Source: a virus
DNA: 64,000 nucleotides
Strand: one strand, 5' to 3'
UHGV virus genome: UHGV-0101699
Shown here: positions 1-64,000 of the stretch, piece after piece
How positions within the stretch are numbered: position 1 is the stretch's first letter
Layout: every line of letters starts with the position of its first letter
The notes under the pieces: model-generated
The model's input: the letters and a program-made list of their open reading frames with translations, nothing else
Databases searched by the model: none
What the model was told of the DNA's origin: nothing
Program-made: the position numbers and the translations under genes

Positions 1-95
1 TAGCACTTGGACACATCCAACTAAGTTCCAACTTCAATGCATTCCAAATACACAAACCATCAAAAAGTAAAAGATACTGTGGCGTAGGATACTCT

Positions 96-299
96 ATGAA
101 AGTTGATAATGAAGACAATTTGTGGAACCTTATCATTGAATTAAAAAAACATCTACTTTTACCTGCGGGAACCACAGGAAAGCTATCTAGTATCTATTAT
201 CAATCCGGGCTACCTAGACATAGAAACGAAAATAATACAAATGAAAATATATTAGAATATTTTTCTCTTATAGCTTCTGATACAATAGGTCACAAATAG
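96..299 (+). CDS. hypothetical small protein in AT-rich segment
   Basis: ORF of 67 aa in ~33% GC DNA at window edge; no recognisable motifs. Confidence 0.3.
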   Translation: MKVDNEDNLWNLIIELKKHLLLPAGTTGKLSSIYYQSGLPRHRNENNTNENILEYFSLIASDTIGHK

Positions 300-323
300 A
301 GGCAAATTTAGGATATTGCTCAC

Positions 324-680
324 ATGAAACAGGTTAAAATTTCGCTACTAGTAACACTTTTGTCTGTTTTTTCATCTACGACTGCACTTGCGGCTAAACC
401 TATTACGATAGATCAGCAAAATTATATAAAAGCCACTCTTGAGCCAAATTTACTTGATCCTGATTCAGCAAAATATAAATTTCCTGACTACATCGAAAGC
501 GAATCAACATATTGTTTCCAGCTAAATGCTACCAATCTATATGGCGGTTACACAGGCTATCGATGGGTCCAGATCCCCTACAAGAGCATAGTTTCTAAGG
601 AGAAAAATGTTCCGGTAGATATCAATATCCTTCCCAAGGAAGTCTTCGAAGAAAGCTGTAAAGAAATAGGTTACAAATAA
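324..680 (+). CDS. secreted/periplasmic hypothetical protein (N-terminal signal peptide)
   Basis: 118 aa; N-terminus MKQVKISLLVTLLSVFSSTTALAAKP looks like a Sec signal with AxA site; AT-rich codon usage. Confidence 0.45.
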   Translation: MKQVKISLLVTLLSVFSSTTALAAKPITIDQQNYIKATLEPNLLDPDSAKYKFPDYIESESTYCFQLNATNLYGGYTGYRWVQIPYKSIVSKEKNVPVDINILPKEVFEESCKEIGYK

Positions 681-708
681 TCAACAGGTGATGGGTTAAC
701 CCCTCAAC

Positions 709-1260
709 TTGACGAACAAGGCGTATCTTATGCCCAACAATATTACTGATATAACATACGGCATCCCAGCAGAAGTATGGCCTCGTGACTACTCCAGCAT
801 AGAGTCGGCTTTGATGTTCTGGAGAAAGCGAACAGTACCTATTAGGGTTACTGTAGAAAATGGACAAGTGTTCAACATGTACGTACAGGGAACACTATCA
901 TCACGCAATAAAGTCGATCTTTGCCCTACTCCATTCGATAGAGAGAATCGTGTAAGGCTTCCACTGGAGCGAGTAAGCACCATAGAGACAATCATACCTC
1001 CAGATGTGGACAAAGAGTTCACCGGAAGACTGACTGTAAGCAACGAGGACGTGCAAAACCAACCCTCTCGGCGTGACTTTTTCAAAATTTGTCGTAATGC
1101 ACACAATGAACAAAAGTCTATAAGGGTGTACATGGCTGACGGTCGTGAAATAGAGGGGGTATCGTTAGGCGTTGACGCTTGTCAGGTAACTATGAGGGTC
1201 GGGAAACAAACCAGAATGATTATTCTCTTCGATTGGGTCGAGCGCATTTTACCGTTTTAA
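709..1260 (+). CDS. hypothetical protein
   Basis: 183-aa ORF, coding-like composition, followed by hairpin terminator. Confidence 0.45.
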   Translation: MTNKAYLMPNNITDITYGIPAEVWPRDYSSIESALMFWRKRTVPIRVTVENGQVFNMYVQGTLSSRNKVDLCPTPFDRENRVRLPLERVSTIETIIPPDVDKEFTGRLTVSNEDVQNQPSRRDFFKICRNAHNEQKSIRVYMADGREIEGVSLGVDACQVTMRVGKQTRMIILFDWVERILPF

Positions 1261-1271
1261 ATCTATAAGGG

Positions 1272-1303
1272 TAATAACCGGCTATGTCCGGTTATTATTT
1301 TAT
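1272..1303 (+). terminator. rho-independent terminator-like hairpin
   Basis: taataaccgg-ctatgt-ccggttatta stem-loop followed by ttttat. Confidence 0.5.
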
Positions 1304-1476
1304 GGGTCACTTCCCGATAAATTAAATCACTAAAAGCATTGTCAGCGCTAAATATATAAGGGTAATTCGTCGAACAGGGAATTTATTTAGGCAACACCTT
1401 CGAGAAAATGCGATTTATTTCTAAGACTTTGATTTATTTATGAAATAAATTTTTTATCACCTCTTGCGAAAAATGC

Positions 1477-1505
1477 TTGATTTTATTTTTTGTATGTCGA
1501 TAATT
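1477..1505 (+). promoter_or_regulatory. sigma70-like promoter (TTGATT-17-ATAATT / GATAAT)
   Basis: Near-consensus -35 and -10 hexamers with 16-17 bp spacer, ~70 bp upstream of ORF at 1577. Confidence 0.5.
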
Positions 1506-1576
1506 AGTCACATCGAAAGCGAACACGCCAACGATAGAACGAAATAATTTTCTAATTTAAAGTAAGGATTAAAATA

Positions 1577-2227
1577 ATGTCTAACGTAACCATTTCTAAA
1601 AAATCCATCATTGATGCTGCTGTAGTTATCACTGACGAATTACAATTAAAAGCAGATCAAGCTACTCAGACTTACAACGAACATTATCAGAATGGCACGC
1701 ACACCAAAGCAGATAAAGCTAACATGCTTGCAGCGTCTACTAAACTTGCATACTTCGTGAATAACGTTGTAAACGCAGTAAACGACGATAAGCTGTCTGG
1801 TGTTTTCTACTACGCGATTAAAGCAAGCAAGCAAACGCCAGAAGTGTTTTTCCGCGAAGCGATGACAAATAGCTACTCTCTCGAAAAGCTGGTTTATCTG
1901 GTTAAGTCTATCAAGTCTGGTAAATGTGTGTATTCAGTCGCTGATATGTCCGGATCTCGTGTATTCGCTTTAATCGATATGATTAACGATGAGATCGACA
2001 CGTTCACAAATGGCGCTGTTTTCGATTTGATGAATGAAGCGAAAAAAGCGTGCGAAATTAAGTTAGACGCAGGCTATACGCAAGCCAACCAGCTGATCAA
2101 TCTTTGCGAGCGTCTCGGACTGGTCGAGAAAATCAAAGGAATGGGCGCAGCGAAAAACGGATCGCAACAATATCGCTTTATTAAAAATGATTTTTATAAC
2201 TATCTGGCTGATGCTTTCAAAGCGTAA
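1577..2227 (+). CDS. hypothetical protein (216 aa)
   Basis: Clean ORF with upstream AGGA RBS and strong promoter; no recognisable domain. Confidence 0.6.
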   Translation: MSNVTISKKSIIDAAVVITDELQLKADQATQTYNEHYQNGTHTKADKANMLAASTKLAYFVNNVVNAVNDDKLSGVFYYAIKASKQTPEVFFREAMTNSYSLEKLVYLVKSIKSGKCVYSVADMSGSRVFALIDMINDEIDTFTNGAVFDLMNEAKKACEIKLDAGYTQANQLINLCERLGLVEKIKGMGAAKNGSQQYRFIKNDFYNYLADAFKA

Positions 2228-2237
2228 TTAGATGGAT

Positions 2238-2262
2238 ATAGCGCCCAATATGGGCGCTATAA
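2238..2262. promoter_or_regulatory. 25-bp perfect palindrome TATAGCGCCCA-ATA-TGGGCGCTATA
   Basis: 11-bp perfect arms between two plus-strand genes; member of a family of GCGCC(C)A-N3-TGG(G)CGC palindromes at 2238-2640. Confidence 0.4.
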
Positions 2263-2274
2263 AGGAGCTTAATC

Positions 2275-2505
2275 ATGGTAATTTTCATCTCTGGCGTTAA
2301 CATCAATAATGAATATTATATTAATCGCATCGCTGGGATCGCTGGGATCGCTGGGCGCGCAGTCGAGCTTATAGATGAAACGACGCGTAAAATTGACTTA
2401 CTGAGCGACCAGGAGCGAAAAAAAGCAGACGTGAACGACGCTGATATATTTTTAATGTTAAAAGCGTTTGCAGAAATGGGATTTAAAATCAGTTTACACA
2501 AATAA
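2275..2505 (+). CDS. hypothetical small protein (contains IAGIAGIAG triplet repeat)
   Basis: 76-aa ORF; cgctgggat x3 tandem repeat inside; followed by terminator. Confidence 0.45.
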   Translation: MVIFISGVNINNEYYINRIAGIAGIAGRAVELIDETTRKIDLLSDQERKKADVNDADIFLMLKAFAEMGFKISLHK

Positions 2506-2510
2506 AATCG

Positions 2511-2536
2511 AGCGCCCACTATGGGCGCTTTTTTCG
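2511..2536 (+). terminator. rho-independent terminator
   Basis: agcgccca-cta-tgggcgct stem followed by TTTTTT. Confidence 0.6.
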
Positions 2537-2553
2537 TTTCCAATACTCCCACC

Positions 2554-2579
2554 ATAACGCGCCAACAATGGCGCGTTAT
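2554..2579. repeat. palindrome ATAACGCGCCA-ACA-ATGGCGCGTTAT
   Basis: 11-bp perfect inverted repeat, same family as 2238 and 2511. Confidence 0.4.
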
Positions 2580-2994
2580 CTTTTATCTGGCGTTCACTCA
2601 TTCACACCAAAAATAAGCGCCATAAATGCGCCAATTTAACGCGTTTTTACGTGTGGTAGTACATACCCATTACACACAGTAAAAAACACGTTATAGCGCG
2701 TTTAAAAGCGTTTTAGCGCGTGGCTTATTTTGTCGTGTCGTGGGCGTGATCGTCTGGCGTTATCTGGTGACGTGATCCGCGCTATCCTTCGGGGCGTGTT
2801 GGCAATGTTGGCGCTATCCGTGGGCGCTCGCGTATCATTGGCGCGACGTGATCCGCGCTTGCAGTGGTTTACCCACGGATTCACATAATCACATAGCGAA
2901 AGCTATCTGGATGGCTCAGGGGCTGAAACTCCACCAGCGTTACCCCAGCGCCGCTACGCAATTTCTGGCGCGATTCTGGGCTTCTCCCGCTCTG

Positions 2995-3142
2995 TTTTCT
3001 ACATAAAGGCAAACCCAGCCGTTTCCCGAAAATTTCCTGACCGTTTCCCTTCGGTTCCCCTGACAGCCCTCTGGCCGTTTATGAATTTCCCTGCGGGAGC
3101 TGGTGGACGGAAAGAAAGGGGCGTTTCCAGCCCCCTCCCCTC
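2995..3142. repeat. non-coding repeat element copy 1 (shares 21-mer ACCCAGCCGTTTCCCGAAAAT with 6401)
   Basis: Shared 20-21-mer, shared TTCCCCTGCGGG segment and CCCCTCCCCTCTTA end with copy at 6376-6580. Confidence 0.5.
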
Positions 3143-3625
3143 TTACTTGCCAGCCAGTATGTGAATCCGATTGCTGGCGTATACATTCAGCATAAAGTTA
3201 GCGCAAAACAGTTTCCATGAGTCAACGCCAGCGGCATACGTGATGTTTTTGCATTTAATTGCATTGTTGGCGATCCGCATACCCTGCGCTATTGCTTCAT
3301 CATCGCTAAAATCGAAGGACGATTGAGTCTTAATCCAGATAGCGATCTGCGAGGCAAACTCAGTCAGCTTGGACTGGCAGAATCGCCCGGAGCGCACCGG
3401 GAAGACAAATGTTCCAAACCCAGAATTTACCACATACGCTTTCTCAAATACCCGCGTGAATCGACGGTTGCAAATGATGTCTTTGGCGATCTGCTGCTTC
3501 TCTTTCCCGGACAGCTGGATGGTCTCTTCTTCGCGCCAGGCGCCCAGGATGTTCTTTTCAATGTCGGAGTATGTAACAGAGATGGTGCCATGCGCGGGAG
3601 TGTTTACAGTGGCGATATAGTTCAT
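3143..3625 (-). CDS. hypothetical protein (160 aa)
   Basis: ORF preceded by conserved early promoter/leader motif at 3641-3676. Confidence 0.6.
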   Translation of the reverse strand: MNYIATVNTPAHGTISVTYSDIEKNILGAWREEETIQLSGKEKQQIAKDIICNRRFTRVFEKAYVVNSGFGTFVFPVRSGRFCQSKLTEFASQIAIWIKTQSSFDFSDDEAIAQGMRIANNAIKCKNITYAAGVDSWKLFCANFMLNVYASNRIHILAGK

Positions 3626-3640
3626 TGTGATAATCCTTTA

Positions 3641-3700
3641 AACAATTTGTTTTCTAGTTGGTTTAATTATCGCAGTGGGTGTGAGGTGTCCAAGCGTTCT
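3641..3700 (-). promoter_or_regulatory. early-class promoter: TTGGAC-16-GATAAT followed by AACAAATTGTTTA leader palindrome
   Basis: Motif family repeated at least 14 times upstream of minus-strand genes. Confidence 0.5.
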
Positions 3701-3830
3701 GTTTCGGCAGCTGGTGGCCGTCGGGAAGTCGGTGGGTGCTTCGGTAGCCTGGCGGTAAGAGGTGGGTGTTTTTAGCCTGCGGGAAAGCAGGTGGTAATTG
3801 AGGGCCACCAGCATCGGTGGCCCTCCCCTC

Positions 3831-4130
3831 TCAATGAAGTAATCCGATGTCGATGGTGTCGCCTGAATCTGTCACGCGGATCATCAGCATAGCGAAGGCA
3901 TTCAGTGGATAACCGGCGTGCCATTCCGGGAAGCGGTCATCGCGCATGAAATCGGCAATGTCATAAACGCTATCCTGATAATGGAAGAAGCGGGAGCTGG
4001 TTTGTTCGTCCGGTTCGACGTGATCCATTTCTTTCTGCTCGGCCGGCGACAGGTCAAGCCAGGATTCCAGCCATACGTTTTCTGCTTTCGGGGAGATGGT
4101 GAAATCAGTCATATTTACCACCAGGCGCAA
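3831..4130 (-). CDS. hypothetical protein (99 aa)
   Basis: ORF; stop followed by GAGGGCCACC-GATGCTG-GGTGGCCCTC hairpin. Confidence 0.55.
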   Translation of the reverse strand: MRLVVNMTDFTISPKAENVWLESWLDLSPAEQKEMDHVEPDEQTSSRFFHYQDSVYDIADFMRDDRFPEWHAGYPLNAFAMLMIRVTDSGDTIDIGLLH

Positions 4131-4495
4131 AATGTCAGTCTGTTATTGTAGAAGTCGTGATTTTTAATCAGCTCATCCACAAGCTCTTTCAGCTCTTCCA
4201 CGTCATTCCAGTACCCTTCATCGTACTCCTGACTACCGAAGAAAAACCCTTCCTGGGTAGGCAGATACTCTTCACAATTGCTTTCGTTTAGACGAATCAA
4301 ATCAGCCTTGAGAGCACAAATATCATTCATCGTAACTTCTAAAAGTTCACAATTTACAACTTCACCTACGTTACGGTTCATCCACCCAACGAGAGCATTG
4401 AACTTACGGAAGTAGCCAACTTGCTTTCTGGATGCCTCGTTATTCAGATCGTTTTTTGGCTGCGTCTCAATATAGATATCAAGTCCCATGAACAT
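4115..4495 (-). CDS. hypothetical protein (126 aa)
   Basis: ORF preceded by early motif at 4521-4580. Confidence 0.55.
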   Translation of the reverse strand: MFMGLDIYIETQPKNDLNNEASRKQVGYFRKFNALVGWMNRNVGEVVNCELLEVTMNDICALKADLIRLNESNCEEYLPTQEGFFFGSQEYDEGYWNDVEELKELVDELIKNHDFYNNRLTFCAWW

Positions 4496-4617
4496 TTCCT
4501 CAACTTCGTTAATAACTTGTTTTCTTGTTGGTGTTATTATCGCAACTCAGAAAAGGTATAAAACAACTTGTTTACGGGTTGGGGAAAAATGGCGCGGGTT
4601 ACGCGCCATTGGCTGGT

Positions 4618-5025
4618 TTACTGGACGTTGTAGACGGACTCAGGCAGATACTCTTCCAGAGAGCCGCCAGACACAATGGTTATGCCGTATGAACCAACCC
4701 AGGTATTGTTGGCGCCAAGGTTGCCCTCGATCATATCCTGAACCTGTGCCATCAGGTTTTCGAAAATGGTCTTCGGGTCTGTTCGATAATAGGCTTCAAT
4801 GGCGGCCAGCAGAGTGTCCGAACCATTTTTCACTGACTGCTCGCCGACGGCATAAACCTTCGAGCGATCACGCTTAAGAGTTGTGCGGGCCAGCTGGGTG
4901 GTCACATGCGGAACAGCCGATGCATCACGGAACTGAACGGTCAGCTGGGCCAGTTTATTGCCTTCTTCGTCAGTGCTGGATGCGTAGTAAAGGTCAAATA
5001 CTAAATCTTCTTTGGTCAAACTCAT
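4618..5025 (-). CDS. hypothetical protein (start MSLTKEDLV)
   Basis: GGAGG RBS 8 nt upstream of ATG at 5025; the longer ORF-track start lacks an RBS. Confidence 0.55.
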   Translation of the reverse strand: MSLTKEDLVFDLYYASSTDEEGNKLAQLTVQFRDASAVPHVTTQLARTTLKRDRSKVYAVGEQSVKNGSDTLLAAIEAYYRTDPKTIFENLMAQVQDMIEGNLGANNTWVGSYGITIVSGGSLEEYLPESVYNVQ

Positions 5026-5144
5026 TTTTACCTCCATGTAAATGCGTCGTAATACTATCGCCGTAGGTAAGTACTTACAATACAAAAAAGCCCCGAAGGA
5101 TCGACGGGGCTGTCGTAAATTCGACTAATCTGTGTTGCACATGA

Positions 5145-5456
5145 CTATGCTATGGCGAGGGTTGTTGCGCGTTGAATTTCCTGCTGGGCGACCTTGTTAA
5201 CTTCCAGTAAAGCCAACTCCAGATCTGACTCAGGCCAGATAACTTGTTTAGCTACCCATCCTTTCCCACTATGGCGCCGGACGTTCATTACAATGCGCTT
5301 GCGAGAAGTTTCGCCGAAGACGACAACGGTCTCTTTGAAAAGTCGGATGGCTGTGCCGTTGGCCACTATGTCCAGTAAAGTGATCGAACCGAGTACTGCA
5401 GGTTTGTCTTTGCGAGGCTGGAGCTTATCCAGTTTCAAAATCATCTCGGTATTCAT
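5145..5456 (-). CDS. hypothetical protein (start MNTEMILK)
   Basis: ORF with early motif immediately upstream (5466-5500). Confidence 0.5.
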   Translation of the reverse strand: MNTEMILKLDKLQPRKDKPAVLGSITLLDIVANGTAIRLFKETVVVFGETSRKRIVMNVRRHSGKGWVAKQVIWPESDLELALLEVNKVAQQEIQRATTLAIA

Positions 5457-5592
5457 TACACACTCCGTAAACAATTTGTTTTCTTGTTTGTGTAAATAAT
5501 ACCAGTGTGAAAACGGCCACCAAGCGAAGCGTTCCGGCATTCAGCTGGCCGCAGGCCACATTCATTAAAAAGCCACCTGCTGGTGGCCGTGG

Positions 5593-5805
5593 TTAATCTT
5601 CGTCAGGGAACTCCTCTTTCACTGCGGCCACCAGCTCCCGCTTCTCTTCATCAGTCAACAGGTGCCACACGTCCTTCCCTTTTGGTGACTCTCCCTTAGC
5701 TGGTACAAACGACCATAATTTACGGGTCAGTGCTGGCCCTACGCCATCAAGACACTCAGCCAGCGAGTCCACGCTCCATACTTCCACAATCACAGGCATA
5801 TCCAT
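5593..5805 (-). CDS. hypothetical small protein
   Basis: 70-aa ORF in minus-strand early gene array. Confidence 0.5.
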   Translation of the reverse strand: MDMPVIVEVWSVDSLAECLDGVGPALTRKLWSFVPAKGESPKGKDVWHLLTDEEKRELVAAVKEEFPDED

Positions 5806-5817
5806 TGTCTCTCTCCT

Positions 5818-6036
5818 TTATCTGGACTCTGACGTTGTGCAGTTCCACGCGACGGACATTGCGTTGTCCTCGATATGAAAATCAAACGTGCCCTCGCGAT
5901 ACCCTTCGCCAATCAGCGTACCAATGCGCCCAGCGACATCCGCAGAGCGGATAACGTCATCCAGAGAGATCTGGAGTTCGTCAGTACATGTCTCTTCTCC
6001 GCAAAGGGTGATGCTGATGTTCAAATGCTTGTACAT
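5818..6036 (-). CDS. hypothetical small protein
   Basis: 72-aa ORF; early motif at 6057-6125 upstream. Confidence 0.5.
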   Translation of the reverse strand: MYKHLNISITLCGEETCTDELQISLDDVIRSADVAGRIGTLIGEGYREGTFDFHIEDNAMSVAWNCTTSESR

Positions 6037-6375
6037 GTTTTTCTCCTCTGTCTAAACACGTTGTTTTCTTGTTGGTGTTATTATCGCAATAAGACATAGG
6101 CGAAAAAGCATTTTGTATCGGGGAGAACTGGAAAAGCAGTGAGTATCCGGGAGTGTATCGGGAGCGCTTTTTACATTATTCTTCTCAACGCGCACCGCAG
6201 GGCTGGTGGGCAGTATTTTCCTCTTCCCGAAAACCTGCTGAAACAGCTTGTGACCCTCGAACGCTCTGGCAGAATACGAATCAGCAGCTGCGCGCAGCGG
6301 GAAGAAAGCCACCTGCGCACCAAGGGGTGTACCGCCAGAGAATCAGCCGTCCCCGCGGCATTTTGTCTCTATACC

Positions 6376-6580
6376 GGCACGCACCCTTTCCATGACGGGA
6401 ACCCAGCCGTTTCCCGAAAAATCTCCAGCCGTTTCTACTCAGGCAGCCAGCCTTTCCCCTGCGGGGACGCTCCCGATAGATTTTCGCGGTGGCCCTTTCA
6501 CTCGTTCGACCGCAGGGATGTTACGGCCGATAAAATCAGGACTTGAATAAATACGGGAAAGGGAGCGATCCCCCTCCATC
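6376..6580. repeat. non-coding repeat element copy 2
   Basis: See copy 1 at 2995-3142. Confidence 0.5.
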
Positions 6581-7586
6581 CCCTCTCTCTTATATCTGTG
6601 CTCTTTCCTGACTCGAATAACCTCTCTTATGGGGGACTCGTATCTCTCTTATTAGCGCTCTATACGGTGACCATTCGTATGGGAGAAAAGGCAACTTTCT
6701 TCTCTCTGCCGGTAAGTGGTTTTGCAGATGTTGTAGAGGTGGTGGTCTTGTGGTTTTACTCTGGTCTGTATTCTTCGTTTTGGGGATAGTTCTTCTCTGT
6801 GTATGGAGTGATGGCGTGCGCGCTTTTCCTTTCGTTCATCTTGAGAGGTGGAAGTGTGGGTGATGTGGTTTCTGGTCTGTTGTCGTTCTCCGCATGTGAA
6901 GTAATGGCGTTCCCTACTTATCAGGAATTTGCGTTATCTTTCGAGGTAAGAGTGGGTAAACGAGATGGCGCCGGGTACTGTTCTGGCCTGGTCTTGTCTG
7001 GAGTTTCTTCCCGGGTATTCTCTTCCGTGTATTGGGGAATGGCGTTCAGAGAAACTGGCTTTCTCTCGCCGCTTTTTGGTGGTGGTCGAGATTTGCTTCA
7101 TGGGGTCGATAGCCTGGGGCAATGAGGTTGGTCTTTTCGGTAGCCTGGCAGGAAGAGGTGGGTATTGCCTGGGTGTGGGGAAATGGCCGTTCCTTTTCTT
7201 CGTTATCTTGTTTTGTTGTTTTCTTCTTGCCTAAAACAATTTGTTTATATACTCATTAAACGCAACCAGAGCGATTCTGAGCGTGTCTGTTTTGTGGTGG
7301 TATCAGGAGTCGTTTTTGGCGTTTTCGTCGCAGGGTGTTGGTCTCTGGTACGCTGCTTAACGGATATAAGAAGTGACATGGCAAAACGTCAACTTTTGAG
7401 ACCAAATCAGGGTAAAGCGTTGACTTTTCATTGATGTGTTATTTATTTGTTTTCTTGTGGGTGTTATGTGCGTAAAAGCCTTGCCACGCCTGGAGTGTAT
7501 GAGGTTGGAGGGTAGGGGAGAGGGGCGATCAACGAGTTCTTATAGAAATCCTCAATTAGTGACCGCCAATGTCAACGCGTTGCAGG

Positions 7587-7781
7587 CTATGGTTGCGCGT
7601 TAACTATCCGCCAGGCTATCGCATAGACCTGCTCTCTAACTTCCGTATCCATCCACCCCCACTCATTGGCCAGTGCCTTTAACTCAGCAGGTATGTTGTC
7701 AAATACGGTGGCTATGAGGAGATGATCAGGTAGCTTACCCAGCTCCACCAGCACATCATTAATCACGTCTTCTGTCGTCAT
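7587..7781 (-). CDS. hypothetical small protein (start MTTEDVINDV)
   Basis: ORF; ATG at 7781 preceded by purine-rich stretch. Confidence 0.45.
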   Translation of the reverse strand: MTTEDVINDVLVELGKLPDHLLIATVFDNIPAELKALANEWGWMDTEVREQVYAIAWRIVNAQP

Positions 7782-7794
7782 CTTTTTCTCTCTC

Positions 7795-8112
7795 TTACCA
7801 GTCCCATGCTGGCATTCCATCCACCAGCTCGGCATCACGATCAAAGTGAACCACGTCGTAACCGGCATCCAGTATCATCTTGATATTGGCGATCGCCGCT
7901 TCGGAGATGTTGAATGTACGCAGTTCATCTGCCCAGCTATTGTCACGCATTCCGGCACGAACAATCCAACCATATTCTGTGCCGTGTACCCAGTTAAGAC
8001 CGCGATCGGTGATTGGGTCAAAACAGGCAATTGGCAACCGTTCGGAGTCTTCCGCAGTAACGTGCGCAGTGCTGATAACAGCTGTCTTGTAGGCTTCAGT
8101 GATTTTCAACAT
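7795..8112 (-). CDS. hypothetical protein (105 aa)
   Basis: ORF preceded by early motif at 8123-8190. Confidence 0.55.
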   Translation of the reverse strand: MLKITEAYKTAVISTAHVTAEDSERLPIACFDPITDRGLNWVHGTEYGWIVRAGMRDNSWADELRTFNISEAAIANIKMILDAGYDVVHFDRDAELVDGMPAWDW

Positions 8113-8233
8113 TACTCAACTCTTTTAACTAATTGTTTCCTTGTGTTAGTTATTATCAGCGATAAGAAAAGGTAGAAAACATTTTGTTTGAGGCAGTGCG
8201 GCTGTCTCGATACTGTCATGCGATAAGCAGTGG

Positions 8234-8506
8234 TTACGTTAAATTGAAGTCATCGAAATCGACGAACTCCATGTGTCTGGCTTCCACCTTTGCAAGAGTG
8301 AGCAGAAACAACATCCCCTCTCTAAGAGAGGTTGGTTGTTCGAGCAGGAACTCAAAACCGTCCACATGTGTCTTGCCCAACCAATAGCCGCCACCATACT
8401 GTCTCTCTCGCTGGAAAAAGACGCACTGGCCAGGTTTGAAATGTTTAAGTGTCTCGCCTCTGTAGACGATCTGATAACTGGTGTCTTTTCCGCCCATTTT
8501 AACCAC
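8234..8506 (-). CDS. hypothetical protein (90 aa)
   Basis: ORF in early array. Confidence 0.5.
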   Translation of the reverse strand: MVKMGGKDTSYQIVYRGETLKHFKPGQCVFFQRERQYGGGYWLGKTHVDGFEFLLEQPTSLREGMLFLLTLAKVEARHMEFVDFDDFNLT

Positions 8507-8628
8507 CTCAGAACACTGTATATTTAAACAGTAGTTCTTTGATGAAATGCGGTCAAGTTTGACAGTGGGGGTAATAACTTGTTGGTGAAAACAAATTATT
8601 TAAGGCCATAATAATGGCCTTATCACTG

Positions 8629-8886
8629 TTAATCTTTCAAGAAAACAGCTGCCGATGGATACTCATAAAGTACTCGTGTGAGCTCCCCTCTGGATTTTGC
8701 ATTCTCGAAGGCTTTCTCAGAGCATTGCACCCAAGTATTGCCGCCAACATTGACTTCGATGATCTCATCAGGCTCGTTGTCCATTGCGGCCAACAATACA
8801 ATAGCCATTCGATGAGCAATGTGATGCTTTCCGTATGTGGCAATCACTTCGTTAAGCTCATCTCTGGTTATGCTTGATTTGGTCAT
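8629..8886 (-). CDS. hypothetical protein (85 aa)
   Basis: ORF; 4-nt overlap with upstream gene suggests translational coupling. Confidence 0.5.
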   Translation of the reverse strand: MTKSSITRDELNEVIATYGKHHIAHRMAIVLLAAMDNEPDEIIEVNVGGNTWVQCSEKAFENAKSRGELTRVLYEYPSAAVFLKD

Positions 8887-9179
8887 GGTTGGCTCCAGCT
8901 ATCTTCAATTGCTACACCCAAGCGATGCAGCCAGTCGGCAAGTTTTAACATCGATTCACGATCACTAAGGCCTTCCGGGAAGTCTTTCATTTCGATAGTT
9001 GGCATAAAGCGCCCGAAACTATCGCGCTCCACGGTAAGAAATTGCTCCAGTATAGTCTTCTGAGCGTTGCTGCTATGTCGCACCAGATAAACGAATTTGG
9101 AGTCTTTGGCTTTAGGGTCGTAGCGATACTCAGTCAGTATCATCTGGCTTCTGCTGCGATCGGTTCCTCTCCACATCAC
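8883..9179 (-). CDS. hypothetical protein (98 aa)
   Basis: ORF, coupled overlaps on both sides. Confidence 0.5.
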   Translation of the reverse strand: MMWRGTDRSRSQMILTEYRYDPKAKDSKFVYLVRHSSNAQKTILEQFLTVERDSFGRFMPTIEMKDFPEGLSDRESMLKLADWLHRLGVAIEDSWSQP

Positions 9180-9505
9180 TCAGCCTTCACCTTGATGCCA
9201 GCGGCGGCAGCTGTACGCGCATAAACGAGCACTCCGTCCTCGGGGCGCTTGCGCTGCAAAAAGATACCAGGGCGCGGCCACAGAGCAATAAAGCGGCATT
9301 CGCTGTTTTCAAGACGATGAAATGCTTTCTCGCTCATTACACCTACCGGGCGAAGTTGCTCTTGTTCGCGCTCCAGCTCGGCGATGCGCTTCTCGGCGGC
9401 TTCCAACGCTGTGATTGCATCATTAGAAATGCTCGTCATTTGCATACCATTATCATGAGACGCATCTTCGAAACGATCCCACAGTCGTGATGAATTACTC
9501 ACCAT
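9176..9505 (-). CDS. hypothetical protein (109 aa)
   Basis: ORF in coupled chain 8629-10911. Confidence 0.5.
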   Translation of the reverse strand: MVSNSSRLWDRFEDASHDNGMQMTSISNDAITALEAAEKRIAELEREQEQLRPVGVMSEKAFHRLENSECRFIALWPRPGIFLQRKRPEDGVLVYARTAAAAGIKVKAE

Positions 9506-9728
9506 TGGCCCCCCTTATTTTCATAGCCTGAAACTCGAAATAATCCCCGGCAGAATCCATATATGACATCAATTCAGCATATTCACCGGCTATTGCCTGC
9601 GCCTTCTCCAGCGCCTCTAGCAGTGCCAGAACGTCATCGGCTTTTATGAAGAACAGGCCTTCGCCAAACTCATTTGCTGAAGCAGCTCGCCGTCTCAGGC
9701 TCTGCGCCAGTTCGGTGATATCAGTCAT
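9495..9728 (-). CDS. hypothetical protein (77 aa)
   Basis: ORF in coupled chain. Confidence 0.5.
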   Translation of the reverse strand: MTDITELAQSLRRRAASANEFGEGLFFIKADDVLALLEALEKAQAIAGEYAELMSYMDSAGDYFEFQAMKIRGANGE

Positions 9729-10282
9729 GCTGCACGCTCCATTTCTACCAGCCCGACACGAACCGCATTCACGATGCGATCGAGGTATTGATAATTCGGG
9801 TTAGGCACAGAAGGCCATCGTGCGTAACATGGGTCGTCGCCAAAAAGCTCCAAAAGTTCATTACCAATGCCGTAGTCGCAGCAACATGCCTTAACGTCAT
9901 CAGCATTTTCGGCTTCATCCCACATTTCGCGAGCTTTCTCAGCATCAAGTTCCCGTTCGCGACGAAGCTTAATGATATGGGCCTTAACGAACGCTAGATT
10001 CGCTTCGTTGTCGTCGTCAACCGAGCTTTCAAGTTGAGGATCTAAGCAACCAATCAGATAGTCATTGCTAACGCGCTTAATAAAAGCCTGAACAGAATCA
10101 CCACCCATGGCGAACCAGGCAGCTGTCCATGCCTTGCCGAAGCAGGTGATTGTGATACGGCCCTTTCCGGGCTCGTAGTTTTCAATCATCACCCTGATTG
10201 GGTCGAGGCGATCGACGTTGGTAATAGTGAAAGCCATAACGTCCATTCGTTCTACTTTCATGCGCTCTCCCATGCGCCCCAA
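9725..10282 (-). CDS. hypothetical protein (185 aa, Cys cluster CCCDYG)
   Basis: ORF overlapping the HD-hydrolase gene end by 25 nt. Confidence 0.55.
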   Translation of the reverse strand: MGRMGERMKVERMDVMAFTITNVDRLDPIRVMIENYEPGKGRITITCFGKAWTAAWFAMGGDSVQAFIKRVSNDYLIGCLDPQLESSVDDDNEANLAFVKAHIIKLRRERELDAEKAREMWDEAENADDVKACCCDYGIGNELLELFGDDPCYARWPSVPNPNYQYLDRIVNAVRVGLVEMERAA

Positions 10283-10911
10283 ATCAGCGCCTTGTGCTTT
10301 TCAAAACGTTTCATGTGTACCGGCTGAAGACTGGCTATACCTTCCACTACCACATCACGAGCTTTAATCAGTAATGCATGCTCGATACCTTTTTTCTCCA
10401 GAAGGTCAACGACACGCTCGTCGGCGCCAATTTCCTTATTCTCAAATAGGACCTTGAGCATTAACTCTTTTTCAGCGAGATAGATGGCCGAAAACTCAGG
10501 ATCGCGGTCGACGATAAACGACGTGTTATCCAGCAGATCGGCCAGCTTTATCATGCGTGTCTGCATATCAAGGCTTTGTGACAGCTCCAGAACGTTAATA
10601 ACGAAACGTTGCACCCTATTTCCGTCTTCTGGCTTGGCTATATTGGTGAGGGCCAGCACCATTTCAGCGACACGCTCACCGAAGTGTTCCCGAACCATCT
10701 CAATGGTTACATGGGTATCTTCCACTACGTCATGCAGTAATGCTGCAATCTGCATCTCAACAGTACCGCCATACCAGGCAACTATTGATCGGACTGAGTC
10801 TGGGTGGTGGATGTAATCCTCACCTGTATATTTCCGTTTCTGACCAACACCGCCATGAGCGCCGGCAGCAAACATGAAAGCTTTAGATACACTCGACATT
10901 CTTATCTCCAT
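10258..10911 (-). CDS. HD-domain hydrolase, Mesh1/SpoT-like (putative alarmone/nucleotide pyrophosphohydrolase)
   Basis: Motifs HHPDSVRSIV ... AALLHDVVEDT match the RelA/SpoT HD hydrolase signature (H..HD..ED). Confidence 0.7.
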   Translation of the reverse strand: MEIRMSSVSKAFMFAAGAHGGVGQKRKYTGEDYIHHPDSVRSIVAWYGGTVEMQIAALLHDVVEDTHVTIEMVREHFGERVAEMVLALTNIAKPEDGNRVQRFVINVLELSQSLDMQTRMIKLADLLDNTSFIVDRDPEFSAIYLAEKELMLKVLFENKEIGADERVVDLLEKKGIEHALLIKARDVVVEGIASLQPVHMKRFEKHKALIWGAWESA

Positions 10912-11014
10912 TGTTTACTTAACTTATTTATTTTCACAGATAAGAAAAGGCAGAAAACAAGTTGTTTAAGGCTATTGATATAGCCTTAAATTGGTGAAAC
11001 CAGTTACGACCCCA

Positions 11015-11743
11015 TCATGATGCGGTGGCGTGTAGGTTTTGCCGCTGCAGTGTCTTGACCTGTTCTTCAAGCTCACGCACATACTCAACAAGAGATCCGC
11101 CTGGCGGTATTTGGCACTCTTCCATGAGTTGAAAGTAAACGTCGGCTGCCGCGCGAATGTTTGAGCCTTTGGTTAGCTGATCACTGAGCAGTTCGTCGCG
11201 CTCTTTCATAAGCCGTACGCATTCTCCATTGCGTTGGTTGACTACAGCCTCCAGCTCTGCGATGCGATCGCCTGGCGTTTTGCACCCCTTACGTTGAGTC
11301 GTAACCGTGAAATATCCAAGCTCAGGAACGTCGTAGCTCAATTCCAGATAGTTTTTTGCACCGTGTCGAACAAATTCGCCGGCGAACATGGTGGCGAACA
11401 TGGCAGAGGCCAGCTCTCCGTTAAACAACGATTCCAGATCTACAGGAGTGCCAGCAGCAAGAGCGGCACGCGCAGCCTCTATGACATTCATAAACTCATC
11501 ATAATGTCTGGCGCGTTTCTCCAGCTCTGCCCACTGCTGACTAGTTCGACGCACCAGGTACTCAATAAAAATCAGCGCTGATTCGTCGGCGTCGCCTTCA
11601 AATGAGACCTTACCTTTATCGACAATAATCGTGCCCACAGCGGTTGGGTTGTTGCCCTGAAGACAAAATCTGAAAGGAGTGTCCGTGCTCATCGGTGATA
11701 CAGCCTGTATATCCATAGAAGTGGCTTTATTCCTGCTTTCCAT
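11015..11743 (-). CDS. hypothetical protein (242 aa)
   Basis: ORF between MTase and HD hydrolase. Confidence 0.55.
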   Translation of the reverse strand: MESRNKATSMDIQAVSPMSTDTPFRFCLQGNNPTAVGTIIVDKGKVSFEGDADESALIFIEYLVRRTSQQWAELEKRARHYDEFMNVIEAARAALAAGTPVDLESLFNGELASAMFATMFAGEFVRHGAKNYLELSYDVPELGYFTVTTQRKGCKTPGDRIAELEAVVNQRNGECVRLMKERDELLSDQLTKGSNIRAAADVYFQLMEECQIPPGGSLVEYVRELEEQVKTLQRQNLHATAS

Positions 11744-11804
11744 GTGTGTTTCCCTCTTAATTTCGCGTCATCATTTTTACACATAATAAGTATGTAGTTA
11801 CCTA

Positions 11805-13490
11805 TTATTTTGTTCGTTTGAAGACATACACACTGACAGTTATCCCCGTGTCATCAAACTCGCCTGTGTACGACTTACCTTTGGCGTAGACGAAATTATC
11901 CAGCATCATCCAGCTCAGTGTTGGTGAGTCCCCCGGCAAAACAGCAACAAGGCGCCCACCGACTTTCAGATGTCCCAGCCCAGCCAGCGTGTGTTCTTTG
12001 TGGCGCCCGAGAGAGTAGGGTGGATTCATGACTATCTTGTCGAAGAGGTAGCCTTCATTGTCAGCAGACCACTTCATGAAGTCACAGCAGACTGTGTTCA
12101 CGTAGCCTTTACCAAGAAGGATGTCAGCAAATAGCGGCGCAACCTCAACACAGGTCACGTCCTCAGGATTCGCCTCAATAAACGTAAGCAGATCTCCGCG
12201 ACCAGCTTCCGGCTCCAGCAATGTTTCGCCAGATTTCAAGTCAACGACCTTGGCCACGTACTCCGCGATTACACGAGGGGTAGGGTAGAACTGATGTGAT
12301 TTTGCATCCGGCATCAAACCTGTCGCCACAATCGTATTGAGTGTTTGACCGATCTCATACGGGAACTGCCAGTGCTTTTTATCCTGTACGCCGCCAATGA
12401 AGCTCAATGTGCGCTCCAACTCTTCAACCTGCGACTTCTGGAGACTGGAATCAGAGAAGTACCAAACCCCCTTGTCTTTGCTGAATCGCCCGTCACGTAA
12501 AGTGGATCGAACGGGCTCAGAGATGGTCTTTTGAATGAGGCCAAACTCCTCAGGCGCTCTGGTTTTTGGGGCTGTTCGGCAGGGGGCAGGTATAGCGGCC
12601 GGCATACTGTACGCCAGCACCTCATTAAGCTTCCAGGCAACATCTGGGTGGATCTCAAAATGCACATTACCGTTCTTGAACATTTTCACGCGCATGAGGT
12701 TACCATCCACGTTGATCCAATCACCCGTCTGGCAATCATTTGCCCGGTACGCAGCCGATAGCATCTCTGTTGTGCGGTTAATGGTGATGAACTCCTTATG
12801 CGCAAAGAAATGCAGCATTACACGCAGGTCATCGATGTAATCCTCTTTCCGATAGTTCACGCTGACACTATCCCGCCAGAACTCTGAAATGCAGCTGGCG
12901 ATGATCAGACGCTCGCTAAAGCCGTTCGTTTTATTGGTCTTATGCGCAGGGCTTAGCGCCTTAAACAAACCGTAAACGCGCTCAGAGAGATATTTATGCC
13001 TGTCATTCAGCAGATTGACCATCGTGGGGATGACCGTCTCTGCTTTGAACTCAGGTACGCCAACGAACTCCTTAACCTTCATCTGGTAGCCGGTTCTGTC
13101 AGTCTTGATGGTTTCCTGCTTGCCTTCTATGAACTGTTCGCGCCATTCATCTCGGCGGGAAGCTGGCATGATCAGCAGAACGTTTGTCATATCCGTGACC
13201 TTCTTCCAGTATTCGGCCCAGATATTCTGCTTCACCCACTCAAGATCGACCTTATCCAGCCAAGCTCTGTTGAAGCGTGTGCGTTCGTCATCCGGCCGGT
13301 GGTTGAGTCGAAGCAGGCGGTTAATCATGTTGTGACGCTCATCGCCATAAACGAAGTCGTGAACCTGGTGCATGAACGCGATCTCTTTCTCGCACTCGGC
13401 AACGATGTCATGGATGACGTTCATCTCTTTGCTATGGTCGATACCGGTGTTCGAAGCAAGAGACTCAAGGACAGAAAGCGCTGTACTCAT
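11805..13490 (-). CDS. DNA methyltransferase with large N-terminal domain of unknown function (probable N6-adenine, NPPY motif)
   Basis: C-terminal EPEAGRGDL (SAM-binding motif I) ... VMNPPYS (motif IV); about 360 aa N-terminal extension. Confidence 0.7.
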   Translation of the reverse strand: MSTALSVLESLASNTGIDHSKEMNVIHDIVAECEKEIAFMHQVHDFVYGDERHNMINRLLRLNHRPDDERTRFNRAWLDKVDLEWVKQNIWAEYWKKVTDMTNVLLIMPASRRDEWREQFIEGKQETIKTDRTGYQMKVKEFVGVPEFKAETVIPTMVNLLNDRHKYLSERVYGLFKALSPAHKTNKTNGFSERLIIASCISEFWRDSVSVNYRKEDYIDDLRVMLHFFAHKEFITINRTTEMLSAAYRANDCQTGDWINVDGNLMRVKMFKNGNVHFEIHPDVAWKLNEVLAYSMPAAIPAPCRTAPKTRAPEEFGLIQKTISEPVRSTLRDGRFSKDKGVWYFSDSSLQKSQVEELERTLSFIGGVQDKKHWQFPYEIGQTLNTIVATGLMPDAKSHQFYPTPRVIAEYVAKVVDLKSGETLLEPEAGRGDLLTFIEANPEDVTCVEVAPLFADILLGKGYVNTVCCDFMKWSADNEGYLFDKIVMNPPYSLGRHKEHTLAGLGHLKVGGRLVAVLPGDSPTLSWMMLDNFVYAKGKSYTGEFDDTGITVSVYVFKRTK

Positions 13491-13618
13491 AATTTCACCA
13501 TATAAACAATTTGTTTTCTTATTGGTTTTATTATCTCAGACAAGAAAAGGCATAAAAGATCTATACAGAGGGCTACGGAGGAGGGGAAGGGGGCTCTCGC
13601 CCCCTTGCTATTTCAGGT

Positions 13619-14197
13619 TCAGTGGCTGACTTGCTGCATCTTGTGCGGCTGGTCATTTAGATCGTGGCGATGGGCAAGTTCTCGCATCATGTCTTCAATA
13701 CGACTCTTCGCTTCATCCATATTATCCGCCATCGCACCAAGCAGCTGGCGAATAGCAGCGGGATGTTCATCGCCGGTTAGCTCTGGCATTTTGAACCCGT
13801 TATGGGTTGCCATTAGTTTAAAGGCGGTAATTAACATGCCTAAAGAAGACTTAAGGCTGGCGATCTCCCGCTCTTTGCTTTCAATGCCGATATTGTCTCC
13901 GGAGAGATCAGGCGCCGGCGAGCATTTTGGTTCGCTCATCATGTCCAGAGTTGCCTGCAGTTTATTGGCACGTTCATGCTCTTCCACATACGCCCCGCCA
14001 AAGTGACGAGCAAGCATCAGGATTTTCATTGGTTCATCAAATAAGTCCATGACCTGGACGATGGCCATGATGCGTTCCAGCGGATGAGCGTCACCATGAC
14101 CAGTTATAGAATCAAGCATCCCTACGAGTTTTTTAGCCCCGACTTCATTAATGATCTTCTTTACTTCAGCGTTAGCGGCGGTGCATTTATCACACAT
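13619..14197 (-). CDS. hypothetical protein (192 aa)
   Basis: ORF with conserved AGGAAAAACACATG start context. Confidence 0.55.
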   Translation of the reverse strand: MCDKCTAANAEVKKIINEVGAKKLVGMLDSITGHGDAHPLERIMAIVQVMDLFDEPMKILMLARHFGGAYVEEHERANKLQATLDMMSEPKCSPAPDLSGDNIGIESKEREIASLKSSLGMLITAFKLMATHNGFKMPELTGDEHPAAIRQLLGAMADNMDEAKSRIEDMMRELAHRHDLNDQPHKMQQVSH

Positions 14198-14479
14198 GTG
14201 TTTTTCCTTAATTGTTAAAATAATTTGTTTTCTTGGTGGCTTTATTCTGACAATTCAGAAGAGGGGGGCAAACGCGTCATAACGGTTAAACCAGAAGAAT
14301 CGAGGGCCAGGTGGCCCTCGGCGATCACTTCGATTTTTTAAGTAGAGGTTGGGCAAAGTAGATAGCCAATCCAACCAACACGCCATCTGCCGCGATAGAC
14401 ATCAGTTTGCCAGTGAAGTCCACCAGCACGACCAGCACGAGAAGAATGGCGACGACGGCCAGCCTTAATTTCTCTGCCA

Positions 14480-14905
14480 TTAGATGTACGCATCCAGAGA
14501 TAACTGCAGCGCCTGAGCAATTTTCTTCAGCACAACCTCTTCTTCTTCGCCGATGCCATCCTGATCGGCAATATCCAGACAGAGACACAACACATCAACG
14601 GCTTCTGGAGTGCCGGCGACATCAGCCAGCTCCCGAAGAGCCTGTGCGTTGGCGGAACGAGGAGAAGCTTCATAGCGAGCACGAATATTGCTGCTCATCT
14701 GGGCGATCTCACCCGCGAACGGTGAGAAAGCTGGCAGTGCGGAGATGGTCTTCTCCAGAATAGCGATTTCTTTTGCATCACAGTTGCCGTCTGCATAAGC
14801 GATCATGTATGCGCCCCAGACAGTAGCTTCGACCGCATCGCGGTTCTCCATTTTTTTAACTTCAATAACCGCTTTACGAGTTTTCTTTTTGAAGAAACCT
14901 AACAT
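14480..14905 (-). CDS. TerB-like domain protein
   Basis: Pattern IAYADGNCDAKEIAILEKTIS ... DQDGIGEEEEVVLKKIAQAL resembles tellurite-resistance TerB fold; start MLGFFKKK with conserved ACACATG context. Confidence 0.45.
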   Translation of the reverse strand: MLGFFKKKTRKAVIEVKKMENRDAVEATVWGAYMIAYADGNCDAKEIAILEKTISALPAFSPFAGEIAQMSSNIRARYEASPRSANAQALRELADVAGTPEAVDVLCLCLDIADQDGIGEEEEVVLKKIAQALQLSLDAYI

Positions 14906-15007
14906 GTGTTTTTCCCTATATGTTATGCGCTTAAACAAATTGTTTTCGTATACAAATAAACATTAAGGCAGCAAAGAGAGCCTCCAAGGCTTCTACCCCT
15001 ACGCCCA

Positions 15008-15196
15008 TTAACAGAACCCGAGAACAGAGCCGATCGGTGGGACAAAAATCCCCACAACACGAGCGATCGTCATACCTGAGTGAAGAAATAAATCACCGTG
15101 TAGTGCCAGCTTAACGATGTTTGAGATCCAGCCACCCACCGCCAAAAGCAGAATGGCTATCCAAATGAATGACCAGTTTTTGAGTAAGAAGATCAC
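15008..15196 (-). CDS. small membrane protein (2 predicted TM helices)
   Basis: 62-aa hydrophobic ORF. Confidence 0.35.
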   Translation of the reverse strand: MIFLLKNWSFIWIAILLLAVGGWISNIVKLALHGDLFLHSGMTIARVVGIFVPPIGSVLGFC

Positions 15197-15205
15197 GCCA
15201 TCACC

Positions 15206-15760
15206 TCAGTCGCAGCAGGAGGAAGATCCGGAGTCGCAGGACGAACTTGAGGAATCGAATCCAACCGCATCCCATCCAGAGTGGCAGACCGAGGCATGGT
15301 GGTGATGCTGGTTGTGCTTTCCGTGACTGGTGCCGGCGTCTGCTGCGAAACCGTTTTGCATGAGTCCGGCATCAGCAACGCCTGAGTCGACGGTATTGCT
15401 ACGGCTGCCAGACAAATCGTGATCAGCCCGTAGGCCATTGGAAGTAGTCTTTTTCGTTGAAATTGATCCATCTGAGCTCTCCATGCGCGTTTGATTGGCT
15501 CGCACGCCCCAGGTGTCTCGCAGGATTTTTGCGGTTCGGGTCTTCATCACTTCCCCCATTGCCACACGAGCCCCCAGGTTAGAGATGGCCACCGCATGGT
15601 CATCCAGACGATGCTCCATTTGACCTACTTTCTCTTCCAGTTCGGACAGGCGTGCAGACACACGGCCGGAGAATAACTCCGCCAGGATGAGTCGTAGCGA
15701 ACGGGGGTGTTTCTTAAGAGAAGAGGAAGGCGTTTGATGTGCCATTTGAAATCCTTTCAA
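15206..15760 (-). CDS. hypothetical coiled-coil protein; C-terminal third low-complexity and overlapped by alternate-frame ORF 15193-15471
   Basis: Two long ORFs overlapping in different frames; the alternate frame encodes a signal-peptide and Pro/Thr-rich protein. Confidence 0.4.
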   Translation of the reverse strand: MKGFQMAHQTPSSSLKKHPRSLRLILAELFSGRVSARLSELEEKVGQMEHRLDDHAVAISNLGARVAMGEVMKTRTAKILRDTWGVRANQTRMESSDGSISTKKTTSNGLRADHDLSGSRSNTVDSGVADAGLMQNGFAADAGTSHGKHNQHHHHASVCHSGWDAVGFDSSSSSCDSGSSSCCD

Positions 15761-15902
15761 TGTCAGAAAGAGTTGCGGCTGGAATGTCCAGCCGCCGTTT
15801 TTTGCGTTCCATCCTTGGAACCGTGCCTAACCAGCACGTTGTCATCCTGACGATGGGTAAGATACATGATACATAATGATAGGTAAATACTTACTTATCA
15901 TT

Positions 15903-16502
15903 TTATACCAAAAAACCAGCATCTTTTTTGTGTGGAGTATCCGCTGCCGCATATGCTGCGATCTTGGCCAGCCTGTCGCATATTTCGTTTTCTCGATGCC
16001 CGGCGTGGCCCTTTACCCAGTTCCACCTGACATTGTGGCGACTGGCGGCTAAATCGAGTCGTTTCCAGAGGTCGACATTCTTAACAGGCTTCTTGTCAGC
16101 AGTGATCCAACCATTTTGTTTCCACCCCTTCATCCAGAGGGTCATACCATTTTTGAGATACTGGCTATCTGAGTGCAGGATCACGTTGCAGGAGAATTTA
16201 AGGCGTTCCAAAGCTATCAGGGCGCCCATCATCTCCATGCGATTGTTTGTGGTGCTGTGGAAGCCGTCGGAAAACTCGCGTTCTTCGCCGCGGAACTGAA
16301 AGACGATGCCATATCCACCGGGCCCGCCTGGGTTTCTGAGACAAGAGCCATCACTGAAAACTTTGACCGTCTTAAACCGGGGATTAAATTCGACAACTGG
16401 CGTTTTGAAGTTTTTGCGGGGGTGTTTTTGATACTGGTGCTGCGCACGGCCGGCTGCCGTTTTTCGTCTGGCGTGTGTGCTTGTCGTCATCTCTAACTCC
16501 AA
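15903..16502 (-). CDS. rnhA: ribonuclease HI
   Basis: [18 protein letters not shown] ... [16 protein letters not shown] ... [17 protein letters not shown] ... WVKGHAGH is near-identical in motifs to E. coli RnhA; basic N-terminal extension. Confidence 0.85.
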
Positions 16503-17069
16503 AGCGTGCGCCGCCGCCCGTTTTTCCTCGCGCGTGTGCGCACGCGTATTTATACATATTTATTTTCAATAAATTACTTCCCAGATCGGGTTTATTTTTA
16601 CCTGAACTGAGCGAACGAAGTGAGTGAAGTTCACCTCGAACGAAGTGAGAGGTTGTCTTTTCAGGTAATACTCTCCCAGGGAGGTGAGTAAAAAAATCCT
16701 CACCAACCTGGTCGTTTCATAACCTGAAAAGTTATGACCTAAGTCTACTGCCAGCTTAGGCTTGGGAAGTTATGGATGACAGCACCCCAGAACCGAGATC
16801 TTCCCACACTTCATGAAGGGGAGTACTGGATTCAACCTCTCAAAATACCCAGACTCGACAATCATAAAGTGACCCTTCTCTCTGCCCACTTTGGTTCCCC
16901 CTTCCCCAGACCCCAAAAGGGCTGGTTCTGCGCTGGTTGTGGGCTTTTTTAAGTCTGGTGCCAGTGACGCTATCCTCCACCCACCAGACCGAGATTTCGA
17001 TTCAGGTCGAAATCGACATCATTCTACAACCACTATGATACATCGTAAACGGTAACTACTTACTTACTT

Positions 17070-17321
17070 TTATGACTGATCATTTTGTCTACCATGAAGC
17101 TGAACTTGCAGGGCAAAAACCTCGTTGATTAGCTCGCCAAGGAGCTGCTCAATCAGGTCTTTGTGTTCGCCAGTGTGCAAACATTTCAGTGACCACTCGT
17201 AAAGACTGAATGCCTTTTCACGATCCTTCATGAGTTCGCGAGCGTTAGCCAAAAAATCGCTCTCAACGAGCGCTACAACGTTGGTCGGGTATGCCATGAT
17301 GGTTTCCTTACTTGTCTTCAC
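17070..17321 (-). CDS. hypothetical small protein
   Basis: 83-aa ORF flanked by two copies of the GGTAAGTACTTACC-type motif. Confidence 0.45.
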   Translation of the reverse strand: MKTSKETIMAYPTNVVALVESDFLANARELMKDREKAFSLYEWSLKCLHTGEHKDLIEQLLGELINEVFALQVQLHGRQNDQS

Positions 17322-17494
17322 AAAAACGATTCTATAGCGTCTGGAAAGGGGTTCCAGAGTGGTCTGGGCGTCTTGTTTCGGTCTGGGAGTGGTCTGGAAT
17401 CGACAAGGAAAAGCCTGCTTTCGTATATGTTTATAATTAGTACTTAGTTATTTATATATACGAAAGCAGGTTATGAAACGCTCCCAGACTCGGA

Positions 17495-18088
17495 TTAAGC
17501 AGCCTGTTTCCGTGGTCTTTTTTTCCTGATCACTTTGGCAGGATCGTAACCACCCAGACTTTTCATCACTGTCAGCGGGACTTTATTCATGAAGTGACCA
17601 GCGTTCTGACAGAATCCGCGGAAGACCACCAGCATACTTCCGCCTGGGTTGATATTGACTTCAACCAAACCCAATGTGACGTCTGGTTCCATGAACGCTA
17701 CGCGGCCGCCAGAAAGAACTACCGTCTGGTTTGCGCACTCGGTGGCGCGCTCATACCACATCGTGTCGAGCGATTGCGGAATGAGCATAACGGTGGTTAC
17801 ACCACGCGCTTGCTCTCGGATAGCCGCCTCTATCCAGGGGGTTATTTTGGAGTAGGGCGGGTTGAGAAAAGCCACCGTTCCAGGATCACCCCAGCTGGAC
17901 TTAAGAGCATCTCGTTCCACACCTATGTAGCTTGGAAGAAGCGCGTTTTCTTTGTTACAGGCGACATCAACATCAAACGTAATGCCGAGATATCGCTGAA
18001 TGGCGACAAACAACCATTTCGGTGTGCGCCAAAGGTCTCGAAGAGAGGCATCTCGCTCTCGCTTTTTGATTTTTTCGGCTGCTATCAT
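17495..18088 (-). CDS. phage-type DNA N6-adenine methyltransferase (Dam-like)
   Basis: WRTPKWLF ... FDVDVACN ... LNPPYS motifs typical of the phage Dam_N6 family; ATG at 18088 (the ORF-track TTG at 18100 is less likely). Confidence 0.75.
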   Translation of the reverse strand: MIAAEKIKKRERDASLRDLWRTPKWLFVAIQRYLGITFDVDVACNKENALLPSYIGVERDALKSSWGDPGTVAFLNPPYSKITPWIEAAIREQARGVTTVMLIPQSLDTMWYERATECANQTVVLSGGRVAFMEPDVTLGLVEVNINPGGSMLVVFRGFCQNAGHFMNKVPLTVMKSLGGYDPAKVIRKKRPRKQAA

Positions 18089-18272
18089 TTTACAATCCAA
18101 TAGGTAAGTACTTACCTATTTTTTCATGTCATCTTACGAATGGCAAATAAAGAAAAAACACGCCAGATTGCTTAACGGGAGACGCTCTGGCGTGTTTTTT
18201 ACTGTTGGGGCATACGAATAACTGTCCAACGCTCTAAAACTATCAGGGGGCTTCAGAGCGCGAAACGGATCG

Positions 18273-19106
18273 TCAGCCAATGGAATACTCCGCGATAAAT
18301 TTCCTTACGATCGGGGACTCTTCATTAAGAAGCAATCTTCCACCATCCCTCGTAGCGATTCCCGTGACTGGGAAAACAGCCATCATCTGGCCAGCCTGAG
18401 TCGACGCGGTGCTGAGTGGATATGGCTTTTCCGGATAGCTCATTAACGCCAGCTTAATGCTATTGCTGCTTGCCTCTTTTGTGTCAATAAGATGCCGCAA
18501 TGCAATCACCGTGTAGATGCTGATATCCGGTCCGCCATTGAACCAATTTAGCAGGTTAGAGATCTTGTCTTTTGCCTTAACCGGCGCCGAATTCAGAGCT
18601 TCGATGAAGACCTCACGTTTCAGACCAGCCGCAGCATAAAAATCATCGCCCTTATCGTTCAGGCTGAATCGAGGCTTGGGTGCTGCGCGCTCTTTTTTCG
18701 CCGCCTTCGACTCTTTTGGCTGAGCCGCAACTGACGATTCTTTGGCGTGTTTCTCCTTTTTTTCATCAGTCTGAGGTTTATCACCCTGTGTCGAGTCGAT
18801 CTCAGGAAGAGGGGAGATCGACTCGACTTGAGGTATCTCAACATCAACCACCTTCAGCGACTCATGTTCGTTTTCCAACTCTTCAAACACATCGGTGAGA
18901 TCGCCGCCGTCTTTCGCTTCCATTACAGTTTCAGCAACAGCCGGCACCGGCACGATCGTCTCATCGTTAAGATCTGCCAGCAGGTCGTCTATTTCGTCCC
19001 CTACAACGGCCTCCGAAGCCAGTTTTTCAGGCTCATCGAGCAGTTGCAGCATGGCGGTCAGCTCATCCAGATCATCTTTTTTGACTGTATTGTTGAGGTT
19101 GCTCAT
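18273..19106 (-). CDS. acidic hypothetical protein (277 aa)
   Basis: Asp/Glu-rich N-terminal half, KE-rich linker, structured C-terminal domain. Confidence 0.5.
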   Translation of the reverse strand: MSNLNNTVKKDDLDELTAMLQLLDEPEKLASEAVVGDEIDDLLADLNDETIVPVPAVAETVMEAKDGGDLTDVFEELENEHESLKVVDVEIPQVESISPLPEIDSTQGDKPQTDEKKEKHAKESSVAAQPKESKAAKKERAAPKPRFSLNDKGDDFYAAAGLKREVFIEALNSAPVKAKDKISNLLNWFNGGPDISIYTVIALRHLIDTKEASSNSIKLALMSYPEKPYPLSTASTQAGQMMAVFPVTGIATRDGGRLLLNEESPIVRKFIAEYSIG

Positions 19107-19231
19107 GTCTCTCTCCTTTACGTTGTGTGAGCGTTTATACGTTTTTGGGTTGAGAGCATTTTGTCAAAACCTATTAGGTGGAAAAGAAGTAAATACAGGC
19201 AGTTGGGATAATGAGAGGGGCGAAAGCGCCG

Positions 19232-19780
19232 TCAGGCGCTTTCGAATGGGAGCTTATAGAAGCCGTATTTTTCCCGTGCTTTGAAAAAGCAGTGCATCAT
19301 CAGATCGGTATCATAGAGCGCGCTGTGCGCCTTAGCCTTGTCATAGACAAAACCCAATGAGAAGGCGAGTTCCTCCAGTCGCGGCCGTTTGCCGTCTTCT
19401 GTGGCCCACAGGGAAAATAGAGTGTCAATCAATGGGACGTCTGGAAGCGAAAAACCGTAACTTTTCAGCTCATGCCTAATAAACGGAATGTCGAATGCTT
19501 CGCCATTGTGGGCTATCCAAATATCGGAAGAAGAGAGGAATGAAGCGACAGATGAAGCGTGATCGGCTAGTAACGGCTCAGCGGCTAAATCTTCAAGACA
19601 GATACCGTGTACAGCTTGCGCTTTAGGATCGATACTGCGACGCGGGTTGAACCGCATTACAAAACTATCAACCATTGCCTGGGTCTCAATTTCGTACTTC
19701 ACCATTGCGATTTCAATGATCTTATGGCCTGAGAGAAAATCAATACCTGTAGATTCGATGTCCACCCCTGTAGCAATCAC
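19232..19780 (-). CDS. DnaQ-like 3'-5' exonuclease (DEDDh)
   Basis: N-terminal GVDIESTG (Exo I), HNGEAFDIPF (Exo II), later H..YD (Exo III) pattern. Confidence 0.7.
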   Translation of the reverse strand: MIATGVDIESTGIDFLSGHKIIEIAMVKYEIETQAMVDSFVMRFNPRRSIDPKAQAVHGICLEDLAAEPLLADHASSVASFLSSSDIWIAHNGEAFDIPFIRHELKSYGFSLPDVPLIDTLFSLWATEDGKRPRLEELAFSLGFVYDKAKAHSALYDTDLMMHCFFKAREKYGFYKLPFESA

Positions 19781-20571
19781 TTTTTATCTCCTTTTACTGG
19801 TCGTTTGGATGGTGTGAAAATGGCAGCTTCAACATCCCATCCCCTCAAAATTCGCTGCGAGATAATGGTCGCAGTCAAGCCAACCTCTCTTGCCCATTCG
19901 GTAATCCGCTGAGTTCTGCCACGACACTCGATCAGACGCTTACTATCTCGGTTGGCATATGTGTCGACGCTGGCGTTAAGCGCGCGATCTAATGGCCACC
20001 CCTTCTTGATTCGATAGTGAAGAGTAGATGCCTGAATCCCAGCTCTTTTAGCCCATTGTGAGAGAGTCAGCTTTTCCCCCATATGCTCCAAAATTAAGTT
20101 TGAACGCGTGTTATTGGCCTGCTCTTCAAAAGTCGCCCATCTGCAATTTTCAGGTTCGTAGTCACCATTCACATCTTTGCGATCAAGAGACATCCCTTCT
20201 GGTCGCTCTCCCATGTCAGCATAAAAATTTTCAAAGATTTGCCACCGCTCACAGACTTTGATACCTCGGCCGCCATACCACTTATAGGCGTGATGGGTTG
20301 TTTTTTCACATCGTTCCCGCATACCCAGCCATATACGATAAATTGGCGTTTTACTCATACCATGAGGCTTTATGCTACGACGATGTGCGTTGTAGACACA
20401 GCCACACGATATTGTCGCCCTGTGATTTAGCTTCCCGTAACTAACTTGGCAGGTGTTACCGCAATCGCAGATGCAATCCCAAAGTCGCCCCTGTTTGTTT
20501 GAAATACCGGAATATTTAAGTGCAACCAACTTTCCAAAACGTTTGCCTGCTATATTTACTGGTTGTCCCAT
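19777..20571 (-). CDS. homing-endonuclease-like protein (HNH/AP2-type DNA-binding domain with C-terminal HTH repeats)
   Basis: TPIYRIWLGMRERC ... YKWYGGRGIKVCERW ... SLDRKDVNGDYEPENCRWAT pattern common to phage proteins annotated as HNH endonucleases. Confidence 0.5.
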   Translation of the reverse strand: MGQPVNIAGKRFGKLVALKYSGISNKQGRLWDCICDCGNTCQVSYGKLNHRATISCGCVYNAHRRSIKPHGMSKTPIYRIWLGMRERCEKTTHHAYKWYGGRGIKVCERWQIFENFYADMGERPEGMSLDRKDVNGDYEPENCRWATFEEQANNTRSNLILEHMGEKLTLSQWAKRAGIQASTLHYRIKKGWPLDRALNASVDTYANRDSKRLIECRGRTQRITEWAREVGLTATIISQRILRGWDVEAAIFTPSKRPVKGDKK

Positions 20572-20580
20572 TACTACTCC

Positions 20581-21000
20581 TTACAGCTTTTTGGCACCTT
20601 TAAGCAGTGCGCTACGCACGAATTGAGCTGCTTTTTTGATGGTCTCCTCCTGCGATTCGCACACTACCGGCGCATGCCACTCACCAGTGGTGACGTTGAG
20701 AATGCGAATTTCATTTGTATCCAGACAAATCGACACATACAGAACCGTGCCGGCAGCCATTTTGATATGCATGGGGAAGATAGGTCGCTTGCCGCGTTCG
20801 CTGAACTGGGACATTGCCACATTCAGAACCTCTCCCACATCATCGCCTACCAATCCCTGAACGGACTCAAAAACAGCTCTGATAGCCAGCCTGGCCTCTC
20901 GTTCTGTCATCAGCGATCGGGACTGCTCGTCTGCGATGCGTGTCAGCGCCTCTATCGTTTTACGATCTAACTCATCAGCCAGAGATATTTCGCCTAACAC
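20581..21000 (-). CDS. hypothetical protein (139 aa)
   Basis: ORF. Confidence 0.5.
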   Translation of the reverse strand: MLGEISLADELDRKTIEALTRIADEQSRSLMTEREARLAIRAVFESVQGLVGDDVGEVLNVAMSQFSERGKRPIFPMHIKMAAGTVLYVSICLDTNEIRILNVTTGEWHAPVVCESQEETIKKAAQFVRSALLKGAKKL

Positions 21001-21063
21001 TCTGTTTTCCTGAAACTATTTTTGGTGACGTTATTCTGGCATTCCTTCACAGGGGAACAAGAA

Positions 21064-21714
21064 TCAGTGGAAGGTGACGCGATTTGAGATACGGCTCTCT
21101 ATACGTTCCACATGGAGGTCTATTACTCGCATGATCGAGCGTGCTCTTGCGTCAACGGATCTGCAGGTTTCCGACAGGACGAAAACCTGCAGATCTCCGG
21201 ATTTGGCCAGAGAGTTAATTTTTGTCAGCTCGCCACACATCAACGAGTCGATACGAGCGACATAAAGGCGATCAAGCGAACCTCTCTGGGCACGTTCATA
21301 ATCTTCTGCTCTCAAATTCACGCCCGGGCGCAGCCCCGCAATGGCATTAAAATTGGACAACGCGGTCTTGTGGCAAAAACGCTCAATTTCCAGCGCCAGA
21401 TCAATACATCGTTGGTCATTGGTCTGGCCTACCAAATCGAGCGTATAAGCCATCACATCAGCAGGCGTACGGTCTATTACAAAACCTTCCGCTCCGCGTG
21501 TTACCAGCTCAATATGGCGGGCAACTTCCATCTGCACCTGCAGACGCTCAAAGAGCGGCATTGGATCGCCTACGTTGACTCCAAGCCTTGTCATCAGTGC
21601 GCCGACGCCAGCATCCACATACGGAATGCCGTAATGCTCGTCGATAAACTTTGCCAGGGTTGTTTTTCCACTGCCCTGAGCGCCAGTGATCCCAATTCGG
21701 TAATCCATTACCAC
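21064..21714 (-). CDS. P-loop kinase (possible dNMP kinase)
   Basis: Walker A GITGAQGSGKTT at N-terminus; located in nucleotide-metabolism operon. Confidence 0.55.
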   Translation of the reverse strand: MVMDYRIGITGAQGSGKTTLAKFIDEHYGIPYVDAGVGALMTRLGVNVGDPMPLFERLQVQMEVARHIELVTRGAEGFVIDRTPADVMAYTLDLVGQTNDQRCIDLALEIERFCHKTALSNFNAIAGLRPGVNLRAEDYERAQRGSLDRLYVARIDSLMCGELTKINSLAKSGDLQVFVLSETCRSVDARARSIMRVIDLHVERIESRISNRVTFH

Positions 21715-22184
21715 CTTCTGTAAACAATCTGTTGGAAGCCGGGCTCATCCTCCGTTCCCCGTTGTGTATGAGCCGTTAACACAGGAAAGAAGCCGAGATT
21801 ACGCATCATTTGCCGCGGAAAATGAGCATCACTGTCAGGAACGTCTACGCCCATATGCGATAGCCAGAGTTCCTCGACGTGAGGCAGAAACAGAGAATAG
21901 ATCTGCGCACCGCCGATAACCCAAACGGGACCATCAAGCTGCATTACATCGTCCATAGTGGCAGGGTAAAAACCATTGGGCATGAACCCAGATGAGCGCG
22001 TTAGAACGACGTTATGGCGCTCCGGAAGCGGGCGCTTAAGACTTTCCATTGTCTTTCTGCCCATGACAACTGTGGCGTTTGTGGTGAGCTCTCTGAACAG
22101 TTTTAAGTCTGAGGGGCAGCGCCAGGGGAGTTCGTTTCCTCTACCGATCTCATAATTGCGACCGACAGCTGCAATCATCTTCAT
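21708..22184 (-). CDS. folA: dihydrofolate reductase
   Basis: MIAAVGRNYEIGRGNELPW ... LPERHNVVLTR ... VWVIGGAQIY matches DHFR signature. Confidence 0.85.
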   Translation of the reverse strand: MKMIAAVGRNYEIGRGNELPWRCPSDLKLFRELTTNATVVMGRKTMESLKRPLPERHNVVLTRSSGFMPNGFYPATMDDVMQLDGPVWVIGGAQIYSLFLPHVEELWLSHMGVDVPDSDAHFPRQMMRNLGFFPVLTAHTQRGTEDEPGFQQIVYRRW

Positions 22185-22594
22185 TGAGACACCTCATACA
22201 TTACCGGGCGCTGGTGAAAACCAGACAGAGCAGCTCGTAGACGCGACGAACTCACCAGTGCCGCGATCATCAGATCATCTTTATGCGCGGCAAGCGTGCG
22301 CTTTATATGGGTTTCGTAATTGACTCCACGTGGTGCCAGGTGCAGCCAGTCATAATCAATGCCGAAATCTCTCAGCCATTTCTTGGTTGCGCTTTCGAGC
22401 GCTTCCGGACGGTGGCTGATAAGCACCACTTCAGCACCAGAGCGAGCAAAGCCACGCAACATGCGGCTGGTAGGGAATATGAGCTCATCACCTGCAACGA
22501 GAGTGTCTGCGTTTTCATCAGCAGCGGCTTTACGATGGCCGGCTCTCGCCAGCACATCTTCAATTTCACATAACACATACATGCCTCTGGCCAT
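22181..22594 (-). CDS. hypothetical protein (start MARGMYVLC)
   Basis: Internal ATG 1 nt after thyA stop; the longer ORF-track version overlaps thyA completely. Confidence 0.4.
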   Translation of the reverse strand: MARGMYVLCEIEDVLARAGHRKAAADENADTLVAGDELIFPTSRMLRGFARSGAEVVLISHRPEALESATKKWLRDFGIDYDWLHLAPRGVNYETHIKRTLAAHKDDLMIAALVSSSRLRAALSGFHQRPVMYEVSQ

Positions 22595-22595
22595 A

Positions 22596-23699
22596 TCACA
22601 CCGCCACTGGAGCCTTAATCCATGGAAGTGGTTCGTAGCCGAAGATCTGCACGCCGTCCCATTTGAAGTCATCCAACTCTTCCCATTCGTGCGGGAAGAC
22701 GACGATGGGGTCGGACGACTCCGGATGTTCGCGAGCCAGTAGCTCTTCAACCTGCTCCAAGTGGTGGTTGTAAATGTGAACATCAAAGCCGAAATGGACG
22801 AAGGCGCCAGCCATGTGACCCGTAATCTTCGCAATGAACTGCGTGAGGATGCCGTAACCGGCAATATTGAATGGCATACCAAGGAAAGTATCGACACTCC
22901 GCTGCACCAGGCAGGAGTTCAGGATACGTTTAGGGATACCAAGCTCATCCAGCATTGGCTCAGAGATACTGCCTCGCTGCTCTATCAGGCAAAGCATCTG
23001 GGTATAGATCGATTCATAGCCATGCCGGTTATGCTGGATGCCAATATCGGTGGCCATAGACAAACGGGTCTGGAAATCGAGCTCACGACTCCATACGGAT
23101 AACACAAAGTGGCAAGGTGGAAGCTTCATGTCCTCCAGCTCACCAACATTCCAAGCATTAAGCAGGATGCGGCGATCGGTCGGGTCGTTGCGCAACTGAT
23201 CAACCATACGTTGTAACTGATCGATTTCACGGGTGATAACGACGCGGTCTTCATTCAGCCCAATGTAACCTTCAACGCGATAACCACGTTCCAGGAAGAT
23301 GTCCTCCTTAAGGCGATACTCGCTGTAAGGGACAATTCTGGTGTCCTCCCATCGGCGCCACTGCTTGCCATATACAGGCCCTAAATCGCCATTATCGTCG
23401 GCCCAAGCATCCCAGATCTTCACACCATGCTCTTTAAGGAACCCAATGTTGCCTGAACCTTGTAAATACCATTCAAGCTCAACCAGTAGCGGTTTCAGGT
23501 TTACCTGTTTTGAAGAAATGAGCGGAACAGCCCCGCCGGTAAGCATGTAGTAGGAAGGCACATAAGAAACGCCAAGCGTACCGGTGCCGGTGCGATCTTC
23601 GGAAGGAACGCCGGTATCAACAACGGTCTGAATGACACGGCCATAAGAGCTCGAAGCCAGCTGACCGTTACTGAATTCTCGATTAAGTAAAAAAGACAA
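22596..23699 (-). CDS. thyA: thymidylate synthase (TTG start, N-terminal extension)
   Basis: DRTGTGTL ... LPPCH ... motifs; GAGG RBS 7 nt upstream of TTG. Confidence 0.85.
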   Translation of the reverse strand: MSFLLNREFSNGQLASSSYGRVIQTVVDTGVPSEDRTGTGTLGVSYVPSYYMLTGGAVPLISSKQVNLKPLLVELEWYLQGSGNIGFLKEHGVKIWDAWADDNGDLGPVYGKQWRRWEDTRIVPYSEYRLKEDIFLERGYRVEGYIGLNEDRVVITREIDQLQRMVDQLRNDPTDRRILLNAWNVGELEDMKLPPCHFVLSVWSRELDFQTRLSMATDIGIQHNRHGYESIYTQMLCLIEQRGSISEPMLDELGIPKRILNSCLVQRSVDTFLGMPFNIAGYGILTQFIAKITGHMAGAFVHFGFDVHIYNHHLEQVEELLAREHPESSDPIVVFPHEWEELDDFKWDGVQIFGYEPLPWIKAPVAV

Positions 23700-23892
23700 G
23701 ATGACCTCAAATGATAAGTATGTACATACCTATCATTTTAAACACAGAGAAGACATCCAGGCTAGAAATTAAGTAAAAAAATGGTGGCCACGGGGCCACC
23801 AACGCTCAACTTTATCGAAAATAAAGATTGATAAGGATAGAAATAGACAATAGATCACACGTCCATTTCAATATATATTGATAAGTTAGTAC

Positions 23893-24768
23893 TTACAAGG
23901 TGTTTTTAACCACTTCATACAGCGAAGATGCCTGTGCTTGCTCAAGGAAACGAGACAGATCGACATCGCTATATGTCGGCGATTTAAGGATTTTTCCATC
24001 AGACAGGCGATAGCCGATCATCATGTCAGTGCCGTCAGCATGGCGGAATCCGAGGTCATTCTTATCATATTTACATCTCTCAACGGCAAGACGACGCGCT
24101 TCAGCATCCGCCGGCCACAGCTTTGTCATATTAGAACGGTGGATCTCCGCCACCAGCTCCACGACGTCGACGCCAAGGAATTCAGCCAGGCGATACACCA
24201 TCATGCACGCCACATAGATTTTGTTCATCACGCGGCGCAGATCCTGAATCAGCTCAGCATCACCTACCTTGTTATGTTCAAGTTTATCGGCCAGCGCGGC
24301 CAACATAAGCGCAGCTTCTTCTGCTTCATTGAAGGGGATGGCCATATCGTCGAAGACGGTATTTCCAGGCACCATAATGGTATGAATAAAGCGATCGACG
24401 CTTTGCTCCTGAGTGTAGTAGCTCATGCCAGTTGATAGCCCACCTTTGATGGCTACCATCGTCCCGACACCCACATACAGGAAATCAGCCATTGCATCCA
24501 GCAATCCCTGCATATCCCCCTTTTTCGCTGCAGGCAGCCCTTCTTCTACCGCCTCTTCATGGATCAGCTTAGCGCGCAGGCGCAGCAGCTCCGGAGTGGG
24601 CATTACACGACGCGGGTGCTGAAACAGCTCGTGGAACTGGTCAACCATCTTGTAAATACTCTCTGTCGCTTCTCCAAAACCGGGGTTCAGCTCATATGGC
24701 TCTGGTTTGAAGCCCACCAGTTTATCGGTGGCCAGCTTGAGATGGTCGGTCAGTTTCGTTAATTTCAT
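23893..24768 (-). CDS. putative all-alpha NTP pyrophosphohydrolase (MazG/dimeric dUTPase-like), tentative
   Basis: Acidic helix motifs EEAVEEG ... DAMADFLYV; position next to thyA/nrd genes. Confidence 0.4.
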   Translation of the reverse strand: MKLTKLTDHLKLATDKLVGFKPEPYELNPGFGEATESIYKMVDQFHELFQHPRRVMPTPELLRLRAKLIHEEAVEEGLPAAKKGDMQGLLDAMADFLYVGVGTMVAIKGGLSTGMSYYTQEQSVDRFIHTIMVPGNTVFDDMAIPFNEAEEAALMLAALADKLEHNKVGDAELIQDLRRVMNKIYVACMMVYRLAEFLGVDVVELVAEIHRSNMTKLWPADAEARRLAVERCKYDKNDLGFRHADGTDMMIGYRLSDGKILKSPTYSDVDLSRFLEQAQASSLYEVVKNTL

Positions 24769-24845
24769 GCTTTATCTTTCCTTAGTGCTTTTTTTCGCGT
24801 TCATTGTGGCCCAGAGCGACCAGGCCACAAAATCTTTATCCAGGC

Positions 24846-25988
24846 TTACAAATCGGCAAACTGGCTTAGGCCAGCGCGATCAACAGCGGAGTCAATCTGG
24901 CCAACGAGATAAGTGCTTTGCTCAGCTTCCTGCGGTGCAATCTGCAAGGTGTCGGACAACAGCCATTTGTTCATCCACACCAGCGGGTCATCTTTTATCT
25001 CCGGGTACAGTGGTTTCAGGCCAAGACGGCGCATCGCAAGATTGGTTCGGTATTTAACATAGCTTTTCAGGATATCGGCGTTTAAACCAATCATTGAGCC
25101 GTCTTTAAACAGATAATCTGCCCAGCGCATTTCCTGTTCGGCAACGTCCATCATGGTCTGATAGATGAATGGTTCCTCATCCGCAGCGATCTGGGCCCAT
25201 AGCAAGCCTTCGCGGCCTGTACGCATAAACCGGAGCATTCGTTCTGTGCCTTCGCAATGAAGCGCCTCATCGCGCGCAATGAAACGCATGATTTTGGTGT
25301 TGCCCTCAAGTAATTTCCTTTCTCCAAAAGCAAACGTACAGGCGAAGCTAACGTAAAAACGAATGGCCTCCAGCGCGTTGATGGATACCAAAGTACGGAA
25401 CAGCTGGCGCTGGAGAGGGTAGGGCTTTCCGTCAAATTCGGAGACGTAGAGCCGTTCGAATTCATCTTCTCCCAGATGCTGGCGCGCGCAGGTCATCTCA
25501 TAGAGCTTGTCGTACTCTGTAGAGATACTGATAGCCCGGCTGATAATTTCCTCGTCGGTCACAATGCCATCGAAGACAATGCTCGGATCATCCACCATGC
25601 CGCGAATAATATGGGTGTAGCTGCGGCTGTGAATGGTTTCAGAAAACGACCATGTTTCCACCCACGTTTCGAGCTCTGGAATTGAAATAAGCGGCAGCAG
25701 CGTTGCGTTTGGGCTGCGTCCCTGAACGGAATCCAGCAGAGTCTGGTAACGGAGGTTGCTCAGGAAAATGTGTCGCTCATGCTCTTGCAGCTTAGTATTG
25801 AAATCGATGCGATCGGTGGTTATGTCGACTTCTTCCGGGCGCCAGAAGAAGGAGAGTTGTTTTTCGATCAGCTTTTCGAAATCGCGGTACTTCTGCTGAT
25901 CGTAGCGCGCAACGTTGACAGACTGCCCGAGGAACATAGGCTCTTTGGTTGCGTCGTTAGCGCCCAAACGGAAAGTGGAGTAACTCAT
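24846..25988 (-). CDS. nrdB: ribonucleotide reductase class Ia beta subunit
   Basis: Diiron/tyrosyl-radical motifs ([31 protein letters not shown]). Confidence 0.85.
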
Positions 25989-26118
25989 GTGTTTCCCTTT
26001 GAATGTTATCGGTATTATTAAACAATTTGATTAGATGCACTTCTAAACAAATTATTATCTTATTGGTTAAAATGAGGCATTCAATGAAGTGAAAGGTGGG
26101 GATATCTCCCCACGCTTA

Positions 26119-28422
26119 TTAGATTTTGCATGCGCCATCGCACTCATCTTCTGGCTCAACCAACGCAACAGAGGCCAGATCATCGTCTTCACGCTTACCG
26201 GCACCATCTCGTGTGTTGTGGTAATAAAGCGTCTTCACGCCTTGCTGATAAGCGAAGAGCAGATCTTCAAGCAACTTCATCATTGGAACCTTGTCGCCCG
26301 GGAAGCGAGTAGGGTCATAGTTGGTGTTGGCTGAAATAGCCTGGTCAAAGAACTTCTGAATGATCGCAACTTTGGTCAGATAGCCGCGGTTATCCGGCAT
26401 ATCCCAAAGGTACTCGTACTGATCTTTCAGCTCAGCAAAGTCCGGAACCACCATTTTCACAATGCCGTCTTTGGATGATTTCACGGAAACAGGACCACGC
26501 GGCGGTTCGATACCATTTGTGGAGTTGGTGATTTGGCTGGACGTTTCGCACGGCATCTGAGCTGTCAGGGTAGAGTTACGCAGACCATATTCGCGTATGC
26601 GGCCACGCAGCTCTTCCCAAGGCATTTTCAGCTCAAAAGACGTATCAGGGTTGGCATCAAGCGACTTGCGGTAATGGTCAATCGGCAGCTGTCCCTGGGC
26701 ATATTTAGTTTGGGAAAACCAATCACAGGCACCTTTGGCTTCCGCCAGCCGGCAACTTGCATCAAGCAGGTAATACTGGATCGCTTCAAACGTTTCATGC
26801 ACCAGCTGGTTGCCGGCCGGATCAGAGTAGTTAAATCCGTTCTTCGCCAGATAGTACGCAAGATTGGTAACGCCGACGCCCAAACTACGACGTGCTTTTG
26901 CCGGAATTTCCGCTGCGGCCATCGGGTAATCCTGATAGTCGAGTAGGGAATCGAGCGCAGCCACCGCATAGAATGCGACCTCTTTCAGCGTGTCCAGTGA
27001 GCGTAATGCCCCCAGATTAAACGCAGACAGCGTGCAAAGGGCGATCTCACCATCGGGGTCATCGGTAAACGCCAGCGGTTTAGTTGGCAGCGTAATCTCC
27101 ATGCATAAGTTTGACTGGTGAACTGGAGCGACTTTCGGCTCGAAGGCGCCGTGTTCGTTCATATGGTCAACGTTCGCAATATACACGCGGCCGGTAGAGG
27201 CTCGTTCCTGCATCAGGGTTGAGAACAGATCAACAGCAGGAACGGATTTCTTGCGGATGCTCTCGTCAGCTTCATATTGCAGGTACAGCGCTTCGAATTT
27301 GTCCTGATCGACAAAGAAAGCATCATAGAGCCCCGGTACATCATGCGGGCTGAACAGCGTAATATTCTCGTTGCGTACCAGGCGGCGATACATCAGGCGG
27401 TTGATCATTACGCCATAGTCCAGATGACGAACACGGTTCTCCTCGATGCCGCGGTTATTCTTCAATACCAGCAGACTTTCAACTTCCAGATGCCAAATAG
27501 GGTAGAAAGCCGTCGCTGCGCCACCTCGAACGCCACCCTGCGAGCATGATTTCACAGCGGTCTGGAAGTGTTTCAGAAAGGGGATTACGCCAGTGTGGGT
27601 GGCTTCTCCATTGCGGATCTCACTCCCCAATGCACGCAGTCGGCCAAAACCAATCCCAATGCCAGCACGACGCGACACGTAATCGATAATGGCAGAGGAC
27701 GCAGCGCTGATCCCTTTCAAACTGTCTTCGGACTCAATCAGAACGCAGCTGGAGAACTGGCGCGTCGGGGTACGGACGCCGGCCATGATTGGGGTGGGCA
27801 GAGACAATTTGAATGTACTGGTGACGTCATAGAACCCCTTCACCATTTCCAGACGTGTTTTGCCGGCACAACCATCTTCCCAATTCTGGAAAAGACACAT
27901 ACCCACCAGCATATACAGCTGCTGCGGGGCTTCGTAGATTTCGCCGGTGACTCGGTTCTGGACGAGGTACTTACTCGCCAGCTGAACAGTCGCGGCATAA
28001 CCAAAGAGTTCGTCACGCATGGGTTTGATATACACGCCAAGTTCTGCGATCTCTTCGCGGGAGTAAAACTTAAGCAAATCCTCATCGTAAACGCCGCGGC
28101 TGACGTTGCTGACGATATGATGATAGAAACTTGGGTAAGCGTATTCGCCGAAGGCATCTTTGCGAATTTTGAACATGTTCAGGCGTGCTGCGACCTGGGA
28201 GTAGTTCGGAGTTTCAGGCGAAATAAGATCTGCAGCCGACTTAACCAATGCCTCATGAAGCTGCGAAGTTGTCATGCCGTCAAAAATGCTCGCGGCGGCG
28301 CCCATGGCTACGGCAGAGGCGCTTACGTTACGTATACCTTCTACCCCCCACATCACGACGCGGTTGTACTTCTCTTCGGATAGCGGCTCTGTGGAGCCAT
28401 TACGTTTGACAATCCTTATCAT
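26119..28422 (-). CDS. nrdA: ribonucleotide reductase class Ia alpha subunit
   Basis: ATP-cone N-terminus (VKRNGSTEPL), catalytic NLCMEI and C-terminal Cys pair (ECDGACKI). Confidence 0.9.
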   Translation of the reverse strand: MIRIVKRNGSTEPLSEEKYNRVVMWGVEGIRNVSASAVAMGAAASIFDGMTTSQLHEALVKSAADLISPETPNYSQVAARLNMFKIRKDAFGEYAYPSFYHHIVSNVSRGVYDEDLLKFYSREEIAELGVYIKPMRDELFGYAATVQLASKYLVQNRVTGEIYEAPQQLYMLVGMCLFQNWEDGCAGKTRLEMVKGFYDVTSTFKLSLPTPIMAGVRTPTRQFSSCVLIESEDSLKGISAASSAIIDYVSRRAGIGIGFGRLRALGSEIRNGEATHTGVIPFLKHFQTAVKSCSQGGVRGGAATAFYPIWHLEVESLLVLKNNRGIEENRVRHLDYGVMINRLMYRRLVRNENITLFSPHDVPGLYDAFFVDQDKFEALYLQYEADESIRKKSVPAVDLFSTLMQERASTGRVYIANVDHMNEHGAFEPKVAPVHQSNLCMEITLPTKPLAFTDDPDGEIALCTLSAFNLGALRSLDTLKEVAFYAVAALDSLLDYQDYPMAAAEIPAKARRSLGVGVTNLAYYLAKNGFNYSDPAGNQLVHETFEAIQYYLLDASCRLAEAKGACDWFSQTKYAQGQLPIDHYRKSLDANPDTSFELKMPWEELRGRIREYGLRNSTLTAQMPCETSSQITNSTNGIEPPRGPVSVKSSKDGIVKMVVPDFAELKDQYEYLWDMPDNRGYLTKVAIIQKFFDQAISANTNYDPTRFPGDKVPMMKLLEDLLFAYQQGVKTLYYHNTRDGAGKREDDDLASVALVEPEDECDGACKI

Positions 28423-28497
28423 GTATCACCCATCAAAAAAGGCCACTAAATGTAGTGGCCTATAGTATTAAATAAGTACTTACCTATCAATTGAGGA

Positions 28498-29067
28498 TTA
28501 TAAAATCCCTTTAAGAACGTCGCGCACTTGTCGGAACTGGTCTGTCTGCATTCCAGAATATATCGAAGCTATGGCATCAGCCAGGTGCTCATTCTTGGCA
28601 ACGAGTACGTCTTTTCCCGCTTGTTTCCGACGCAACCAAGGGGCATCAGGCTGTTTTGCAATCGCCCACTGGATGATCTCTTCTTTAGATGTGGTCAGTT
28701 TATTCCCGACGTAGTGCTTAATTTCATTTGGCGTAACCTGGATAAGTGGCTTATCAACGCAAGCAAGAACACCGATACACACACCGTAAGAAGTCTGCGC
28801 GCGAGAGCTTTGACTACCTACCGGCAGTTCACAAAACACTATGTGGGCCTGTTCAATGATGGGCCTGGCGGTGCGCCAGATCTCTTTGGCCCGGCGCAGA
28901 TCATCGCTGTTTACTCTGACGGTTTTCTTCGTTCCGCCGGCTTTGGTTTCAACCAGTTCAAGACCGTGGATTTCAAGTTTGTCTGTATCCAGATCCAGCG
29001 TACCAATGGCCAGCCCGAAGTTGCTCATTGAAGGGTCGACGCCAACTACTTTGATCACTTTACTCAT
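28498..29067 (-). CDS. RuvC-like Holliday junction resolvase
   Basis: N-terminal VVGVDPSMSNFGLAIG and downstream acidic residues typical of phage RuvC/A22 resolvases. Confidence 0.6.
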   Translation of the reverse strand: MSKVIKVVGVDPSMSNFGLAIGTLDLDTDKLEIHGLELVETKAGGTKKTVRVNSDDLRRAKEIWRTARPIIEQAHIVFCELPVGSQSSRAQTSYGVCIGVLACVDKPLIQVTPNEIKHYVGNKLTTSKEEIIQWAIAKQPDAPWLRRKQAGKDVLVAKNEHLADAIASIYSGMQTDQFRQVRDVLKGIL

Positions 29068-29076
29068 AGAGTTTCC

Positions 29077-29823
29077 TTACCATGTTGCCCATACCGGGCA
29101 TTCCATTAATTTCTCTTCCAGGGTTTTAACTGGAGACTTGCGAACGGGCTCTGGAATGCGGCTCACCACATGTATGTTGTCACTGGTCAGCACACCATTT
29201 TCTATGTCTGCGTCGATCATGCTCTGCCCGATGAAGTAGGACATGATATCTATCAGCTTACGCGCAACCATCCCGTTAAAACGAAGTACATAGGGGACAG
29301 AGAGCTCAACCATTGCCTTATCGCCATCTTCAGTCTCAAAGCTTAATTTGCCTCTTCCTGGAAATGTCTCAAGTGTATCGTAATTGAAATCGATGCCAGC
29401 AAATGCCTTGCCTGGCATTGCAACCTGCCCAGCACGTGCATTTGCCAGTCGAGTCAGGTTAGTAAACGCGCTGCTGGTATGCGCCTCTATAGCCCCGTAC
29501 TGCGCATCATCTTTGATAACCATCTCAGGTGATTCCGGGATCACCACGAACCCAGGCCCAGTGTGTGGAAGATAGCCACCTTCCGAAAATGGGTTGATCA
29601 GAATGGGCGCTGTACTTCCTGACGGCATCGATTTCAGACTTGGCATCAACGGGGTCTTGAAAAGTAGATCTTTCAGAGCCGTAAACTGCTCCGTCTCAAT
29701 ATTGAGATTTTGCCAACCGACACCAGGAGCCGCCCCAGCAGCGGTATAGCTGTTAATCAGCCTGAATGACTGCATCACAGCAAACATTTGCAAAAACTGC
29801 GTGCGGCTAAGATTAAACGACAT
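29077..29823 (-). CDS. hypothetical protein (248 aa)
   Basis: ORF coupled to SbcC-like gene. Confidence 0.55.
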   Translation of the reverse strand: MSFNLSRTQFLQMFAVMQSFRLINSYTAAGAAPGVGWQNLNIETEQFTALKDLLFKTPLMPSLKSMPSGSTAPILINPFSEGGYLPHTGPGFVVIPESPEMVIKDDAQYGAIEAHTSSAFTNLTRLANARAGQVAMPGKAFAGIDFNYDTLETFPGRGKLSFETEDGDKAMVELSVPYVLRFNGMVARKLIDIMSYFIGQSMIDADIENGVLTSDNIHVVSRIPEPVRKSPVKTLEEKLMECPVWATW

Positions 29824-31729
29824 AGCTGCGACCCTCTTTCACTTCCACTGTGATGGTTTCCCGGAACCATGACTTCATTTCTTTGTGAGAGATGATCATC
29901 ACCGTGCCGCGCTCGCGCGCTTTTGCTTCCAGAATACCCATCAGACGCTCCAGCCCGGCAGTATCCAGCGCATCGTCAATTTCATCACCGATAAACAGCT
30001 CGATGTTCTTGCTCGCGCGGCTGGCCACCAGATCCTGCAGAGCCAGGGAGCACGCAATGCGCACTTTGCGTTTTTCGCCACCTGACAATGTCTGGAAGGT
30101 TTTGCTGGCGCCGATCTTGCGCACGCTGATATTGAACTTATCGCGCCATTCGCCCTTCTTGGTTGATTCCATCGTTGACCATTCCGCCACAATGTTTCCG
30201 TCCGACAGTGTATTGAGATATTCCGCTGTCTGGGCATTCAGGAAAGGCGTCACGGAGGTCAGGATGTGCGAGCGAACGCCGGCAGGAGAGTAGACCTGGC
30301 GCGCTTTATCAAGCAGCAGAGCCTGCTCCTGTATATTCTTTAACTCAGTTTTAAGTACACCATAGTTAGATTTATTGGCAGCCAGGCTTTCTTCATGGCG
30401 TTTGATGACAGCCAGAAATGGGTTAGTTTCTTTGGTAATGCGATCTACTTCGCTCCGCGCCCGGGCAACCAAAGCTTCTACAGCTACGACTTCTTTTTCC
30501 CGATGACGAAGCGTTCCCAGCTCTTTAGTCAGTTGTTCGATTCGGGAAATAATGGCAGACACATCTGGTGTACTGGCGACAAGTGATGATTCAATTTTGA
30601 GCGCCTTCTCAAGATGCTCTTGGTATTTAGCCACTGACGTTGCAGATGCCTGCGCTTGGCTGATCTCACTGCGCGCCTGTTCAACAAAACTCTCCTTCAC
30701 GATGGACAGATCTTCAACGCAATAAGCCTTGCCACAGGTAGGGCACGGCTCTCCGACTTTGGTATTTACTTCTTCCGCTTTCACCTTGAGTGCGCGAGCA
30801 CGTTGCATCGCTTCCTTCTGGATGTTTTCGGTAATGCGGATGCTGGCACGTATATCAGTGATCGCTCCACGAACCTTAACCAGCTTGGCGTCATGTTCTT
30901 CTTTGGACGCAAGTTTTTCCCGCTCTTTACCGATGGCATTTTCAGTATCGCGGATCTGCTCTGGCAGACTGCGCAACTCCATTTCGACCTCAGTGAGCGT
31001 GACTTCCGCCCCAACCAGATCGGCACGGGCGACATCAAGCCGTTTGCTGCGGTCTCGCTCCCAGGCTTCAGAAGAGGTTTTGGCAGACTCCAGCTCATTC
31101 TGGGCCGATTCGACCAGAGACAAGCAGGCGTCCATCTTGGTTTTAGTGGTCTCCATGCGTGCGGCAGCTGCGTTGGCTCGTTCGCGAGCAATCGCGTAGG
31201 CTTTGGTGAGACGATCGACGCCGGCAGCCTCTTCTACGATGGTTTTGAGGTTTTTATCCGACATGCCAGGCAAATCAGGCATCGCCTCCTGACTGGCGTA
31301 GATCGATGCCATAAATACTTCTTTTGACGCACCGATCAGTCGCTCTACAAACTCCTGGGTGAGCGAATCTTTACCCTTTGTCATGTCGCCGTCTTCGCCA
31401 CGGACAATAAGCCGGTTTTTAAATTCCTTATGCTTGCGGTGACGGATAATGGCGTAGCGTTTACCTTCGTCTTCAATGGTGACTTTTACTCGACAGTTCT
31501 TCTCATGGCCCGTAGAGAGAACGTCGTCACCTTTAACGCCATGGGATGTCTCGCCATAAATACACCACATCAAACTATTCATGAGGGTTGATTTGCCAGC
31601 GCCATTGCTGGCGGCCGATGAGTCCCCGGCATTAACACCCTGGATGAGCACCAGCCCACGCTGATCAAGCTCGACCTTGGCGTTTGCCAGCGCCATGAAG
31701 TTTTCCACTTCGAGCGTTAAAAATTTCAT
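29813..31729 (-). CDS. SbcC/Rad50-like ATPase (recombination nuclease subunit)
   Basis: Walker A NGAGKST at N-terminus, long coiled-coil with CPTC zinc hook, C-terminal signature/Walker B. Confidence 0.8.
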   Translation of the reverse strand: MKFLTLEVENFMALANAKVELDQRGLVLIQGVNAGDSSAASNGAGKSTLMNSLMWCIYGETSHGVKGDDVLSTGHEKNCRVKVTIEDEGKRYAIIRHRKHKEFKNRLIVRGEDGDMTKGKDSLTQEFVERLIGASKEVFMASIYASQEAMPDLPGMSDKNLKTIVEEAAGVDRLTKAYAIARERANAAAARMETTKTKMDACLSLVESAQNELESAKTSSEAWERDRSKRLDVARADLVGAEVTLTEVEMELRSLPEQIRDTENAIGKEREKLASKEEHDAKLVKVRGAITDIRASIRITENIQKEAMQRARALKVKAEEVNTKVGEPCPTCGKAYCVEDLSIVKESFVEQARSEISQAQASATSVAKYQEHLEKALKIESSLVASTPDVSAIISRIEQLTKELGTLRHREKEVVAVEALVARARSEVDRITKETNPFLAVIKRHEESLAANKSNYGVLKTELKNIQEQALLLDKARQVYSPAGVRSHILTSVTPFLNAQTAEYLNTLSDGNIVAEWSTMESTKKGEWRDKFNISVRKIGASKTFQTLSGGEKRKVRIACSLALQDLVASRASKNIELFIGDEIDDALDTAGLERLMGILEAKARERGTVMIISHKEMKSWFRETITVEVKEGRSYVV

Positions 31730-32004
31730 GCTTTGCCTCGAATTGCTTTAGTCAATTTCTGCCCTTTGCGAAGGCGGTATTCCGTATGTGCCGGGAAGGA
31801 GTTGCGTGACAGGAGGCCACGTTTCGTTAGTTGACCAAGGTAAAACGCCTGTGGGTTTCCTTCTGGCGGATAGGGCTTCTGGAATAAAACGGGCTTCCCG
31901 CTTTCAAGCCGTTTAATCATCTGGATGAAATCCCAGAAATTATTGTGGGAGGAAGTCACTACACCGCCTCCGCACTTTCCGCTTCGGTGAGGATCTCCTG
32001 ACAC
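31726..32004 (-). CDS. hypothetical small protein
   Basis: 92-aa ORF overlapping the SbcD-like gene end. Confidence 0.4.
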   Translation of the reverse strand: MSGDPHRSGKCGGGVVTSSHNNFWDFIQMIKRLESGKPVLFQKPYPPEGNPQAFYLGQLTKRGLLSRNSFPAHTEYRLRKGQKLTKAIRGKA

Positions 32005-33044
32005 AAGGCATTCAGTTTGGTCAGGTCAAATCCACCGTCTGTGTCATGAACGATTTTGCAGTAAGCAGAAACAGACTCGCCAAGGCTGTCGATTTTGCTG
32101 GTCTCTGAGGTGCTGGCAGTACCCTCCATCATTGAGCCCTTGCGGATGAAGTTGCATACAACACCTTTCGCTCCCATGGACTTCAGGACGTTCTGCAGCT
32201 TGATGCCTTCCTCATCGTTTTCGACGACGGCCCGGAAGCGCACGTAATTGCCGCGTATCTGCTTGTCATCCACATCGTCTTCCAGGTTTACGAATTTCGG
32301 CGCCGAGGTTTCGAAATGACTGAACGAGCCGTCAGGGTTCACAATCATGTATCCCGCCAGCGAACCTACGTCCCCCCAGTTTTGGTGCGTCAGCGCGCCG
32401 ACACTGATAACTCCGGGGATCACCTCCTTGTGGTTGTGGTAATGGCCGGACAGTACCAGGCGAAAGCCTATGTCTTTCAGCTCCTGCGCATCGATGCCAA
32501 CATCAGGCATTGTGGGGATAGCTTTGTTGATGGCGGTATGAATCACGACGTCGTGCAGATCCCCGTCAAGCCGCGCACGAAGTGCTTTCAGGTCGCTAAT
32601 TAACTCGGCATGGTTGTTTCGCCAGCTCACCATATGGACTGTGACATCACCCAATTTGATGCTGTGTGGCTTACGGCCGCAGACGATCTGTACACCAATC
32701 GACTTCAGCGCCGCTGCGGCGTTAGCGCTGTAGACAGAGTCGTTTGTTTCCAGGTCATGGTTGCCGGCCAGCATAGCAACGCTGAGCCCCAGATCTTTGA
32801 CGATCCACTCATAGGCATCGGAGACGTAGTTGAGTACGGTAGGGGATACGGTTCCGCGGACGTGGAATGTGTCGCCGGCCACCAGCATGTGGCTGCAGCC
32901 CGCTTTTTTCATAGCTATGGCCGCTTCTTTTGTGGCCTCCAGCTGAATGGCTAGCCGAGAATTGAGACCATCTGCATCGGTCGTCGAGAATGAATCCCAT
33001 TTGTGGTAATGGGGATCGGAGATCACCCCATATGGCAACGTCAT
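31959..33044 (-). CDS. SbcD/Mre11-like nuclease
   Basis: Calcineurin-like phosphoesterase motifs (ISDPHYH, VAGDTFH, GNHD, GHYH). Confidence 0.8.
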   Translation of the reverse strand: MTLPYGVISDPHYHKWDSFSTTDADGLNSRLAIQLEATKEAAIAMKKAGCSHMLVAGDTFHVRGTVSPTVLNYVSDAYEWIVKDLGLSVAMLAGNHDLETNDSVYSANAAAALKSIGVQIVCGRKPHSIKLGDVTVHMVSWRNNHAELISDLKALRARLDGDLHDVVIHTAINKAIPTMPDVGIDAQELKDIGFRLVLSGHYHNHKEVIPGVISVGALTHQNWGDVGSLAGYMIVNPDGSFSHFETSAPKFVNLEDDVDDKQIRGNYVRFRAVVENDEEGIKLQNVLKSMGAKGVVCNFIRKGSMMEGTASTSETSKIDSLGESVSAYCKIVHDTDGGFDLTKLNALCQEILTEAESAEAV

Positions 33045-33231
33045 GTGTATTTTCCTTTGTGGTTATTTTGATATAGATTATAAGCATGTAAAACAGGCCA
33101 ACAACCAAGTAAACACGGCACATTAGAAAATCTACAGGCTGGATATTATGGCAAAATAGATAAGTAAGTACATACCTATTTTATAAGGTAGAGCTAGACA
33201 CTTAAGTAAGATCTAGACTCTGGGTGTGGTC

Positions 33232-33726
33232 TCAGCGTGGGTTGCGGAAAAGCAGTTGTGTGCCAGTGGGGCTGGTATCAACAAGATGAAAGCCACGGCG
33301 CTTAAGCATTTCAGCCATTTTTGTCGATTTGACGTAACACTTTGCCATCATTGGTAGTGGTGCGTTTGAGTCAATCATATCCGACAGGAACATCGAACCA
33401 TATCCTTTACCCTGCATAGATTTGGTGATACAGAAGGTACGGAGTTCAAGACGTTGATATCCAGCCGGATCAATCTCAGGAGTAAACCAGATCAGGCCAA
33501 TTTTTTTATCGTCTGAACGACGAAGCAGGATGAAGATGAAATGGCCTGACTCACCATTAGCGTCGCGAATCTTAATGGCTTCACGCATTTGTTTTTCAAA
33601 CTTCTTCCCACCGGCTTGCGTGATGATCTCATTTGTAAAGTGACCAAGACGTGCTCCTTCCTCGAATTCATGCATCAGAAAGGGCATATCAGCCAGAGTA
33701 ATCTCTCTTGAGTAAAAATCGTCCAT
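33232..33726 (-). CDS. GNAT family N-acetyltransferase
   Basis: Acetyl-CoA-binding motif QGKGYGSMFL and beta-strand pattern typical of GNAT. Confidence 0.6.
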   Translation of the reverse strand: MDDFYSREITLADMPFLMHEFEEGARLGHFTNEIITQAGGKKFEKQMREAIKIRDANGESGHFIFILLRRSDDKKIGLIWFTPEIDPAGYQRLELRTFCITKSMQGKGYGSMFLSDMIDSNAPLPMMAKCYVKSTKMAEMLKRRGFHLVDTSPTGTQLLFRNPR

Positions 33727-33801
33727 ATATCACTCCCTTGGCTTCTCAGATGCATTCTAAGCTACGCTATTTTGTATTCGCGTAAAGACCCCTTTGTTCG
33801 C

Positions 33802-34446
33802 TTAGGGTTCGTCAGAGAGCTTCTGACGCGCATTTGCGATGCTAAAAACTTCTGCTTTTGGCCGAGGGTCGACTAAATCGAGTTCTGCTTCGCTGTGATA
33901 CTCGATATCAAAGTCCCGTTTGATGTGTCTGATGTAAATCGCTGTGAGCAGGCTGTCTTCTTTCAGGAAGTGGCCATAGGATCGGCGGATCACTTCACCT
34001 ACTTTTTCGATCTTCTCTCCGCCCATACAGAGGTGATTGAATCGACTGTGCTTTCTCAGCATTTCATCAACTGGCCCAGAGTAAACCTTATCCACGACAC
34101 CGAATCGAAGGATCTTCGCAGTATCAGCTTCAACCAGGCAGACAATCTTCCCCTCGGTCAATCTGTCACGCCAGGTAACGCCTGAACGCATAGTGTTGAA
34201 GTAGGGGGTATCCAGACCGATGATCGGTTTTCGAAATGCCAGCAGCGGTACGTATCTGGCACAGCTGTTCAGGTGGAAGTTAACGCCGGCGTCACGCAAC
34301 TTGAGTCGGGTCTCGTTGATGTTGCACTTCGAGGCTATGCCACACAGGCTGCAGAGAACCTTCTCGTTGCTCAGTGTGGAGTTTGATTCTATGGTGTAGG
34401 TTCCGTCTTCCAGACGGCGTACCCAACGTGTGCGTTTTAAGTCCAT
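33802..34446 (-). CDS. hypothetical protein (214 aa)
   Basis: ORF. Confidence 0.55.
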   Translation of the reverse strand: MDLKRTRWVRRLEDGTYTIESNSTLSNEKVLCSLCGIASKCNINETRLKLRDAGVNFHLNSCARYVPLLAFRKPIIGLDTPYFNTMRSGVTWRDRLTEGKIVCLVEADTAKILRFGVVDKVYSGPVDEMLRKHSRFNHLCMGGEKIEKVGEVIRRSYGHFLKEDSLLTAIYIRHIKRDFDIEYHSEAELDLVDPRPKAEVFSIANARQKLSDEP

Positions 34447-34523
34447 GTTCTCGTTTTAGTGATTGTTGACCGGAACCACGATAGCTTACTAGGCACACCT
34501 GTAATCGCAAATGCCTGTTTTAC

Positions 34524-34540
34524 TTATCCACTTATCCACT
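34524..34540 (+). promoter_or_regulatory. two tandem DnaA boxes (TTATCCACT x2)
   Basis: 8/9 match to TTATCCACA consensus, overlapping tandem. Confidence 0.6.
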
Positions 34541-34545
34541 GGTTA

Positions 34546-34604
34546 GATCCCAATAATAAGATCCCTATACAGATCCCTATATAGATCCAAAGAGATCCCC
34601 GATC
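34546..34604. repeat. cluster of six GATC sites in AGATCCC(T)ATA-type repeats (Dam-methylation-dependent origin element)
   Basis: GATC at 34546, 34560, 34572, 34584, 34594, 34601. Confidence 0.6.
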
Positions 34605-34645
34605 GCCGCAGGCCGCGCCACGCCTGGGCTAAGGACTGATCCGTG

Positions 34646-34746
34646 TATGCTGTCAGCGGTAAACGATATGCTGTCAGCGGTACGGTATATGCTGCCAACG
34701 GTTTTGTGTATGCTATCAGCGGTAATTGACGTATGCTGTCAGCGGT
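34646..34746. repeat. five 15-bp iterons (TATGCTGTCAGCGGT, about 21-bp spacing), origin/incC-like
   Basis: Copies at 34646, 34667, 34687 (variant), 34709 (variant), 34732. Confidence 0.8.
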
Positions 34747-34766
34747 TAGAACCAAAAGGTATCCAC

Positions 34767-35864
34767 ATGTCCACAAGAAAGAAAAAAGAGAGCGATATCA
34801 AAGAAATACCTGAAGATAACGAAATTCTTGAGGAAGAAGCTCTCACTTTGTACACAGGTGACTTAGTTCCTAACAGCAACAATACGGTGCAGCCAATCGC
34901 TTTAATGCGTCTTGGCCTCTTTGTGCCGACACTCAAAGGAACGAAAAATAGCTCTCGCAACAAGTCCAACATGATCGACGCATCCAGAGAGCTTGTCCAG
35001 CTGGAAGTCGCGCGGTCAGAGGGTTATTCAAACATTAAAATCACCGGTCCGCGACTGGATATGGATCATGATTTCAAAACCTGGGTTGGTGTTGTTCGCT
35101 CTCTGGCTGAATACGGCGAGCCAACCGGGCGCGTAGAGCTGAGCATAACGAAGTTCGCCAAGTTCTGCGGCTACCCGTCCTCGCAGATCCGCAAAACCCT
35201 GCGAGACCGCCTGACAAACAGCCTGCTCAAGATCATGCGCACGACGCTGTCGTTCCAGCGCACTCATGAAGAGAAGAACGTCGACGACACCAACAAGATA
35301 TCCCTGTTGATGGTTCACCTCATAAACAGCGTTGATTACAACGAGAAGAAAGACTCTATTGTCTTTTATGCTGAACCTAAGCTGTCTGAGCTCTATCGCT
35401 TTGACCACAAAGTTCTGCTGCAGTTAAAGGTCATCAACAAGCTCCCGCGCAAGGAGACGGCCCAGGCGCTGTATACTTTCATCGAAAGTCTTCCTCCTAA
35501 GCCGGCACCGGTATCTCTTGCCCGGCTGCGCGCCAGGCTCAATCTGAGCACGCGCAACGTCAGCTCGCAAAACCAGACTATCAGGAACGGATTGAAGTCA
35601 CTGCAAGAGCTGGGCTATCTCGAATATAGCGAGGTTAAGCGTGGCCGTTCTGTCTACATCCAGATCCACAGTCGTAACCCAAAACTGAAAGTAACATCGA
35701 GCAAACCCGAGAAGCCAGAGGCGCCTAAGCAGGCAGAAGAAGCGAAGGGTGAAATTGATGCGAAACAGAACCTCAAAAACAAAATTTCTGAGCTGTCGCA
35801 GAACCTGACGCCAGAGAATATCAAGCTGATCGAGATACTCACCAATAGCCTCAAGTTGCTTTGA
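34767..35864 (+). CDS. repA: plasmid-type replication initiator (iteron-binding RepA-like)
   Basis: 365-aa plus-strand gene bracketed by iteron arrays, after DnaA boxes and GATC cluster; basic protein. Confidence 0.7.
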   Translation: MSTRKKKESDIKEIPEDNEILEEEALTLYTGDLVPNSNNTVQPIALMRLGLFVPTLKGTKNSSRNKSNMIDASRELVQLEVARSEGYSNIKITGPRLDMDHDFKTWVGVVRSLAEYGEPTGRVELSITKFAKFCGYPSSQIRKTLRDRLTNSLLKIMRTTLSFQRTHEEKNVDDTNKISLLMVHLINSVDYNEKKDSIVFYAEPKLSELYRFDHKVLLQLKVINKLPRKETAQALYTFIESLPPKPAPVSLARLRARLNLSTRNVSSQNQTIRNGLKSLQELGYLEYSEVKRGRSVYIQIHSRNPKLKVTSSKPEKPEAPKQAEEAKGEIDAKQNLKNKISELSQNLTPENIKLIEILTNSLKLL

Positions 35865-36131
35865 TACGCTGTCAGCGGTTCAACATATGCTGTCAGCGGT
35901 TCTTTTGTCTCAATGTATGCTGTCAGCGGTAAAACGTATGCTGTCAGCGGTACATTTCCACTATCTGCGGTCTTTATAAATCGACATGGCTAACGTCTAA
36001 GGGCAACTGCTGCCCTATGAATGTATGCTGTCAGCGGTGAAAGATATGCTGTCAGCGGTAAAACGTATGCTGTGAACGGCACAAGGTATGCTGCCAGCGG
36101 TAATTCACTGTCAACGTATGCTGTGAGCGGT
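35865..36131. repeat. nine to ten iterons in two sub-clusters (incA-like copy-control array)
   Basis: TATGCTGTCAGCGGT and variants at 35865, 35886, 35916, 35937, 35959 (degenerate), 36024, 36045, 36066, 36087, 36117. Confidence 0.8.
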
Positions 36132-36315
36132 AATACAGCGCTGGATTAGATATCCTGAAAACGGGCGACGCAGTCGTTGCTTTGCGTCAGGCCCGTGTAG
36201 ATAACAATATGGCTTCCCCAGTGGTCACTAACCGGCTAACCCGCATGAATGCTAGGTTAGTGGTTACTAACAAATGTTATTCCATCACGCTTAAAACGCG
36301 CTGCAGAAACATCGG

Positions 36316-36528
36316 TTAGTGGATCTGCTTGAGCAAACCCCAAAGCGTTTGTGCTTTCGATGTGAGTTTCCCGGTTTCAGGATCAAACATGCGCCATTCC
36401 CTACGCTGGTGGATGATGTAACCGTCTTCGCGTTCCAGACGCTCCAGCATGTCCGGTTTTCGGAAGCCTTTCGCTCTCCAGTAGCCGCTTGTTTTCTCAA
36501 TCTCAAGACCAGTCATTGTGAGAGCCAT
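36316..36528 (-). CDS. hypothetical small protein
   Basis: 70-aa ORF. Confidence 0.4.
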   Translation of the reverse strand: MALTMTGLEIEKTSGYWRAKGFRKPDMLERLEREDGYIIHQRREWRMFDPETGKLTSKAQTLWGLLKQIH

Positions 36529-36864
36529 TAACCAACCTCCTTACATCCGTCAAAAAAGAAACTTTGGTCTTTGCTATGAACGCCGTAGACGTCGTGGGAT
36601 TTGTTGTAGATAAGCTTATCCTCGCCAACGCCAACCAGTTTACCGTTTCGTTTAGCCAGATATGGAGATGAGAGAACCTCATCGCCGCGGACGACATAGA
36701 ACTGCTCTCCGCTATCAACGACCAGCGCGCCGAAGTCAGCTTTAGTAGGTCTGCTGATTTGATCATTTTTCACCTGCGATACGGTCATATCGCATTGGTA
36801 AATTCGGGTATCCGCCAGCAGAGAGAAGGAGAGGGCGGCCAGCAGTAGCGTTATTTTTCTCATA
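36528..36864 (-). CDS. small secreted protein (signal peptide MRKITLLLAALSFSLLA)
   Basis: Internal ATG with signal peptide; the longer ORF-track form has an unlikely N-terminus. Confidence 0.5.
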
Positions 36865-37398
36865 CCACTATCCCTGTGTAGACCTGTGCTGTAGAGGTGA
36901 CGACCAGCACCAGTGCGAGCATGTTCACAGTGGTTCCGTTGACAGGAGACAGAGCTTTCTTGAGTGTCCCGATCATCAGGCAGTCCAACATAAACAGTAT
37001 TGAAAAGATGAGTAACAGGATATCTATGTATATCTTCATAATAGGTAAATACTAACTTATATATTTTGAGCTGTAAATGGCTACGGAAGAGCGCCAAGGC
37101 CTGGAATTCCCTAAGGATGGCGAGTCCAGAGCCATTCACCATAAGCAGTGGCTAAGCATCACTTTCAGTACTGGCAGATATCCAAACTAATATTCTCATG
37201 TGCTTCTCCTTTGTGGTTTATGTACTTACTTATTATTCTGATCGAGAGAAGGGGAGCAATCGTCCTGTTCAGGTGATGGCTCATCTATTAGAGCAATGAC
37301 CTCGCGCAGCTGAGCGGCCCATTCAGGCTCAGGTAAGCCTTGGGCGATTTCTGCGTCGATAACATCGAGCGCGGCATTGGCCGCATCCCAGAGCCTCT

Positions 37399-38133
37399 TC
37401 ACTTTGATTCTCCCTTCTCTAGCAAACTTTTAATGTCAATCTGTAGGTTGTCTGGCCCTTCGATCACGTCGGACATCCCAGCTCTCATTGCGGCGCCAGA
37501 TACGTATGCCTCAATTTCCGCCTTGCCTGACGATACGATTTTATCCATCGACTCCTGCATCAACCTGGTGGAGAAAGAAAGATTAGATGGCAAATTGGCC
37601 GTAGCTGCGCGCAAAGATGCATACACATCCTCCAGCTCACGCTTCCCTGCTCTGCCCTTCTTAACCAGCTCTCCTAAACGAGCAACTTCGTCCATAATCC
37701 GTTCAATTTCTTTAGATGCCGTTGCCTCAATTTGAGACTCGAACTTGTCACGAATGCTCTTCTGTTCTGCAATATCAGGGAGACGTTCTGCATCTCCTGA
37801 ACTGCGGTAAGAAATTGTGCAAGGCACCCCATCGCCAACGCCGAAGCTGCTGACCATTGCTGCCCACTGGGCCTGGCTGAGTCGAATTTCTACGATCGGT
37901 CTGCGCTTATAGGTGCTTCTTCTAGGGGTCGGATGCTCACGATCCATCGTCATTTCTGCTTCGTATACACCGATCTCAATGTATTCGTGGTGTTTCAGCT
38001 CCGAATCGAATAGACGAATGCCGGTTGTATGTACCCGGCTGGTTTTGACAAGACCGAATGCCGGGTGCGACTGGATGGTTTCGCCATGTTTGTTTGTGCT
38101 AGTTATCGGATTTTCAATTCTACGATTGCTCAT
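37399..38133 (-). CDS. hypothetical protein (244 aa)
   Basis: ORF. Confidence 0.55.
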   Translation of the reverse strand: MSNRRIENPITSTNKHGETIQSHPAFGLVKTSRVHTTGIRLFDSELKHHEYIEIGVYEAEMTMDREHPTPRRSTYKRRPIVEIRLSQAQWAAMVSSFGVGDGVPCTISYRSSGDAERLPDIAEQKSIRDKFESQIEATASKEIERIMDEVARLGELVKKGRAGKRELEDVYASLRAATANLPSNLSFSTRLMQESMDKIVSSGKAEIEAYVSGAAMRAGMSDVIEGPDNLQIDIKSLLEKGESK

Positions 38134-38134
38134 A

Positions 38135-38380
38135 TCATCCTCTGTATTCGATAAACGCTAGGGGAAGCTGTTCAACGCTGTAACCGTTTTGCAGCTCGTT
38201 GGTAAAGACACGCTCAACCACTCGTCTGTCTGGGTTGAACATGTAATTTCCGGGATACTTCGTTTTGAATACATTTCCGTCTTTCACCAGCCACCAGGCG
38301 TCCACGATGGCTACCCGGTAACTACGTGGCACTGTCACATTTGACGTTGGGATTGGGATTAATTCCATATTAGTAACCAA
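38135..38380 (-). CDS. hypothetical small protein
   Basis: 81-aa ORF preceded by early-class motif at 38381-38405. Confidence 0.5.
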   Translation of the reverse strand: MVTNMELIPIPTSNVTVPRSYRVAIVDAWWLVKDGNVFKTKYPGNYMFNPDRRVVERVFTNELQNGYSVEQLPLAFIEYRG

Positions 38381-38450
38381 GTTGTTTTCTTATTGGTGAT
38401 AATACCCATAAAAAAACGGCGTCCAATGGACGCCGTAACTTTGTTGAGGG

Positions 38451-39281
38451 CTATTTAATAGTAATGAAAGGAGTGTTTGCGCCCTGTGTCATGTATTGAG
38501 GCAACTGACCATTCCACTTATTGATAGCTTCAAGTTCCATGACATTAGGGTTCTGGCGTAGTGCTTCACCGCGTAATTTAATCGCATCAGCTTCTGCTTG
38601 AGCGCGTTTGCGGATAGCATCAGCTTCACCTTCCGCTTGTTCGCGTAGCATGTTTGCTTCAGCTTTACGTTGCTCGACTTCCTGCTGGCGCTGGAGAGTC
38701 TTCTGGTTCGCGGTAACTTTGGCATTGATGGATTCAATGACAGTGTCAGGGTAGTCAGGTTTCCCTACCCACGACAGACTCAAGACTTCTATGCCTACCG
38801 GTGTCATTTCTTTCTGAATATCTTTGAGTGCATTATCGAGTAGTGCAGCTTTTCCACCGTCAATGAAAGCATCCGTGGTCATGCGGCTAGCAAGTCTGTT
38901 TAAAGAGTCGGCAATCTTCTGGCGAAGATCAGTGTCGGTAATATCATCAACACCTTTCCGATAAGTTTGGAAAACCGTGGTTACCTTGTCGCGATTGACC
39001 AGGTACGCAACACCGATTTTGTGGCCAATTGCAGTACCGTCACTCATTTGAAAAGTGAAAGGTTCATCGTATGTTTTCATCTGCTTAAATGTGGGGAATA
39101 CGTAGAGTTCGGTATTGATGCCCGTCCACTGACGGCCCACGCCAACAACCTCCCCAATTCCCTTGTCTTCGCCTAGTTTGTTGACCTTAATGCCAACGTA
39201 ACCTGGCTCTACACGATCACAACCACTAAGGCCCATCGTACAAATCGCAGCCAGTACTATCGCCAATATACCTTTCTTCAT
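38451..39281 (-). CDS. SPFH/band-7 (prohibitin-like) lipoprotein
   Basis: Lipobox LSGC after signal peptide; SPFH core followed by Ala/Glu-rich coiled-coil (EQRKAEANMLREQAEGEADAIRKRAQAEADAIK). Confidence 0.7.
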   Translation of the reverse strand: MKKGILAIVLAAICTMGLSGCDRVEPGYVGIKVNKLGEDKGIGEVVGVGRQWTGINTELYVFPTFKQMKTYDEPFTFQMSDGTAIGHKIGVAYLVNRDKVTTVFQTYRKGVDDITDTDLRQKIADSLNRLASRMTTDAFIDGGKAALLDNALKDIQKEMTPVGIEVLSLSWVGKPDYPDTVIESINAKVTANQKTLQRQQEVEQRKAEANMLREQAEGEADAIRKRAQAEADAIKLRGEALRQNPNVMELEAINKWNGQLPQYMTQGANTPFITIK

Positions 39282-39484
39282 TACTTATTCTCCTGAGATT
39301 TTTTGAGTGAGTTGATATACCGGCGTCCTGCGATGAGACCTACAACTGGGAACCCAAAAGCCATAAAAAGGCCGATTAACAGAGCCACATCGCTTTTAGC
39401 CGAAACAAGCGAAGGGACCAGCAATCCGTAAACAAAAGCGACTGATAACACAGTCAAAACCGCCATCAGATAACCTTTAATCAT
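39281..39484 (-). CDS. small membrane protein (2 TM) coupled upstream of the SPFH gene
   Basis: 67-aa hydrophobic ORF; stop/start overlap with the SPFH gene. Confidence 0.5.
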   Translation of the reverse strand: MIKGYLMAVLTVLSVAFVYGLLVPSLVSAKSDVALLIGLFMAFGFPVVGLIAGRRYINSLKKSQENK

Positions 39485-39575
39485 GTGTGTCCTTACGTTG
39501 TTTTGTTTTCAAATGATAAGTAAGTACTTATATATTTTCAAGTATCAAAATAGGCGTCCAATGGACGCCTTTACG

Positions 39576-41921
39576 TTACTCGATGGTTTCTGTAGTGCCA
39601 GAAGACAGGTCTTTAGCTCGACGTTCGTCGATGGCCTGTAGCGCCGCAATGATCTCAGGAAGGGGCTTATCACGATACATGTCGACTATCTGCGATTTGG
39701 TGTACTTCTTGTCGCCAATCTCTACGCGGCCGCTGGCATTCTTTGGCAGGTATCCTTCTTCGAGCATGTGCTCAACCAGTGACTCGATAACGTCCAGACC
39801 GCGGGTCGGGTCGAAGTAGAATTTCCATGAGCATTTGCCGAATGGCGGTGCCACTTTGTTTTTGATGCACTCGGCGCCAACGTCCTGACCGATCTTATCT
39901 TTGCCATCCTTCATGACAGAAGCGCCAAGACGAATACGTACTGAGGCGTAGAACTTCGGAGAATCACCACCAGGGGAGGTGGTCGGATCGCCAAACATCA
40001 CGCCGATTTTTGTACGAACCTGGTTAAGGAAAATAATGCAGGCATTGTACTTGCGCGCCCATAGCGCCAGCGTTGGAAAGTTGGCGCTCGTGGCGCGAGC
40101 CAGGGCCGTATTATCGTTCATGTTTAGCTGATCTTTATCCTTCGCTGTACCTTCCGCCATTTTGTCGAACTTCTCGGCTTTGGAGTTTGGCACCATTGAC
40201 GCAAGGGAGTCGGCTACGATGCAAATAGGGGCGTCTGCGGGGATCAGCTCTTCGTCTCGCACCAGTTTCAGGATGGTGCCGATCAGCTCAACCGATTCTT
40301 CGAATGTGTCCGGCTGCTTATAGACCCACTGGCCGTCATCCTCATCCGCATTCAGCCCGTTTGCCACCGCCAGACCAACGTCAAAGCTGTTTTCGTGGTC
40401 GAGGAATACAGCCAGACCCTCCTGTTTCTGAGCGGAGACCATGGCGGCCGTCGCCAGGAATGTGTTGTGGCTGATAATCCCGTTAGACCAGAAAGAGTGT
40501 GTTTCCGGCATCGCTACGTCGAACGTTGGTGCTTCACCTTCCTCAATAGCCACGACTTCGTCGTAGAACAAGTTAGAGTCAATTACCGCTGCCAGTTGTG
40601 CAAACAGATGCTCGTTAAAACGATTCTTTCTGCCAATGAAGGAGACATAGATTTCTCGCAGTTTGTCTATTCCGACACGATCGCCGCGGCCAATAACGTG
40701 ATCTACCAGAACGTAGTCTTTACGAGAGGTCTTGGTGAGTGACTCGTAGAGTGATTTCACTAAGCCGCTGATGTGCGGAACGTAGCCTAAATAAGTGCGG
40801 TCAAAACTAATGTCCCGTTTGGTTGCCACTGCTAAACGAGCCGGAGACTCGAACCCAATCGTTGACAGGAAAAGGTCGTAGTTAGAGCCACTGAATGACA
40901 GCCGGTAATATATGTTTTTATAACCTGCGACGTGTTTTTCAGAGATAGTTGACGTAATCCCCAGATTCAGGAGCATGAGGCGAATTTGCTGTAGCAGCAG
41001 CCCACTCGCGCTCACAACCTCAATGCAGCGACCATCATTGACGTGGCATTCCAGCTCAAAGTAGCCGCGAAGGAATGCAATTTGAGCCTCGCTATTGGCG
41101 CGACGCACACTCAACGGAACCTGCTTGCCAGCAGCTTTCTCATACTCCAGACCATATTCTTTAAAAAGCAGCGAACGCACCTCTTTGCTAAACAGCACAT
41201 GGTCTTCCGAGCCGTTATGTTTTCTCGTAACTGGCATCTTGTCTGATACCAGCGAAATGAGGCGGTAGTACTCATCCTTGATGAATGGATCTGTGTTAGA
41301 AAAATGCACAGAATTTTCAGAGGCCACGTATCCGTCAGCAATTAAATAGCCCATCAGTTTTGCGATATTGGCATCCAAGTGCTGATCGCCGAATTGATGT
41401 GTGCCAACCATTGAAGGAATCGTGTCGCCTACACTGATTTTTTCAGCATACCGCCAGACGATATTGCCTAAGTCGTCAACCACACGAATTGGGTGACGGA
41501 ACGTAGCCTCGATGTAACCCCCTGATGCCAGCTTAATGCGCTTGAATTTGCGACGGTTGTTCCATGTCAGGTGTGAGGTCTTCTCTATCACGCCATTTTC
41601 ATTGATGAGTCCAACGTTATGCTCTACATCGCGAGTAGTGCATGTTGCTTTGTGCCCCTCAATCTCAAACAGTTCTTTCACTGTTACCATTCCACGCTCC
41701 GTCAGCAGCATGGTGTCTGCGGTAACACATTTCCCCGCACTTGGCGGCCCAAAGATCTCAACGATACGTCCGCTTGGGAAACCGCCGTCATAGCGCCCGG
41801 AGATGGCTTTATTCAGCGGAGGGAAGCCGGAATCAATCCAGTGTGAAACCTTTTGGATCTCGTCATTGCTGCCGATTTTCTTTTTTAATGCCATTGCCAG
41901 TGCTGATTTTCCTTTTGCCAT
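39576..41921 (-). CDS. recA: RecA-like recombinase interrupted by a 422-aa intein
   Basis: N-extein RIVEIFGPPSAGK and C-extein TFLATA ... LFINQVRTKIGVMFGDPTTSPGG ... KFYASVRI ... KNKVAPPF collinear with E. coli RecA (359 aa when joined). Confidence 0.85.
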   Translation of the reverse strand: MAKGKSALAMALKKKIGSNDEIQKVSHWIDSGFPPLNKAISGRYDGGFPSGRIVEIFGPPSAGKCVTADTMLLTERGMVTVKELFEIEGHKATCTTRDVEHNVGLINENGVIEKTSHLTWNNRRKFKRIKLASGGYIEATFRHPIRVVDDLGNIVWRYAEKISVGDTIPSMVGTHQFGDQHLDANIAKLMGYLIADGYVASENSVHFSNTDPFIKDEYYRLISLVSDKMPVTRKHNGSEDHVLFSKEVRSLLFKEYGLEYEKAAGKQVPLSVRRANSEAQIAFLRGYFELECHVNDGRCIEVVSASGLLLQQIRLMLLNLGITSTISEKHVAGYKNIYYRLSFSGSNYDLFLSTIGFESPARLAVATKRDISFDRTYLGYVPHISGLVKSLYESLTKTSRKDYVLVDHVIGRGDRVGIDKLREIYVSFIGRKNRFNEHLFAQLAAVIDSNLFYDEVVAIEEGEAPTFDVAMPETHSFWSNGIISHNTFLATAAMVSAQKQEGLAVFLDHENSFDVGLAVANGLNADEDDGQWVYKQPDTFEESVELIGTILKLVRDEELIPADAPICIVADSLASMVPNSKAEKFDKMAEGTAKDKDQLNMNDNTALARATSANFPTLALWARKYNACIIFLNQVRTKIGVMFGDPTTSPGGDSPKFYASVRIRLGASVMKDGKDKIGQDVGAECIKNKVAPPFGKCSWKFYFDPTRGLDVIESLVEHMLEEGYLPKNASGRVEIGDKKYTKSQIVDMYRDKPLPEIIAALQAIDERRAKDLSSGTTETIE
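40464..41729 (-). mobile_element. intein with LAGLIDADG homing-endonuclease domain inserted in the RecA Walker A motif
   Basis: Starts with Cys (CVTADTML), ends SHN followed by Thr; LMGYLIADGYV and LRGYFELECHV dodecapeptide motifs. Confidence 0.8.
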
Positions 41922-41923
41922 TC

Positions 41924-42190
41924 TTAGGCTCCTTTTGTCTCGTTGATGCGTTTGGAAGCGGCGGCTTCATCAAACTTTATTGCGTCGTGGTTGAGGTGTT
42001 TGGCCATGCGGGAGAGGATCTTGACGACCTGTTCGCTAATCAGCCCGTACTCTCGTTCTGTCACGCTCATGCCGGCCGCGCCGAGAATGCGCGGTAGTGC
42101 AACAACGGCATGTTCTCCATGGAAGAAGACAATCTCCTTAGCCAGCATCGTAGGCGTGGTCGTATTGCCGTTGATGAGTGATTTCAACAT
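41924..42190 (-). CDS. hypothetical small protein
   Basis: 88-aa ORF. Confidence 0.45.
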   Translation of the reverse strand: MLKSLINGNTTTPTMLAKEIVFFHGEHAVVALPRILGAAGMSVTEREYGLISEQVVKILSRMAKHLNHDAIKFDEAAASKRINETKGA

Positions 42191-43185
42191 CAGCAGTACC
42201 TCTCAAAAGGCAAAACGAACACATCCAGATCTTCCAGGAATGACCGGAAGTTCAGCTCATGGCAGAGCAGTTCGAAGGCTTTCAAATCACGTGCGCCTTT
42301 TATCTTTTCAATTTCGCTGGGTGGGAACTTGGTATCGATGAGGTTCATCAGCGTCATGTTGCGTTTGAAGGCTTCCAGCATCCGGCAGCCGGTCTTCTCG
42401 TTGAAGGCATTTTTGGCCAGTTTGTTGAATGCCGTTTTGTATCGGCCTTTATTGATGACGATCGAGCCGTCGTTAATGCCGCGCACCATAGCGGCGACGC
42501 TTCCCCATTCGTGCAGCAGCTCCTTGGCGCCACCGTCACCAATCCCGCCTACACCTTTGATGTTGTCGGAGGTATCCCCCTGCAGAGCTTTGGCTTCGAG
42601 GAAAGCACGAGGAGTAGGCAGACCGATCAGCTCTGGGAACTGCTCAAAGTTCACCTGCTTGTGTTTGGCGTCTTCACGAAGGCTCACCCAGCTGACTTTT
42701 TCTCGAACCAGCTGCAGCCAGTCGCCGTCGCCGGTGAGCAGGTAGATATGATCGACCGTTGGTTGTGGCGCAAGACGACCAACCAGCATCCCCGCCAGGT
42801 CATCGGCCTCGGCGTCTTTGGCGATCAGCTGGTTGACGCCAAGGGCGGCCATCATTTTCAGGATATAAGGCTTCTGGACTGCAAAGCCTTCTTTCATCTT
42901 CTTCATTTCCGGATCTTCATCGCGATTTGCTTTGTATTCCGGGTAATAGTCGCGACGCTTGTCGCTAAAGCCGTCCCACAGGATCATGGGGCGAGCGTGA
43001 AGAATGGACGCATAGCGACGAACGTTTTTGACGAAGCCAAACACCGCCTGAACTTCCATTTCGCCGTTATGTAATTTGTCAGATTGCTGGTGGTAATAGC
43101 CCAGGCTGTTACCGTCCACAAAGAGATAATTCACCGGAAAACTCCTTCCAAAAAGTAAGGCGTCCGTAGACGCCTTAACAGTCAT
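42190..43185 (-). CDS. 5'-3' exonuclease / flap endonuclease (T4 RNase H / T5 D15-like)
   Basis: LFVDGNSLGY N-terminal motif, acidic metal-binding clusters, H3TH region. Confidence 0.75.
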   Translation of the reverse strand: MTVKASTDALLFGRSFPVNYLFVDGNSLGYYHQQSDKLHNGEMEVQAVFGFVKNVRRYASILHARPMILWDGFSDKRRDYYPEYKANRDEDPEMKKMKEGFAVQKPYILKMMAALGVNQLIAKDAEADDLAGMLVGRLAPQPTVDHIYLLTGDGDWLQLVREKVSWVSLREDAKHKQVNFEQFPELIGLPTPRAFLEAKALQGDTSDNIKGVGGIGDGGAKELLHEWGSVAAMVRGINDGSIVINKGRYKTAFNKLAKNAFNEKTGCRMLEAFKRNMTLMNLIDTKFPPSEIEKIKGARDLKAFELLCHELNFRSFLEDLDVFVLPFERYC

Positions 43186-43194
43186 GGCCTGTGA

Positions 43195-44202
43195 TTAAAG
43201 CGATTCTAATTCCGCCAGCAGATCGTCAAGACCCTCATCGTCATTAGAAGTGCTGGTCGCGGCTGCAGTGGTAGTGGCGGCAGCAGCTGATGCTTTAACT
43301 TCTTCCGGCTCTGGTACGAACTCAGCTTCTGCGGCACGTAAGATCTCTTCGTCTACCAGAGATGTTTTTGCTGGTTCCGGGGTAGAGGTCGTGGCTACAG
43401 CGGCTGCACCTTCCGTATGGCCAGTGATGGTGCCAAAACCAGGCAGAGTAGCTGCGCTGGCAGCAGCTGGTGAGGAAATAGCAGCGGTGGCGGCGGCAGG
43501 TGCAGCAATACCAATGAGACGCCCCATGGTGCGAACGGTGGACAGCAGACGAGTTTCATCAGCCTGATTGGCGTAAGCGATCAGGTCATGCTGGGTCGAC
43601 CACAGTTTTTCAGGGATATCGCCCTTGTAGACTTTACGTTTTGGGGATACGTCGTACTTGGTATCGCGACCGGAGCCGGTGCGTTTGATCAGGAACGCAT
43701 AGCCTTCTTCTTTGCTTAACGGGTTGCCGATATCATCTGCGATATCCTCAGACATCACTTTGCAGATATCGTCGAACACAGTGGACGGGAGCTCAATCAG
43801 CTGACATTTTTCTGCGTCGCCAAAGTCTTCACGAGCTGAAAGTACGCCATTGACCAGGTAGCGTGGAGTAGCGCGCATTTGACCGATACGCTCTTCCATT
43901 GCCTTGTTGCCTTTGTAGCGAGCGCGACCTTCCATCACCATCTCACACAGCTGGCACGCACGATTGTGGGTGTGCTGTTCGCAGATATAGGCAGTGGTAA
44001 CTTCTTTGCCCTCCTCATTCTGATGCTTAACGTAGTGCATACCGAAAGTCTGGAAGAACACACCGTTCTGATCCTCCTTGTTGGGGAAGATGCGCAGATA
44101 GTTATTACCGTCTTTCAGACGGGTTAGGTCGACGTTGTTGCCTCGTTTGGAAGCAATATCGCCGCGGGTCTTGTTAAGCAGATCAAGTAATGACTTAGAC
44201 AT
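43195..44202 (-). CDS. single-stranded DNA-binding protein, T4 gp32-like
   Basis: Zn-site-like CEQHTHNRACQLC, Ala/Thr-rich linker, acidic C-terminal tail DDEGLDDLLAELESL; GGAG RBS before ATG at 44202. Confidence 0.65.
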   Translation of the reverse strand: MSKSLLDLLNKTRGDIASKRGNNVDLTRLKDGNNYLRIFPNKEDQNGVFFQTFGMHYVKHQNEEGKEVTTAYICEQHTHNRACQLCEMVMEGRARYKGNKAMEERIGQMRATPRYLVNGVLSAREDFGDAEKCQLIELPSTVFDDICKVMSEDIADDIGNPLSKEEGYAFLIKRTGSGRDTKYDVSPKRKVYKGDIPEKLWSTQHDLIAYANQADETRLLSTVRTMGRLIGIAAPAAATAAISSPAAASAATLPGFGTITGHTEGAAAVATTSTPEPAKTSLVDEEILRAAEAEFVPEPEEVKASAAAATTTAAATSTSNDDEGLDDLLAELESL

Positions 44203-44321
44203 GTATTTCTCCTTGTTGTGATTATGGCCATGGGCGCTTTTCGCTTGGGGCATTCGCTTGTTCGTGGCTCTTAAAAGCGTACATAATAATAGATCAGTAC
44301 TTACTTACTATCTATCAAAAA

Positions 44322-44753
44322 TTATCGGGTGGGTGTGAAGCGTTCGGCACCCAGTCGTTCAATCTCTACGATGGCCATTTTCGAGGCCTGCACGATCATG
44401 TCTCTACGGTGAGAGAAGGCGGTGACAGCGTGCTTATAGATGTCAGCGATCAGACGTGCGTCATCCAGTTTTTGGCGCTTCGCAAGGTATTGTGGGCTTG
44501 TGCGAACCTTAGCTTCCAGTACTGATTCATTGAACTTTATTCCGTTCATACTCAAGTTCTTACGTTCAATGTCGTAAATTTTTGCCTCTATGGCATCGAG
44601 GGATAGTTTAGCATCTGCAACCTCTCGTTCCGCGCGCGCTAGTCTTGCGCCGTACTCCATCAACAGCCTCGGTTGCTGCCGCCAAACCTCTTCCAGATTG
44701 TCGCGATCGAACTCCAGATCGGTCATGATTTTTTCGTAAATTTCGGTGCTCAT
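44322..44753 (-). CDS. hypothetical protein (143 aa)
   Basis: ORF. Confidence 0.5.
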   Translation of the reverse strand: MSTEIYEKIMTDLEFDRDNLEEVWRQQPRLLMEYGARLARAEREVADAKLSLDAIEAKIYDIERKNLSMNGIKFNESVLEAKVRTSPQYLAKRQKLDDARLIADIYKHAVTAFSHRRDMIVQASKMAIVEIERLGAERFTPTR

Positions 44754-45102
44754 TTTGTTATGTATCCGCTTACTAATTTATATCAATAGTACCATGAAGA
44801 AATCAGCTGGTGGAGCATGTGTCGTGAAGATGAGAGGGGGTAGGTTGGGTAGAGACGTTTATGTGGCGACGCTGTGAAAAGGAAAATAAATGTTGCACAA
44901 ACAGAAAGGCCATGCGTTAATGATTGCGTCGGTTTGCAAGACAGACCTTATGAAAGCAGTTTTAGTAAAGCAGTCCGAAGTTCAGGTGTTATCCAAAGAT
45001 TACCCTTCTCCGTGAGTCTCCTCCTAAGTGCCCAAGTAAGTACCAATCTCTCAGACCAATTTCGCCGCGTTGTGTGGCTCTCAAATAATGAAGGTAATCT
45101 CT

Positions 45103-45318
45103 ATGTCTAACAAAATGACTGGTTTAGTAAAATGGTTTAACGCTGATAAAGGCTTCGGTTTTATTACCCCAGCAGACGGCAGCAAAGACGTGTTCGTACA
45201 TTTCTCTGCCATCCAGAGCAACAACTTCCGTACCCTGGAAGAAGGCCAAAAAGTTGAGTTCTCTATTGAGAACGGTGCTAAAGGCCCTGCTGCTTCAAAC
45301 GTAGTTACGTTGAGCTAA
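45103..45318 (+). CDS. cspA: cold-shock protein CspA family
   Basis: [38 protein letters not shown] ... near-identical to E. coli CspA; AAGG RBS; about 230-nt upstream leader. Confidence 0.9.
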
Positions 45319-45440
45319 TTTCATTTCGGTAATCTATCCGCTGCGATAACGATGACGGCCTGAGCCTGAGTAGTCAGTTTGGAAGGATTATTGGAAGGAG
45401 TTAAAGGTCGTTAGATCTGGACGGCTTCTCTACTAACTCC

Positions 45441-45472
45441 ATGAGAAAACCCGCCATATGGCGGGGTTCTTT
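45441..45472. terminator. bidirectional terminator hairpin AAAACCCGCCATATGGCGGGTTCTTT
   Basis: Perfect CCCGCCA/TGGCGGG stem with A-run and T-run on either side, between convergent genes. Confidence 0.6.
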
Positions 45473-45914
45473 ATGCTACTTTTCTACCGAAAATGTTTGA
45501 TAGAGTGACTCTGGTCTGCCTCTTAAGCCGGTATCTTCTGACGTCGCCTATCTTGCTCACCTCCATGAACTCCTTGGCCACCTTCAGGACAAGACGGGCA
45601 CGGAACGCTTTAAATGAAGCCAGCTCTTCTTCTGGTTTGTCAGATTCATAAATCTCCAGAAGATATTGGCACGCCTTTGGATCTTGCGTTTTTAAAGCCA
45701 GCGCACGCGCGCATTTCCGTAATCGACAAATAGGGTCGGCGCCATCCTGCTTTGCAAACGCCAATGCCAGATCGAGCGTGACAGGGCAGTCAATGATTTC
45801 CCAGAACTGGGATCGCAGAGTGGCTTCAATCGCCTTCTCCTGAAACTCCTGTGGTATTGCTGTGAGCTCTTGAGCAATTTTATCCGCTGCGCTCATGTGT
45901 TTTCCTTTACTCAT
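45471..45914 (-). CDS. hypothetical protein (147 aa)
   Basis: ORF coupled downstream of the DnaE C-terminal fragment. Confidence 0.5.
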   Translation of the reverse strand: MSKGKHMSAADKIAQELTAIPQEFQEKAIEATLRSQFWEIIDCPVTLDLALAFAKQDGADPICRLRKCARALALKTQDPKACQYLLEIYESDKPEEELASFKAFRARLVLKVAKEFMEVSKIGDVRRYRLKRQTRVTLSNIFGRKVA

Positions 45915-47080
45915 TTGTTAATAGTCTCCGCAACCTCTGCCAGAATGGCTTCCAGCTTTTCTCCTTCCTCTGGACGGAAGTACAAAATATTCGGGTTAAA
46001 TCCATAGAACACGGTCACGTCCAGGTCTGGCAGATATTCTTTGCGCCCAACAAGATCGGATGGCTTGCTCTTGTTATTAAACAGCGATGTCGCCCGGCTG
46101 CCGCACGTCAGCACGTAAGTTGGACGAACCAGATTTATCTCTTCCCGCATAAAGTCGATAAACTGGCCGATCTCATCTTTGGTGTAGTCTTTTTCCTTAT
46201 CCTTTACCTTTTTACACACGCCTGTGACATACAAATCACCCATACGCAGGTCACCAGAAACCAGCAACTTGGCTTTGAAGTCATCGTAGCCGTTCTCCAT
46301 GAAGTAGCCGGTACGTGCATCATTGCCATTGGCGTTGTCGAGTATGACCATAATTTTTGGCTTAATGCCGATGCTTGGTCGTATCAACTCATCGCCCAGA
46401 CCCATTTCTGCGGCCATGCGAGTCATCAGCACATTGACCTCTGCAGAGCGTTTTGGGTTCATTTCAAATGGGCGTGAAGCTTTCACCGCATCGATCACCA
46501 GATTGCCCATCAGCTCTGCCTGATCGCGCAGACGTTCCGGATCGGTCGCCGGCATACTGCCAGGTTCAATAGAGGCGAATGCACCAACCTTTTGTAGAGA
46601 CTCACGTACTCGGCTGTTACAGGCTCGCTTCTCGACCGCTTCCTCAAATTGCTCAAGTGACTCGAATTTGCCGCCAACTTTCTCACGCGCTCTCATGATG
46701 GCCTGGCAACCATTCTCAGAGCAGCCTTTCACAGCAGAGAATGGCGCATACAGAACCTGGCTGCCGTCTTCCAGCGTGCGGATCTCAATTCGGTTAGATG
46801 ACACGTTAACGTCTGGTGGCAATACGCGAATGCCATAGGTCAGCGCATCCTTAACCAGCCCCTGGTGCTTATCCTCGCCCAGAATGGTGAGAGCAGCAGC
46901 GAAGAACTCAGCAGGGTAATGTGTCTTTAACCACATAGACTGATAGCTGATCAGCGAGTAGGCAACGGAGTGTGATTTGTTGAAGGCATATCCACCGAAC
47001 TTCTCAAAGGCGTCCCATACTTCTTGGGCTTTCTCAGGGCTAAGACCTTCCTGCTCGGAAATAACTTTGGCAATTTTCAT
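45911..47080 (-). CDS. dnaE: DNA polymerase III alpha (DnaE-type) C-terminal fragment
   Basis: FGGYAFNKSHSVAYSLISYQSMWLKTHYPAEF matches the DnaE motif region around residue 800 onward; OB-fold tail. Confidence 0.85.
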   Translation of the reverse strand: MKIAKVISEQEGLSPEKAQEVWDAFEKFGGYAFNKSHSVAYSLISYQSMWLKTHYPAEFFAAALTILGEDKHQGLVKDALTYGIRVLPPDVNVSSNRIEIRTLEDGSQVLYAPFSAVKGCSENGCQAIMRAREKVGGKFESLEQFEEAVEKRACNSRVRESLQKVGAFASIEPGSMPATDPERLRDQAELMGNLVIDAVKASRPFEMNPKRSAEVNVLMTRMAAEMGLGDELIRPSIGIKPKIMVILDNANGNDARTGYFMENGYDDFKAKLLVSGDLRMGDLYVTGVCKKVKDKEKDYTKDEIGQFIDFMREEINLVRPTYVLTCGSRATSLFNNKSKPSDLVGRKEYLPDLDVTVFYGFNPNILYFRPEEGEKLEAILAEVAETINK

Positions 47081-47802
47081 GTGTTTTTCCCGTCATTAGC
47101 TTCAAACGCTAGCTTTTTTAAGATATTTGCGATTTGAGTGTTAGAGATGCCGAATTTTTCTCGCAACTTTTCATAGGTTGCGCCAGCCTTGCGCAAGGCG
47201 ACCACCTCAGCTCTTGCTTCAGCATCCAGTTTTTTGGATGCTCTTGAGACAACGATCGGCCCACCAACTCGTGCCCATTTCTTCCCGGTGACGATATGGT
47301 GAATGTAAAGCTCAGTTAAACCATATTCGGCCGCGAGGTCTTTGTTCAGAGCGCCTTCTGACTTTTTAATGCGAATAGCAATGACGACTTCGTTGGTTAG
47401 CTTGGCGTTGTAGCGCCTCTCACCAAACTCAACGGTATCGTGTGCAATGGCGTCAGCCATGTTGTCGACTTGAGTGCCATACGCGAGATTGGAGGGCGCA
47501 TTGTTTGATGGTCTTCCGTCAAGATGACGAATAAGTAAGCCTTCTGGTCGTTCTCCGTGGAATGCAGTTGCTACCAGATAATGGACTGTGCGGTCGCATT
47601 TGACGCCGTTGACGCTTAGTTTCACGCCCAGATGTCCAAAATCATTGATTACGCGAGGTTTGAGGATTTGCCCCTTCTTCACCCATTCGCCCCCATTGGG
47701 GGCTGTTCGTATAACATCTAAAGAGCGAATGCGACCTAAACTGGATGCTTCGTAATAACCTTCAAACTCAGGAATGGATTTCCAAATTTCTTCCACCGTC
47801 AA
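47077..47802 (-). CDS. HNH homing endonuclease (NUMOD4/HNH_3 type) inserted within dnaE
   Basis: EFEGYYEASSLGRIRSL N-terminal module; HYLVATAFHG ... RHLDGRPSNN HNH motif; ATGA start/stop overlaps with both dnaE fragments. Confidence 0.8.
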   Translation of the reverse strand: MTVEEIWKSIPEFEGYYEASSLGRIRSLDVIRTAPNGGEWVKKGQILKPRVINDFGHLGVKLSVNGVKCDRTVHYLVATAFHGERPEGLLIRHLDGRPSNNAPSNLAYGTQVDNMADAIAHDTVEFGERRYNAKLTNEVVIAIRIKKSEGALNKDLAAEYGLTELYIHHIVTGKKWARVGGPIVVSRASKKLDAEARAEVVALRKAGATYEKLREKFGISNTQIANILKKLAFEANDGKNT

Positions 47803-50162
47803 ACTCCAAAATCAACAATATCAGCGTTATCACCAATCGCTTCGTCATAGGTTCTGCGTTTGCCGTCAGAGCACATCAGCTTGGCCTTTTTGTGGACTTC
47901 TACTGTGCTTCCGTTTTCAAGTGACAGTGTCACCCAACCTGCTTGCGCTCGTTCTACAAAATCGCTGCCGATCGCTTTCATCTTATCCATGTTCTTTTTA
48001 CCGATAGCGGAACGCAGAGCGTCAGCCTCAGCCATAGAGAATCCAGCGAGTACGCGAGAGCTTTTCATGATCTGCTCTTGATAGAGTAAAACGCCGTTGG
48101 TTTCTTTAGTTGCTTCCTCAAGACGCGGATGAATTGAATGTGGAGCCATAAAACCTTTTGCCACGGAGACATAGTCGTCCAACATGCCTGACTGAATTGG
48201 ACCTGGTCTGAAAAGCGCAGTTGTGGCCACAATGGTTTTGAAGCTCATTGGCTCGATACCACCACCCAGATCTTTGAGTAGCTTCCTCATGGGGCCGGAC
48301 TCAAGCTGGAACACACCTTGCGTATACCCCGCGGCGAATCCATCAAGTACTTTGCGATCATCCAGTGGGATGGCATCGAGGTTGACGTCCTTACCGGTGC
48401 TCTCTTTGATGTAACGTTTTGCGCTATCCAGCAGATCGAGAGTGGCCAGGCCCAGAACGTCCAGTTTGATCAGCCCCATGGCCTCGCAGTATCGTTTATC
48501 GAATGCGATGCAACGCGCGTCTCCACGTCGCTCTACAGGGGTACGTTCCGTCAGAGGTACGCCAGCAACAATCATCCCTGCAGCATGGCGGCCGAAGCCA
48601 CGCATCAGGTTTTGCAACTTGCTCGCCGCCTTAAATGCGTCCGGATGTTTGGTGGCGTACTTGTCCAGGCTGGCCAGCTGCTCGCGCAGCTCCGACAGAG
48701 ATAAACTGTCATCCTCCAGGGTCTTTAGCTCCTTGGAAACAGCCATATCCGCCGCATCAACTCCATAAATACGCGCTGTGTCGCGCAGTGCGGAAGCGGC
48801 GCCCAGATAAGTGAAGTTCGGAATGCCTGCAACATACTCTTCGCCATATCGGGCATTCAGATACTCGATCACCTCATGGCGCCGCGCCTGGCTAAAGTCC
48901 AAATCCGCATCCGGCAAGTCGAGACGTTCAGGGTTAATGAAACGTTCGAACAGAAGACCATGACGGATTGGGTCAACGTTAGTAATGCCGATGCACCATG
49001 CCACCAGAGAGCCGGCGGATGAACCACGACCTGGCCCGACAGGAATACCAGTCTCGCGACTATGATTCATCAGATCGCGAACCATCAGGAAATAACCGCA
49101 GAATCCCAGGCGAGTGAGCGTTTCCATTTCATACTTGAGGCGATCGACGTAAATGCGGTGCTCGGAAGCTGGTGGCGTGTAGCCAAATTCTTTGTTGCTG
49201 AGACGTTTTCGAAGCCCTGCGACAGCCAGTTTCATCAACGTTGCAGGCTCATCGTCTGCCATTTTTGGCAGCGCCGGCGCCATCTCGTGCCAGCGCCATT
49301 CGCACGCCTTAACAATGGAGTCCTGCGTTGTAGAAGCCATGGCGGCAGACACAGATACGCCCATCCGGACAGAAAACTCTTTCAGAGCCTGCAGCAGATG
49401 ACGGCGACCATTTATTGCATTGTCGCGCTGGTGGGGGATACGCAGCCGGTGTGGCTGATCGACTTTGATATTGTTCATCACCATGTGGGCGATGTCTTTG
49501 ATGTCAGCGTCATCAACCCCTTCGTAATAAGCTGGGTAAAACGCAACGGGCTCGATTTTCAGTGCGCTTGCCACTTTCATGGCTCGCACGTTGATCTGGT
49601 CATAGAATGGCGTAGGGTGTGGATATACGACGCTGTAGAAATTATCGCGTCCACCGGCAGTAATCAGCGCACTAATAATTTTAGCGAAGTCCGGGCGCTG
49701 GAATACGCTGCCGATATCCGAAGTCAGTAACAGTATATTGCCTTTAGCGTATGTAGCCGCCAACTGGTCGAGCGCCAGGCGTGGCACGAAGTAAAACTGC
49801 TCGCGGGTATTGGCTAAAGTCATTAGTTCGCAAATGTCGCGATAACCTTGCTCGTTTTTAATCAGTGCGGTGAAGCAGTAGTTACGTCCACGCTCCAATG
49901 ATTCCATACATCCATTAGACTCTTTAGCCAGTTTAGCCCGGTACTCGTATGTTGGATCGTCGACAACATTCAGCTTAACACCACAGATCACCGCCATCTC
50001 ATCGCCAGCTGCTCGTTGCAGGGGGATAACGCTGGCGATATTCATCGTGTCAGCAGAGATAACCGCGGTATAGCCAGCCTCCTTTGCCACCTTTACTGCG
50101 TGCTCTGCTTTCAGTGCTGATTCTCCCAGGGAAAAATCAGTCCTGACCATCAGTGCTTTCAT
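47799..50162 (-). CDS. dnaE: DNA polymerase III alpha (DnaE-type) N-terminal fragment (PHP + polymerase core)
   Basis: PHP-domain N-terminus; GPGRGSSAGSLVAWCIGIT polymerase motif; ends with a 40-aa tail with no counterpart in E. coli DnaE. Confidence 0.85.
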   Translation of the reverse strand: MKALMVRTDFSLGESALKAEHAVKVAKEAGYTAVISADTMNIASVIPLQRAAGDEMAVICGVKLNVVDDPTYEYRAKLAKESNGCMESLERGRNYCFTALIKNEQGYRDICELMTLANTREQFYFVPRLALDQLAATYAKGNILLLTSDIGSVFQRPDFAKIISALITAGGRDNFYSVVYPHPTPFYDQINVRAMKVASALKIEPVAFYPAYYEGVDDADIKDIAHMVMNNIKVDQPHRLRIPHQRDNAINGRRHLLQALKEFSVRMGVSVSAAMASTTQDSIVKACEWRWHEMAPALPKMADDEPATLMKLAVAGLRKRLSNKEFGYTPPASEHRIYVDRLKYEMETLTRLGFCGYFLMVRDLMNHSRETGIPVGPGRGSSAGSLVAWCIGITNVDPIRHGLLFERFINPERLDLPDADLDFSQARRHEVIEYLNARYGEEYVAGIPNFTYLGAASALRDTARIYGVDAADMAVSKELKTLEDDSLSLSELREQLASLDKYATKHPDAFKAASKLQNLMRGFGRHAAGMIVAGVPLTERTPVERRGDARCIAFDKRYCEAMGLIKLDVLGLATLDLLDSAKRYIKESTGKDVNLDAIPLDDRKVLDGFAAGYTQGVFQLESGPMRKLLKDLGGGIEPMSFKTIVATTALFRPGPIQSGMLDDYVSVAKGFMAPHSIHPRLEEATKETNGVLLYQEQIMKSSRVLAGFSMAEADALRSAIGKKNMDKMKAIGSDFVERAQAGWVTLSLENGSTVEVHKKAKLMCSDGKRRTYDEAIGDNADIVDFGV

Positions 50163-50342
50163 GTGTTTTTACCTTCTGTTTTTTCTTAATTTTGTCGTTG
50201 GGGAAGCCGACGAACTTCCCGTATATCGAAATCGCAACTCCTTTGGCTGCCTGGTGGCAGTCAGGCCTGTGAGCGCATGACAAACAGGCCGCGCCAGTTT
50301 CAGAAGCTGCGATAAGAGATCCAAAACAACCTTTACGCACGA

Positions 50343-51575
50343 TTAACCGAAGATTTTCTGAACCACTTCACGCGCCGCTTGCGCAGAGGTGGAGGGGAGT
50401 TTATTGATGAATGACTTCTCGATGCCGGCTGCGAAATCACCTCGCATCATTCCGATTTTTGCGGACAGAAGCAGCTCACGCGGGCCGATTGGTTGGCTGA
50501 TCAGGTGTTGCTCATACCCGTCTCGTACCAGATTGGCGAACTTAACCATTTTTTCGGCGTATTCACGGATGATTCCCGCTTCAACCAGCATGTTCACCTC
50601 AGCACCAGGCTTCATGTACTTGACGTGAGATACGATGCCAAAGCGAGAGAAGTTAGCCGCGTTCTGGATGTTCGTTCCTTGATAAAGCCCCGTTTCATCC
50701 CCTGAACCATTAGTGTTGCCTGTACCGATGAAGGCGAAGCGCTTATGCGGCGCCACGCGACGCCAGTCAGGTGTCGCTTCTTTGATTACGAGTGGTTCGC
50801 CTTCCAGAACTGGCTGGTAGATCCCCAGAATCTGCGGGAATGCAAAATCGTATTCGTCTGCCAGATAGACCCAACCGTTCTTCATCGCCAGCGACAGAAG
50901 CCCAGGTTCAAAGTAGGTTGTGCCTTCTCGCGCCAGAATCTGGCCCGTAATATGGGCTTCCTCAGTTGATGCCGTATGCTGTGAGCGGATAACCGGGCGA
51001 TTCAGGAGCGCGCAAAGCTGGGTTGGCAGAGAGGTTTTCCCCGTACCAGCATGACCCCACAGATAACCAGGAATGCCGATCTCCAGCATCATGAAGATGT
51101 CTTTAATCAGATCGAAGTCGCCGTATACATAGCCGGCTTTCACTTCTGGCACGAACTCCGGATATGGCGTGTTGATGTTGACCGTCACCTGAAGGGGTTT
51201 GCCTCGGGGCGTGCCAAGTTCCTTGATAGTCAGGCCAAGCAGCTCGTGCGCGGCGACAAGCTCAGTTTTGTATTCGACTGTCCCTGCATAGCCAGGGTGG
51301 GAACTGATATCCGCGATTTTGCCGTCTGCGCCAGCCTTCTCAGAGCGTTTATTCTTTAACGCTTCAATGGCCTTTGGAGACAGCGTTGGTTCCCCGGGGA
51401 ATGCTGTGGTGTACATTTTCACTACGTCATCCACACCAAGCCCTTTGGCTTCTTCCGGAATTCCTTCGCACCGACCCATCGAAATGTGGGATTTGAGGTG
51501 ATGGAAGGATTTTCCGCACCATTTGCAGGTGACGGCATCAGAGTGGGCGTTTTGTGGTAGCGCAGTCGCGGTCAT
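50343..51575 (-). CDS. AAA+ ATPase, CobS/MoxR-like, with N-terminal zinc ribbon
   Basis: CKWCGKSFHHLKSH; Walker A GHAGTGKTS; Walker B YLADEYDF. Confidence 0.7.
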   Translation of the reverse strand: MTATALPQNAHSDAVTCKWCGKSFHHLKSHISMGRCEGIPEEAKGLGVDDVVKMYTTAFPGEPTLSPKAIEALKNKRSEKAGADGKIADISSHPGYAGTVEYKTELVAAHELLGLTIKELGTPRGKPLQVTVNINTPYPEFVPEVKAGYVYGDFDLIKDIFMMLEIGIPGYLWGHAGTGKTSLPTQLCALLNRPVIRSQHTASTEEAHITGQILAREGTTYFEPGLLSLAMKNGWVYLADEYDFAFPQILGIYQPVLEGEPLVIKEATPDWRRVAPHKRFAFIGTGNTNGSGDETGLYQGTNIQNAANFSRFGIVSHVKYMKPGAEVNMLVEAGIIREYAEKMVKFANLVRDGYEQHLISQPIGPRELLLSAKIGMMRGDFAAGIEKSFINKLPSTSAQAAREVVQKIFG

Positions 51576-51671
51576 GTGTTTTTCCTTACTTGTTGTCGTT
51601 TCTGGGCTCTATTCTATACAAATGTATCAGGCTTTATAGTAACTAGTTACTTATTTTATAGGGCGCAAGGT

Positions 51672-53951
51672 TTACTCTAAAATGATACGAGATAACTCGC
51701 TGACAACTGACGTACCCAACTCTTCGACCTTATTCACTAGCGCATAGTTTTTGTAATACCGGCGCGGCGCGTCCGTAAGAATGCCAATGGCCAACAGGTT
51801 GATGTCACTTGTGTTTTCGATGTCATTCGTTACAGAGCGCAGATGGTTACTAAAGCCATCCCCCGCAGCGCATGGGGCGCCGTCGCTCTGCACAATCATG
51901 ATCTTCTTGTCTTCCATACGCCCTGCAAACAGAGAAGCCAGCTGTGCGATGCTCTCGCCATCCACGTTGTTTAGCAGGGGGAAAGTCTCCGCCACACAGC
52001 CCATACGAGCACGTATCTCTGGGGAGTTCGCTTTTTCATGCCAGTTTTTAATAATCGGCAGCATAAGCGCTTCAAAGCGGCTAAACCCACGTTTCGACAT
52101 AGTTGCTACATCCGGATTGCCATACGTAGTGAAGCCGGTAATGACGTTCGGAACGTGGATACGATCTAGGGCGTCAGCCAGTGTGTATGCGGATGCCAGC
52201 GCGAGCTCGATTTTTCGGCCGCCCATTGAACCTGACAAATCGATGACCTGTTGAACGCACGCGTTCACGGCCTTGTGGTCTTCTTTTCTCCGGAATACCC
52301 GATCGTCATTCATCGACAGTCGGTAAAGACTCGCCCCATGTACGCGTCCACGACGCTGGCCAGGGATGAACTGAACACGGTTACGACTGGCGATCGCGCG
52401 CTCCAGGTCTTTGGCCAAGGTAGATGACACCGAGGAAGACAGATGTCTCTCCACCTTCATCACAAACAGTTTTCTGCCCTCTGGAACAATGCGGTAGCGA
52501 TCTACGGGAGAATACATAGGGATTGCGCCAAAAGCTTTTCTGGCGCGCTTAATATGCTCTTCTGCCTCGTCAATTGGCCCCAGAAAGTCGTAGGAGCGAT
52601 TGTATGGCCGGTAATCAGATAGTGACGCGCTGGCCAGCTCCGACTTGATCGCCGACGCCAGCGCATCTTCGGTTGAAGAACCTATCTCTTCATCGACGTT
52701 TTCTAATGCCTTGAGAGCATCATCAAGAGACATATCGTCAGCGTGTGGGGCAAAGCCGGCATCGCTTTCATCCGAGGTGTCCCGACCCCCTTCATCCTTC
52801 TCCTTGCCACCGTCTTTATCTGCCTTGCCTTCACCGTCTTCGACAGCTTCGCTGTCATCAGAGGAGCTGCCATGCCTGTCCTCTGAGCCATCATCCGTGG
52901 ACGGACTGTAATCCCCTTCATCATCTACTTCTTCCCCTACATCCGAGCCCAGAGATGTAACAGGATCATCAGCTGTCGTTTCTTCGCTGTCAGGCAAGTC
53001 GTCAACATTTTCATGGCCTAAATCGCCATCTTCAGGTTTACTTTCTGTATCATTTATTACTTCATCACTGTTAGGTATGTGCTTACTTATCGATTTGTCT
53101 GATTTTTCATCATCTTCATCGTCAGAGCTAAACCCATCAGGAGTGCTTTCGAGCCCCTCTTCGTCACAAACCTCAGTATCGTCTCCAGCAGCCGGCTCAT
53201 CCGAACTGTCTTCTTCTGGTTCGGTCTTTTTGGTTACAGAGGATTCAAGCTCAGGTAACGGGCCTTCTGGCATCTCAGTCATTTCACGCAGGATCTTCGC
53301 CATTGCTGCAGCAACCTTGACGCAATCCTCAGTGCTATCCATACGACGAACAGCTTCATCGACGCCAAACTCTTTCAGTACGGCAATAGGTTTATCGATG
53401 AGGTGCCAGTGCTCCTCCATGAAATCAACAAAAGTTGGTTGGCCATCCCACGCCCGTAGAACCGGACAGAGGAAGAACTTTAGAAACAACTCGCGTTGAT
53501 CCCCGCGGCACATCGCTACCGCCTTTTTAATGTGGGGATTAAAATATTTATCAATCATTAGGTTACGTGTGGACAATAGGTTCCGCCGGCTGCCGGTGAA
53601 CACTTCACTCATGCGACGTTCGATGTAGACGTCTTCCAGGGCGTTCCAGAGTCCGAATGCCTTTGTGTTGCGCATTTTCTTGACGACTTTTTCGTCTGTG
53701 AAAAGGAGATGGCCAACCTCGTGATCAAGGAATCCACGTATGGCATTCATAAGCGCAGGGCTTGCGTCATCTGGTATGGATGGGATGTTAACCATGACTG
53801 GCTCACCCTTTTTATTGTAGCGAACGTATGCTGTGTCTCCGCATTCAGCTACAGGAATATTCTTGCCCGAAAGAAGACCAACGACGCGTTTTACGGAATC
53901 GCGGAAGTCCTGTACCTCTTTGAGTACAGTTTTGCTGGGTTTGGTTGCCAT
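51672..53951 (-). CDS. CobT-like protein with central acidic/Ser-rich low-complexity region and C-terminal von Willebrand A domain
   Basis: MIDAS-like DLSGSMGG ... vWA fold; start MATKPSKT with ACACATG context. Confidence 0.65.
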   Translation of the reverse strand: MATKPSKTVLKEVQDFRDSVKRVVGLLSGKNIPVAECGDTAYVRYNKKGEPVMVNIPSIPDDASPALMNAIRGFLDHEVGHLLFTDEKVVKKMRNTKAFGLWNALEDVYIERRMSEVFTGSRRNLLSTRNLMIDKYFNPHIKKAVAMCRGDQRELFLKFFLCPVLRAWDGQPTFVDFMEEHWHLIDKPIAVLKEFGVDEAVRRMDSTEDCVKVAAAMAKILREMTEMPEGPLPELESSVTKKTEPEEDSSDEPAAGDDTEVCDEEGLESTPDGFSSDDEDDEKSDKSISKHIPNSDEVINDTESKPEDGDLGHENVDDLPDSEETTADDPVTSLGSDVGEEVDDEGDYSPSTDDGSEDRHGSSSDDSEAVEDGEGKADKDGGKEKDEGGRDTSDESDAGFAPHADDMSLDDALKALENVDEEIGSSTEDALASAIKSELASASLSDYRPYNRSYDFLGPIDEAEEHIKRARKAFGAIPMYSPVDRYRIVPEGRKLFVMKVERHLSSSVSSTLAKDLERAIASRNRVQFIPGQRRGRVHGASLYRLSMNDDRVFRRKEDHKAVNACVQQVIDLSGSMGGRKIELALASAYTLADALDRIHVPNVITGFTTYGNPDVATMSKRGFSRFEALMLPIIKNWHEKANSPEIRARMGCVAETFPLLNNVDGESIAQLASLFAGRMEDKKIMIVQSDGAPCAAGDGFSNHLRSVTNDIENTSDINLLAIGILTDAPRRYYKNYALVNKVEELGTSVVSELSRIILE

Positions 53952-54068
53952 GTGTTTTTCCTTATCGAGTAAACAAATTGTTTTCAGATATAAGAAAATA
54001 ACACTGCGCGAACAGGGGAGGAAGCAATTCGCGCAGGGGATCAATGAGTTATAGGCGGGTTATAAATT

Positions 54069-54299
54069 TTAGTTGATTCGAACCGCGAAAGAGAGGTCGC
54101 CAGTATTGATCAGCGTGAAAGAGCCATTTTCCAGGGAAAACCGGAAAACAGTAGCGTCGCGCGCTCTAACGTTTACCTGGTGATTTGGTAACTCAGATAG
54201 TACTTCTGCAGCCTCCAGGTGTGTCAGCGCGAAAACATTGCCTACATTCAGAGCAAGTAAATTAGATGACAATTTTTCCATTAATAGCATCCTAATCAA
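54069..54299 (-). CDS. hypothetical small protein
   Basis: 76-aa ORF at edge of AT-rich island. Confidence 0.4.
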   Translation of the reverse strand: MIRMLLMEKLSSNLLALNVGNVFALTHLEAAEVLSELPNHQVNVRARDATVFRFSLENGSFTLINTGDLSFAVRIN

Positions 54300-54554
54300 C
54301 AGGTTTCATTTGGAGGTGATGGTACTACCTATTGATATAAAAGTTAATAAAAATGTATCGTAATGTCTTAAACAAAAATAATCAAAAAAATCAACAGAAG
54401 TACCGGATTTTACTAATTTATACCTTATTTCGTGTGATTTATGTGCGATAATTGCCTACAAATAGCCGGATGTAAGACTTTACAATAATAACCGTTGCTG
54501 TAATATCGGTAAGTACTTACCATACAATAAGATCACACGAGGATAGTAACTACA

Positions 54555-54935
54555 ATGACAATGGCCGATGAGAAGACCGCTCGTTACGTCGCCTACATCG
54601 ATTCTTTAATCACTGTTTCGCCGAAAAGTCAGTCGGCGATCTCCCGTGAGATTGGTTACAAGAATCCCAACATTTTGTCCCTGATAAAAAAGGGAAGAAT
54701 TCCGCTGCCGGTAGAGAAAGTGCTACCACTGGCAGAAGCACTGAATGCAGACCCAGTACGTCTCATGATGATGGTTCTTGAAGACCGTCAGCCTGAGCTG
54801 GCAGATTTTTTACGAGACCAGGGCATAGCGCCGCTGACTCCGGAAGAACGTGAGGTTCTCGCAGCTTTCCGCAACCGCTTTCCGGCTCAAACTGATGGTG
54901 TTGAGCAGGTTGTGGAAGCAATTAAAAAGCTATGA
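54555..54935 (+). CDS. HTH DNA-binding protein (XRE/Cro-like)
   Basis: SQSAISREIGYKNPNILSLIKKGR helix-turn-helix; plus strand, convergent with recombinase. Confidence 0.55.
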   Translation: MTMADEKTARYVAYIDSLITVSPKSQSAISREIGYKNPNILSLIKKGRIPLPVEKVLPLAEALNADPVRLMMMVLEDRQPELADFLRDQGIAPLTPEEREVLAAFRNRFPAQTDGVEQVVEAIKKL

Positions 54936-56030
54936 GAAGTTTACTCTGATCAGCTCGGTGGATAGGCGATCTCCCTTCATTTTGTGGTCAATTTCTTCTA
55001 AATCTGGTTGCTCAACAATCGACGAGATGTACGATGAGAAGCTCTCAAGGGCTTCTCGCATCTGATCCATGTAGTCATATCGGTCGTATACACGGTCGAT
55101 ACCTTCCAGACTATGATTCATGATCTTACGTGATACTTCCTGAGAAATATTAAGGGCTGGAAAGTAGCTGCGTGCCGTTCTACGCAGATCACGTGGGGTA
55201 AACGACTCCACTTCCCCAAGCTCTGGTCGCTCTAGAATCCGCCTCAACGCCTGGGCTATTGCAACCTTTGACATTGGCGTATCAGCTTTCTTTTTGTTCG
55301 ACGGGACGAGCCACTGGCTGCCGGCGCCATAAGCAATCAATTCTTCTACGCACTTCCGCATCAGTGAGCTCATCGGAAGGGTGTGCGACCGGGCCGATTT
55401 GTTGCGAGACCCTTGATTCCATACATTTAGCTTAAGGTCGAACTCGCTTACTCTGGCCCGCAGCACTTCATCTGGACGTCTGGCAGCTACGAGGCAAAGC
55501 CTTGCCGCCCATTTCGTGCCTGGACATACGTCGAAATAGTCCCAGACATTCCAGAATACCCAAACCTCTGCGTCCGTCAGGCATCGTTCCCGCGGGGCCG
55601 TCTTCGCGCCGCCGGCAACTTTGTTCAGCGACATATCATTCAGGGGCGATGTTTCGATAATTCCCTGGAAGGCACACCATCCCAGGAACTGCTTCATGAT
55701 GGAAAAAACACGGCGACCCATCACGATCTTCCCTTCAAGGATCAGCGGGTTGACCAGCTGATTCACCATTATTCTATTCAGGTTACTTACTTTTTCCTGA
55801 GCGATATGCGGGAGAACATGTATCAAAACACAATGGACAGCTATCTCGGGCCGGCGGCGAGTTATCAATAATGATAAGCGAGTGAATAACATGAATGCGT
55901 CGGCGAAAGTCAGATCGGCTCCCTGCATCGAGACCGATCTGGCATCCATCTGCGATGCCCGATCCAGATAGGTGATCGCTTCCTGTGACGTGTTTTCCGC
56001 TGCGCGTGCTCTGTCAAACGTGTTTTTCAT
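54930..56030 (-). CDS. tyrosine site-specific recombinase
   Basis: C-terminal catalytic domain with R ... HxxR ... Y pattern (ARRPDEVL, SHTLPMS, RDLRRTARSY ... Y). Confidence 0.8.
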   Translation of the reverse strand: MKNTFDRARAAENTSQEAITYLDRASQMDARSVSMQGADLTFADAFMLFTRLSLLITRRRPEIAVHCVLIHVLPHIAQEKVSNLNRIMVNQLVNPLILEGKIVMGRRVFSIMKQFLGWCAFQGIIETSPLNDMSLNKVAGGAKTAPRERCLTDAEVWVFWNVWDYFDVCPGTKWAARLCLVAARRPDEVLRARVSEFDLKLNVWNQGSRNKSARSHTLPMSSLMRKCVEELIAYGAGSQWLVPSNKKKADTPMSKVAIAQALRRILERPELGEVESFTPRDLRRTARSYFPALNISQEVSRKIMNHSLEGIDRVYDRYDYMDQMREALESFSSYISSIVEQPDLEEIDHKMKGDRLSTELIRVNFS

Positions 56031-56050
56031 AATCTGGCCACTGTATGACG

Positions 56051-56084
56051 CTTTTTATACTGTGTTTATATACAGTATATTAGG
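56051..56084. promoter_or_regulatory. lox-like recombination site candidate: 13-bp imperfect inverted arms around an 8-bp asymmetric spacer (TATACTGT-GTTTATAT-ACAGTATA core)
   Basis: Perfect 8-bp inverted core, 10/13 arm matches, 20 bp upstream of recombinase start. Confidence 0.4.
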
Positions 56085-56379
56085 CATTGTTTTTATTGAG
56101 ATCAACCTAAAATACCCTCTTTTGTCTAATGATTCCATACCTACCAAGTATGGAATCATAGAAAGGCCTTTTTTTGAAAATTAGTCATCAGGGCCGTGCA
56201 TTTCCCGCTTGTTTGTTTGCGACATCACCCTTGTCTTTGCGTTATGTCCCATCGTTGTCCGGTGCCAGTTTAGTCATGTTTGCGTCTATGGCTGTCTCGA
56301 TGCCGCCTGGTCTCGAAGGGGGGACTTCGTCAATTCATGATATGATAGCTTTAATGGTATAGCTATGAAGGAATCATAG

Positions 56380-56739
56380 ATGATGACCTTAAAATATTAT
56401 TTACGGCACTGCTTATGGGGATGGTGTGGTTATGGCTATCTGATCTATTTTATAGTGCGCGATATGAATGACGGACTAATTTTTCCTGCCTATGTTCCTT
56501 ATATGCCATTTGTGGTTACATATCTTGTTTTAAGCGCCGTCCTGTACCCATTCTCATATTATACTTCGGAGAAACTAGCCCTTAAGATAATGACCAAACC
56601 CTTTTGGGATCGTCACATTGGCGTGAATAGCGGTGTGTATGGCATGTTCATTATTTTGTGGTTATTTTGCCTGCCGCTTTCGGTACCGTTATTTCTCGTA
56701 TATTTATGCATACGCGCAAAGACTAGATTAAGTGCCTAA
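56380..56739 (+). CDS. integral membrane protein (3-4 TM) in AT-rich DNA
   Basis: 119-aa hydrophobic ORF, low GC. Confidence 0.5.
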   Translation: MMTLKYYLRHCLWGWCGYGYLIYFIVRDMNDGLIFPAYVPYMPFVVTYLVLSAVLYPFSYYTSEKLALKIMTKPFWDRHIGVNSGVYGMFIILWLFCLPLSVPLFLVYLCIRAKTRLSA

Positions 56740-56803
56740 AAAATATGAAAATTATCGCAATATAACCACGCTACGAATGAGAAAGGCATGGAGCTGCAGG
56801 TAA

Positions 56804-57214
56804 CTACGGGTTTGTTAATTTCTGGAAGGCTGCCGCGTATTTGGCGATGTCGCTCATTTTGGCTGGATCACTGGCTGTTTTGTGTGCCTCTTTCGGGAAG
56901 ATGGCCAGCAGACTATACACGTCCTGAAACTTGGCGTGCTGGGTATAAACGAGGGCGCGGTCGCTTGTACAGTTGAACCTGTTTCGGTGACTATTTCGTT
57001 CTTGCTTGGTGAATAAGAGATGAACGTGGTAAACACGAGAGGAAACTACAGAACCAGGTTCGGTATAGGGGCCATCTTTGCCAAAAACGGCCGGATAAAA
57101 GCCGTTTTTAAAACTCACAAAGTCAGCAAGTAAGGAGGTCTTCAGATCAGGCATTACTCTGAAGACCGGCTCCAAAAATTGGGCGTAACTATCACTGTTC
57201 CATGTGACTTTCAT
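56804..57214 (-). CDS. YafO-like toxin (ribosome-dependent mRNA interferase family)
   Basis: FGKDGPY ... VYHVHLLF ... LVYTQHAKFQDVYSLLAIFPKEAH ... MSDIAKYAAAFQ collinear with E. coli YafO motifs (FGRD, AHIHL, LVYCQG, LLIAIL.PEPH, MAEAF). Confidence 0.6.
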   Translation of the reverse strand: MKVTWNSDSYAQFLEPVFRVMPDLKTSLLADFVSFKNGFYPAVFGKDGPYTEPGSVVSSRVYHVHLLFTKQERNSHRNRFNCTSDRALVYTQHAKFQDVYSLLAIFPKEAHKTASDPAKMSDIAKYAAAFQKLTNP

Positions 57215-57223
57215 CGATCAGCC

Positions 57224-57841
57224 TTAATGGAAGGAGAAGTTTGCGAAGACGTCCTCATCAATGAGACCTGTCTGCGATTCGATAACCTCAACTTCGTTAA
57301 AGCACTGATTTAAAATCATCAGGAGGTCAGAAACCGCCAGACGGTACTCAGTGATAGCATCACTCAAACGTTTCAGGTACGGATGTGGCAGTTCGGCGTC
57401 ACGGATGAACTTGTTAACGAAGCCTTCTAAACCGCGTATGGACAGGTCAACGTTCTTCAAGTCCTCGTAACGGCTTTCACCGAAAGTATCGCGGATCTGT
57501 TCCGCACTGTAACCTGAAATGTTATGGGTCAACTGGACGTGTTTCGCCGTCAGCTCTGCGAGCCTTTGTTCAATATCCGCAAGTTGAGCTGCGGTGTCAC
57601 TCTCAGCAACCGGAATACCTTCCGTTTGCGGCAGTCTGAACTCATGGGAATCTGCAAAACCGGGCCTCGTCGACCTTGTGATGCCGCCGAAACGAGGACG
57701 CATCTTAAATTTTGTGTGTACACGCTTCGGGAATGCTTTCGGAGTGCTATTTGCATTCGAAAAGCGTGAAGCGTTAGAAGTCACGGTAGCAAGAGCATTG
57801 CTAATGACATTCATATCTTCCAAGCAATTTTCTAAATGCAT
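57224..57841 (-). CDS. hypothetical protein, candidate cognate antitoxin/partner of the YafO-like gene
   Basis: 205-aa ORF 9 nt upstream, same strand; not YafN-like. Confidence 0.4.
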   Translation of the reverse strand: MHLENCLEDMNVISNALATVTSNASRFSNANSTPKAFPKRVHTKFKMRPRFGGITRSTRPGFADSHEFRLPQTEGIPVAESDTAAQLADIEQRLAELTAKHVQLTHNISGYSAEQIRDTFGESRYEDLKNVDLSIRGLEGFVNKFIRDAELPHPYLKRLSDAITEYRLAVSDLLMILNQCFNEVEVIESQTGLIDEDVFANFSFH

Positions 57842-57935
57842 AAAACCTCTTTACAGCTAAATGGCTCGTACCTAAGTGTACGCTCTGTTATCAAAAGCGA
57901 CAAATCAAAACGGCCCCAAACGGAGCCGTATTGTA

Positions 57936-58181
57936 TTACAGAGTGCTTGCGAAAGCAGCAAATTCTGTGTAACCGCCGATTGGAACATCGTCCAAAAACA
58001 CCTGGGGAATGGTTTCTACCGGCTTCCCAACCATGCCACTCAGCTTTTGCTTATCGATCCCGGCAGCGACAATATCGATGTACTGATATTCGCCATATCC
58101 ATGCCCCTGCAGCTGCTTCGCCAGCTCAACTGCCCGCTTACAGAAGGAGCAATTATCTCGGCCATAAATCACACACTTCAT
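57936..58181 (-). CDS. glutaredoxin (NrdC/GrxA-like)
   Basis: CSFC active site in N-terminal CVIYGRDNCSFCKRA; thioredoxin fold length. Confidence 0.7.
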   Translation of the reverse strand: MKCVIYGRDNCSFCKRAVELAKQLQGHGYGEYQYIDIVAAGIDKQKLSGMVGKPVETIPQVFLDDVPIGGYTEFAAFASTL

Positions 58182-58564
58182 TGTTTTGCCTCGTTAAATC
58201 TTTGTTTTAAGAGATATCCTTCAAGTGGCCAGATTTTAGCGACTGCGTTCTGGCGCGCAATCTTACGACCGATCTCCGGATCAAAGTTTTCCGGGCTTGC
58301 ACAAGCTGATTCACCGGTAACGATGAATCCGTTCTCCAACACCAGTACACAAAACGTCAGTAATTTAAGCGACTCAAGATCAGCGTCGCCAGCAACTGGC
58401 ACCTCTTTGCCGGCATAGGTCCCACTTGCCAGGGCGCCAGATCTGCCATCAAAGGCCGTAAAATAATGTTCGGCGCGGATAACGCTTTGGATACGTTCTG
58501 GGGTTACTCGCGCGGCCGTTTTTCCCTTGGCCACGATTTCTTTTTCGATTTCCATGTCAGTCAT
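58178..58564 (-). CDS. hypothetical protein (128 aa)
   Basis: ORF coupled to glutaredoxin. Confidence 0.5.
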   Translation of the reverse strand: MTDMEIEKEIVAKGKTAARVTPERIQSVIRAEHYFTAFDGRSGALASGTYAGKEVPVAGDADLESLKLLTFCVLVLENGFIVTGESACASPENFDPEIGRKIARQNAVAKIWPLEGYLLKQRFNEAKQ

Positions 58565-58573
58565 TTTGTTTCC

Positions 58574-59350
58574 TTACAGATAAGCTTGAAGCGCCACTTT
58601 GCATAGCTCAGAGCGCACGCAATCTTCGGCCGTGAACTCAATGAGCCCTACTTGGCGAGATGGCTGGAACCGCTGCAGGGCGTCCTCAAGACCAGATTTA
58701 ACATTACCCGGCAGGTCGCATTGCGTTACATCACCATTCACGATGACTGTTACGTTCTCACCCATCCGAGTTAGGAACATCTTCATTTGTGACGCCGTCA
58801 CGTTCTGGGCCTCATCGAGGATGACCACAGCATTTTCGAACGTGCGACCGCGCATATATGCGAAAGGTGCGATCTCGACTTTGGCCACTTCTGGTTTGAG
58901 GCAGTATTCGAGAAATGAAGCGCCCAGGCGCTTCTGGAGCACATCGTAGACGGGACGAAAGAACGGAGCGAACTTCTCGGCCATATCGCCAGGCAGGAAG
59001 CCCAAATCCTCCTCTGCCTGCAGTACGGGGCGCGTAACGATAATTCGCTCTACTTCCTTATCGAGTAATCGCTGTGCCGCGACTGCCGTCGCCAGGAAGG
59101 TTTTACCGCAGCCGGCTTCGCCAGTGGCGAACGTCAGTGCTTTGCTATCAAGGGAGATAAGATAGTGGGCCTGGGCCTCATTGCGTGCCTCTATGGGGGA
59201 AGTGTCACGCTTCGGTTTTGGGGGCAGAGCAGGGGCGGCGGTGGCCAGCTCGTCTACGATAATAGTGTCGATCTCGTATCCGAGAATACGCGATTTTGAC
59301 TTAAGCGCCTGGCGAGCTGCACGTCGCGCCTGTTTACGTTTGTTTCCCAT
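58574..59350 (-). CDS. phoH: PhoH-like ATPase
   Basis: Walker A GEAGCGKTFLA and PhoH signature; start MGNKRKQ after ACACATG-like context. Confidence 0.8.
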   Translation of the reverse strand: MGNKRKQARRAARQALKSKSRILGYEIDTIIVDELATAAPALPPKPKRDTSPIEARNEAQAHYLISLDSKALTFATGEAGCGKTFLATAVAAQRLLDKEVERIIVTRPVLQAEEDLGFLPGDMAEKFAPFFRPVYDVLQKRLGASFLEYCLKPEVAKVEIAPFAYMRGRTFENAVVILDEAQNVTASQMKMFLTRMGENVTVIVNGDVTQCDLPGNVKSGLEDALQRFQPSRQVGLIEFTAEDCVRSELCKVALQAYL

Positions 59351-59444
59351 ATTGAGTCCTTTCAAGTGAGTAACCAGACGAACTATACCTAAAAGAGAAC
59401 GCAAAAGTAAGTAAGTAGTTACATAACAACAAGAGCGCTTATGC

Positions 59445-59470
59445 AAGAAAAGGGGCCGAAGCCCCTTTGG
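59445..59470 (-). terminator. rho-independent terminator (AGGGGC-CGAA-GCCCCT then T-run on minus strand)
   Basis: Hairpin downstream of the tRNA region, upstream of phoH. Confidence 0.55.
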
Positions 59471-59621
59471 ATTTTGCGCTGAAAAAGTGTTGCTAAGATG
59501 CTAGAAGCTATGGTTAAAGAACGTCTGCCGTAATGTCTATCACAGCGTTGAGCGGTCTGGCCATGGTGACAGGCGGAGTCTTTTCGATAAGAAAAACAAA
59601 ACCAAACCGCTCAACGCTGTG

Positions 59622-59708
59622 TTGGCGGAGGATAATGGAATCGAACCATCATCGCTTTCGCAATGGGACGGTTTTCAAGACCGCTTGGGCGCCATGCCCT
59701 CTATCCTC
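59622..59708 (-). tRNA. tRNA-Ser (anticodon UGA), CCA encoded
   Basis: GGAGGAT acceptor, anticodon arm GCGGTCTTGAAAACCGT identical to E. coli tRNA-Ser(UGA), long variable arm, T-arm GGTTCGATTCC. Confidence 0.75.
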
Positions 59709-59856
59709 CGTTCGTTGTGACGCCAGATGCTTATCTTCTGGTTGCTTCAACGAGCTGCAATTCATCACAACGGTAAGGGCATTCAGGGAATCAGATCCGT
59801 CGCGAACAGCCAAAGAGCGCGCCTTCCTTGCTGTCGTCCAAATACCCTTACCGTTG

Positions 59857-59931
59857 TGGCGATGGTGGGTGGATTCGAACCACCGACCAGTTGATTAACA
59901 GTCAACCGCTCTACCACTGAGCTACACCATC
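59857..59931 (-). tRNA. tRNA-Asn (anticodon GUU), CCA encoded
   Basis: GATGGTGTAGCTCAGTGGTAGAGC D-arm, anticodon loop CTGTTAA, T-arm GGTGGTTCGAATCCACC, 7-bp acceptor. Confidence 0.85.
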
Positions 59932-60860
59932 TAAGGTTGACACCGTCAGCCTCTGTCGATTCACGGACTTGTGGGGCTGTATCGCCGATTCACCGGTGTC
60001 GTTCGCAGCAGTCCTACCGCTTTCTGCCACTTGTGCTTTACGTATTCACCAAACGCTTACAAGCCAAGATCTTCAAATACTCTCCGAGGGTTGAGGAGGG
60101 CTTTCTTTCAGATCTAATTGGATGTATGGAATCATTTAATCGTTGTGGCCACGGGGCAGTGACAACAATGGCTATAACCAGAAGGATAATGAATCCGTGA
60201 CCACAACGTTGAGACCACTGGACGGATTAATGTACTTGGCCCTACATGTCTGCCGGTTCTGCCTCTGTGATGCAAAAACCAGTGGTCTCAACGTTGCGTG
60301 CTGGCTCACCTAACCAGCCGGGTTACGTCGCCATTTTTAACCCAAAACTAAACGACATAAGTAACAGAAATGACGTAACAGGATAGACGGTCGGGCCTTT
60401 GGGAGCCGGGATGTGTTGGACATAAAACCCAACCGCCCATTCTGTTACCTCATCGGTAAGGGCACTGGTTAACCAGATGCCCTACCTGCGTTTTGCAATC
60501 ACACTCGCTTAGTGTGTCCCATTTCGGTGACGAGGCTGGAAACTGACCTCGCTGGTGTTTAGCTTTTTAGGCTACTGCCAGGTACTGATTGTCGTTTGCA
60601 GTTATCTTTAAACGTTCAAACAGTCGCGTTTCAACGAAAACAAGCCAATCATAGTTGTATCAATTTAATAAGTAAATACTTACCTATTATTTCATACGTC
60701 AGTTTGATCATTTTTTGATCAGTACTGGCTTCTCATCCTGCGTCCGTTGGATTGTGGCCGTTAAACGTTTGACTCTGATCAATCGCACTTTCTTAGATCT
60801 GTAGCAGTCACCTGTTCTACGTTGTTAATACATTTTGTCGTCTATGAACGTATAAGTGAT

Positions 60861-61277
60861 TCACACAATTTTACTTATCCATCCTTCGATAACATCATAG
60901 GCCACATAGCTTTTCGCGATAACAGTTGTCGCTATTACAAAGAACCATTTATGCTTTCCCACAAATCTTTTCACCTTTTCATATTTACTCAGTGATCCCT
61001 CGTAATACTCAATCAGAGTAATCCACTGCTGAATTTGCTCTTTATAATGATTACAAAGATTTTTATTTATTTGGGCTTGCTGCAACGACCGACTCCTAGA
61101 CAACCAACCACCAGTAACTGGTGGCTTAATTTCAGGCAGTTCAGTATCAAATTTAGTACGTTGTTGGTTAAGCCGATCAACAACAACACGAAGTTCATCT
61201 GCGGTGAGATCATTACGAGCATAAATATCTTTCAGTTGAGCTAGTGTCATATGAAGCACTCTTTTGGTTGATGACAT
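60861..61277 (-). CDS. hypothetical protein with C-terminal transmembrane anchor, in AT-rich DNA
   Basis: 138-aa ORF, low GC (about 35%). Confidence 0.45.
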   Translation of the reverse strand: MSSTKRVLHMTLAQLKDIYARNDLTADELRVVVDRLNQQRTKFDTELPEIKPPVTGGWLSRSRSLQQAQINKNLCNHYKEQIQQWITLIEYYEGSLSKYEKVKRFVGKHKWFFVIATTVIAKSYVAYDVIEGWISKIV

Positions 61278-61424
61278 TAATTATACCATCTTCAGATATG
61301 CTCTGTAGGAGTCGCCCCGTGGAGCTACAGAAATGTAAGTTACGGGCAAACTTCTTAATCAAGTCATGACAGATGATGAAGCCAAGGGCGACGCCTCCAA
61401 AAAAAGACAATACGATGTATGGAA

Positions 61425-61640
61425 TCATGAGTATTCTCCTGCTTCAATCAGTTGCTCAAGCAGCTCTCGCCCCTTATTCGTTAACTGGTAGTTCTCTGCC
61501 TTTCCTTCCGGTTCGACATTGGCCACCAGGTTCATCTGTTCGAGCTTGGCTCGTGTCTTGGGTTTCCAGTTAGCGTAGAAACATGACCATTGGCTGATTT
61601 CACGCAGGGTTTCCTTCTCTCGCTTACTCAGGACGATCAT
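61425..61640 (-). CDS. hypothetical small protein
   Basis: 71-aa ORF. Confidence 0.45.
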   Translation of the reverse strand: MIVLSKREKETLREISQWSCFYANWKPKTRAKLEQMNLVANVEPEGKAENYQLTNKGRELLEQLIEAGEYS

Positions 61641-61742
61641 CGCCAGTCTCCTTTAGCGTGTCAGTAATGTCGATGATGCGGTATACGCGGCCACGTCTTT
61701 CCATCAGCCCGCGCTTCACGTAATCGTTGATGCAGCTGAGCA

Positions 61743-63065
61743 TCATTCTTTATCTCCGACACGTTCTTCGGTATCGCGAAGGCATTTGGGCCACTTAAGC
61801 CGCGGATGACGCAGACTGCCATCTGGCGTGTACTCGTGAAAATTCACCTTAACAATACGGCCCATGTACTTGTCCTGGTTATGCCAGATCTCATCGAGGT
61901 AGCGATGTTTGATTCCAGAAGCGCGAACCTCGGTTCCATCTTCGAGGCGAATAACGATTTTGCCGAGCGTATGAGCAAAGCCGGCATCCGGATCTCCGGG
62001 TAGAAAGCCGATAATCTCCCCATCAGCTTCGTTTTCATCTTTTAGTTTCCACCAGCTGCGGGTGCGCTTGAACTCGTATACAGAATCCGGGTCTTTGCCC
62101 ATCTCTCCTTCTTCGTTATCGTCCAGACGCTTCATAAACCGCTCTACAAAGTCTTCATGGCTATAGATGATGTAGAAGGGGTGCATATGAATGTCAGTCG
62201 CGTAATCCTGGCCGCGTGTATTTCTGAACCAGGCCACCAACAGTGAAAGGCGCTGTTTCAGCTTCATACCGTTCTTCTGGTATTCGACTGTTTTAGCCTG
62301 TACGCGCCACTCTGGTAGGAAGAAATCGAAGATATGATAGGTTGCGCCAACCGCCTTCACGTTCTTCTTGCGTAGCGCTGAGACTGAATTGTTAAAAGAA
62401 CCTGCAGTACCTTCACCATCGAAAAAGATGTGTTTGTAGCCGGAGAGTTTGCCCAGCTCCAGCATGGCAGGTTTCAGGTGATCGAGAGATGTAATCGGGT
62501 TTCCGGTACGCGACAGAAAGTTAACCTCTTCCTCGTCCACGATCACTTCACAAATAACCCGAAGACCATCCAGTTTGAGGCTGCCTATCATTGGCCATCT
62601 GGCTTTGGGATTCGCCTTAAATGGGTACTTGTCGCCTTTTTCTTTATAGGCGGTGGACAGCTGCACCTCAAACTTTGGGATCGGGTTGGCGAATACCTTA
62701 TTGCATAGACTTATGCCGACGCCGGCTTTCGGGTCTTTCAGCAGGAACCGGCGAAATACGTCCTGACCGTCTGCACACATCGAAGCAACCAAAGACTCGA
62801 CCGCAGTAATGGCTGCGTTCCCCGTAAGCTCCCGGGCAGCCAGTTTCTCCAGCAGCTCTATCGCTTTCTGATCACTGGGTACGGACTTGCTAAGTGGATC
62901 GGCCACTTTGTATTTCTTCACCCCGAAACGAACAAATGGGTTCAGCATGAGTGACACCATTCTTTGTTCGAAGTCATCCATACTGGCCAACGCCTCTTTC
63001 TTGGCGTTCGTTCCCATTGTTTTAATGGCGTCCAGCTTATGTTTAAGCGCGATCAGCTTCTCCAT
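61743..63065 (-). CDS. ATP-dependent DNA ligase
   Basis: KLDGLRV adenylation motif I; downstream nucleotidyltransferase and OB-fold motifs. Confidence 0.85.
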   Translation of the reverse strand: MEKLIALKHKLDAIKTMGTNAKKEALASMDDFEQRMVSLMLNPFVRFGVKKYKVADPLSKSVPSDQKAIELLEKLAARELTGNAAITAVESLVASMCADGQDVFRRFLLKDPKAGVGISLCNKVFANPIPKFEVQLSTAYKEKGDKYPFKANPKARWPMIGSLKLDGLRVICEVIVDEEEVNFLSRTGNPITSLDHLKPAMLELGKLSGYKHIFFDGEGTAGSFNNSVSALRKKNVKAVGATYHIFDFFLPEWRVQAKTVEYQKNGMKLKQRLSLLVAWFRNTRGQDYATDIHMHPFYIIYSHEDFVERFMKRLDDNEEGEMGKDPDSVYEFKRTRSWWKLKDENEADGEIIGFLPGDPDAGFAHTLGKIVIRLEDGTEVRASGIKHRYLDEIWHNQDKYMGRIVKVNFHEYTPDGSLRHPRLKWPKCLRDTEERVGDKE

Positions 63066-63532
63066 TAGTCGGTCTTCTCCTTTAAGGTTTCTTTGATAAG
63101 TTCTGAATAAATCTCGCTGGCATCCGGCAGTCTGCCAGTTTCAGCAACGGTCGAAGATTGGCGCTTCCCTTTAATTCCACTGTAGATAGATGCACTGCCT
63201 CTCTTCGGCTGCAGAGTTCTTGCTGTTCGGTTTCTTTCCTCCACCTCTTCAATGAGCGCCGGCATATCGACGAAATACAGCGACTCACCTTGCCGGATTT
63301 CCTCCACCATCATTTTCAGCGCCTGGCATTTTCCGGCCGAAATGGCGTTCGCACAGGAGGTGAACGATGACGCCGGCAGTCGCTTCTCTTTGAAGGCAAG
63401 GATCGTGTGCTGACAGACGGTGTAGCTGCAGTACGAGGCATGTCCGTTAAGCTTCACTTCCGGGCAACGCAGCGAGTAGCCGTTGAGTCCAGAGATCGAA
63501 GGGATTTTTGATAAGTCAGTTTTGGTAGCCAT
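63065..63532 (-). CDS. hypothetical protein (155 aa)
   Basis: ORF coupled to ligase. Confidence 0.5.
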   Translation of the reverse strand: MATKTDLSKIPSISGLNGYSLRCPEVKLNGHASYCSYTVCQHTILAFKEKRLPASSFTSCANAISAGKCQALKMMVEEIRQGESLYFVDMPALIEEVEERNRTARTLQPKRGSASIYSGIKGKRQSSTVAETGRLPDASEIYSELIKETLKEKTD

Positions 63533-63607
63533 TTCTCTAAACGATAATCTTGTACTTACTAATCAGTTTAAATAACTCTGTACGGGGACACAGTACATAG
63601 TCACGGC

Positions 63608-63967
63608 TTACCAGGTGGCCCAGCCGGTCATCTTGTCACTTGCGGCTTCGTATCGATAAGGGGTTAGCAGGTCGTTTGCAGCATGAACGGCGTGGGATTT
63701 TGCTTCCTGAATCAGCATAGGCATTTCATTGGCCAAACGACTGATCTTACTTGCGTATTGCGCTAAAACCCCATCACAGACGCGGCCAGCCTCAACGATC
63801 ACGTTGATTAAATCCAGATCACTACGACACAAGTCGCAGATACGCCCATAGTCCAGCTCACGAACACGCGCTATAGCCTTGTTATAATCTCCAGACATAA
63901 TCATTTCCAACAAGCCTGGTGGTGCCACCAGATCTACATGGCGCTTTTCAACATCGGGAGAGGTCAT
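63608..63967 (-). CDS. hypothetical protein (119 aa)
   Basis: ORF. Confidence 0.5.
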   Translation of the reverse strand: MTSPDVEKRHVDLVAPPGLLEMIMSGDYNKAIARVRELDYGRICDLCRSDLDLINVIVEAGRVCDGVLAQYASKISRLANEMPMLIQEAKSHAVHAANDLLTPYRYEAASDKMTGWATW

Positions 63968-64000
63968 GACGCTGACGAAAGCCTCTCCTACTGTTTCGCA

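Follow-up and report, generated by a model that had tools for sequence, protein, structure and literature searches.

The window analysed here, a 64,000-nucleotide stretch of the virus genome UHGV-0101699, is an SSU5/pHCM2-like phage-plasmid of Klebsiella, and one of its genes encodes a recombinase that is interrupted in its ATP-binding loop. The original prediction read this gene as a RecA-like recombinase with a LAGLIDADG intein in the P-loop. The locus raises the question of whether the insert is an intein, what protein it interrupts and whether it moves between related genomes. We consider it likely, with a probability of roughly 85%, that the element is a bifunctional class-1 intein, composed of a HINT domain and a nested monomeric double-LAGLIDADG homing endonuclease, that its insertion point in the UvsX/RecA-like recombinase of an SSU5/pHCM2-type phage-plasmid separates the Lys from the Thr of Walker A, and that it is homing. 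That it splices, that it cuts DNA and where it would cut are inferred.

The boundaries of the insert are exact, because Klebsiella phage ST13-OXA48phi12.3 has a colinear allele without the intein, from which residues 65-486 and no others are missing (Table 1). The same 422 codons are missing exactly from pHCM2, pSLy3, SP15_P2 and other alleles, and the insert of 1266 bp is precise and in frame. The predicted division into exteins of 64 and 295 aa around a 422-aa insert after GPPSAGK was thus exact, and the initial Cys, the terminal His-Asn followed by Thr, and the two LAGLIDADG dodecapeptides are all present. A GGAG ribosome-binding site and the stop codon of an 88-aa ORF lie just upstream of the ATG. 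All three parts of the precursor are recognized by Pfam, as RecA (PF00154, 3.8e-37), LAGLIDADG_3 (PF14528, 4.5e-18) and Intein_splicing (PF14890, 1.7e-11). The GC content of the intein is 47.9%, compared with 50.5% and 53.6% in the exteins, which weakly suggests a foreign origin.

Table 1. Features of the interrupted recombinase gene in the window and of the corresponding empty sites; a slash marks the insertion point.
Feature	Coordinates	Strand	Description
Precursor ORF	39576..41921	-	UvsX/RecA-like recombinase plus intein; 781 aa, 86.7 kDa
N-extein	41730..41921	-	64 aa; C-terminal end is Walker A residues GPPSAGK (58-64)
Intein	40464..41729	-	422 aa, residues 65-486, 47.7 kDa; absent exactly from intein-less alleles
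Predicted intein make-up	40464..41729	-	HINT splicing domain, nested double-motif LAGLIDADG endonuclease, helical region
C-extein	39576..40463	-	295 aa plus stop codon; first residue Thr (T of GKT)
Block A	41727..41729	-	Cys1 codon, nucleophile of the first splicing step; directly after GPPSAGK
Block B	41493..41504	-	Motif T76-F-R-H79 (TxxH)
LAGLIDADG motif 1	41331..41357	-	LMGYLIADG; acidic D132, end of predicted helix 120-131
LAGLIDADG motif 2	41046..41075	-	FLRGYFELEC; acidic E227, end of predicted helix 213-227
Block F	40491..40526	-	Motif TFDVAMPETHSF (D405, H411)
Block G	40464..40478	-	Motif IISHN; penultimate His421, terminal Asn422
+1 Thr codon	40461..40463	-	ACA; Walker A Thr and transesterification nucleophile
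Upstream junction flank	41730..41738	-	GCGGGGAAA; identical in 8/8 intein-containing alleles, any extein lineage
Downstream junction flank	40456..40463	-	ACATTCCT; identical in 8/8 intein-containing alleles
Empty site, synthetic, E. coli-type flank			GCGGGGAAA / ACNTTCCT
Empty site, reconstructed			AGCGCGGGGAAA / ACATTCCTT
Empty site, natural E. coli SP15_P2			ACG at +3
Empty site, Klebsiella			GCTGGTAAA / ACC
Empty site, pHCM2			GCCGGTAAA / ACCTTTTTG

Profile matches place the host protein among the UvsX/RecA-like recombinases of phages, within the RecA superfamily, and not among RecA equivalogs. Residues 45-307 of the spliced protein correspond to positions 49-284 of the 321 in TIGR02012, with 155.7 bits against the cutoff of 325.3 for bacterial RecA, and the best functionally named PHROG is phrog_97, 'UvsX-like recombinase' (6e-90). 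The end-to-end alignment with bacterial RecA that had been claimed for the exteins thus holds for the ATPase core but not for the remainder; the intein, its site and the RecA-like nature of the host protein stand. The RecA/RadA ATPase core itself would be complete once the protein is spliced: the Walker A motif (GxxxxGKT) would be restored as GPPSAGK/T, and the C-extein holds both the Walker B motif (ICIVADS; pattern hhhhD) and the L2-like NQVRTKIGVMFGDPTTSPGG (pattern NQxRxKIGVMFGxPxTxxGG). RecA chains in the PDB match at 2e-27, and GPPSAGK aligns with GPESSGK of the RecA P-loop.

The element carries every sequence hallmark of a class-1 intein, namely Cys1, the TxxH motif, block F, the terminal His-Asn and the +1 Thr. 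Most homologues whose sequence extends over block B retain its Thr and His, and blocks A, B, F and G were all found, so that the insert is not a domain lacking them. Comparison with intein models, which the original prediction had proposed as a check, gave scores above the curated cutoffs for both TIGR01445 (intein_Nterm, 34.4 bits vs. 24.5) and TIGR01443 (intein_Cterm, 17.8 bits vs. 15.6), in addition to the PF14890 match. The insert has the form of the P-loop class, GPPSAGK/C...N/T, with the invariant Lys on one side and the hydroxyl residue of GK[T/S] at +1 on the other, and matches to the intein-containing RFC and aIF2 profiles begin upstream of the intein, within the P-loop (residues 53-57 onward). 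The AlphaFold model of the intein (pLDDT 86.8, pTM 0.88) has its best fold matches in the TliVMA intein (7qss; TM 0.74, E 7e-26), 1dq3 and 2cw7, and its predicted HINT fold, which places the N- and C-termini together, matches crystal structures of inteins, among them 1am2 (GyrA mini-intein) and 4oz6 (branched intermediate).

The nested domain has, in the predicted structure, the architecture of a two-motif monomeric LAGLIDADG homing endonuclease, with both acidic residues present. The two dodecapeptides, LMGYLIADGYVA (intein residues 125-136) and FLRGYFELECHV (219-230), accompany a predicted pseudo-dimeric alpha-beta-beta-alpha-beta-beta-alpha core, and Foldseek aligned the model with I-DmoI (TMt about 0.7) and I-Tsp061I, as well as with PI-PfuI and PI-SceI through their endonuclease domains. 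Motif 2 terminates in Cys instead of Gly (FELEC), and endonuclease activity is therefore not to be assumed.

Evidence that bears on mobility comes from the comparison of alleles, about a dozen of which were compared base by base. Between the Klebsiella window and E. coli plasmid pNT1F34-108k, the intein shows 0/1266 mismatches, while the exteins of the same gene pair differ at 29/192 and 136/840 positions. Pairwise identity among four extein lineages is 82-86% (dS 0.9-2.1), whereas the intein is 99.7-100% identical across three of them and 97-98% identical in the fourth. This near-identity shows recent horizontal transfer, although it does not tell which enzyme caused it. Three of the four lineages (Klebsiella, pHCM2-type and Cyrano-type E. 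coli) also have intein-less sisters with at least 98.5% identity over the compared region. The +1 Thr codon is ACA in all eight of the intein-containing alleles examined and ACC or ACG in all seven of the intein-less ones, and the shared flanks at both junctions (Table 1) are probably co-converted donor flank. When intein-containing alleles were compared with empty alleles of the same lineage, 10/15 differences fell within 60 nt of the junction on either side (P = 8e-7) and 6/36 within 10 nt (P = 6e-5), and conversion tracts start 3-57 nt from the insertion point in independent lineages.

The upstream flank is native to the Cyrano-type E. coli lineage, which we read as its source. Empty alleles of this type differ at +3 only over 500 nt, and in seven of them 119/120 positions match the intein-associated flank, +3 being the sole difference. 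The flank was absent from all of the ~238 Klebsiella-type and 174 pHCM2-type empty sites in BLAST summaries, the source of our population counts, and the empty alleles of these two types carry extra synonymous differences at -7, -4, +6 and +7. Taken as sequence patterns, these data suggest homing that is still under way or happened very recently. Indirect support for site-specific cleavage at empty alleles, and for homing, comes from the identical intein in alleles 14-18% diverged, from the tracts that hug the junction and from the conservation of the endonuclease region described below.

Could the gene encode something other than a mobile, splicing precursor? A LAGLIDADG endonuclease gene that was fused into or disrupted recA, with the recombinase left as a pseudogene or a permanent fusion, would fit the existing names, since PGAP and UniRef mostly call the copies 'LAGLIDADG family homing endonuclease' (or plainly 'recombinase RecA') and phrog_9666 (779 positions) is listed as 'unknown function'. 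We regard this as highly improbable, given that every splicing block is present, that the N- and C-terminal intein models pass their cutoffs, that the insertion is exact and in frame at the Lys/Thr junction, and that a HINT fold is predicted around the endonuclease. Moreover, the exteins of intein-containing alleles differ from one another by 27 synonymous changes and 1 nonsynonymous change (dN/dS 0.01-0.08), which is incompatible with a dead gene. Such strong purifying selection implies that the interrupted gene still gives a working recombinase and lends indirect support to autocatalytic protein splicing. It is also unlikely that the intein splices but has a dead endonuclease and was spread by ordinary homologous recombination when phage-plasmids share a cell, or was carried along by plasmid clones that succeeded, even though the non-canonical end of motif 2, the relatives at the same site whose endonuclease has decayed and been lost (P0011, P0015, P0017 and P0018) and the mostly empty Klebsiella-type alleles would all agree with it. 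The dN/dS of the endonuclease region is 0.13-0.23 (0.0-0.10 in the N-terminal splicing region), so that by these ratios the intein, endonuclease region included, is shown to be under purifying selection together with the exteins, and both acidic residues are retained. The identity of the intein in diverged alleles likewise stands against a dead enzyme, and the starts of the conversion tracts fit repair of a break at the site, whereas exchange at arbitrary positions in flanks of poor homology would not give a pattern so close to the junction.

Two further proposals are compatible with homing or build on it. By analogy with RadA, the intein could have been recruited as a conditional-splicing switch that keeps the recombinase off until a signal such as redox state, temperature or lytic induction. 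The basis is precedent: splicing of RadA P-loop inteins is conditional, and ATPase activity is blocked until it has taken place (PMC5790916, PMC8529194); the sparing of ATP has also been invoked for RecA/RadA inteins (PMC4760082). The intein in the window contains Cys30, Cys228 and Cys235 in addition to Cys1. However, intein-less alleles are common in otherwise near-identical plasmids, so the intein is not needed by its host, and we hold this role to be decidedly unlikely. The other proposal, which is speculative and doubtful, is that the synonymous ACA versus ACG/ACC difference and the changes at -7, -4, +6 and +7 mark target-site resistance; all cleavable empty sites would then have been invaded, the survivors would be endonuclease-immune and the homing cycle would be at a late stage, and the intein might also gate the recombinase by conditional splicing.

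The preferred reading, a splicing and homing intein, would work as follows. Translation would yield the 86.7-kDa precursor, which should be inactive as an ATPase because its P-loop is split. In the established chemistry of inteins, Cys1 would undergo an N-S acyl shift, the +1 Thr would attack and Asn422 would cyclise with the help of His421. This would free the intein and rejoin GPPSAGK-T, within the predicted junction peptide GPPSAGK-TFLATAAM, in the recombinase; the predicted masses of these products, 47.7 and 39.1 kDa, agree with the 47 and 39 kDa originally expected. When two related phage-plasmids share a cell, the free intein would cut intein-less alleles site-specifically, and repair of the double-strand break would copy the intein into the empty allele, and with it anything from a few to some tens of neighbouring bases.

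The insertion site has close parallels. The Lys/Thr junction of the P-loop, where the invariant Lys precedes the intein and the nucleophilic Thr follows it, has been called a 'classic' intein insertion (PMC5050341). Archaeal RadA inteins (Pyrococcus horikoshii, Thermococcus sibericus) also interrupt the ATPase P-loop of a RecA/RadA superfamily protein and impair the ATPase activity of the precursor until it is spliced (PMC5790916, PMC8529194). These are chromosomal, temperature-gated mini-inteins that lack an endonuclease, whereas the intein in the window is full-length with a LAGLIDADG domain, belongs to a phage-plasmid of enterobacteria and bears marks of present-day mobility. The same GK/C...HN/T or S site is occupied in RecA of a Bacillus phage, in metagenomic RecAs, in a RecA on a 550-kb contig (NCBI assembly) and in an Anaerolineae MAG. 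The inteins of the Anaerolineae MAG, of metagenomic P0004-P0018 and of Bacillus phage fHSPT3 have the identical insertion point, are 28-45% identical over the intein and share the C-terminal blocks TFDV.MPETHSFW.N..ISHN and the LAGLIDADG motifs, but their hosts are bona fide bacterial RecA (with a RecA_C domain) or Herelleviridae RecA. In no case does the source name an intein.

Outside RecA, ORF006 of Staphylococcus phage Twort and other Herelleviridae helicase inteins are 31-34% identical over the full 422 aa, also follow a P-loop GK (ATNGGK/C...VNHN/T) and are labelled as inteins in several phage records; they differ in residing in an SF2/UvsW-like helicase of virulent phages of Gram-positive bacteria. 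The mycobacterial RecA inteins (M. tuberculosis PI-MtuI, M. leprae; NF007072) are likewise found within a RecA-family recombinase, at RecA sites other than the P-loop. Bacterial inteins were first discovered in mycobacterial RecA (PMC5050341). The precursor scores 97.9 bits against the cutoff of 1024 for NCBIfam NF007072, 'intein-containing recombinase RecA', and that match covers only extein residues 484-691. Mycobacteriophage TerL1-a P-loop inteins are phage-borne and occupy the same Walker A Lys/nucleophilic Thr site (PMC5050341), but the host protein is a terminase; the match here to the terminase family phrog_17415 is weak (1.3e-8). TliVMA (7qss), PI-PfuI (1dq3), PI-PkoII (2cw7) and PI-SceI (1vde/1lws) share the predicted two-domain architecture (E 7e-26 to 1e-10), with only 10-22% sequence identity and with other host proteins and targets.

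The intein is of a well-known type at a classic site, and it is common in public plasmid sequences. Its DNA occurs in about 240-248 plasmids of PLSDB, which has roughly 690 alleles of the gene (Escherichia 123, Klebsiella 71 and Enterobacter 41 of the intein-containing plasmids), and in 120/5,426 complete E. coli genomes, and the protein cluster at 90% identity has 1,496 members; the suggestion that it is unusual for enterobacterial phages was therefore wrong. A previously uncatalogued insertion point is also unlikely in view of the 'classic' label, the RadA P-loop inteins, the RecA relatives at the same site and the PGAP name 'intein-containing recombinase RecA' on some copies. NCBI already has a protein identical to that of the window. 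Some 77% of the plasmids in the Klebsiella lineage are intein-less, which could mean either that the endonuclease cuts poorly or that encounters are rare. Chromosomal matches were absent from the 5,426 E. coli genomes, and invasion of the host chromosomal recA was rejected on this ground. A single-protein scan of genome contigs turned up nothing beyond a copy from Kluyvera and a single relative from Anaerolineae, and two partial matches (L015, L016) considered as natural mini-inteins proved to be 5'-truncated gene fragments beside IS elements on other plasmids. The tabulated part of Novikova et al. (2015) lists 56 RecA inteins, some of them in Proteobacteria. Our literature search found no description of this particular intein, and the paper describing phage Cyrano, which carries it as phage-plasmid PhiR41_1 also does, does not mention it. 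Two papers on Bacillus phages treat inteins in general terms only.

In summary, in terms of intein biology this is a textbook element, but one that is full-length, apparently active in homing, apparently still spreading, and native to E. coli and Klebsiella on a phage-plasmid. The 1,496-member cluster is usually mislabelled, and intein-containing UvsX/RecA-like recombinase would be a fitting name. Whether a plasmid has the intein, read along with the flank signature, offers a cheap marker of recombination among SSU5/pHCM2-type phage-plasmids across genera. Should the doubtful proposal of target-site resistance be true, it would place a late homing cycle in clinically tracked plasmids of Enterobacteriaceae. 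Because hundreds of intein-plus and intein-minus sister plasmids have been sequenced, a dense natural sample would back any study of homing, co-conversion and target-site resistance in this most tractable of hosts.

The minus-strand ORF is genuine and encodes 781 residues, in which the Walker A motif GPPSAGK is followed immediately by an insert that begins with Cys and ends in IISHN; in the translated ORF Thr comes directly after it, and the C-extein is 295 residues long. A Pfam scan of this precursor found RecA in two separate stretches (3.8e-37), LAGLIDADG_3 (4.5e-18) and Intein_splicing (1.7e-11, residues 73-486). The boundaries of the insert are exact, because the homologue in Klebsiella phage ST13-OXA48phi12.3, which is colinear with the window gene and reads GPPSAGK-TFLATAAM, lacks precisely residues 65-486. 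The original prediction of a RecA-like recombinase interrupted by a LAGLIDADG intein is upheld, as an observation and in its basic interpretation.

The insert contains a complete set of splicing blocks (Cys1, T76-x-x-H79, TFDVAMPETHSF with D405 and H411, H421-N422 and the +1 Thr) and passes the NCBIfam intein models for both the N-terminus (34.4 bits, cutoff 24.5) and the C-terminus (17.8 bits, cutoff 15.6). Its two LAGLIDADG motifs, LMGYLIADG and FLRGYFELEC, retain the acidic D132 and E227 and form helices 120-131 and 213-227 in a confident AlphaFold model (14 input homologues; pLDDT 86.8, pTM 0.88). In Foldseek searches of the PDB, this model best matched the bifunctional inteins TliVMA (7qss; E 7e-26, TM 0.74), PI-PfuI, PI-PkoII, PhoVMA and PI-SceI; I-DmoI, matched at the endonuclease core, and mini-inteins, matched at the HINT portion, came next. 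Judged by its sequence and predicted fold, the insert has every defining feature of an intein and of a double-motif LAGLIDADG enzyme, and we put the probability that it is an intein at about 0.97. It very probably splices, and its endonuclease is likely to be active at present. Compared with more diverged copies, dN/dS is 0.13-0.23 in the endonuclease-containing middle of the intein and 0.0-0.10 in the N-terminal splicing region, which argues that both activities are maintained. The exteins of intein-containing alleles are likewise constrained (dN/dS 0.01-0.08 overall; 27 synonymous changes against 1 nonsynonymous between Escherichia phages Cyrano and PhiR41_1, which both contain the intein); evidently the gene, though interrupted, must still yield a working recombinase, which points indirectly to efficient splicing.

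Coordinates of the features discussed (in the window unless a record is named)
Feature	Position	Strand	Content
Recombinase precursor	39576..41921	-	781 aa
Walker A GPPSAGK	precursor residues 58-64	-	translated ORF
Insert	residues 65-486; 40464-41729	-	422 aa
Ribonucleotide reductase, class I, large subunit	26119-28422	-	767 aa
cspA thermoregulator (RF01766)	44928-45351	+	full-length match
dnaE-like gene, both pieces	45911-50162	-	DNA polymerase III alpha
dnaE-like N part	47799..50162	-	787 aa; PHP, pol3_alpha, finger domains
dnaE-like C part	45911..47080	-	389 aa; HHH_6
Free-standing endonuclease ORF	47077..47802	-	241 aa; NUMOD4 + HNH_3 + HTH
tRNA-Ser (tga)	59623-59709	-	
tRNA-Asn (gtt)	59857-59931	-	
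E. albertii p3RM15115 (CP043243.1)	~2300-5900		intein-containing gene
E. coli plasmid NZ_CP162200.1	3018-4265		truncated gene copy
E. coli plasmid NZ_CP075717.1	3072-4466		truncated gene copy
Anaerolineae bacterium MAG (DAOTTO010000406.1)	1222-4209		995-aa RecA

The region shares 99.6% identity with Klebsiella phage vB_KpnS_p4727 and is related to Cyrano, PhiR41_1, Salmonella phage SSU5, S. Typhi plasmid pHCM2 and Y. pestis plasmids, a kinship that marks the window as an SSU5/pHCM2-type phage-plasmid. The recombinase gene lies in a recombination module with a gp32-like SSB, a 5'-3' exonuclease and a small ORF, UvsY-like in the Cyrano annotation, among its neighbours. Without the insert, the protein matches the RecA model TIGR02012 (1.8e-45) over residues 45-307 only, with 155.7 bits against an equivalog cutoff of 325.3, so "RecA-like" holds and the claimed end-to-end alignment with bacterial RecA does not. 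PHROGs assigns the recombinase to phrog_97, "UvsX-like recombinase", and the motifs were all found: Walker A (restored by splicing), Walker B ICIVADS and an L2-like NQVRTKIGVMFGDPTTSPGG. The replicon also carries two tRNA genes and an Rfam cspA thermoregulator match (188.6 bits, gathering score 78), which implies that a cold-shock gene of the cspA kind, together with its 5' UTR, would lie between the recombination genes and dnaE.

Whether the intein was inherited vertically or acquired repeatedly can be judged from eleven alleles extracted for comparison and three added later. Their exteins form four lineages (Klebsiella, pHCM2-type, Cronobacter and Cyrano-type E. coli) with mutual identity of only 82-86% and dS of 0.9-2.1, whereas the inteins share 99.7-100% identity across the first three and 97-98% with the Cyrano type. 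In the most extreme pair, the window and E. coli pNT1F34-108k, the intein has 0/1266 mismatches and the exteins 29/192 and 136/840. Intein-less sisters at least 98.5% identical over the compared region exist for the Klebsiella, pHCM2-type and Cyrano-type lineages, the three of the four whose empty alleles were examined. Such a pattern is that expected of repeated recent invasion rather than of vertical descent, and is evidence that the intein is mobile now or was very recently. The E. albertii plasmid holds the most diverged copy (92% at the nucleotide level), which is intact; relative to Cyrano its intein is ~94% and its N-extein 99.5% identical, a relationship opposite to that seen elsewhere among the lineages. 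Its C-extein is broken after ...EKFEKMAE by a ~1.2-kb insertion, and the gene is unannotated in the record.

The flanks suggest a source. All 8/8 intein-containing alleles examined share the junction GCGGGGAAA^ACATTCCT (caret, insertion point) regardless of extein lineage, and empty alleles of the same lineage differ at exactly this point, reading GCTGGTAAA^ACC in Klebsiella, GCCGGTAAA^ACCTTTTT in the pHCM2 type and GCAGGGAAA^ACG in pSLy3. Differences between intein-plus alleles and empty sisters are concentrated around the junction: 10/15 lie within ±60 nt for a Citrobacter allele against pHCM2 (binomial P = 8e-7), and within ±10 nt are 6/36 for pNT1F34 against pHCM2 (P = 6e-5) and 3/15 for the window against ST13-OXA48phi12.3 (P = 3e-3). 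Searching PLSDB with reconstructed 120-nt empty sites returned 238 Klebsiella-type, 174 pHCM2-type and 7 Cyrano-type E. coli empty alleles (best matches 117/120, 111/120 and 119/120, respectively). The Cyrano-type empty alleles match Cyrano at every position of the N-extein and of the initial 317 nt of the C-extein, save at +3, the third base of the +1 Thr codon (ACG versus ACA), and we take this Escherichia lineage to be the one in which the upstream flank signature is native. Intein diversity is also highest in Escherichia (97-98% among E. coli copies, 92% in E. albertii). One nearly clonal variant appears to have spread recently from this Escherichia background into the other lineages, together with flanking sequence of between a few and a few tens of bases. 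The +3 A, the sole position separating all intein-plus from all empty alleles seen, may have hitch-hiked as a mutation or may signal target resistance.

Of the 684 PLSDB plasmids with the recombinase gene, 248 contain intein DNA, very unevenly distributed among genera: 123 of 134 in Escherichia, 71 of 312 in Klebsiella, 41 of 91 in Enterobacter, 6 of 25 in Citrobacter, 1 of 49 in Salmonella and 0 of 63 in Yersinia. The intein was present in 120 of 5,426 complete E. coli genomes, always plasmid-borne, with no chromosomal copy among them. It is common in this plasmid family, and the earlier view of it as unusual for enterobacterial phages must be dropped. Two E. coli loci considered as mini-inteins were rejected, being 5'-truncated gene copies that start inside the intein; annotated "recombinase" or "hypothetical protein", they are phage-plasmid fragments captured by larger plasmids of non-phage type, where their neighbours are IS elements and a restriction or helicase gene.

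The module seems to host more than one mobile element. The window's dnaE-like gene is split by a free-standing endonuclease ORF whose start and stop overlap both flanking ORFs, and the parts align to residues 1-782 and 788-1170 of the single uninterrupted 1172-aa ORF of PhiR41_1; the ORF appears to be a further homing element, of another kind than the intein, within the same replication/recombination module. The Pfam scan detected neither an intein nor an endonuclease domain in the ribonucleotide reductase large subunit, a family that often hosts inteins.

Many ATPases have P-loops that are hot-spots for inteins, and RecA is among the top bacterial intein hosts (PMC4760082). In archaeal RadA, of the RecA/RadA family, P-loop mini-inteins compromise ATPase activity until splicing (PMC5790916, PMC8529194), whereas the window intein is full-length. 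Related full-length inteins at the same GK^C...HN^T/S point occur in metagenomic RecAs (41-45% identical to the window intein), in Bacillus phage fHSPT3 RecA (33%), in the P-loop of Twort-like phage helicases (31-34%; annotated as inteins in several records) and, with a decayed endonuclease, in a RecA encoded by a 550-kb contig from an NCBI assembly. The Anaerolineae RecA has two inteins, a full LAGLIDADG intein at this P-loop point (GPESSGK^C...MISHN^T, 45%) and a mini-intein in loop L2 (GVMFG^C...VVHN^SPETT). The type of site is well known, and a previously uncatalogued insertion point, as first suggested, is unlikely.

The mycobacterial RecA-intein model NF007072 was rejected as the family of the window protein (97.9 versus 1024 bits). 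NCBI and UniRef already contain this exact protein, in a 1,496-member cluster, as "LAGLIDADG family homing endonuclease" or "RecA/RadA recombinase". Naming is inconsistent: most RefSeq copies bear the former name, some are called "intein-containing recombinase RecA" or "hint domain-containing protein", and "recombinase RecA", "Protein RecA" and "hypothetical protein" are also used; in PHROGs the whole precursor is phrog_9666, "unknown function". Our literature search found no published description of this intein. The element is unpublished but visible in databases, and both its kind and the type of site it occupies are well known. It rises slightly above the routine on two counts: a clean signature, at population level, of homing in progress among phage-plasmids of E. 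coli and Klebsiella, and the systematic mis-annotation of the protein.

Follow-up and report, generated by a model that had tools for sequence, protein, structure and literature searches.

The question raised by this locus is how a DnaE-type polymerase gene came to be encoded in two pieces, and whether the HNH endonuclease gene that lies between the pieces is what broke it. The window analysed, a stretch of 64,000 nucleotides, comes from a Klebsiella pneumoniae SSU5-like phage-plasmid, and its locus is identical to that of pKPN20-2. The locus consists of three minus-strand ORFs, in the order dnaE-N, endonuclease, dnaE-C (Table 1). The reading considered probable is that a split allele was imported by a homing cassette, that its halves assemble, and that the split goes back to a single old insertion.

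Table 1. Features of the split polymerase locus (positions in the window)
Feature	Position	Strand	Evidence
dnaE-N, 787 aa (PHP, palm/NTPase, most of fingers)	47799..50162	-	ORF, PF02811, PF07733, PF17657
dnaE-N residues 743-787, N-side half of family-specific insert	47802..47936	-	homologue comparison, AF2
NUMOD4/HNH_3/HTH putative homing endonuclease gene, free-standing, 241 aa from TTG 47802	47077..47802	-	Pfam, 1U3E, PHROG
GGAG, Shine-Dalgarno-like, within last dnaE-N codons	47804..47807	-	sequence reading
A6 run, 1-nt deletion vs A7	47114..47119	-	junction comparison, window vs L004, L005, L006
dnaE-C, 389 aa (GYAFNKSH, HhH, UDG-family-4-like C-terminal domain)	45911..47080	-	ORF, HHH_6, E. 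coli alpha alignment
Recombinant tract (imported; co-conversion patch): dnaE-N tail, endonuclease gene, dnaE-C head	46653..48168	.	informative sites
Downstream 147-aa ORF, ATG overlapping dnaE-C stop (context only)	45471..45914	-	ORF, ATGA

The two polymerase halves

The initial annotation proposed a polymerase made as two polypeptides, and the finding that dnaE-N and dnaE-C are separate ORFs supports such an arrangement. Across the two halves the hallmarks of a C-family, DnaE-type enzyme are present (PHP, palm/NTPase, FNKSH fingers and HhH; Pfam, NCBIfam, PDB). The 787-aa N fragment contains, as had been described, a PHP domain and the GPGRGSSAGS motif, together with DNA_pol3_alpha and DNA_pol3_finger domains (Pfam PF02811, PF07733, PF17657); its match to the NCBIfam DnaE models reaches profile position ~726, and its alignment to E. 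coli Pol III alpha stops at approximately residue 738 (PDB match). The alignment restarts at residue 8 of the C fragment and covers E. coli alpha 731-896. This 389-aa fragment does begin shortly before the GYAFNKSH finger motif (residues 30-37), carries an HHH_6 domain (Pfam) and shows a match to PRK07373, the cyanobacterial DnaE-C model, that starts at profile position 37. A cellular-type C-terminal OB fold and a tau-binding domain were not found in dnaE-C, for which the PDB and NCBIfam alignments end near E. coli residue 896; the last ~120 residues show instead a weak match to UDG family 4 (TIGR00758, E = 7e-8, below the cut-off; NCBIfam). In several PGAP records dnaE-C is missing from the list of CDSs or is labelled uracil-DNA glycosylase.

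The endonuclease gene and its junctions

The product of the middle gene matches HNH_3 (4e-11), NUMOD4 (3e-10) and, weakly, an HTH in Pfam; its best match among solved structures is I-HmuI (PDB 1U3E, E = 7.5e-10, residues 5-171), and it falls in PHROG HNH families (PHROG 59, E = 9e-45). By these matches it is a free-standing, I-HmuI-related HNH homing endonuclease, for which site cleavage is predicted. The gene is found in 243 PLSDB plasmids from six genera, and all the matches examined adjoin dnaE or lie inside it. The Klebsiella and Enterobacter copies are >99% identical, and dN/dS between diverged copies is 0.10-0.17.

The description of this gene as a 241-aa HNH gene between the halves stands as regards its HNH character (NUMOD4, HNH_3, HTH) and its length when counted from TTG 47802, but GTG 47796, which gives 239 aa, is the likelier start. 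This GTG has GGAG 7 nt upstream, and the PGAP annotation of the identical plasmid begins the endonuclease CDS there. The dnaE-N/endonuclease junction reads gga gtt TGA cgG TG, in which the overlapping start codon is TTG (TTGA), and the claim that all three junctions are ATGA overlaps fails at this point. It holds for the junction of dnaE-C with the next ORF (45911-45914), where the overlap is also found in the endonuclease-less lineage L009, and for that of the endonuclease gene with dnaE-C (47077-47080), although the latter overlap is, in the sequences compared, peculiar to the sub-lineage of the window. It arises from the loss of one nucleotide from an A-run (A6 at 47114-47119 versus A7 in relatives), which shifts the last codons of the endonuclease ORF and lengthens it by 8 codons; in the three other carriers read base by base, L004, L005 and L006, the endonuclease stop codon lies ~21 nt upstream of the dnaE-C ATG. 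A Shine-Dalgarno-like motif precedes the ATG of the C fragment in every split lineage.

Position of the break

According to the alignments, the break sits within an insert of ~50 residues in the fingers region that is peculiar to this family of phage-plasmid polymerases and lies ~31 residues upstream of the cyanobacterial DnaE intein split site. The dnaE-N tail (743-787) is beta-rich (WVTLSLENGSTVEVH...ADIVDFGV). It had been noted that some 40 residues at the end of the N fragment have no counterpart in DnaE, which is correct for cellular DnaE, since alignments show that E. coli alpha lacks the insert (as does P0129), but not for unbroken relatives: the counterpart is clear in the DnaE of SSU5, pJN2-26, Cyrano and Moellerella plasmids. 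The suggestion that the tail is a remnant of the insertion event is thus abandoned, because the tail is half of an insert that unbroken alleles also have. Unbroken DnaE proteins of 1172 and 1168 aa are colinear end to end with the N and C fragments, and alignment to unbroken Cyrano places the breakpoint between ...DGIDYVE and IVSEQEGLS, where the window has an extra FGV-stop ... MKIAK. In AF2 models, of which that of the joined halves had an artificial fusion as input, the N-tail forms two strands (743-748 and 753-757) followed by a helix (772-777), with pLDDT 75-90, and the break lies between two beta segments of the confidently modelled insert.

An imported tract centred on the endonuclease gene

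Outside positions 48168-46653 the window shares ~99% identity with Klebsiella phage pJN2-26, in which dnaE is unbroken. The tract itself (1.5 kb, with the endonuclease at its centre) shares >99% identity with Enterobacter plasmid L004, which has an SSU5-like backbone that is ~82% identical to the window outside the tract. Within it, 235 of the 237 informative sites match L004, with a longest unbroken run of 228 (48156-46673); sites that match pJN2-26 form runs on both flanks, and the breakpoints fall at 48201-48168 and 46653-46625. This mosaic, an L004-like tract in a pJN2-26-like gene, is best read as homing with co-conversion. Two properties expected of a homing endonuclease, presence/absence polymorphism and co-conversion of the flanks, are observed: near-identical backbones with and without an endonuclease form three pairs (window/pJN2-26, L004/SSU5 and L008/Cyrano), the first two of which concern the endonuclease of the window and the third the unrelated HNH2. 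Judging from the informative sites, the source of the tract is an SSU5/Enterobacter-type plasmid and the recipient a Klebsiella backbone whose nearest relative is unbroken, and in this Klebsiella lineage the break and the endonuclease came together. A patch of this kind could also be left without endonuclease action, by ordinary homologous recombination of co-resident plasmids.

The same break with other contents

The break position is shared by alleles of deeply diverged relatives, whose gaps hold quite different things. An unrelated HNH gene (HNH2) occupies it in L008/L014 (25 plasmids), with a dS of 0.32 versus 1.1-1.4 in the flanking dnaE; an ORF of unknown kind (ORF184) occupies it in L017; and a NUMOD4 endonuclease that is 43% identical to that of the window occupies it in Acinetobacter L010 (95-119 plasmids). 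In L018 the endonuclease has been destroyed by a 391-nt deletion and both polymerase halves are intact. Related genomes with the split and no endonuclease, which the initial annotation had named as evidence against a split made by the insertion, do exist: L009/L013 (29 plasmids), L015 and L016, at least three lineages with a spacer of 70-85 nt in the gap. The junction residues are homologous among split alleles with various occupants or none (..ADI..F.., stop, and MKI..). Since splits occur with no endonuclease, with an unrelated HNH or with an ORF of unknown kind, the HNH gene of the window did not make the split; the break predates it, and this endonuclease gene now sits in a split allele that is mobile and older than itself. 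In NJ trees, built on short, recombining segments, the site-proximal region of all the crown-group split alleles clusters with deep split lineages, and their backbones do not.

Selection on the two halves

Purifying selection on both halves is strong, with dN/dS of ~0.03. In the endonuclease-less lineage the whole N fragment gives 0.036 and the whole C fragment 0.032; the corresponding values in the HNH2 lineage are 0.036 and 0.020. Selection extends to the edges of the break, where the endonuclease-less lineage gives 0.07 (N 741-end) and 0.03 (C 1-40), and comparisons between cassette variants give 0.04-0.10 (N 656-787) and 0.016-0.025 (C 1-45); for N 746-787 the latter comparisons give 0.03, 0.17 and 0.70, the last from 7 substitutions only. 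From this strong selection on both halves we infer a working two-subunit polymerase. Unbroken colinear orthologues in relatives and purifying selection on both fragments place the locus, by analogy, in the known class of "genes-in-pieces", for which assembly of the fragments is predicted. Derivatives with a deletion in dnaE are rare but present (P0123). The host replisome could maintain the phage-plasmid, in which case selection on dnaE may be confined to lytic growth.

Proposed course of events and alternatives

The events that are proposed begin with two phage-plasmids in one cell, where the endonuclease would cut or nick an unbroken dnaE allele. Repair templated by the endonuclease-bearing allele would then copy the endonuclease gene and ~400 bp on each flank and, because the stop codon, the ribosome-binding sites and the start codon are inside the copied tract, the unbroken gene would become a split one. 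The three genes would be carried on one transcript, the endonuclease being translated from GTG 47796 behind GGAG and dnaE-C from its own ATG, which follows a purine-rich site, and the polymerase fragments would form an active enzyme by non-covalent association. Part of the interface may be formed by the insert, in which the strands ADIVDF (N-tail) and IAKVIS (C-head) would lie beside the hairpin-like turn at which the chain is broken. As to the origin, the favoured view is that an endonuclease gene inserted once, long ago, at this turn; spread through homing would have followed, then decay, loss or replacement of the endonuclease, and occasional re-fusion through deletion, which would have produced the Cyrano-type alleles.

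An HNH insertion made de novo in the intact dnaE of this very lineage, with the N-tail as its scar, would account for the fact that close relatives with unbroken dnaE are endonuclease-free and that the endonuclease fills the gap between the halves exactly. It is nevertheless improbable: the tail is homologous to sequence of unbroken alleles, the stop, the start and the ~400 bp on each flank were imported jointly from an already split donor, and the same break with homologous junction residues, occupied otherwise or not at all, contradicts it. A more serious candidate, although still rather unlikely, is an ancestral two-gene state, in which something other than an endonuclease made the split (for example, a small insertion bringing a stop, a promoter/operator palindrome and a start), the gap later served as a landing pad for endonucleases, and all the fused alleles are secondary. 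The outgroup (Acinetobacter) and several deep lineages carry split alleles, so the split could indeed be ancestral; a regulatory palindrome in the gap (GAAAACAAnTTGTTT) occurs in the L008/L014, L009/L013, L010 and L016 lineages, and the ribosome-binding region upstream of the C-fragment ATG is similar in the window type and in endonuclease-less L009. Some fused alleles fit this idea as well, with SSU5-type ones retaining a Met opposite the initiator of the C fragment and Cyrano-type ones nested among split alleles and lacking the turn residues, and the same ambiguity is on record for gene 43 of phages 25 and 44RR (PMC2988022). However, the hairpin-like segment is well formed in deep fused alleles (those of Moellerella, Xenorhabdus and others) and its turn residues are typical, cellular DnaE is unbroken, and the site is occupied by homologous NUMOD4 endonucleases in Acinetobacter as well as in Enterobacteriaceae plasmids. 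L018, moreover, kept its split when its endonuclease decayed, which means that splits without an endonuclease need not be primitive.

The remaining alternatives deny that two working subunits are made. If the host replisome replicates the plasmid, both ORFs could be decaying relics of a tolerated pseudogene, as the treatment of the C fragment by PGAP and the rare derivatives with an internal deletion might suggest; this is very improbable, because both ORFs are intact in all the split loci examined, at identities down to 47-54%, dN/dS is 0.02-0.04 at dS >1, and the catalytic and finger motifs are conserved. Even smaller is the chance that a group I or II intron, a (split) intein or a ribosomal bypass reunites the halves following transcription or translation. 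Such devices all occur in phage DNA-metabolism genes, and the SPO1 polymerase intron with I-HmuI, the split intein of cyanobacterial DnaE and the bypass of T4 gene 60 are examples of rejoining. Against an intron, which the initial annotation had wished to exclude, Rfam 15 gave no matches at E<=1 on either strand of 45400-50400, and the insert amounts to exactly one ORF, the three ORFs having no non-coding sequence between them; with overlapping stop and start codons there is no room for a ribozyme. An intein is contradicted by an endonuclease that is out of frame with dnaE-N and behind a stop codon, by the lack of Hint/intein domains in the three ORFs (Pfam), and by the break-flanking residues, which are kept in fused proteins and hence are not excised. 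A bypass would have to span 718 nt in the window, and the C fragment has its own Shine-Dalgarno motif and ATG in all lineages.

Comparison with known systems

The closest analogue of the split dnaE is the split gene 43 (43A/43B) of Aeromonas phages 25 and 44RR. In these T4-like phages the gene for the family-B replicative polymerase is divided into two cistrons at one break position, with a seg homing endonuclease in the gap of one phage and an untranslated spacer in its relative; the fragments co-purify and are active, and it is uncertain whether the split was caused by the endonuclease or was already there when the endonuclease moved in (PMC2988022). The two systems differ in polymerase (family B versus C-family DnaE), endonuclease (GIY-YIG-type seg versus HNH) and carrier (a virulent myovirus versus temperate phage-plasmids). 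At dnaE the gap has at least four kinds of content, and the sequenced carriers number in the hundreds. In Aeromonas phage Aeh1, mobE, a free-standing HNH gene, lies between the halves of nrdA, and these form an active enzyme (PMC2988022). Although the host gene differs, nrdA is unbroken in relatives and, like dnaE, an essential gene of DNA metabolism; the insertion is taken as the cause of the split in Aeh1, whereas the dnaE split occurs also without an endonuclease.

I-HmuI of Bacillus phage SPO1 shares with the endonuclease of the window an architecture of NUMOD4-like N-terminus, HNH and helical DNA-binding parts, and a phage DNA polymerase gene is its target as well as the predicted one of the endonuclease of the window. 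The gene for I-HmuI lies within a self-splicing group I intron, and the enzyme nicks a single strand; the endonuclease of the window, unlike I-HmuI, is free-standing, and no intron was found with it (Rfam). The split DnaE of cyanobacteria is likewise a C-family polymerase in two pieces of similar sizes, broken near FNKSH. The cyanobacterial dnaE-n and dnaE-c are far apart in the genome, and their products are ligated by protein trans-splicing through a split intein. In the window, by contrast, the halves are adjacent, the break is ~31 residues further upstream and there is no intein, so the halves would have to hold together non-covalently. Apart from the 50-nt translational bypass element of gene 60, of which there is no indication at dnaE, the T4 topoisomerase genes 39/60 with mobA offer a further endonuclease-associated split of an essential enzyme gene, the products of which assemble as subunits.

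Organization of the split dnaE locus

The dnaE region of the window is 100% identical to that of Klebsiella pneumoniae pKPN20-2 (IncFIB, 108 kb) and 98–99% identical to those of many Klebsiella plasmids and "Klebsiella phage" records, with a remoter match in Salmonella phage SSU5, and these matches identify the window as an SSU5-like phage-plasmid. The region is present in approximately 783 PLSDB plasmids. The initial annotation described a polymerase in two pieces of 787 and 389 aa, separated by a 241-aa HNH endonuclease gene, and both the ORF calls and the Pfam domains bear out this layout (see the table).

The further statement that all three junctions are ATGA overlaps holds for the boundary between the endonuclease and dnaE-C ("aca TGA" overlapping "ATG aaa") and for that between dnaE-C and the next ORF, but not for the first junction, "...gat ttt gga gtt TGA cgG TGg aag", where the overlapping start is TTG (TTGA). 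A GTG with GGAG 7 nt upstream is the start that PGAP assigns to the endonuclease CDS in the identical plasmid pKPN20-2. In three other carriers of the endonuclease compared base by base (L004–L006), the protein ends in ...ILKKAS(V/I), approximately 21 nt before the dnaE-C ATG. The window has a run of six A where these carriers have seven, so that its endonuclease ends in LAFEANDGKNT and overlaps dnaE-C by ATGA; coupled translation at this junction is therefore a non-conserved feature. A consensus scan of 45700–50500 returned no sigma-70-like promoter, and terminator-like sites in the same interval were no more frequent than expected from shuffling; co-transcription of the three genes is assumed. 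The pairing of the two genes directly upstream of dnaE, which encode an ATPase and a vWA/CobT-like protein, is kept in relatives.

Coordinates of the dnaE locus, its neighbours and related features (window positions unless a locus is named)
Feature	Position	Strand	Content
dnaE-N, 787 aa	47799..50162	minus	ORF; Pfam PHP, DNA_pol3_alpha, DNA_pol3_finger
Endonuclease, 241 aa from TTG	47077..47802	minus	ORF; Pfam NUMOD4, HNH_3, weak HTH
Alternative endonuclease start	47796		GTG
dnaE-C, 389 aa	45911..47080	minus	ORF; Pfam HHH_6 and sub-threshold UDG
C-terminal ~120 residues of dnaE-C	45911-46270		Weakly UDG-like
A6 run (A7 in L004–L006)	47114-47119		
Tract matching L004	48168-46653		235/237 informative sites
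Longest unbroken run in tract	48156-46673		228 sites
Plain SSU5-type sequence in downstream flank	46927-46640		~300 bp
AAA_5 ATPase and vWA/CobT-like genes	50343-51575 and 51672-54044	minus	CobS-like ATPase; large acidic vWA/CobT-like protein
Cold-shock gene, just downstream of the dnaE cluster	45103-45318	plus (opposite)	CspA family
Single-strand-binding protein	43195-44253	minus	gp32-like; long Ala/Thr/Glu-rich acidic tail
Palindrome sites (weaker sites also present)	3639-3653, 4560-4574, 5468-5482, 6053-6067, 7233-7247, 10954-10968, 13503-13517, 14217-14231, 14932-14946, 53970-53984		
184-aa ORF in gap	L017 3681-4235		Distant split lineage, 54% identity
Decayed NUMOD4/HNH gene	L018 1683-1874		63-aa remnant; A. 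baumannii NZ_CP107594

Unbroken relatives and the position of the break

Klebsiella phage pJN2-26 and SSU5 encode a single DnaE of 1172 aa, with which the two halves of the window (1176 aa together) are colinear. The tail of dnaE-N, initially thought to have no counterpart in DnaE, aligns to WIDVVMEDGTAQRIHRAEHFKCEDGKLRTVEEALDAGVKLPMAVVSVTGSHPGLS of these fused proteins. In the alignment to E. coli alpha, the N fragment extends to approximately residue 738 and the C fragment begins at its own residue 8 (E. coli 731), and the tail segment is missing from cellular DnaE and from a 58%-identical relative (P0129); it is thus a family-specific insert of approximately 50 residues, with the break inside it. 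A homologue search with the 130-aa tail segment gave short fragments only, and the informative intermediates came from tblastn against phages and plasmids. One of the unbroken forms is the 1168-aa gene of Escherichia phage Cyrano (identical to an E. coli LF82 plasmid), which shares 86.6% identity with the window tail over the insert; it reads ...SDGIDYVE/IVSEQEGLS, where the window reads ...DNADIVD-FGV, a stop, the endonuclease gene and then MKIAK-VISEQEGLS. The cyanobacterial intein site, just before FNKSH, lies approximately 31 residues downstream of the window break (NCBIfam), and the closeness of the two positions suggests that the DnaE structure is permissive here.

AlphaFold2 models give some indication of the local fold. 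The fused Cyrano-type protein (mean pLDDT 80.8) has a confident insert with strands at 743–748 and 753–757, a helix at 772–777 and a strand at 782–789, while an artificial fusion of the two window halves (mean pLDDT 78.7; blocks over 741–800 score 76–89) has beta-bridges at 782, 784, 786 and 788 and then a strand at 790–797. Taken with the sequence of deep fused alleles (GVDLIVD-DK-TVASVIAG or similar), the predicted strands put the chain break where a beta-hairpin would seem to turn, and the dnaE-N tail and dnaE-C head could pair as neighboring strands.

The fused Cyrano gene is itself a mosaic relative to window 48450–46765: an E. coli-type backbone is followed by an SSU5-like stretch and then by 85–94% identity to the flanks of the window cassette (the endonuclease gene with the adjoining ends of both halves), without the endonuclease. 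Repeated gene conversion at the site could account for such an arrangement.

Two polypeptides without a rejoining device

A group I intron was rejected on the Rfam search, which gave no matches on either strand at E<=1. An intein or split intein was rejected as well: the domain search found no Hint domain, the insert between the halves is exactly one ORF in another frame than dnaE-N, with overlapping stop and start codons, and fused proteins retain the residues flanking the break, which are thus not removed. To the extent that sequence can tell, intron, intein and split intein are thereby excluded. Translational bypass of the 70-nt gaps that lack an endonuclease was considered because of the Lys codon before the stop and the AAG after the ATG in L009, one of the loci with such a gap. 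As the main route it was rejected, since every split lineage has its own start, with a Shine–Dalgarno-like motif 6–10 nt before the dnaE-C ATG and a conserved MK(I/V) beginning; the codon match also fails in L015, another endonuclease-less locus, and in the window.

Both ORFs are open in all the split loci examined. By the Nei–Gojobori method, dN/dS in the endonuclease-less lineage (dS approximately 1.6) is 0.036 for N and 0.032 for C (tail 0.07, head 0.03); in the lineage carrying an unrelated HNH gene (HNH2) the values are 0.036 and 0.020, and among window-type cassette variants they are 0.04–0.10 for N 656–787 and about 0.02 for C 1–45. From these observations we infer that the two halves make up a working two-subunit polymerase. 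This working state has been shown experimentally for the split gene 43 of phage 25 and the split nrdA of Aeh1 (PMC2988022).

Occupants of the break

The only solved relative of the window endonuclease is I-HmuI (1U3E; E=7.5e-10), an HNH enzyme that belongs to the DNA-polymerase intron of SPO1, and PHROG HNH families match it strongly. It is found in 243 PLSDB plasmids (Klebsiella 181, Enterobacter 44, Citrobacter 8, Escherichia 7, Salmonella 2, Kluyvera 1), with copies more than 99% identical between genera, and it adjoins or sits within dnaE in all the informatively annotated matches listed and in all loci examined directly. Its dN/dS of 0.10–0.17 between diverged copies indicates that the gene is maintained.

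The same break has other occupants, and the residues at the junctions are recognizably homologous across the split forms (N ends in ..ADI(V/T/I)xFxx and C starts with MK(I/V)..). HNH2, an unrelated NUMOD3/HNH_3 protein, fills the gap in 25 E. coli, Enterobacter and Cronobacter plasmids (L008, L014), and a 43%-identical NUMOD4/HNH protein does so in 95–119 Acinetobacter plasmids (L010). In one Acinetobacter plasmid (L018), the NUMOD4/HNH gene in the gap has lost 391 nt, including the HNH motif, by internal deletion, and both polymerase halves are intact; here the decay of an endonuclease can be seen under way. A 70-nt spacer alone separates the halves in 29 Klebsiella plasmids (L009, L012, L013), including K. 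oxytoca at 82% nucleotide identity, and two further lineages have spacers of 72 and 84 nt (L015, L016). A search for endonuclease remnants in the L009 spacer found likeness to the window limited to the ribosome-binding stretch before the ATG. The gap ORF of L017 has no Pfam, NCBIfam or PHROG match and may be an unrecognized endonuclease or other selfish cargo. Among database homologues, split-length N proteins (784–792 aa) and fused proteins (1167–1210 aa) alternate at all levels of divergence. The split predates this endonuclease. A split protein is also found in Xenorhabdus (P0113), for which a look-up gave no contig.

The palindrome (T/A)AAACAAnTTGTTT(A/T) has 23 strand matches in the window, against 0.55 expected, and many of its sites lie 13–65 nt upstream of minus-strand ORF starts, so that it probably serves the phage-plasmid as an operator or promoter. 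The palindrome GAAAACAAnTTGTTT also occurs in the gap between the halves in L008/L014, L009/L013, L010 and L016, and is absent from the gap of the window.

Mosaic structure and co-conversion

Sliding identity and runs of informative sites were used to map the mosaic. The window is approximately 99% identical to pJN2-26 from 50400 to ~48201 and from ~46625 to 45400; the tract between them matches Enterobacter hormaechei pTUECL19001-1 (L004) at nearly every informative site, and this plasmid, whose backbone is SSU5-like, is only ~82% identical to the window outside the tract. According to the breakpoints, the tract takes in ~370–400 bp upstream and ~430–450 bp downstream of the endonuclease, the downstream flank including plain SSU5-type sequence. 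In this particular Klebsiella lineage the split did come in together with the endonuclease. A pattern of this type is what double-strand-break repair starting from a homing endonuclease site classically leaves behind (PMC2988022), and for the window we infer homing with co-conversion, the endonuclease presumably performing the cleavage step. Two further sets of paired backbones with and without an endonuclease gene are L004 and L006 versus SSU5 for the window endonuclease, and L008 versus Cyrano for HNH2. Between E. coli and Cronobacter plasmids, HNH2 has a dS of 0.32, whereas that of the flanking dnaE is 1.1–1.4.

History of the split

Neighbor-joining trees, built from short and recombining segments, differ along the gene. 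In the backbone tree (N 1–600) each crown-group split allele groups with a fused partner; in the tree of the site-proximal segment (N 640–787) all crown-group split alleles form one clade with the deep split lineages. Two fused alleles, those of Cyrano and P0099, fall inside this clade; they lack the turn residues, as if they had re-fused by deletion. Fused alleles of the SSU5 type have a Met in the alignment column of the dnaE-C initiator. In the favored history, an endonuclease gene would have inserted once, long ago, at the turn of the hairpin, homing would have spread it, the endonuclease would then have decayed, been lost or been replaced, and the halves would occasionally have re-fused.

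The reverse order, in which the two-gene state is ancestral and endonucleases colonized it later, is the reading to which the initial annotation tied the same split without an endonuclease in relatives, and such splits do exist (L009/L012/L013, L015, L016). We regard the reverse order as improbable, if by no means far-fetched; the same ambiguity, endonuclease first or split first, is on record for gene 43 of phage 25/44RR (PMC2988022). A broader proposal, which we find somewhat unlikely, takes the beta-rich insert as a dedicated heterodimerization module and the two-subunit form as ancestral or default. Both fused types of the SSU5 crown group may then be secondary re-fusions (SSU5 with its retained Met, Cyrano with a collapsed hairpin), and the gap may be a regulated entry point, bearing the operator palindrome of the phage-plasmid itself, that unrelated homing endonucleases colonize and abandon in turn. 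If true, nature would here provide a split C-family polymerase that assembles by itself without an intein, and every step of a homing cycle (gain, decay, loss, replacement, re-fusion) would be densely sampled at one codon.

Genes in pieces associated with endonucleases are a well-known phenomenon (PMC2988022). Full-text literature searches for an earlier account of a split dnaE in SSU5-like elements or phage-plasmids came back empty, and so far as these searches reach, no other intein-free split of a C-family replicative polymerase precedes this one. The main value of the locus lies in that polymerase and in the dense sampling of the homing cycle; it also corrects the annotation of hundreds of clinical plasmids. 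Unbroken genes, splits with a live, dead, unrelated or no endonuclease, and probably re-fused genes coexist at one codon. The co-conversion tracts are clear, and the locus is a convenient natural system for asking how homing endonucleases generate mosaics among phage-plasmids from different genera.

Annotation of the locus and rare derivatives

The arrangement is carried by hundreds of sequenced clinical phage-plasmids of Klebsiella, Enterobacter, E. coli and Acinetobacter, in which pipelines treat it inconsistently, with the C half dropped or misnamed; gene content and pseudogene counts are consequently wrong for these plasmids. In the gene tables of L003, L004, L005, L006, L008 and L009, dnaE-C is absent from the listed CDSs of several RefSeq plasmids, probably because it was flagged as a pseudogene. 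Acinetobacter and some GenBank records name it uracil-DNA glycosylase, and some records list neither half; annotation here is unreliable. This DnaE lacks both an OB-fold and a tau-binding C-terminus. The domain at its end has a weak resemblance, below the cut-offs, to family-4 uracil-DNA glycosylase (E=7e-8 for TIGR00758 and E=0.002 for Pfam UDG), hence the name given by pipelines.

Rare derivatives also occur. In the plasmid protein P0123, an internal deletion joins residue ~476 to the C-terminal region, and in P0128 and P0095 dnaE is fused to a RecA/UvsX-like protein with an intein-like junction ('...NGIISHN/T'), which suggests an intein in the neighboring recombinase gene of some E. coli phage-plasmids.

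Follow-up and report, generated by a model that had tools for sequence, protein, structure and literature searches.

Which DNA site does the tyrosine recombinase of this element act upon, and to what end? The gene, int, lies in a 64,000-nucleotide stretch of DNA (the window) that represents an SSU5-like Klebsiella phage-plasmid, with 98-99% identity to pJN2-26. A first-pass annotation had described the surrounding region (54069-57841) as an AT-rich accessory island, a plasmid-maintenance cassette embedded in a phage, and had proposed a short inverted repeat next to int as the lox-like target of the recombinase. It is instead the whole element that is a phage-plasmid, and a stronger, previously undescribed palindrome, 50 bp beyond the LexA operator described below, had been overlooked. 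Drawing on sequence identities, conservation, co-variation, protein fold and replicon location, we favour with moderate confidence a reading in which an SOS-tuned, Cre/lox-like system for plasmid multimer resolution is combined with a divergent switch and a cargo slot, and in which the resolution function is deduced from these features.

What kind of region surrounds the recombinase? Every gene named by the first-pass annotation is borne out by ORF calls and profile matches, namely the recombinase (PF00589, fold and catalytic residues), the HTH regulator (phrog_8; XRE family in RefSeq), the membrane protein (PF03526) and the YafO-like toxin module (PF13957), and strand orientation is indeed mixed (Table 1). 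The term accessory island holds for about 1.8 kb of variable cargo only: comparison with relatives places the variable part at 56160-57935, whereas the remainder is conserved and HTH, int and orf76 are core genes, which keep their position beside CobT as far as the phage-plasmids of Xenorhabdus and Providencia. The genes listed as persistent in the SSU5 supergroup include tyrosine recombinases (PMC7969092). At 0.460, compared with 0.489 for the whole window, the reported drop in GC content is present but modest (rank 12 among 302 stretches of equal size). The membrane gene (0.40) and the two intergenic regions (0.31 and 0.41) account for it; int (0.51) and HTH (0.50) are of ordinary composition. 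The region is best explained as a module that controls lysogeny and maintenance in an SSU5-like phage-plasmid, with a cargo slot after it.

Table 1. Features of the int locus and its surroundings, in window coordinates.
Feature	Position	Strand	Details
Single half-site GATGTATGGAATCAT	49898-49912	-	Inside dnaE-like gene
orf76	54069-54299	-	phrog_2627, 1.2e-33; first gene of leftward orf76-CobT-CobS block
Divergent control region	54300-54554		AT-rich, 31% GC
14-bp palindrome GGTAAGTACTTACC	54508-54521		Just past a TAATAT -10-like hexamer
XRE-type HTH regulator, 126 aa	54555-54935	+	phrog_8, 1.5e-8
Tyrosine recombinase int, 366 aa	54930-56030	-	PF00589, 38.1 bits (cut-off 27.1), 1.7e-9
Half-site-like 11-mer GTATGGAATCA	55413-55424	-	Inside int, at V-W-N-Q-G motif
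Inverted repeat of the first-pass annotation	56056-56079		TATACTGT / GTTTATAT / ACAGTATA; 8-8-8, 24 bp
LexA/SOS box TACTGTGTTTATATACAGTA	56058-56077		Exact TACTGT-N8-ACAGTA match; candidate operator of int promoter
Inferred sigma-70 int promoter	56077-56105	-	-35 TTGATC (56105->56100), 17-nt spacer, -10 TAATAT (56082->56077)
Lox-like palindrome AATGATTCCATAC-CTACCAA-GTATGGAATCATa	56128-56160		Perfect arms 56129-56140 and 56148-56159, spacer 56141-56147; proposed Int binding and crossover site
Variable cargo slot	56160-57935		From palindrome to terminator hairpin downstream of grx
Membrane protein, 119 aa, colicin E1 immunity family	56380-56739	+	PF03526, 26.9 bits (cut-off 25); phrog_22982
YafO-family toxin, 136 aa	56804-57214	-	PF13957, 78.7 bits, 3.8e-22
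orf205	57224-57841	-	Directly upstream of yafO, same operon; phrog_13546
Single half-site GATGTATGGAATCAT	60121-60135	+	Non-coding DNA right of tRNA-Asn
Single half-site GATGTATGGAATCAT	61414-61428	+	First codons (MIPYI) of 71-aa membrane ORF 61213-61428(-)

Judging by its sequence and its model, Int appears to be a two-domain 'simple' tyrosine recombinase, composed of a core-binding and a catalytic domain without an arm-binding domain; its N-terminus is about 60 aa shorter than that of the nearest P4-like integrases, which have PF13356. The AF2 model (pLDDT 87) has the fold of a tyrosine recombinase, and its top Foldseek matches are lambda Int 75-356, Tn1549 Int, IntI, XerH and Cre. Across 32 family members (43-100% identity, megaplasmids included), R185, K211, R283 and Y315 are invariant, H306 occurs in 29, and Arg replaces the HxxR histidine in every one of the 32 (RxxR). 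Invariance of the tyrosine nucleophile, both arginines and the lysine argues for selection on catalysis. The recombinase is present on 1071 PLSDB plasmids, 982 of them non-mobilizable. None of its 254 copies in 5,426 complete E. coli genomes is chromosomal, and homologues also reside on non-phage megaplasmids of Pantoea, Rahnella and Erwinia. Given these locations and the missing arm-binding domain, plasmid maintenance fits better than integration, in line with the initial proposal of dimer resolution or cyclisation over chromosomal integration.

The inverted repeat originally put forward as the recombinase's site does exist, with its 8-bp spacer, but it lies 25 bp rather than 20 bp from the int ATG at 56030 and measures 24 bp rather than 34 bp. 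It is the weakest of the nine inverted repeats listed, and arithmetic predicts some 2-3 perfect 8-bp inverted repeats with a short spacer per 4.1 kb; what makes it significant is solely that it matches the SOS-box pattern exactly and is conserved. A matrix built from E. coli sites scores the box at 25.0 bits, which is in the top range of the training sites, against a shuffle maximum of 18.4. Of 53 distinct intergenic sequences from the clade with at least 76% identity, 52 keep the box, as 20 sequence variants. It begins at the last base of the -10 hexamer and spans the expected transcription start of a putative int promoter, whose two hexamers are conserved around a diverged spacer in the phylogenetic footprint of the alignment, and which a simple promoter scan missed because it matches the consensus at 8 of 12 positions. 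Only two boxes of such quality occur in the 110-kb pJN2-26, the other one preceding an unrelated small gene.

We conclude that the repeat is, by its sequence, a LexA operator, with predicted LexA binding, on the putative int promoter. Perfect arms, an asymmetric 8-bp spacer, proximity to the gene and retention of the CTGT and ACAG cores in close relatives would also suit a crossover site, yet we give that idea next to no credence. The repeat is an exact SOS box, and an equivalent one stands upstream of an unrelated gene at 8514 and of its homologues in SSU5 and P22-like phage. Only CTG and CAG are invariant columns of the alignment (CTG-N10-CAG with a free spacer in close relatives), and beyond them the arms vary asymmetrically (CTGT...CCAG; CACTGT versus ACAGTA). 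The repeat is also absent from relatives that carry the recombinase, an outcome that the first-pass annotation had itself named as contrary evidence: it is missing in the 55-62% clade and in the homologues of Xenorhabdus, Providencia, Pantoea, Rahnella and Erwinia, all of which keep the Int palindrome. The arms of characterised simple sites (lox, FRT, dif) are longer than 8 bp.

A lox-like site beside the recombinase gene does exist, namely the palindrome at 56128-56160. Its 12/13-7-12/13 geometry, with perfect 12-bp arms and a 7-bp spacer, is expected 0 times in shuffles. It precedes int in 109/109 loci with int in view, which were recovered by a pattern search with exact arms, and protein-first sampling found it in the Klebsiella 57% clade, Pantoea, Rahnella, Erwinia, Xenorhabdus (two) and Providencia. 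All int homologues examined (43-100% identity) have it 45-136 bp upstream; in the 55-62% clade only 45 bp separate it from the int start, and here it stands about 23 bp before the -35 hexamer. Its spacer, present in at least 16 sequence variants, never departs from 7 bp, and the arms, of 11-14 bp, occur as two alleles (TGATTCCATAC versus TGACTCCAGAC), both arms co-varying symmetrically and matching the int clade. In an exact-pattern scan of 185,579 species genomes the site was found only beside int; megaplasmid loci have palindrome and int without an HTH neighbour. The palindrome is the likely lox-like target of the recombinase, to which Int would bind.

Single half-sites accompany the palindrome (Table 1). 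The 14-15-mer in the dnaE-like gene is invariant amid codons that vary between lineages, the one right of tRNA-Asn is conserved in Cyrano and other lineages amid diverged flanks, and the 11-mer within int is kept in nearly all clade-1 int genes. All conserved half-sites lie at most 6.3 kb from the palindrome, on both sides. The phage-plasmids of Xenorhabdus and Providencia have none within 10 kb of their palindrome, and megaplasmid loci none within about 3-4 kb; int and palindrome are still present in both. Simple dimer resolution has no need of the half-sites, which may point to an additional or different role.

To the left, HTH and int converge with a 6-bp overlap at the int 3' end, an arrangement retained across all phage-plasmid lineages examined. 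Divergent from HTH is orf76 (annotated as 70-71 aa in relatives), which lies between HTH and CobT in Klebsiella, E. coli, Yersinia, Xenorhabdus and Providencia and whose position would suit a Cro-like protein. The HTH protein is a candidate lysogeny repressor; its Cyrano homologue, CYRAN_45, is a putative repressor expressed in the lysogen (PMC9928086), and CYRAN_46, the homologue of orf76, is up about 90-fold in macrophages. Probably the 14-bp palindrome GGTAAGTACTTACC, whose Cyrano counterpart is GGTAAGCACTTACC (L002 3576-3589) and which is unrelated to the Int palindrome, serves as the operator of the HTH protein. The two genes would form a divergent switch with an operator of its own.

To the right, about the first 28 bp of the cargo slot form a loosely conserved leader (a T-run, then GAAAT). 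Cargo intervals in relatives range from 84 bp (empty) to 2370 bp, the 58 distinct ones forming 22 sequence clusters; in many E. coli plasmids homology to Cyrano stops 1 bp past the right arm of the palindrome, and in Y. pestis pMT1 the slot holds caf1R-caf1M-caf1A-caf1. Here it carries a colicin-E1-immunity-like membrane protein (RefSeq: 'colicin E1 family microcin immunity protein') and the orf205-YafO pair, which other lineages carry without the membrane gene (1172-bp cargo). YafO matches NF007377 at 1.7e-16, under the equivalog cut-off; orf205 has no match in Pfam, NCBIfam or PADLOC and, by its position, may be the antitoxin.

How might the module resolve multimers? A LexA operator on the promoter implies that Int would be low in the undamaged lysogen, and RecA* would trigger self-cleavage of LexA and so induce int. 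We envision that one Int monomer occupies each arm of the palindrome, that Tyr315 would cleave at the edges of the AT-rich 7-bp spacer and that the two directly repeated palindromes of a dimer would recombine to yield monomers, as Cre/loxP does for P1. Conceivably, the same reaction could circularise infecting DNA with terminal redundancy. Because dimers arise by RecA-dependent recombination, tying int to the SOS response would supply more resolvase when dimers are likeliest. Strong repression by LexA would be odd for a resolvase with a housekeeping task, and Cre and ResD are not known to be under LexA control. In published LF82 transcriptomes, Cyrano int is up about 25-fold in macrophages (log2 5.6 to 10.3), where host sulA also rises (log2 7.1 to 9.85); many other Cyrano genes are up as well, which makes the rise of int unspecific as evidence of control by LexA. 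Ciprofloxacin induces Cyrano (PMC9928086).

Alternatively, Int may be mainly an SOS-induced DNA-binding regulator or architectural protein, with palindrome and half-sites as its operators and recombination absent or secondary. The four conserved half-sites are limited to the 12-kb neighbourhood of the palindrome and have mirror polarity, one at a gene start and one non-coding; the palindrome of the 55-62% clade, so close to the int start, probably overlaps the int promoter and would permit autoregulation; HxxR reads RxxR; and integrase-fold repressors have precedent in SPbeta YopR and phi3T SroF (bioRxiv 10.1101/2025.11.27.690993), PDB 9rgl being a weak Foldseek match to Int. We regard this as unlikely, since the catalytic Tyr, Arg and Lys residues stay invariant as far as the megaplasmids, int and palindrome persist where no half-sites occur within 10 kb (Xenorhabdus and Providencia phage-plasmids) or about 3-4 kb (megaplasmid loci), and a fixed 7-bp spacer is crossover-site geometry. 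Integron-like capture, in which SOS-induced Int would insert circular cargo at the palindrome and so create the variable slot, strikes us as quite improbable. The layout of a LexA-controlled int, an adjoining site and variable, sometimes highly expressed cargo (CYRAN_43 at 723-fold above background) is that of an integron-like platform, SOS control of integron integrases is established (PMC3108266), and 22 cargo types, empty sites and the homology break past the right arm would fit. Yet the distal boundary is an ordinary terminator hairpin with no second palindrome or half-site, the 28-bp leader recurs across cargo types, cargo genes run in both orientations with their own promoters, attC-like elements are absent and IntI is just one of several comparable Foldseek matches.

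It is very doubtful that Int is a conventional integrase and the palindrome the attP core for chromosomal integration. The annotation everywhere reads 'integrase' or 'site-specific integrase', and outside its own family Int is nearest in sequence to P4-type integrases, but the 0/254 chromosomal copies largely refute this for E. coli, Int is without an arm-binding domain, the palindrome arms are perfectly symmetric with no tRNA-like sequence at the site, and the genome scan finds that site beside int only. Equally hard to credit is a mere hairpin that, as a transcription terminator or RNA element, would insulate int from the cargo. The predicted hairpin is strong (DNA fold -10.5 kcal/mol, z = -5.2), with a T-run about 10 nt downstream in many lineages, but the T-run does not abut the stem, only two arm-core alleles occur over 43-100% int divergence without free compensatory drift, the 14-15-mer recurs as single copies unable to form hairpins, and the palindrome has no Rfam match.

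Where does the proposed multimer-resolution system stand among known recombinases? The nearest sequence relatives of Int, the P4-type integrases (CP4-57 family; 27-34% identity), share its catalytic domain and central Phage_int_M domain; they carry an N-terminal arm-binding domain of about 60 aa (PF13356) and HDLRRT and are chromosomal, whereas the Int family is without that domain, reads RDLRRT and resides on plasmids. Replicon dimers are resolved at a short core with inverted arms by XerCD at dif/cer and by ResD/rfsF of F, and the ResD gene adjoins its own site on a low-copy plasmid, as int does. Unlike the XerC and XerD heterodimer, a single plasmid-encoded recombinase would act here on symmetric arms; accessory sequences of about 200 bp are not recognisable, and SOS control would be new. 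R/RS (Zygosaccharomyces pSR1) and Rci/sfx (R64 shufflon) have the same 12-7-12 geometry in unrelated hosts and sequences, and sfx sites, which conserve only one 12-bp arm and the 7-bp spacer, set an example of functional 'half-sites'; at the int locus, comparison of lineages revealed no inversions.

As with IntI, a LexA box sits on the promoter of the recombinase gene, and site and variable cargo adjoin it (PMC3108266); IntI (PDB 2a3v) is no closer to Int than lambda Int or Tn1549 Int among the Foldseek matches. Unlike in integrons, there are no attC-bounded cassettes, the site is a perfect double-stranded palindrome and the SOS box is lineage-specific rather than family-wide. A comparison of Int with PDB sequences gave no match and no detectable sequence relationship to Cre, which is a Foldseek match only (E about 8e-3, 12% identity). 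The spacer is 7 bp rather than 8, and Int, whose activity is a prediction, differs from Cre in the LexA operator, RxxR for HxxR and the satellite half-sites. Like Cre of P1, Int is a tyrosine recombinase without an arm-binding domain whose gene adjoins a simple site, in which two inverted arms of about 13 bp flank a short asymmetric spacer; both sit on a low-copy phage-plasmid, and the role proposed for Int, dimer resolution or cyclisation, is the one cited for Cre/loxP in PMC7969092.

The recombinase gene (int) lies in an element that is itself a phage-plasmid of the SSU5 supergroup rather than, as the first-pass annotation had proposed, a plasmid-maintenance cassette embedded in a phage. Segment 53900-58200 aligns over its full length, at 98.3-98.8% identity, with the Klebsiella phage-plasmids vB_KpnS_p4727, pJN2-26 and vB_Kpn_1825-KPC53, and E. 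coli relatives such as PhiR41_1 and Cyrano (= pLF82, from strain LF82) have only the part comprising int and the XRE-type regulator gene (HTH) in common with it, at ~74% DNA identity. Every gene previously listed is present as an ORF within 54069-57841 (see the table). The reported drop in GC content is real but small (0.460 vs 0.489) and stems from intergenic DNA and the membrane protein gene, int and HTH having normal values. The idea of an accessory island survives in part. Because the order cargo-int-HTH-orf71/76-CobT is kept across Klebsiella, E. coli, Yersinia, Xenorhabdus and Providencia, the left two thirds belong to the core, and what varies is the interval from a palindrome upstream of int to the terminator downstream of grx.

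Features of the int region and related sites
Feature	Position	Strand	Basis or remark
Second SOS box, CACTGTATATTTAAACAGTA	8514-8533		25.1 bits; directly upstream of ORF 8234-8497(-), 87 aa, phrog_2100
Half-site, (G)ATGTATGGAATCAT, 14-15-mer	49898-49912	-	inside dnaE-like gene
orf76	54069-54299	-	ORF call
XRE-type HTH	54555-54935	+	ORF call
366-aa tyrosine recombinase (int)	54930-56030	-	PF00589, 38.1 bits (cut-off 27.1)
Half-site, 11-mer	55413-55424	-	inside int
SOS box of int (predicted), TACTGTGTTTATATACAGTA	56058-56077		20 bp; 25.0 bits
Putative int promoter, -10 TAATAT	56082->56077	-	conservation; 17-nt spacer from -35
Putative int promoter, -35 TTGATC	56105->56100	-	conservation
Palindrome, AATGATTCCATAC-CTACCAA-GTATGGAATCAT	56128-56160		12-bp perfect arms, 7-bp spacer; ~50 bp past SOS box
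119-aa membrane protein, colicin E1 immunity family	56380-56739	+	PF03526, 26.9 bits (cut-off 25)
YafO-family toxin	56804-57214	-	PF13957, 78.7 bits, 3.8e-22
orf205 (205 aa), upstream of yafO	57224-57841	-	ORF call
Half-site, (G)ATGTATGGAATCAT	60121-60135	+	non-coding DNA near tRNA-Asn
Half-site, (G)ATGTATGGAATCAT	61414-61428	+	first codons of small membrane ORF

The immunity-family match is marginal, covering residues 49-82 only, and the RefSeq name is identical; the toxin is a member of the YafO family and not the E. coli equivalog, scoring 60.9 bits against the NCBIfam equivalog model with its cut-off of 153. No Phd/YefM-type antitoxin (YafN) was found upstream of yafO, and orf205, which matches nothing in Pfam, NCBIfam or PADLOC, is a candidate antitoxin by its position. 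PADLOC returned no match among the cargo proteins, HTH and Int, and a matrix scan gave no SOS box of at least 10 bits upstream of orf205-yafO. An Rfam search of the entire window found nothing in this region and elsewhere only a tRNA and a cspA thermoregulator (44928-45351(+), 188.6 bits); the phage-plasmid has a cold-shock protein gene with a regulatory 5' UTR. ARAGORN predicts a tRNA-Ser(tga) at 59623-59709(-), where Rfam at its gathering threshold reports only the adjoining tRNA-Asn. A dnaE-like gene (45911-50162(-), DNA polymerase III alpha) that pJN2-26 encodes as a single 1172-aa CDS is split here into three ORFs of 787, 241 and 389 aa that overlap one another, a pattern that points to frameshifts or to errors in the sequence.

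What kind of recombinase is Int? Its profile gave no match at E<=0.01 among PDB sequences, and we therefore turned to structure prediction and Foldseek. The AlphaFold2 model (pLDDT 87) matches lambda Int, over residues 75-356 of the latter, as well as Tn1549 Int, IntI, XerH and Cre, each with probability 1.00, and by the sequence and fold of its catalytic domain Int belongs to the tyrosine recombinase superfamily (PF00589). None of the 32 family members deviates at R185, K211, R283 or Y315, three have Gln in place of H306, which the other 29 retain, and the HxxR motif has Arg (R280) instead of its His throughout the 32, compared with His in 6/6 P4-like outgroup sequences. Topoisomerase IB and telomere resolvases carry other basic or aromatic residues at this position, and the distances of 23 residues from R283 to H306 and 9 residues from H306 to Y315 match XerD. 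Since the nucleophile and the basic residues have been kept from phage-plasmids to megaplasmids, the alignment argues that catalysis is under selection. The nearest outgroup by sequence, the P4-type integrases, has an N-terminus of ~100 aa that includes an extra arm-binding domain of ~60 aa (PF13356), whereas that of Int is ~40 aa long and lacks it.

The first-pass annotation had placed a lox-like site directly upstream of int, and the position is tempting because an SOS box beside a recombinase gene mimics a small lox site. The repeat in question (56056-56079) is 24 bp long rather than 34 bp, lies 25 bp rather than 20 bp from the int start, and with its 8-8-8 layout does not have the geometry of simple-site targets. 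It contains a sequence with no mismatch to TACTGT-N8-ACAGTA that also conforms to the gamma-proteobacterial LexA operator pattern TACTG(TA)5CAGTA with CTG-N10-CAG. Scored with a position matrix trained on LexA sites of E. coli, the box reaches 25.0 bits, compared with 8.7-26.5 for the training sites and 18.4 for the best of 30 shuffles of the window. Where Int identity to the window is 76% or more, 52 of 53 distinct int-upstream sequences have a box of at least 15 bits, in 20 different versions. Common to all versions are CTG and CAG alone; the spacer drifts and asymmetric CCAG forms occur, as would be expected of LexA operator evolution and not of paired crossover-site arms. The recombinase also persists where the box is absent, namely in the clade of 55-62% identity and in the Xenorhabdus, Providencia, Pantoea, Rahnella and Erwinia homologues, a result that the first-pass annotation had itself named as grounds for dropping the lox interpretation. 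A second Klebsiella phage-plasmid group (L194, Int 57% identical) has a perfect SOS box of its own after the palindrome (24.4 bits). The repeat, judged by its sequence, is thus the predicted LexA operator of int.

In an alignment of ten diverged lineages, three minus-strand blocks are conserved with diverged DNA between them, and TTGATC-17-TAATAT is the putative int promoter. The SOS box shares its first base with the end of the -10 hexamer and spans the expected transcription start, which LexA bound there would cover. A simple promoter scan also proposed TTTATA-16-TATATT on the plus strand over the SOS box; this was rejected because, unlike the minus-strand promoter, it has no conserved -35 element. 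Transcript levels of Cyrano int in LF82 rise from log2 5.6 in LB to 10.3 after 6 h in macrophages (~25-fold), those of host sulA rise from 7.1 to 9.85 in the same transcriptomes (PMC9928086 supplement), and ciprofloxacin induces Cyrano (PMC9928086). Because numerous other Cyrano genes rise too, these data are consistent with SOS control of int and only supportive of it. The steepest rise in the neighbourhood is that of CYRAN_46, the orf76 homologue (log2 4.3 to 10.8, ~90-fold; PMC9928086 supplement), a rise that derepression of an early promoter would be expected to produce. All phage-plasmid lineages examined (the window at 54930-54935, and the loci L194, L195, L196 and L198) have int and HTH in convergent orientation, with 3' ends that overlap by 4-16 bp. 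SOS-induced int transcription must consequently enter the putative repressor gene in antisense direction, and might interfere with its expression.

One other site in the window is as strong as the int box, lying upstream of an unrelated small gene at 8514, and these two boxes are the only ones in the complete pJN2-26 genome (110 kb). SSU5 (TACTGTATATATAAACAGTG) and the P22-like Salmonella phage SI8, in which they sit beside xis, have kept the box together with the gene. The 87-aa product is a candidate antirepressor or induction factor under LexA control in the phage-plasmid.

If the repeat next to int is an operator, where might Int act? The likely target is the 33-bp palindrome (12/13-7-12/13), for which the expected number by chance is 0 and which fits the geometry of simple sites, that is, inverted arms of ~11-14 bp around an asymmetric spacer of 6-8 bp. 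Exact-pattern scans recovered it in seven species genomes (Yersinia pestis, Kluyvera, Chimaeribacter and Buttiauxella) and in 101 IMG/VR contigs, and in all 109 loci with int in view it lies 45-101 bp upstream of an int homologue (55-100% identity). As these scans demanded exact arms and are subject to ascertainment bias, we used protein-first sampling as a control. It yielded GTGATTCCATAC-TCTATAG-GTATGGAATCAC in the Klebsiella locus L194, GTGACTCCAGAC-TTAACAG-GTCTGGAGTCAC in pPANA10, a 303-kb non-phage megaplasmid of Pantoea (Int 47%), and, in Rahnella, Erwinia, two Xenorhabdus and Providencia (Int 43-49%), TGACTCCAGAC arms around the spacers TTAATAG, CTATTAA, GTAGTTA and TACATAG. Every palindrome examined has a 7-bp spacer and arms of 11-14 bp; the arm cores come in two alleles only (TGATTCCATAC and TGACTCCAGAC), and both arms change together, tracking the Int clade. 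Co-occurrence and co-evolution thus point to the palindrome and Int as a cognate pair.

Other roles for the palindrome fare less well. It might be bound by the HTH protein, but it is kept in the megaplasmid int loci, where HTH is missing and the neighbours are H-NS, ovoA or other genes, so that it goes with int and not with HTH; the HTH promoter has a different palindrome, GGTAAG-N2-CTTACC, conserved in Cyrano. A function as a terminator or RNA hairpin is rejected, since invariant arms around a free spacer are the signature that would be expected of a lox- or dif-type core and not of such a hairpin. The spacer also occurs as its reverse complement, as ATAGTAG/CTACTAT between PhiR41_1 (L003) and locus L053 with both flanks identical, and as TTAATAG/CTATTAA between lineages (L008 and L055 vs 28 other loci). 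These are small inversions between perfect inverted repeats, in two independent cases, and template switching at a hairpin could be their source. We found nothing relevant in the searchable literature on the palindrome or on the function of the pMT1 or pHCM2 integrase.

The palindrome would also be the precise left boundary of a hotspot for cargo, which holds toxins, immunity genes and the plague F1 capsule operon. The interval ranges from 84 bp (empty) to 2370 bp, its 58 distinct versions forming 22 sequence clusters, and in numerous E. coli plasmids homology to Cyrano stops exactly 1 bp past the right arm. The window carries the ColE1-immunity-like gene, without a colicin, together with orf205-yafO, and other lineages orf205-yafO alone. 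In Xenorhabdus hominickii (L198, 1-1698), the DNA upstream of int, towards the palindrome, encodes a colicin/pyocin DNase (Cloacin and Col-Pyo_DNase domains) along with its immunity protein, and the slot in pMT1 of Y. pestis CO92 (L199) is occupied by the operon caf1R-caf1M-caf1A-caf1 (1113-6241; int at 7001-8104). Such an edge might indicate capture in the manner of an integron with attC-bounded cassettes; this is not supported, because the distal boundary is a terminator hairpin with neither a second palindrome nor a half-site, as we term single copies of a palindrome arm.

Half-sites do occur elsewhere, and they suggest extra binding targets for Int. Their sequence does not change between lineages although the DNA around them does, flanking codons included; complete pJN2-26 has no further copies, none is more than 6.3 kb away from the palindrome, and in polarity they mirror its two arms. 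They led us to consider Int as a regulator, and a scenario that goes beyond dimer resolution, whereby, once the SOS response has led to LexA cleavage, Int would bridge palindrome and half-sites in a pseudo-synaptic loop, or recombine the palindrome with them as asymmetric sfx-like sites, and so rewire or rearrange a 12-kb block that would include the lysogeny switch, replication genes and cargo, thereby acting as an architectural effector of induction. We regard this scenario as improbable. Half-sites are a clade-1 feature, as the 10 kb to the left and right of the palindrome contain none in the clade-2 phage-plasmids of Xenorhabdus and Providencia, and gene order is unchanged in the lineages compared, with no inversions between palindrome and half-sites.

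The alternative of a lambda- or P4-type integrase acting on attP is opposed both by the missing arm-binding domain and by where the gene resides. Homologues are found on 1071 PLSDB plasmids, 982 of them non-mobilizable, and because none of 254 copies (in 252 genomes) among 5,426 complete E. coli genomes is chromosomal, a role as a chromosomal integrase is very unlikely, in agreement with the first-pass annotation. Its guess of a maintenance recombinase with a simple site nearby was probably also right as to function, although the wrong repeat was chosen. Plasmid maintenance through multimer resolution, and possibly cyclisation, is the simplest fit for Int. If so, Int would provide the multimer resolution that was missing from the SSU5 supergroup and would tie a plasmid resolvase to the SOS response. 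The pair of int and palindrome is present on more than 1,000 sequenced plasmids, among them pMT1 and resistance-spreading phage-plasmids of clinical Klebsiella and E. coli, and the two arm alleles would represent two natural, possibly orthogonal recombinase-site pairs and thus candidate tools for genome engineering.

Within the known systems, Cre/loxP of P1 serves as a functional model and not as a family relative, since Cre ranks only ~31st by Foldseek, with 12% identity, and Int falls outside the Cre family. Int and its palindrome may nevertheless work like Cre/lox, and we infer that they constitute a previously undescribed system in the family of simple-site plasmid resolvases, one whose SOS wiring is unusual.
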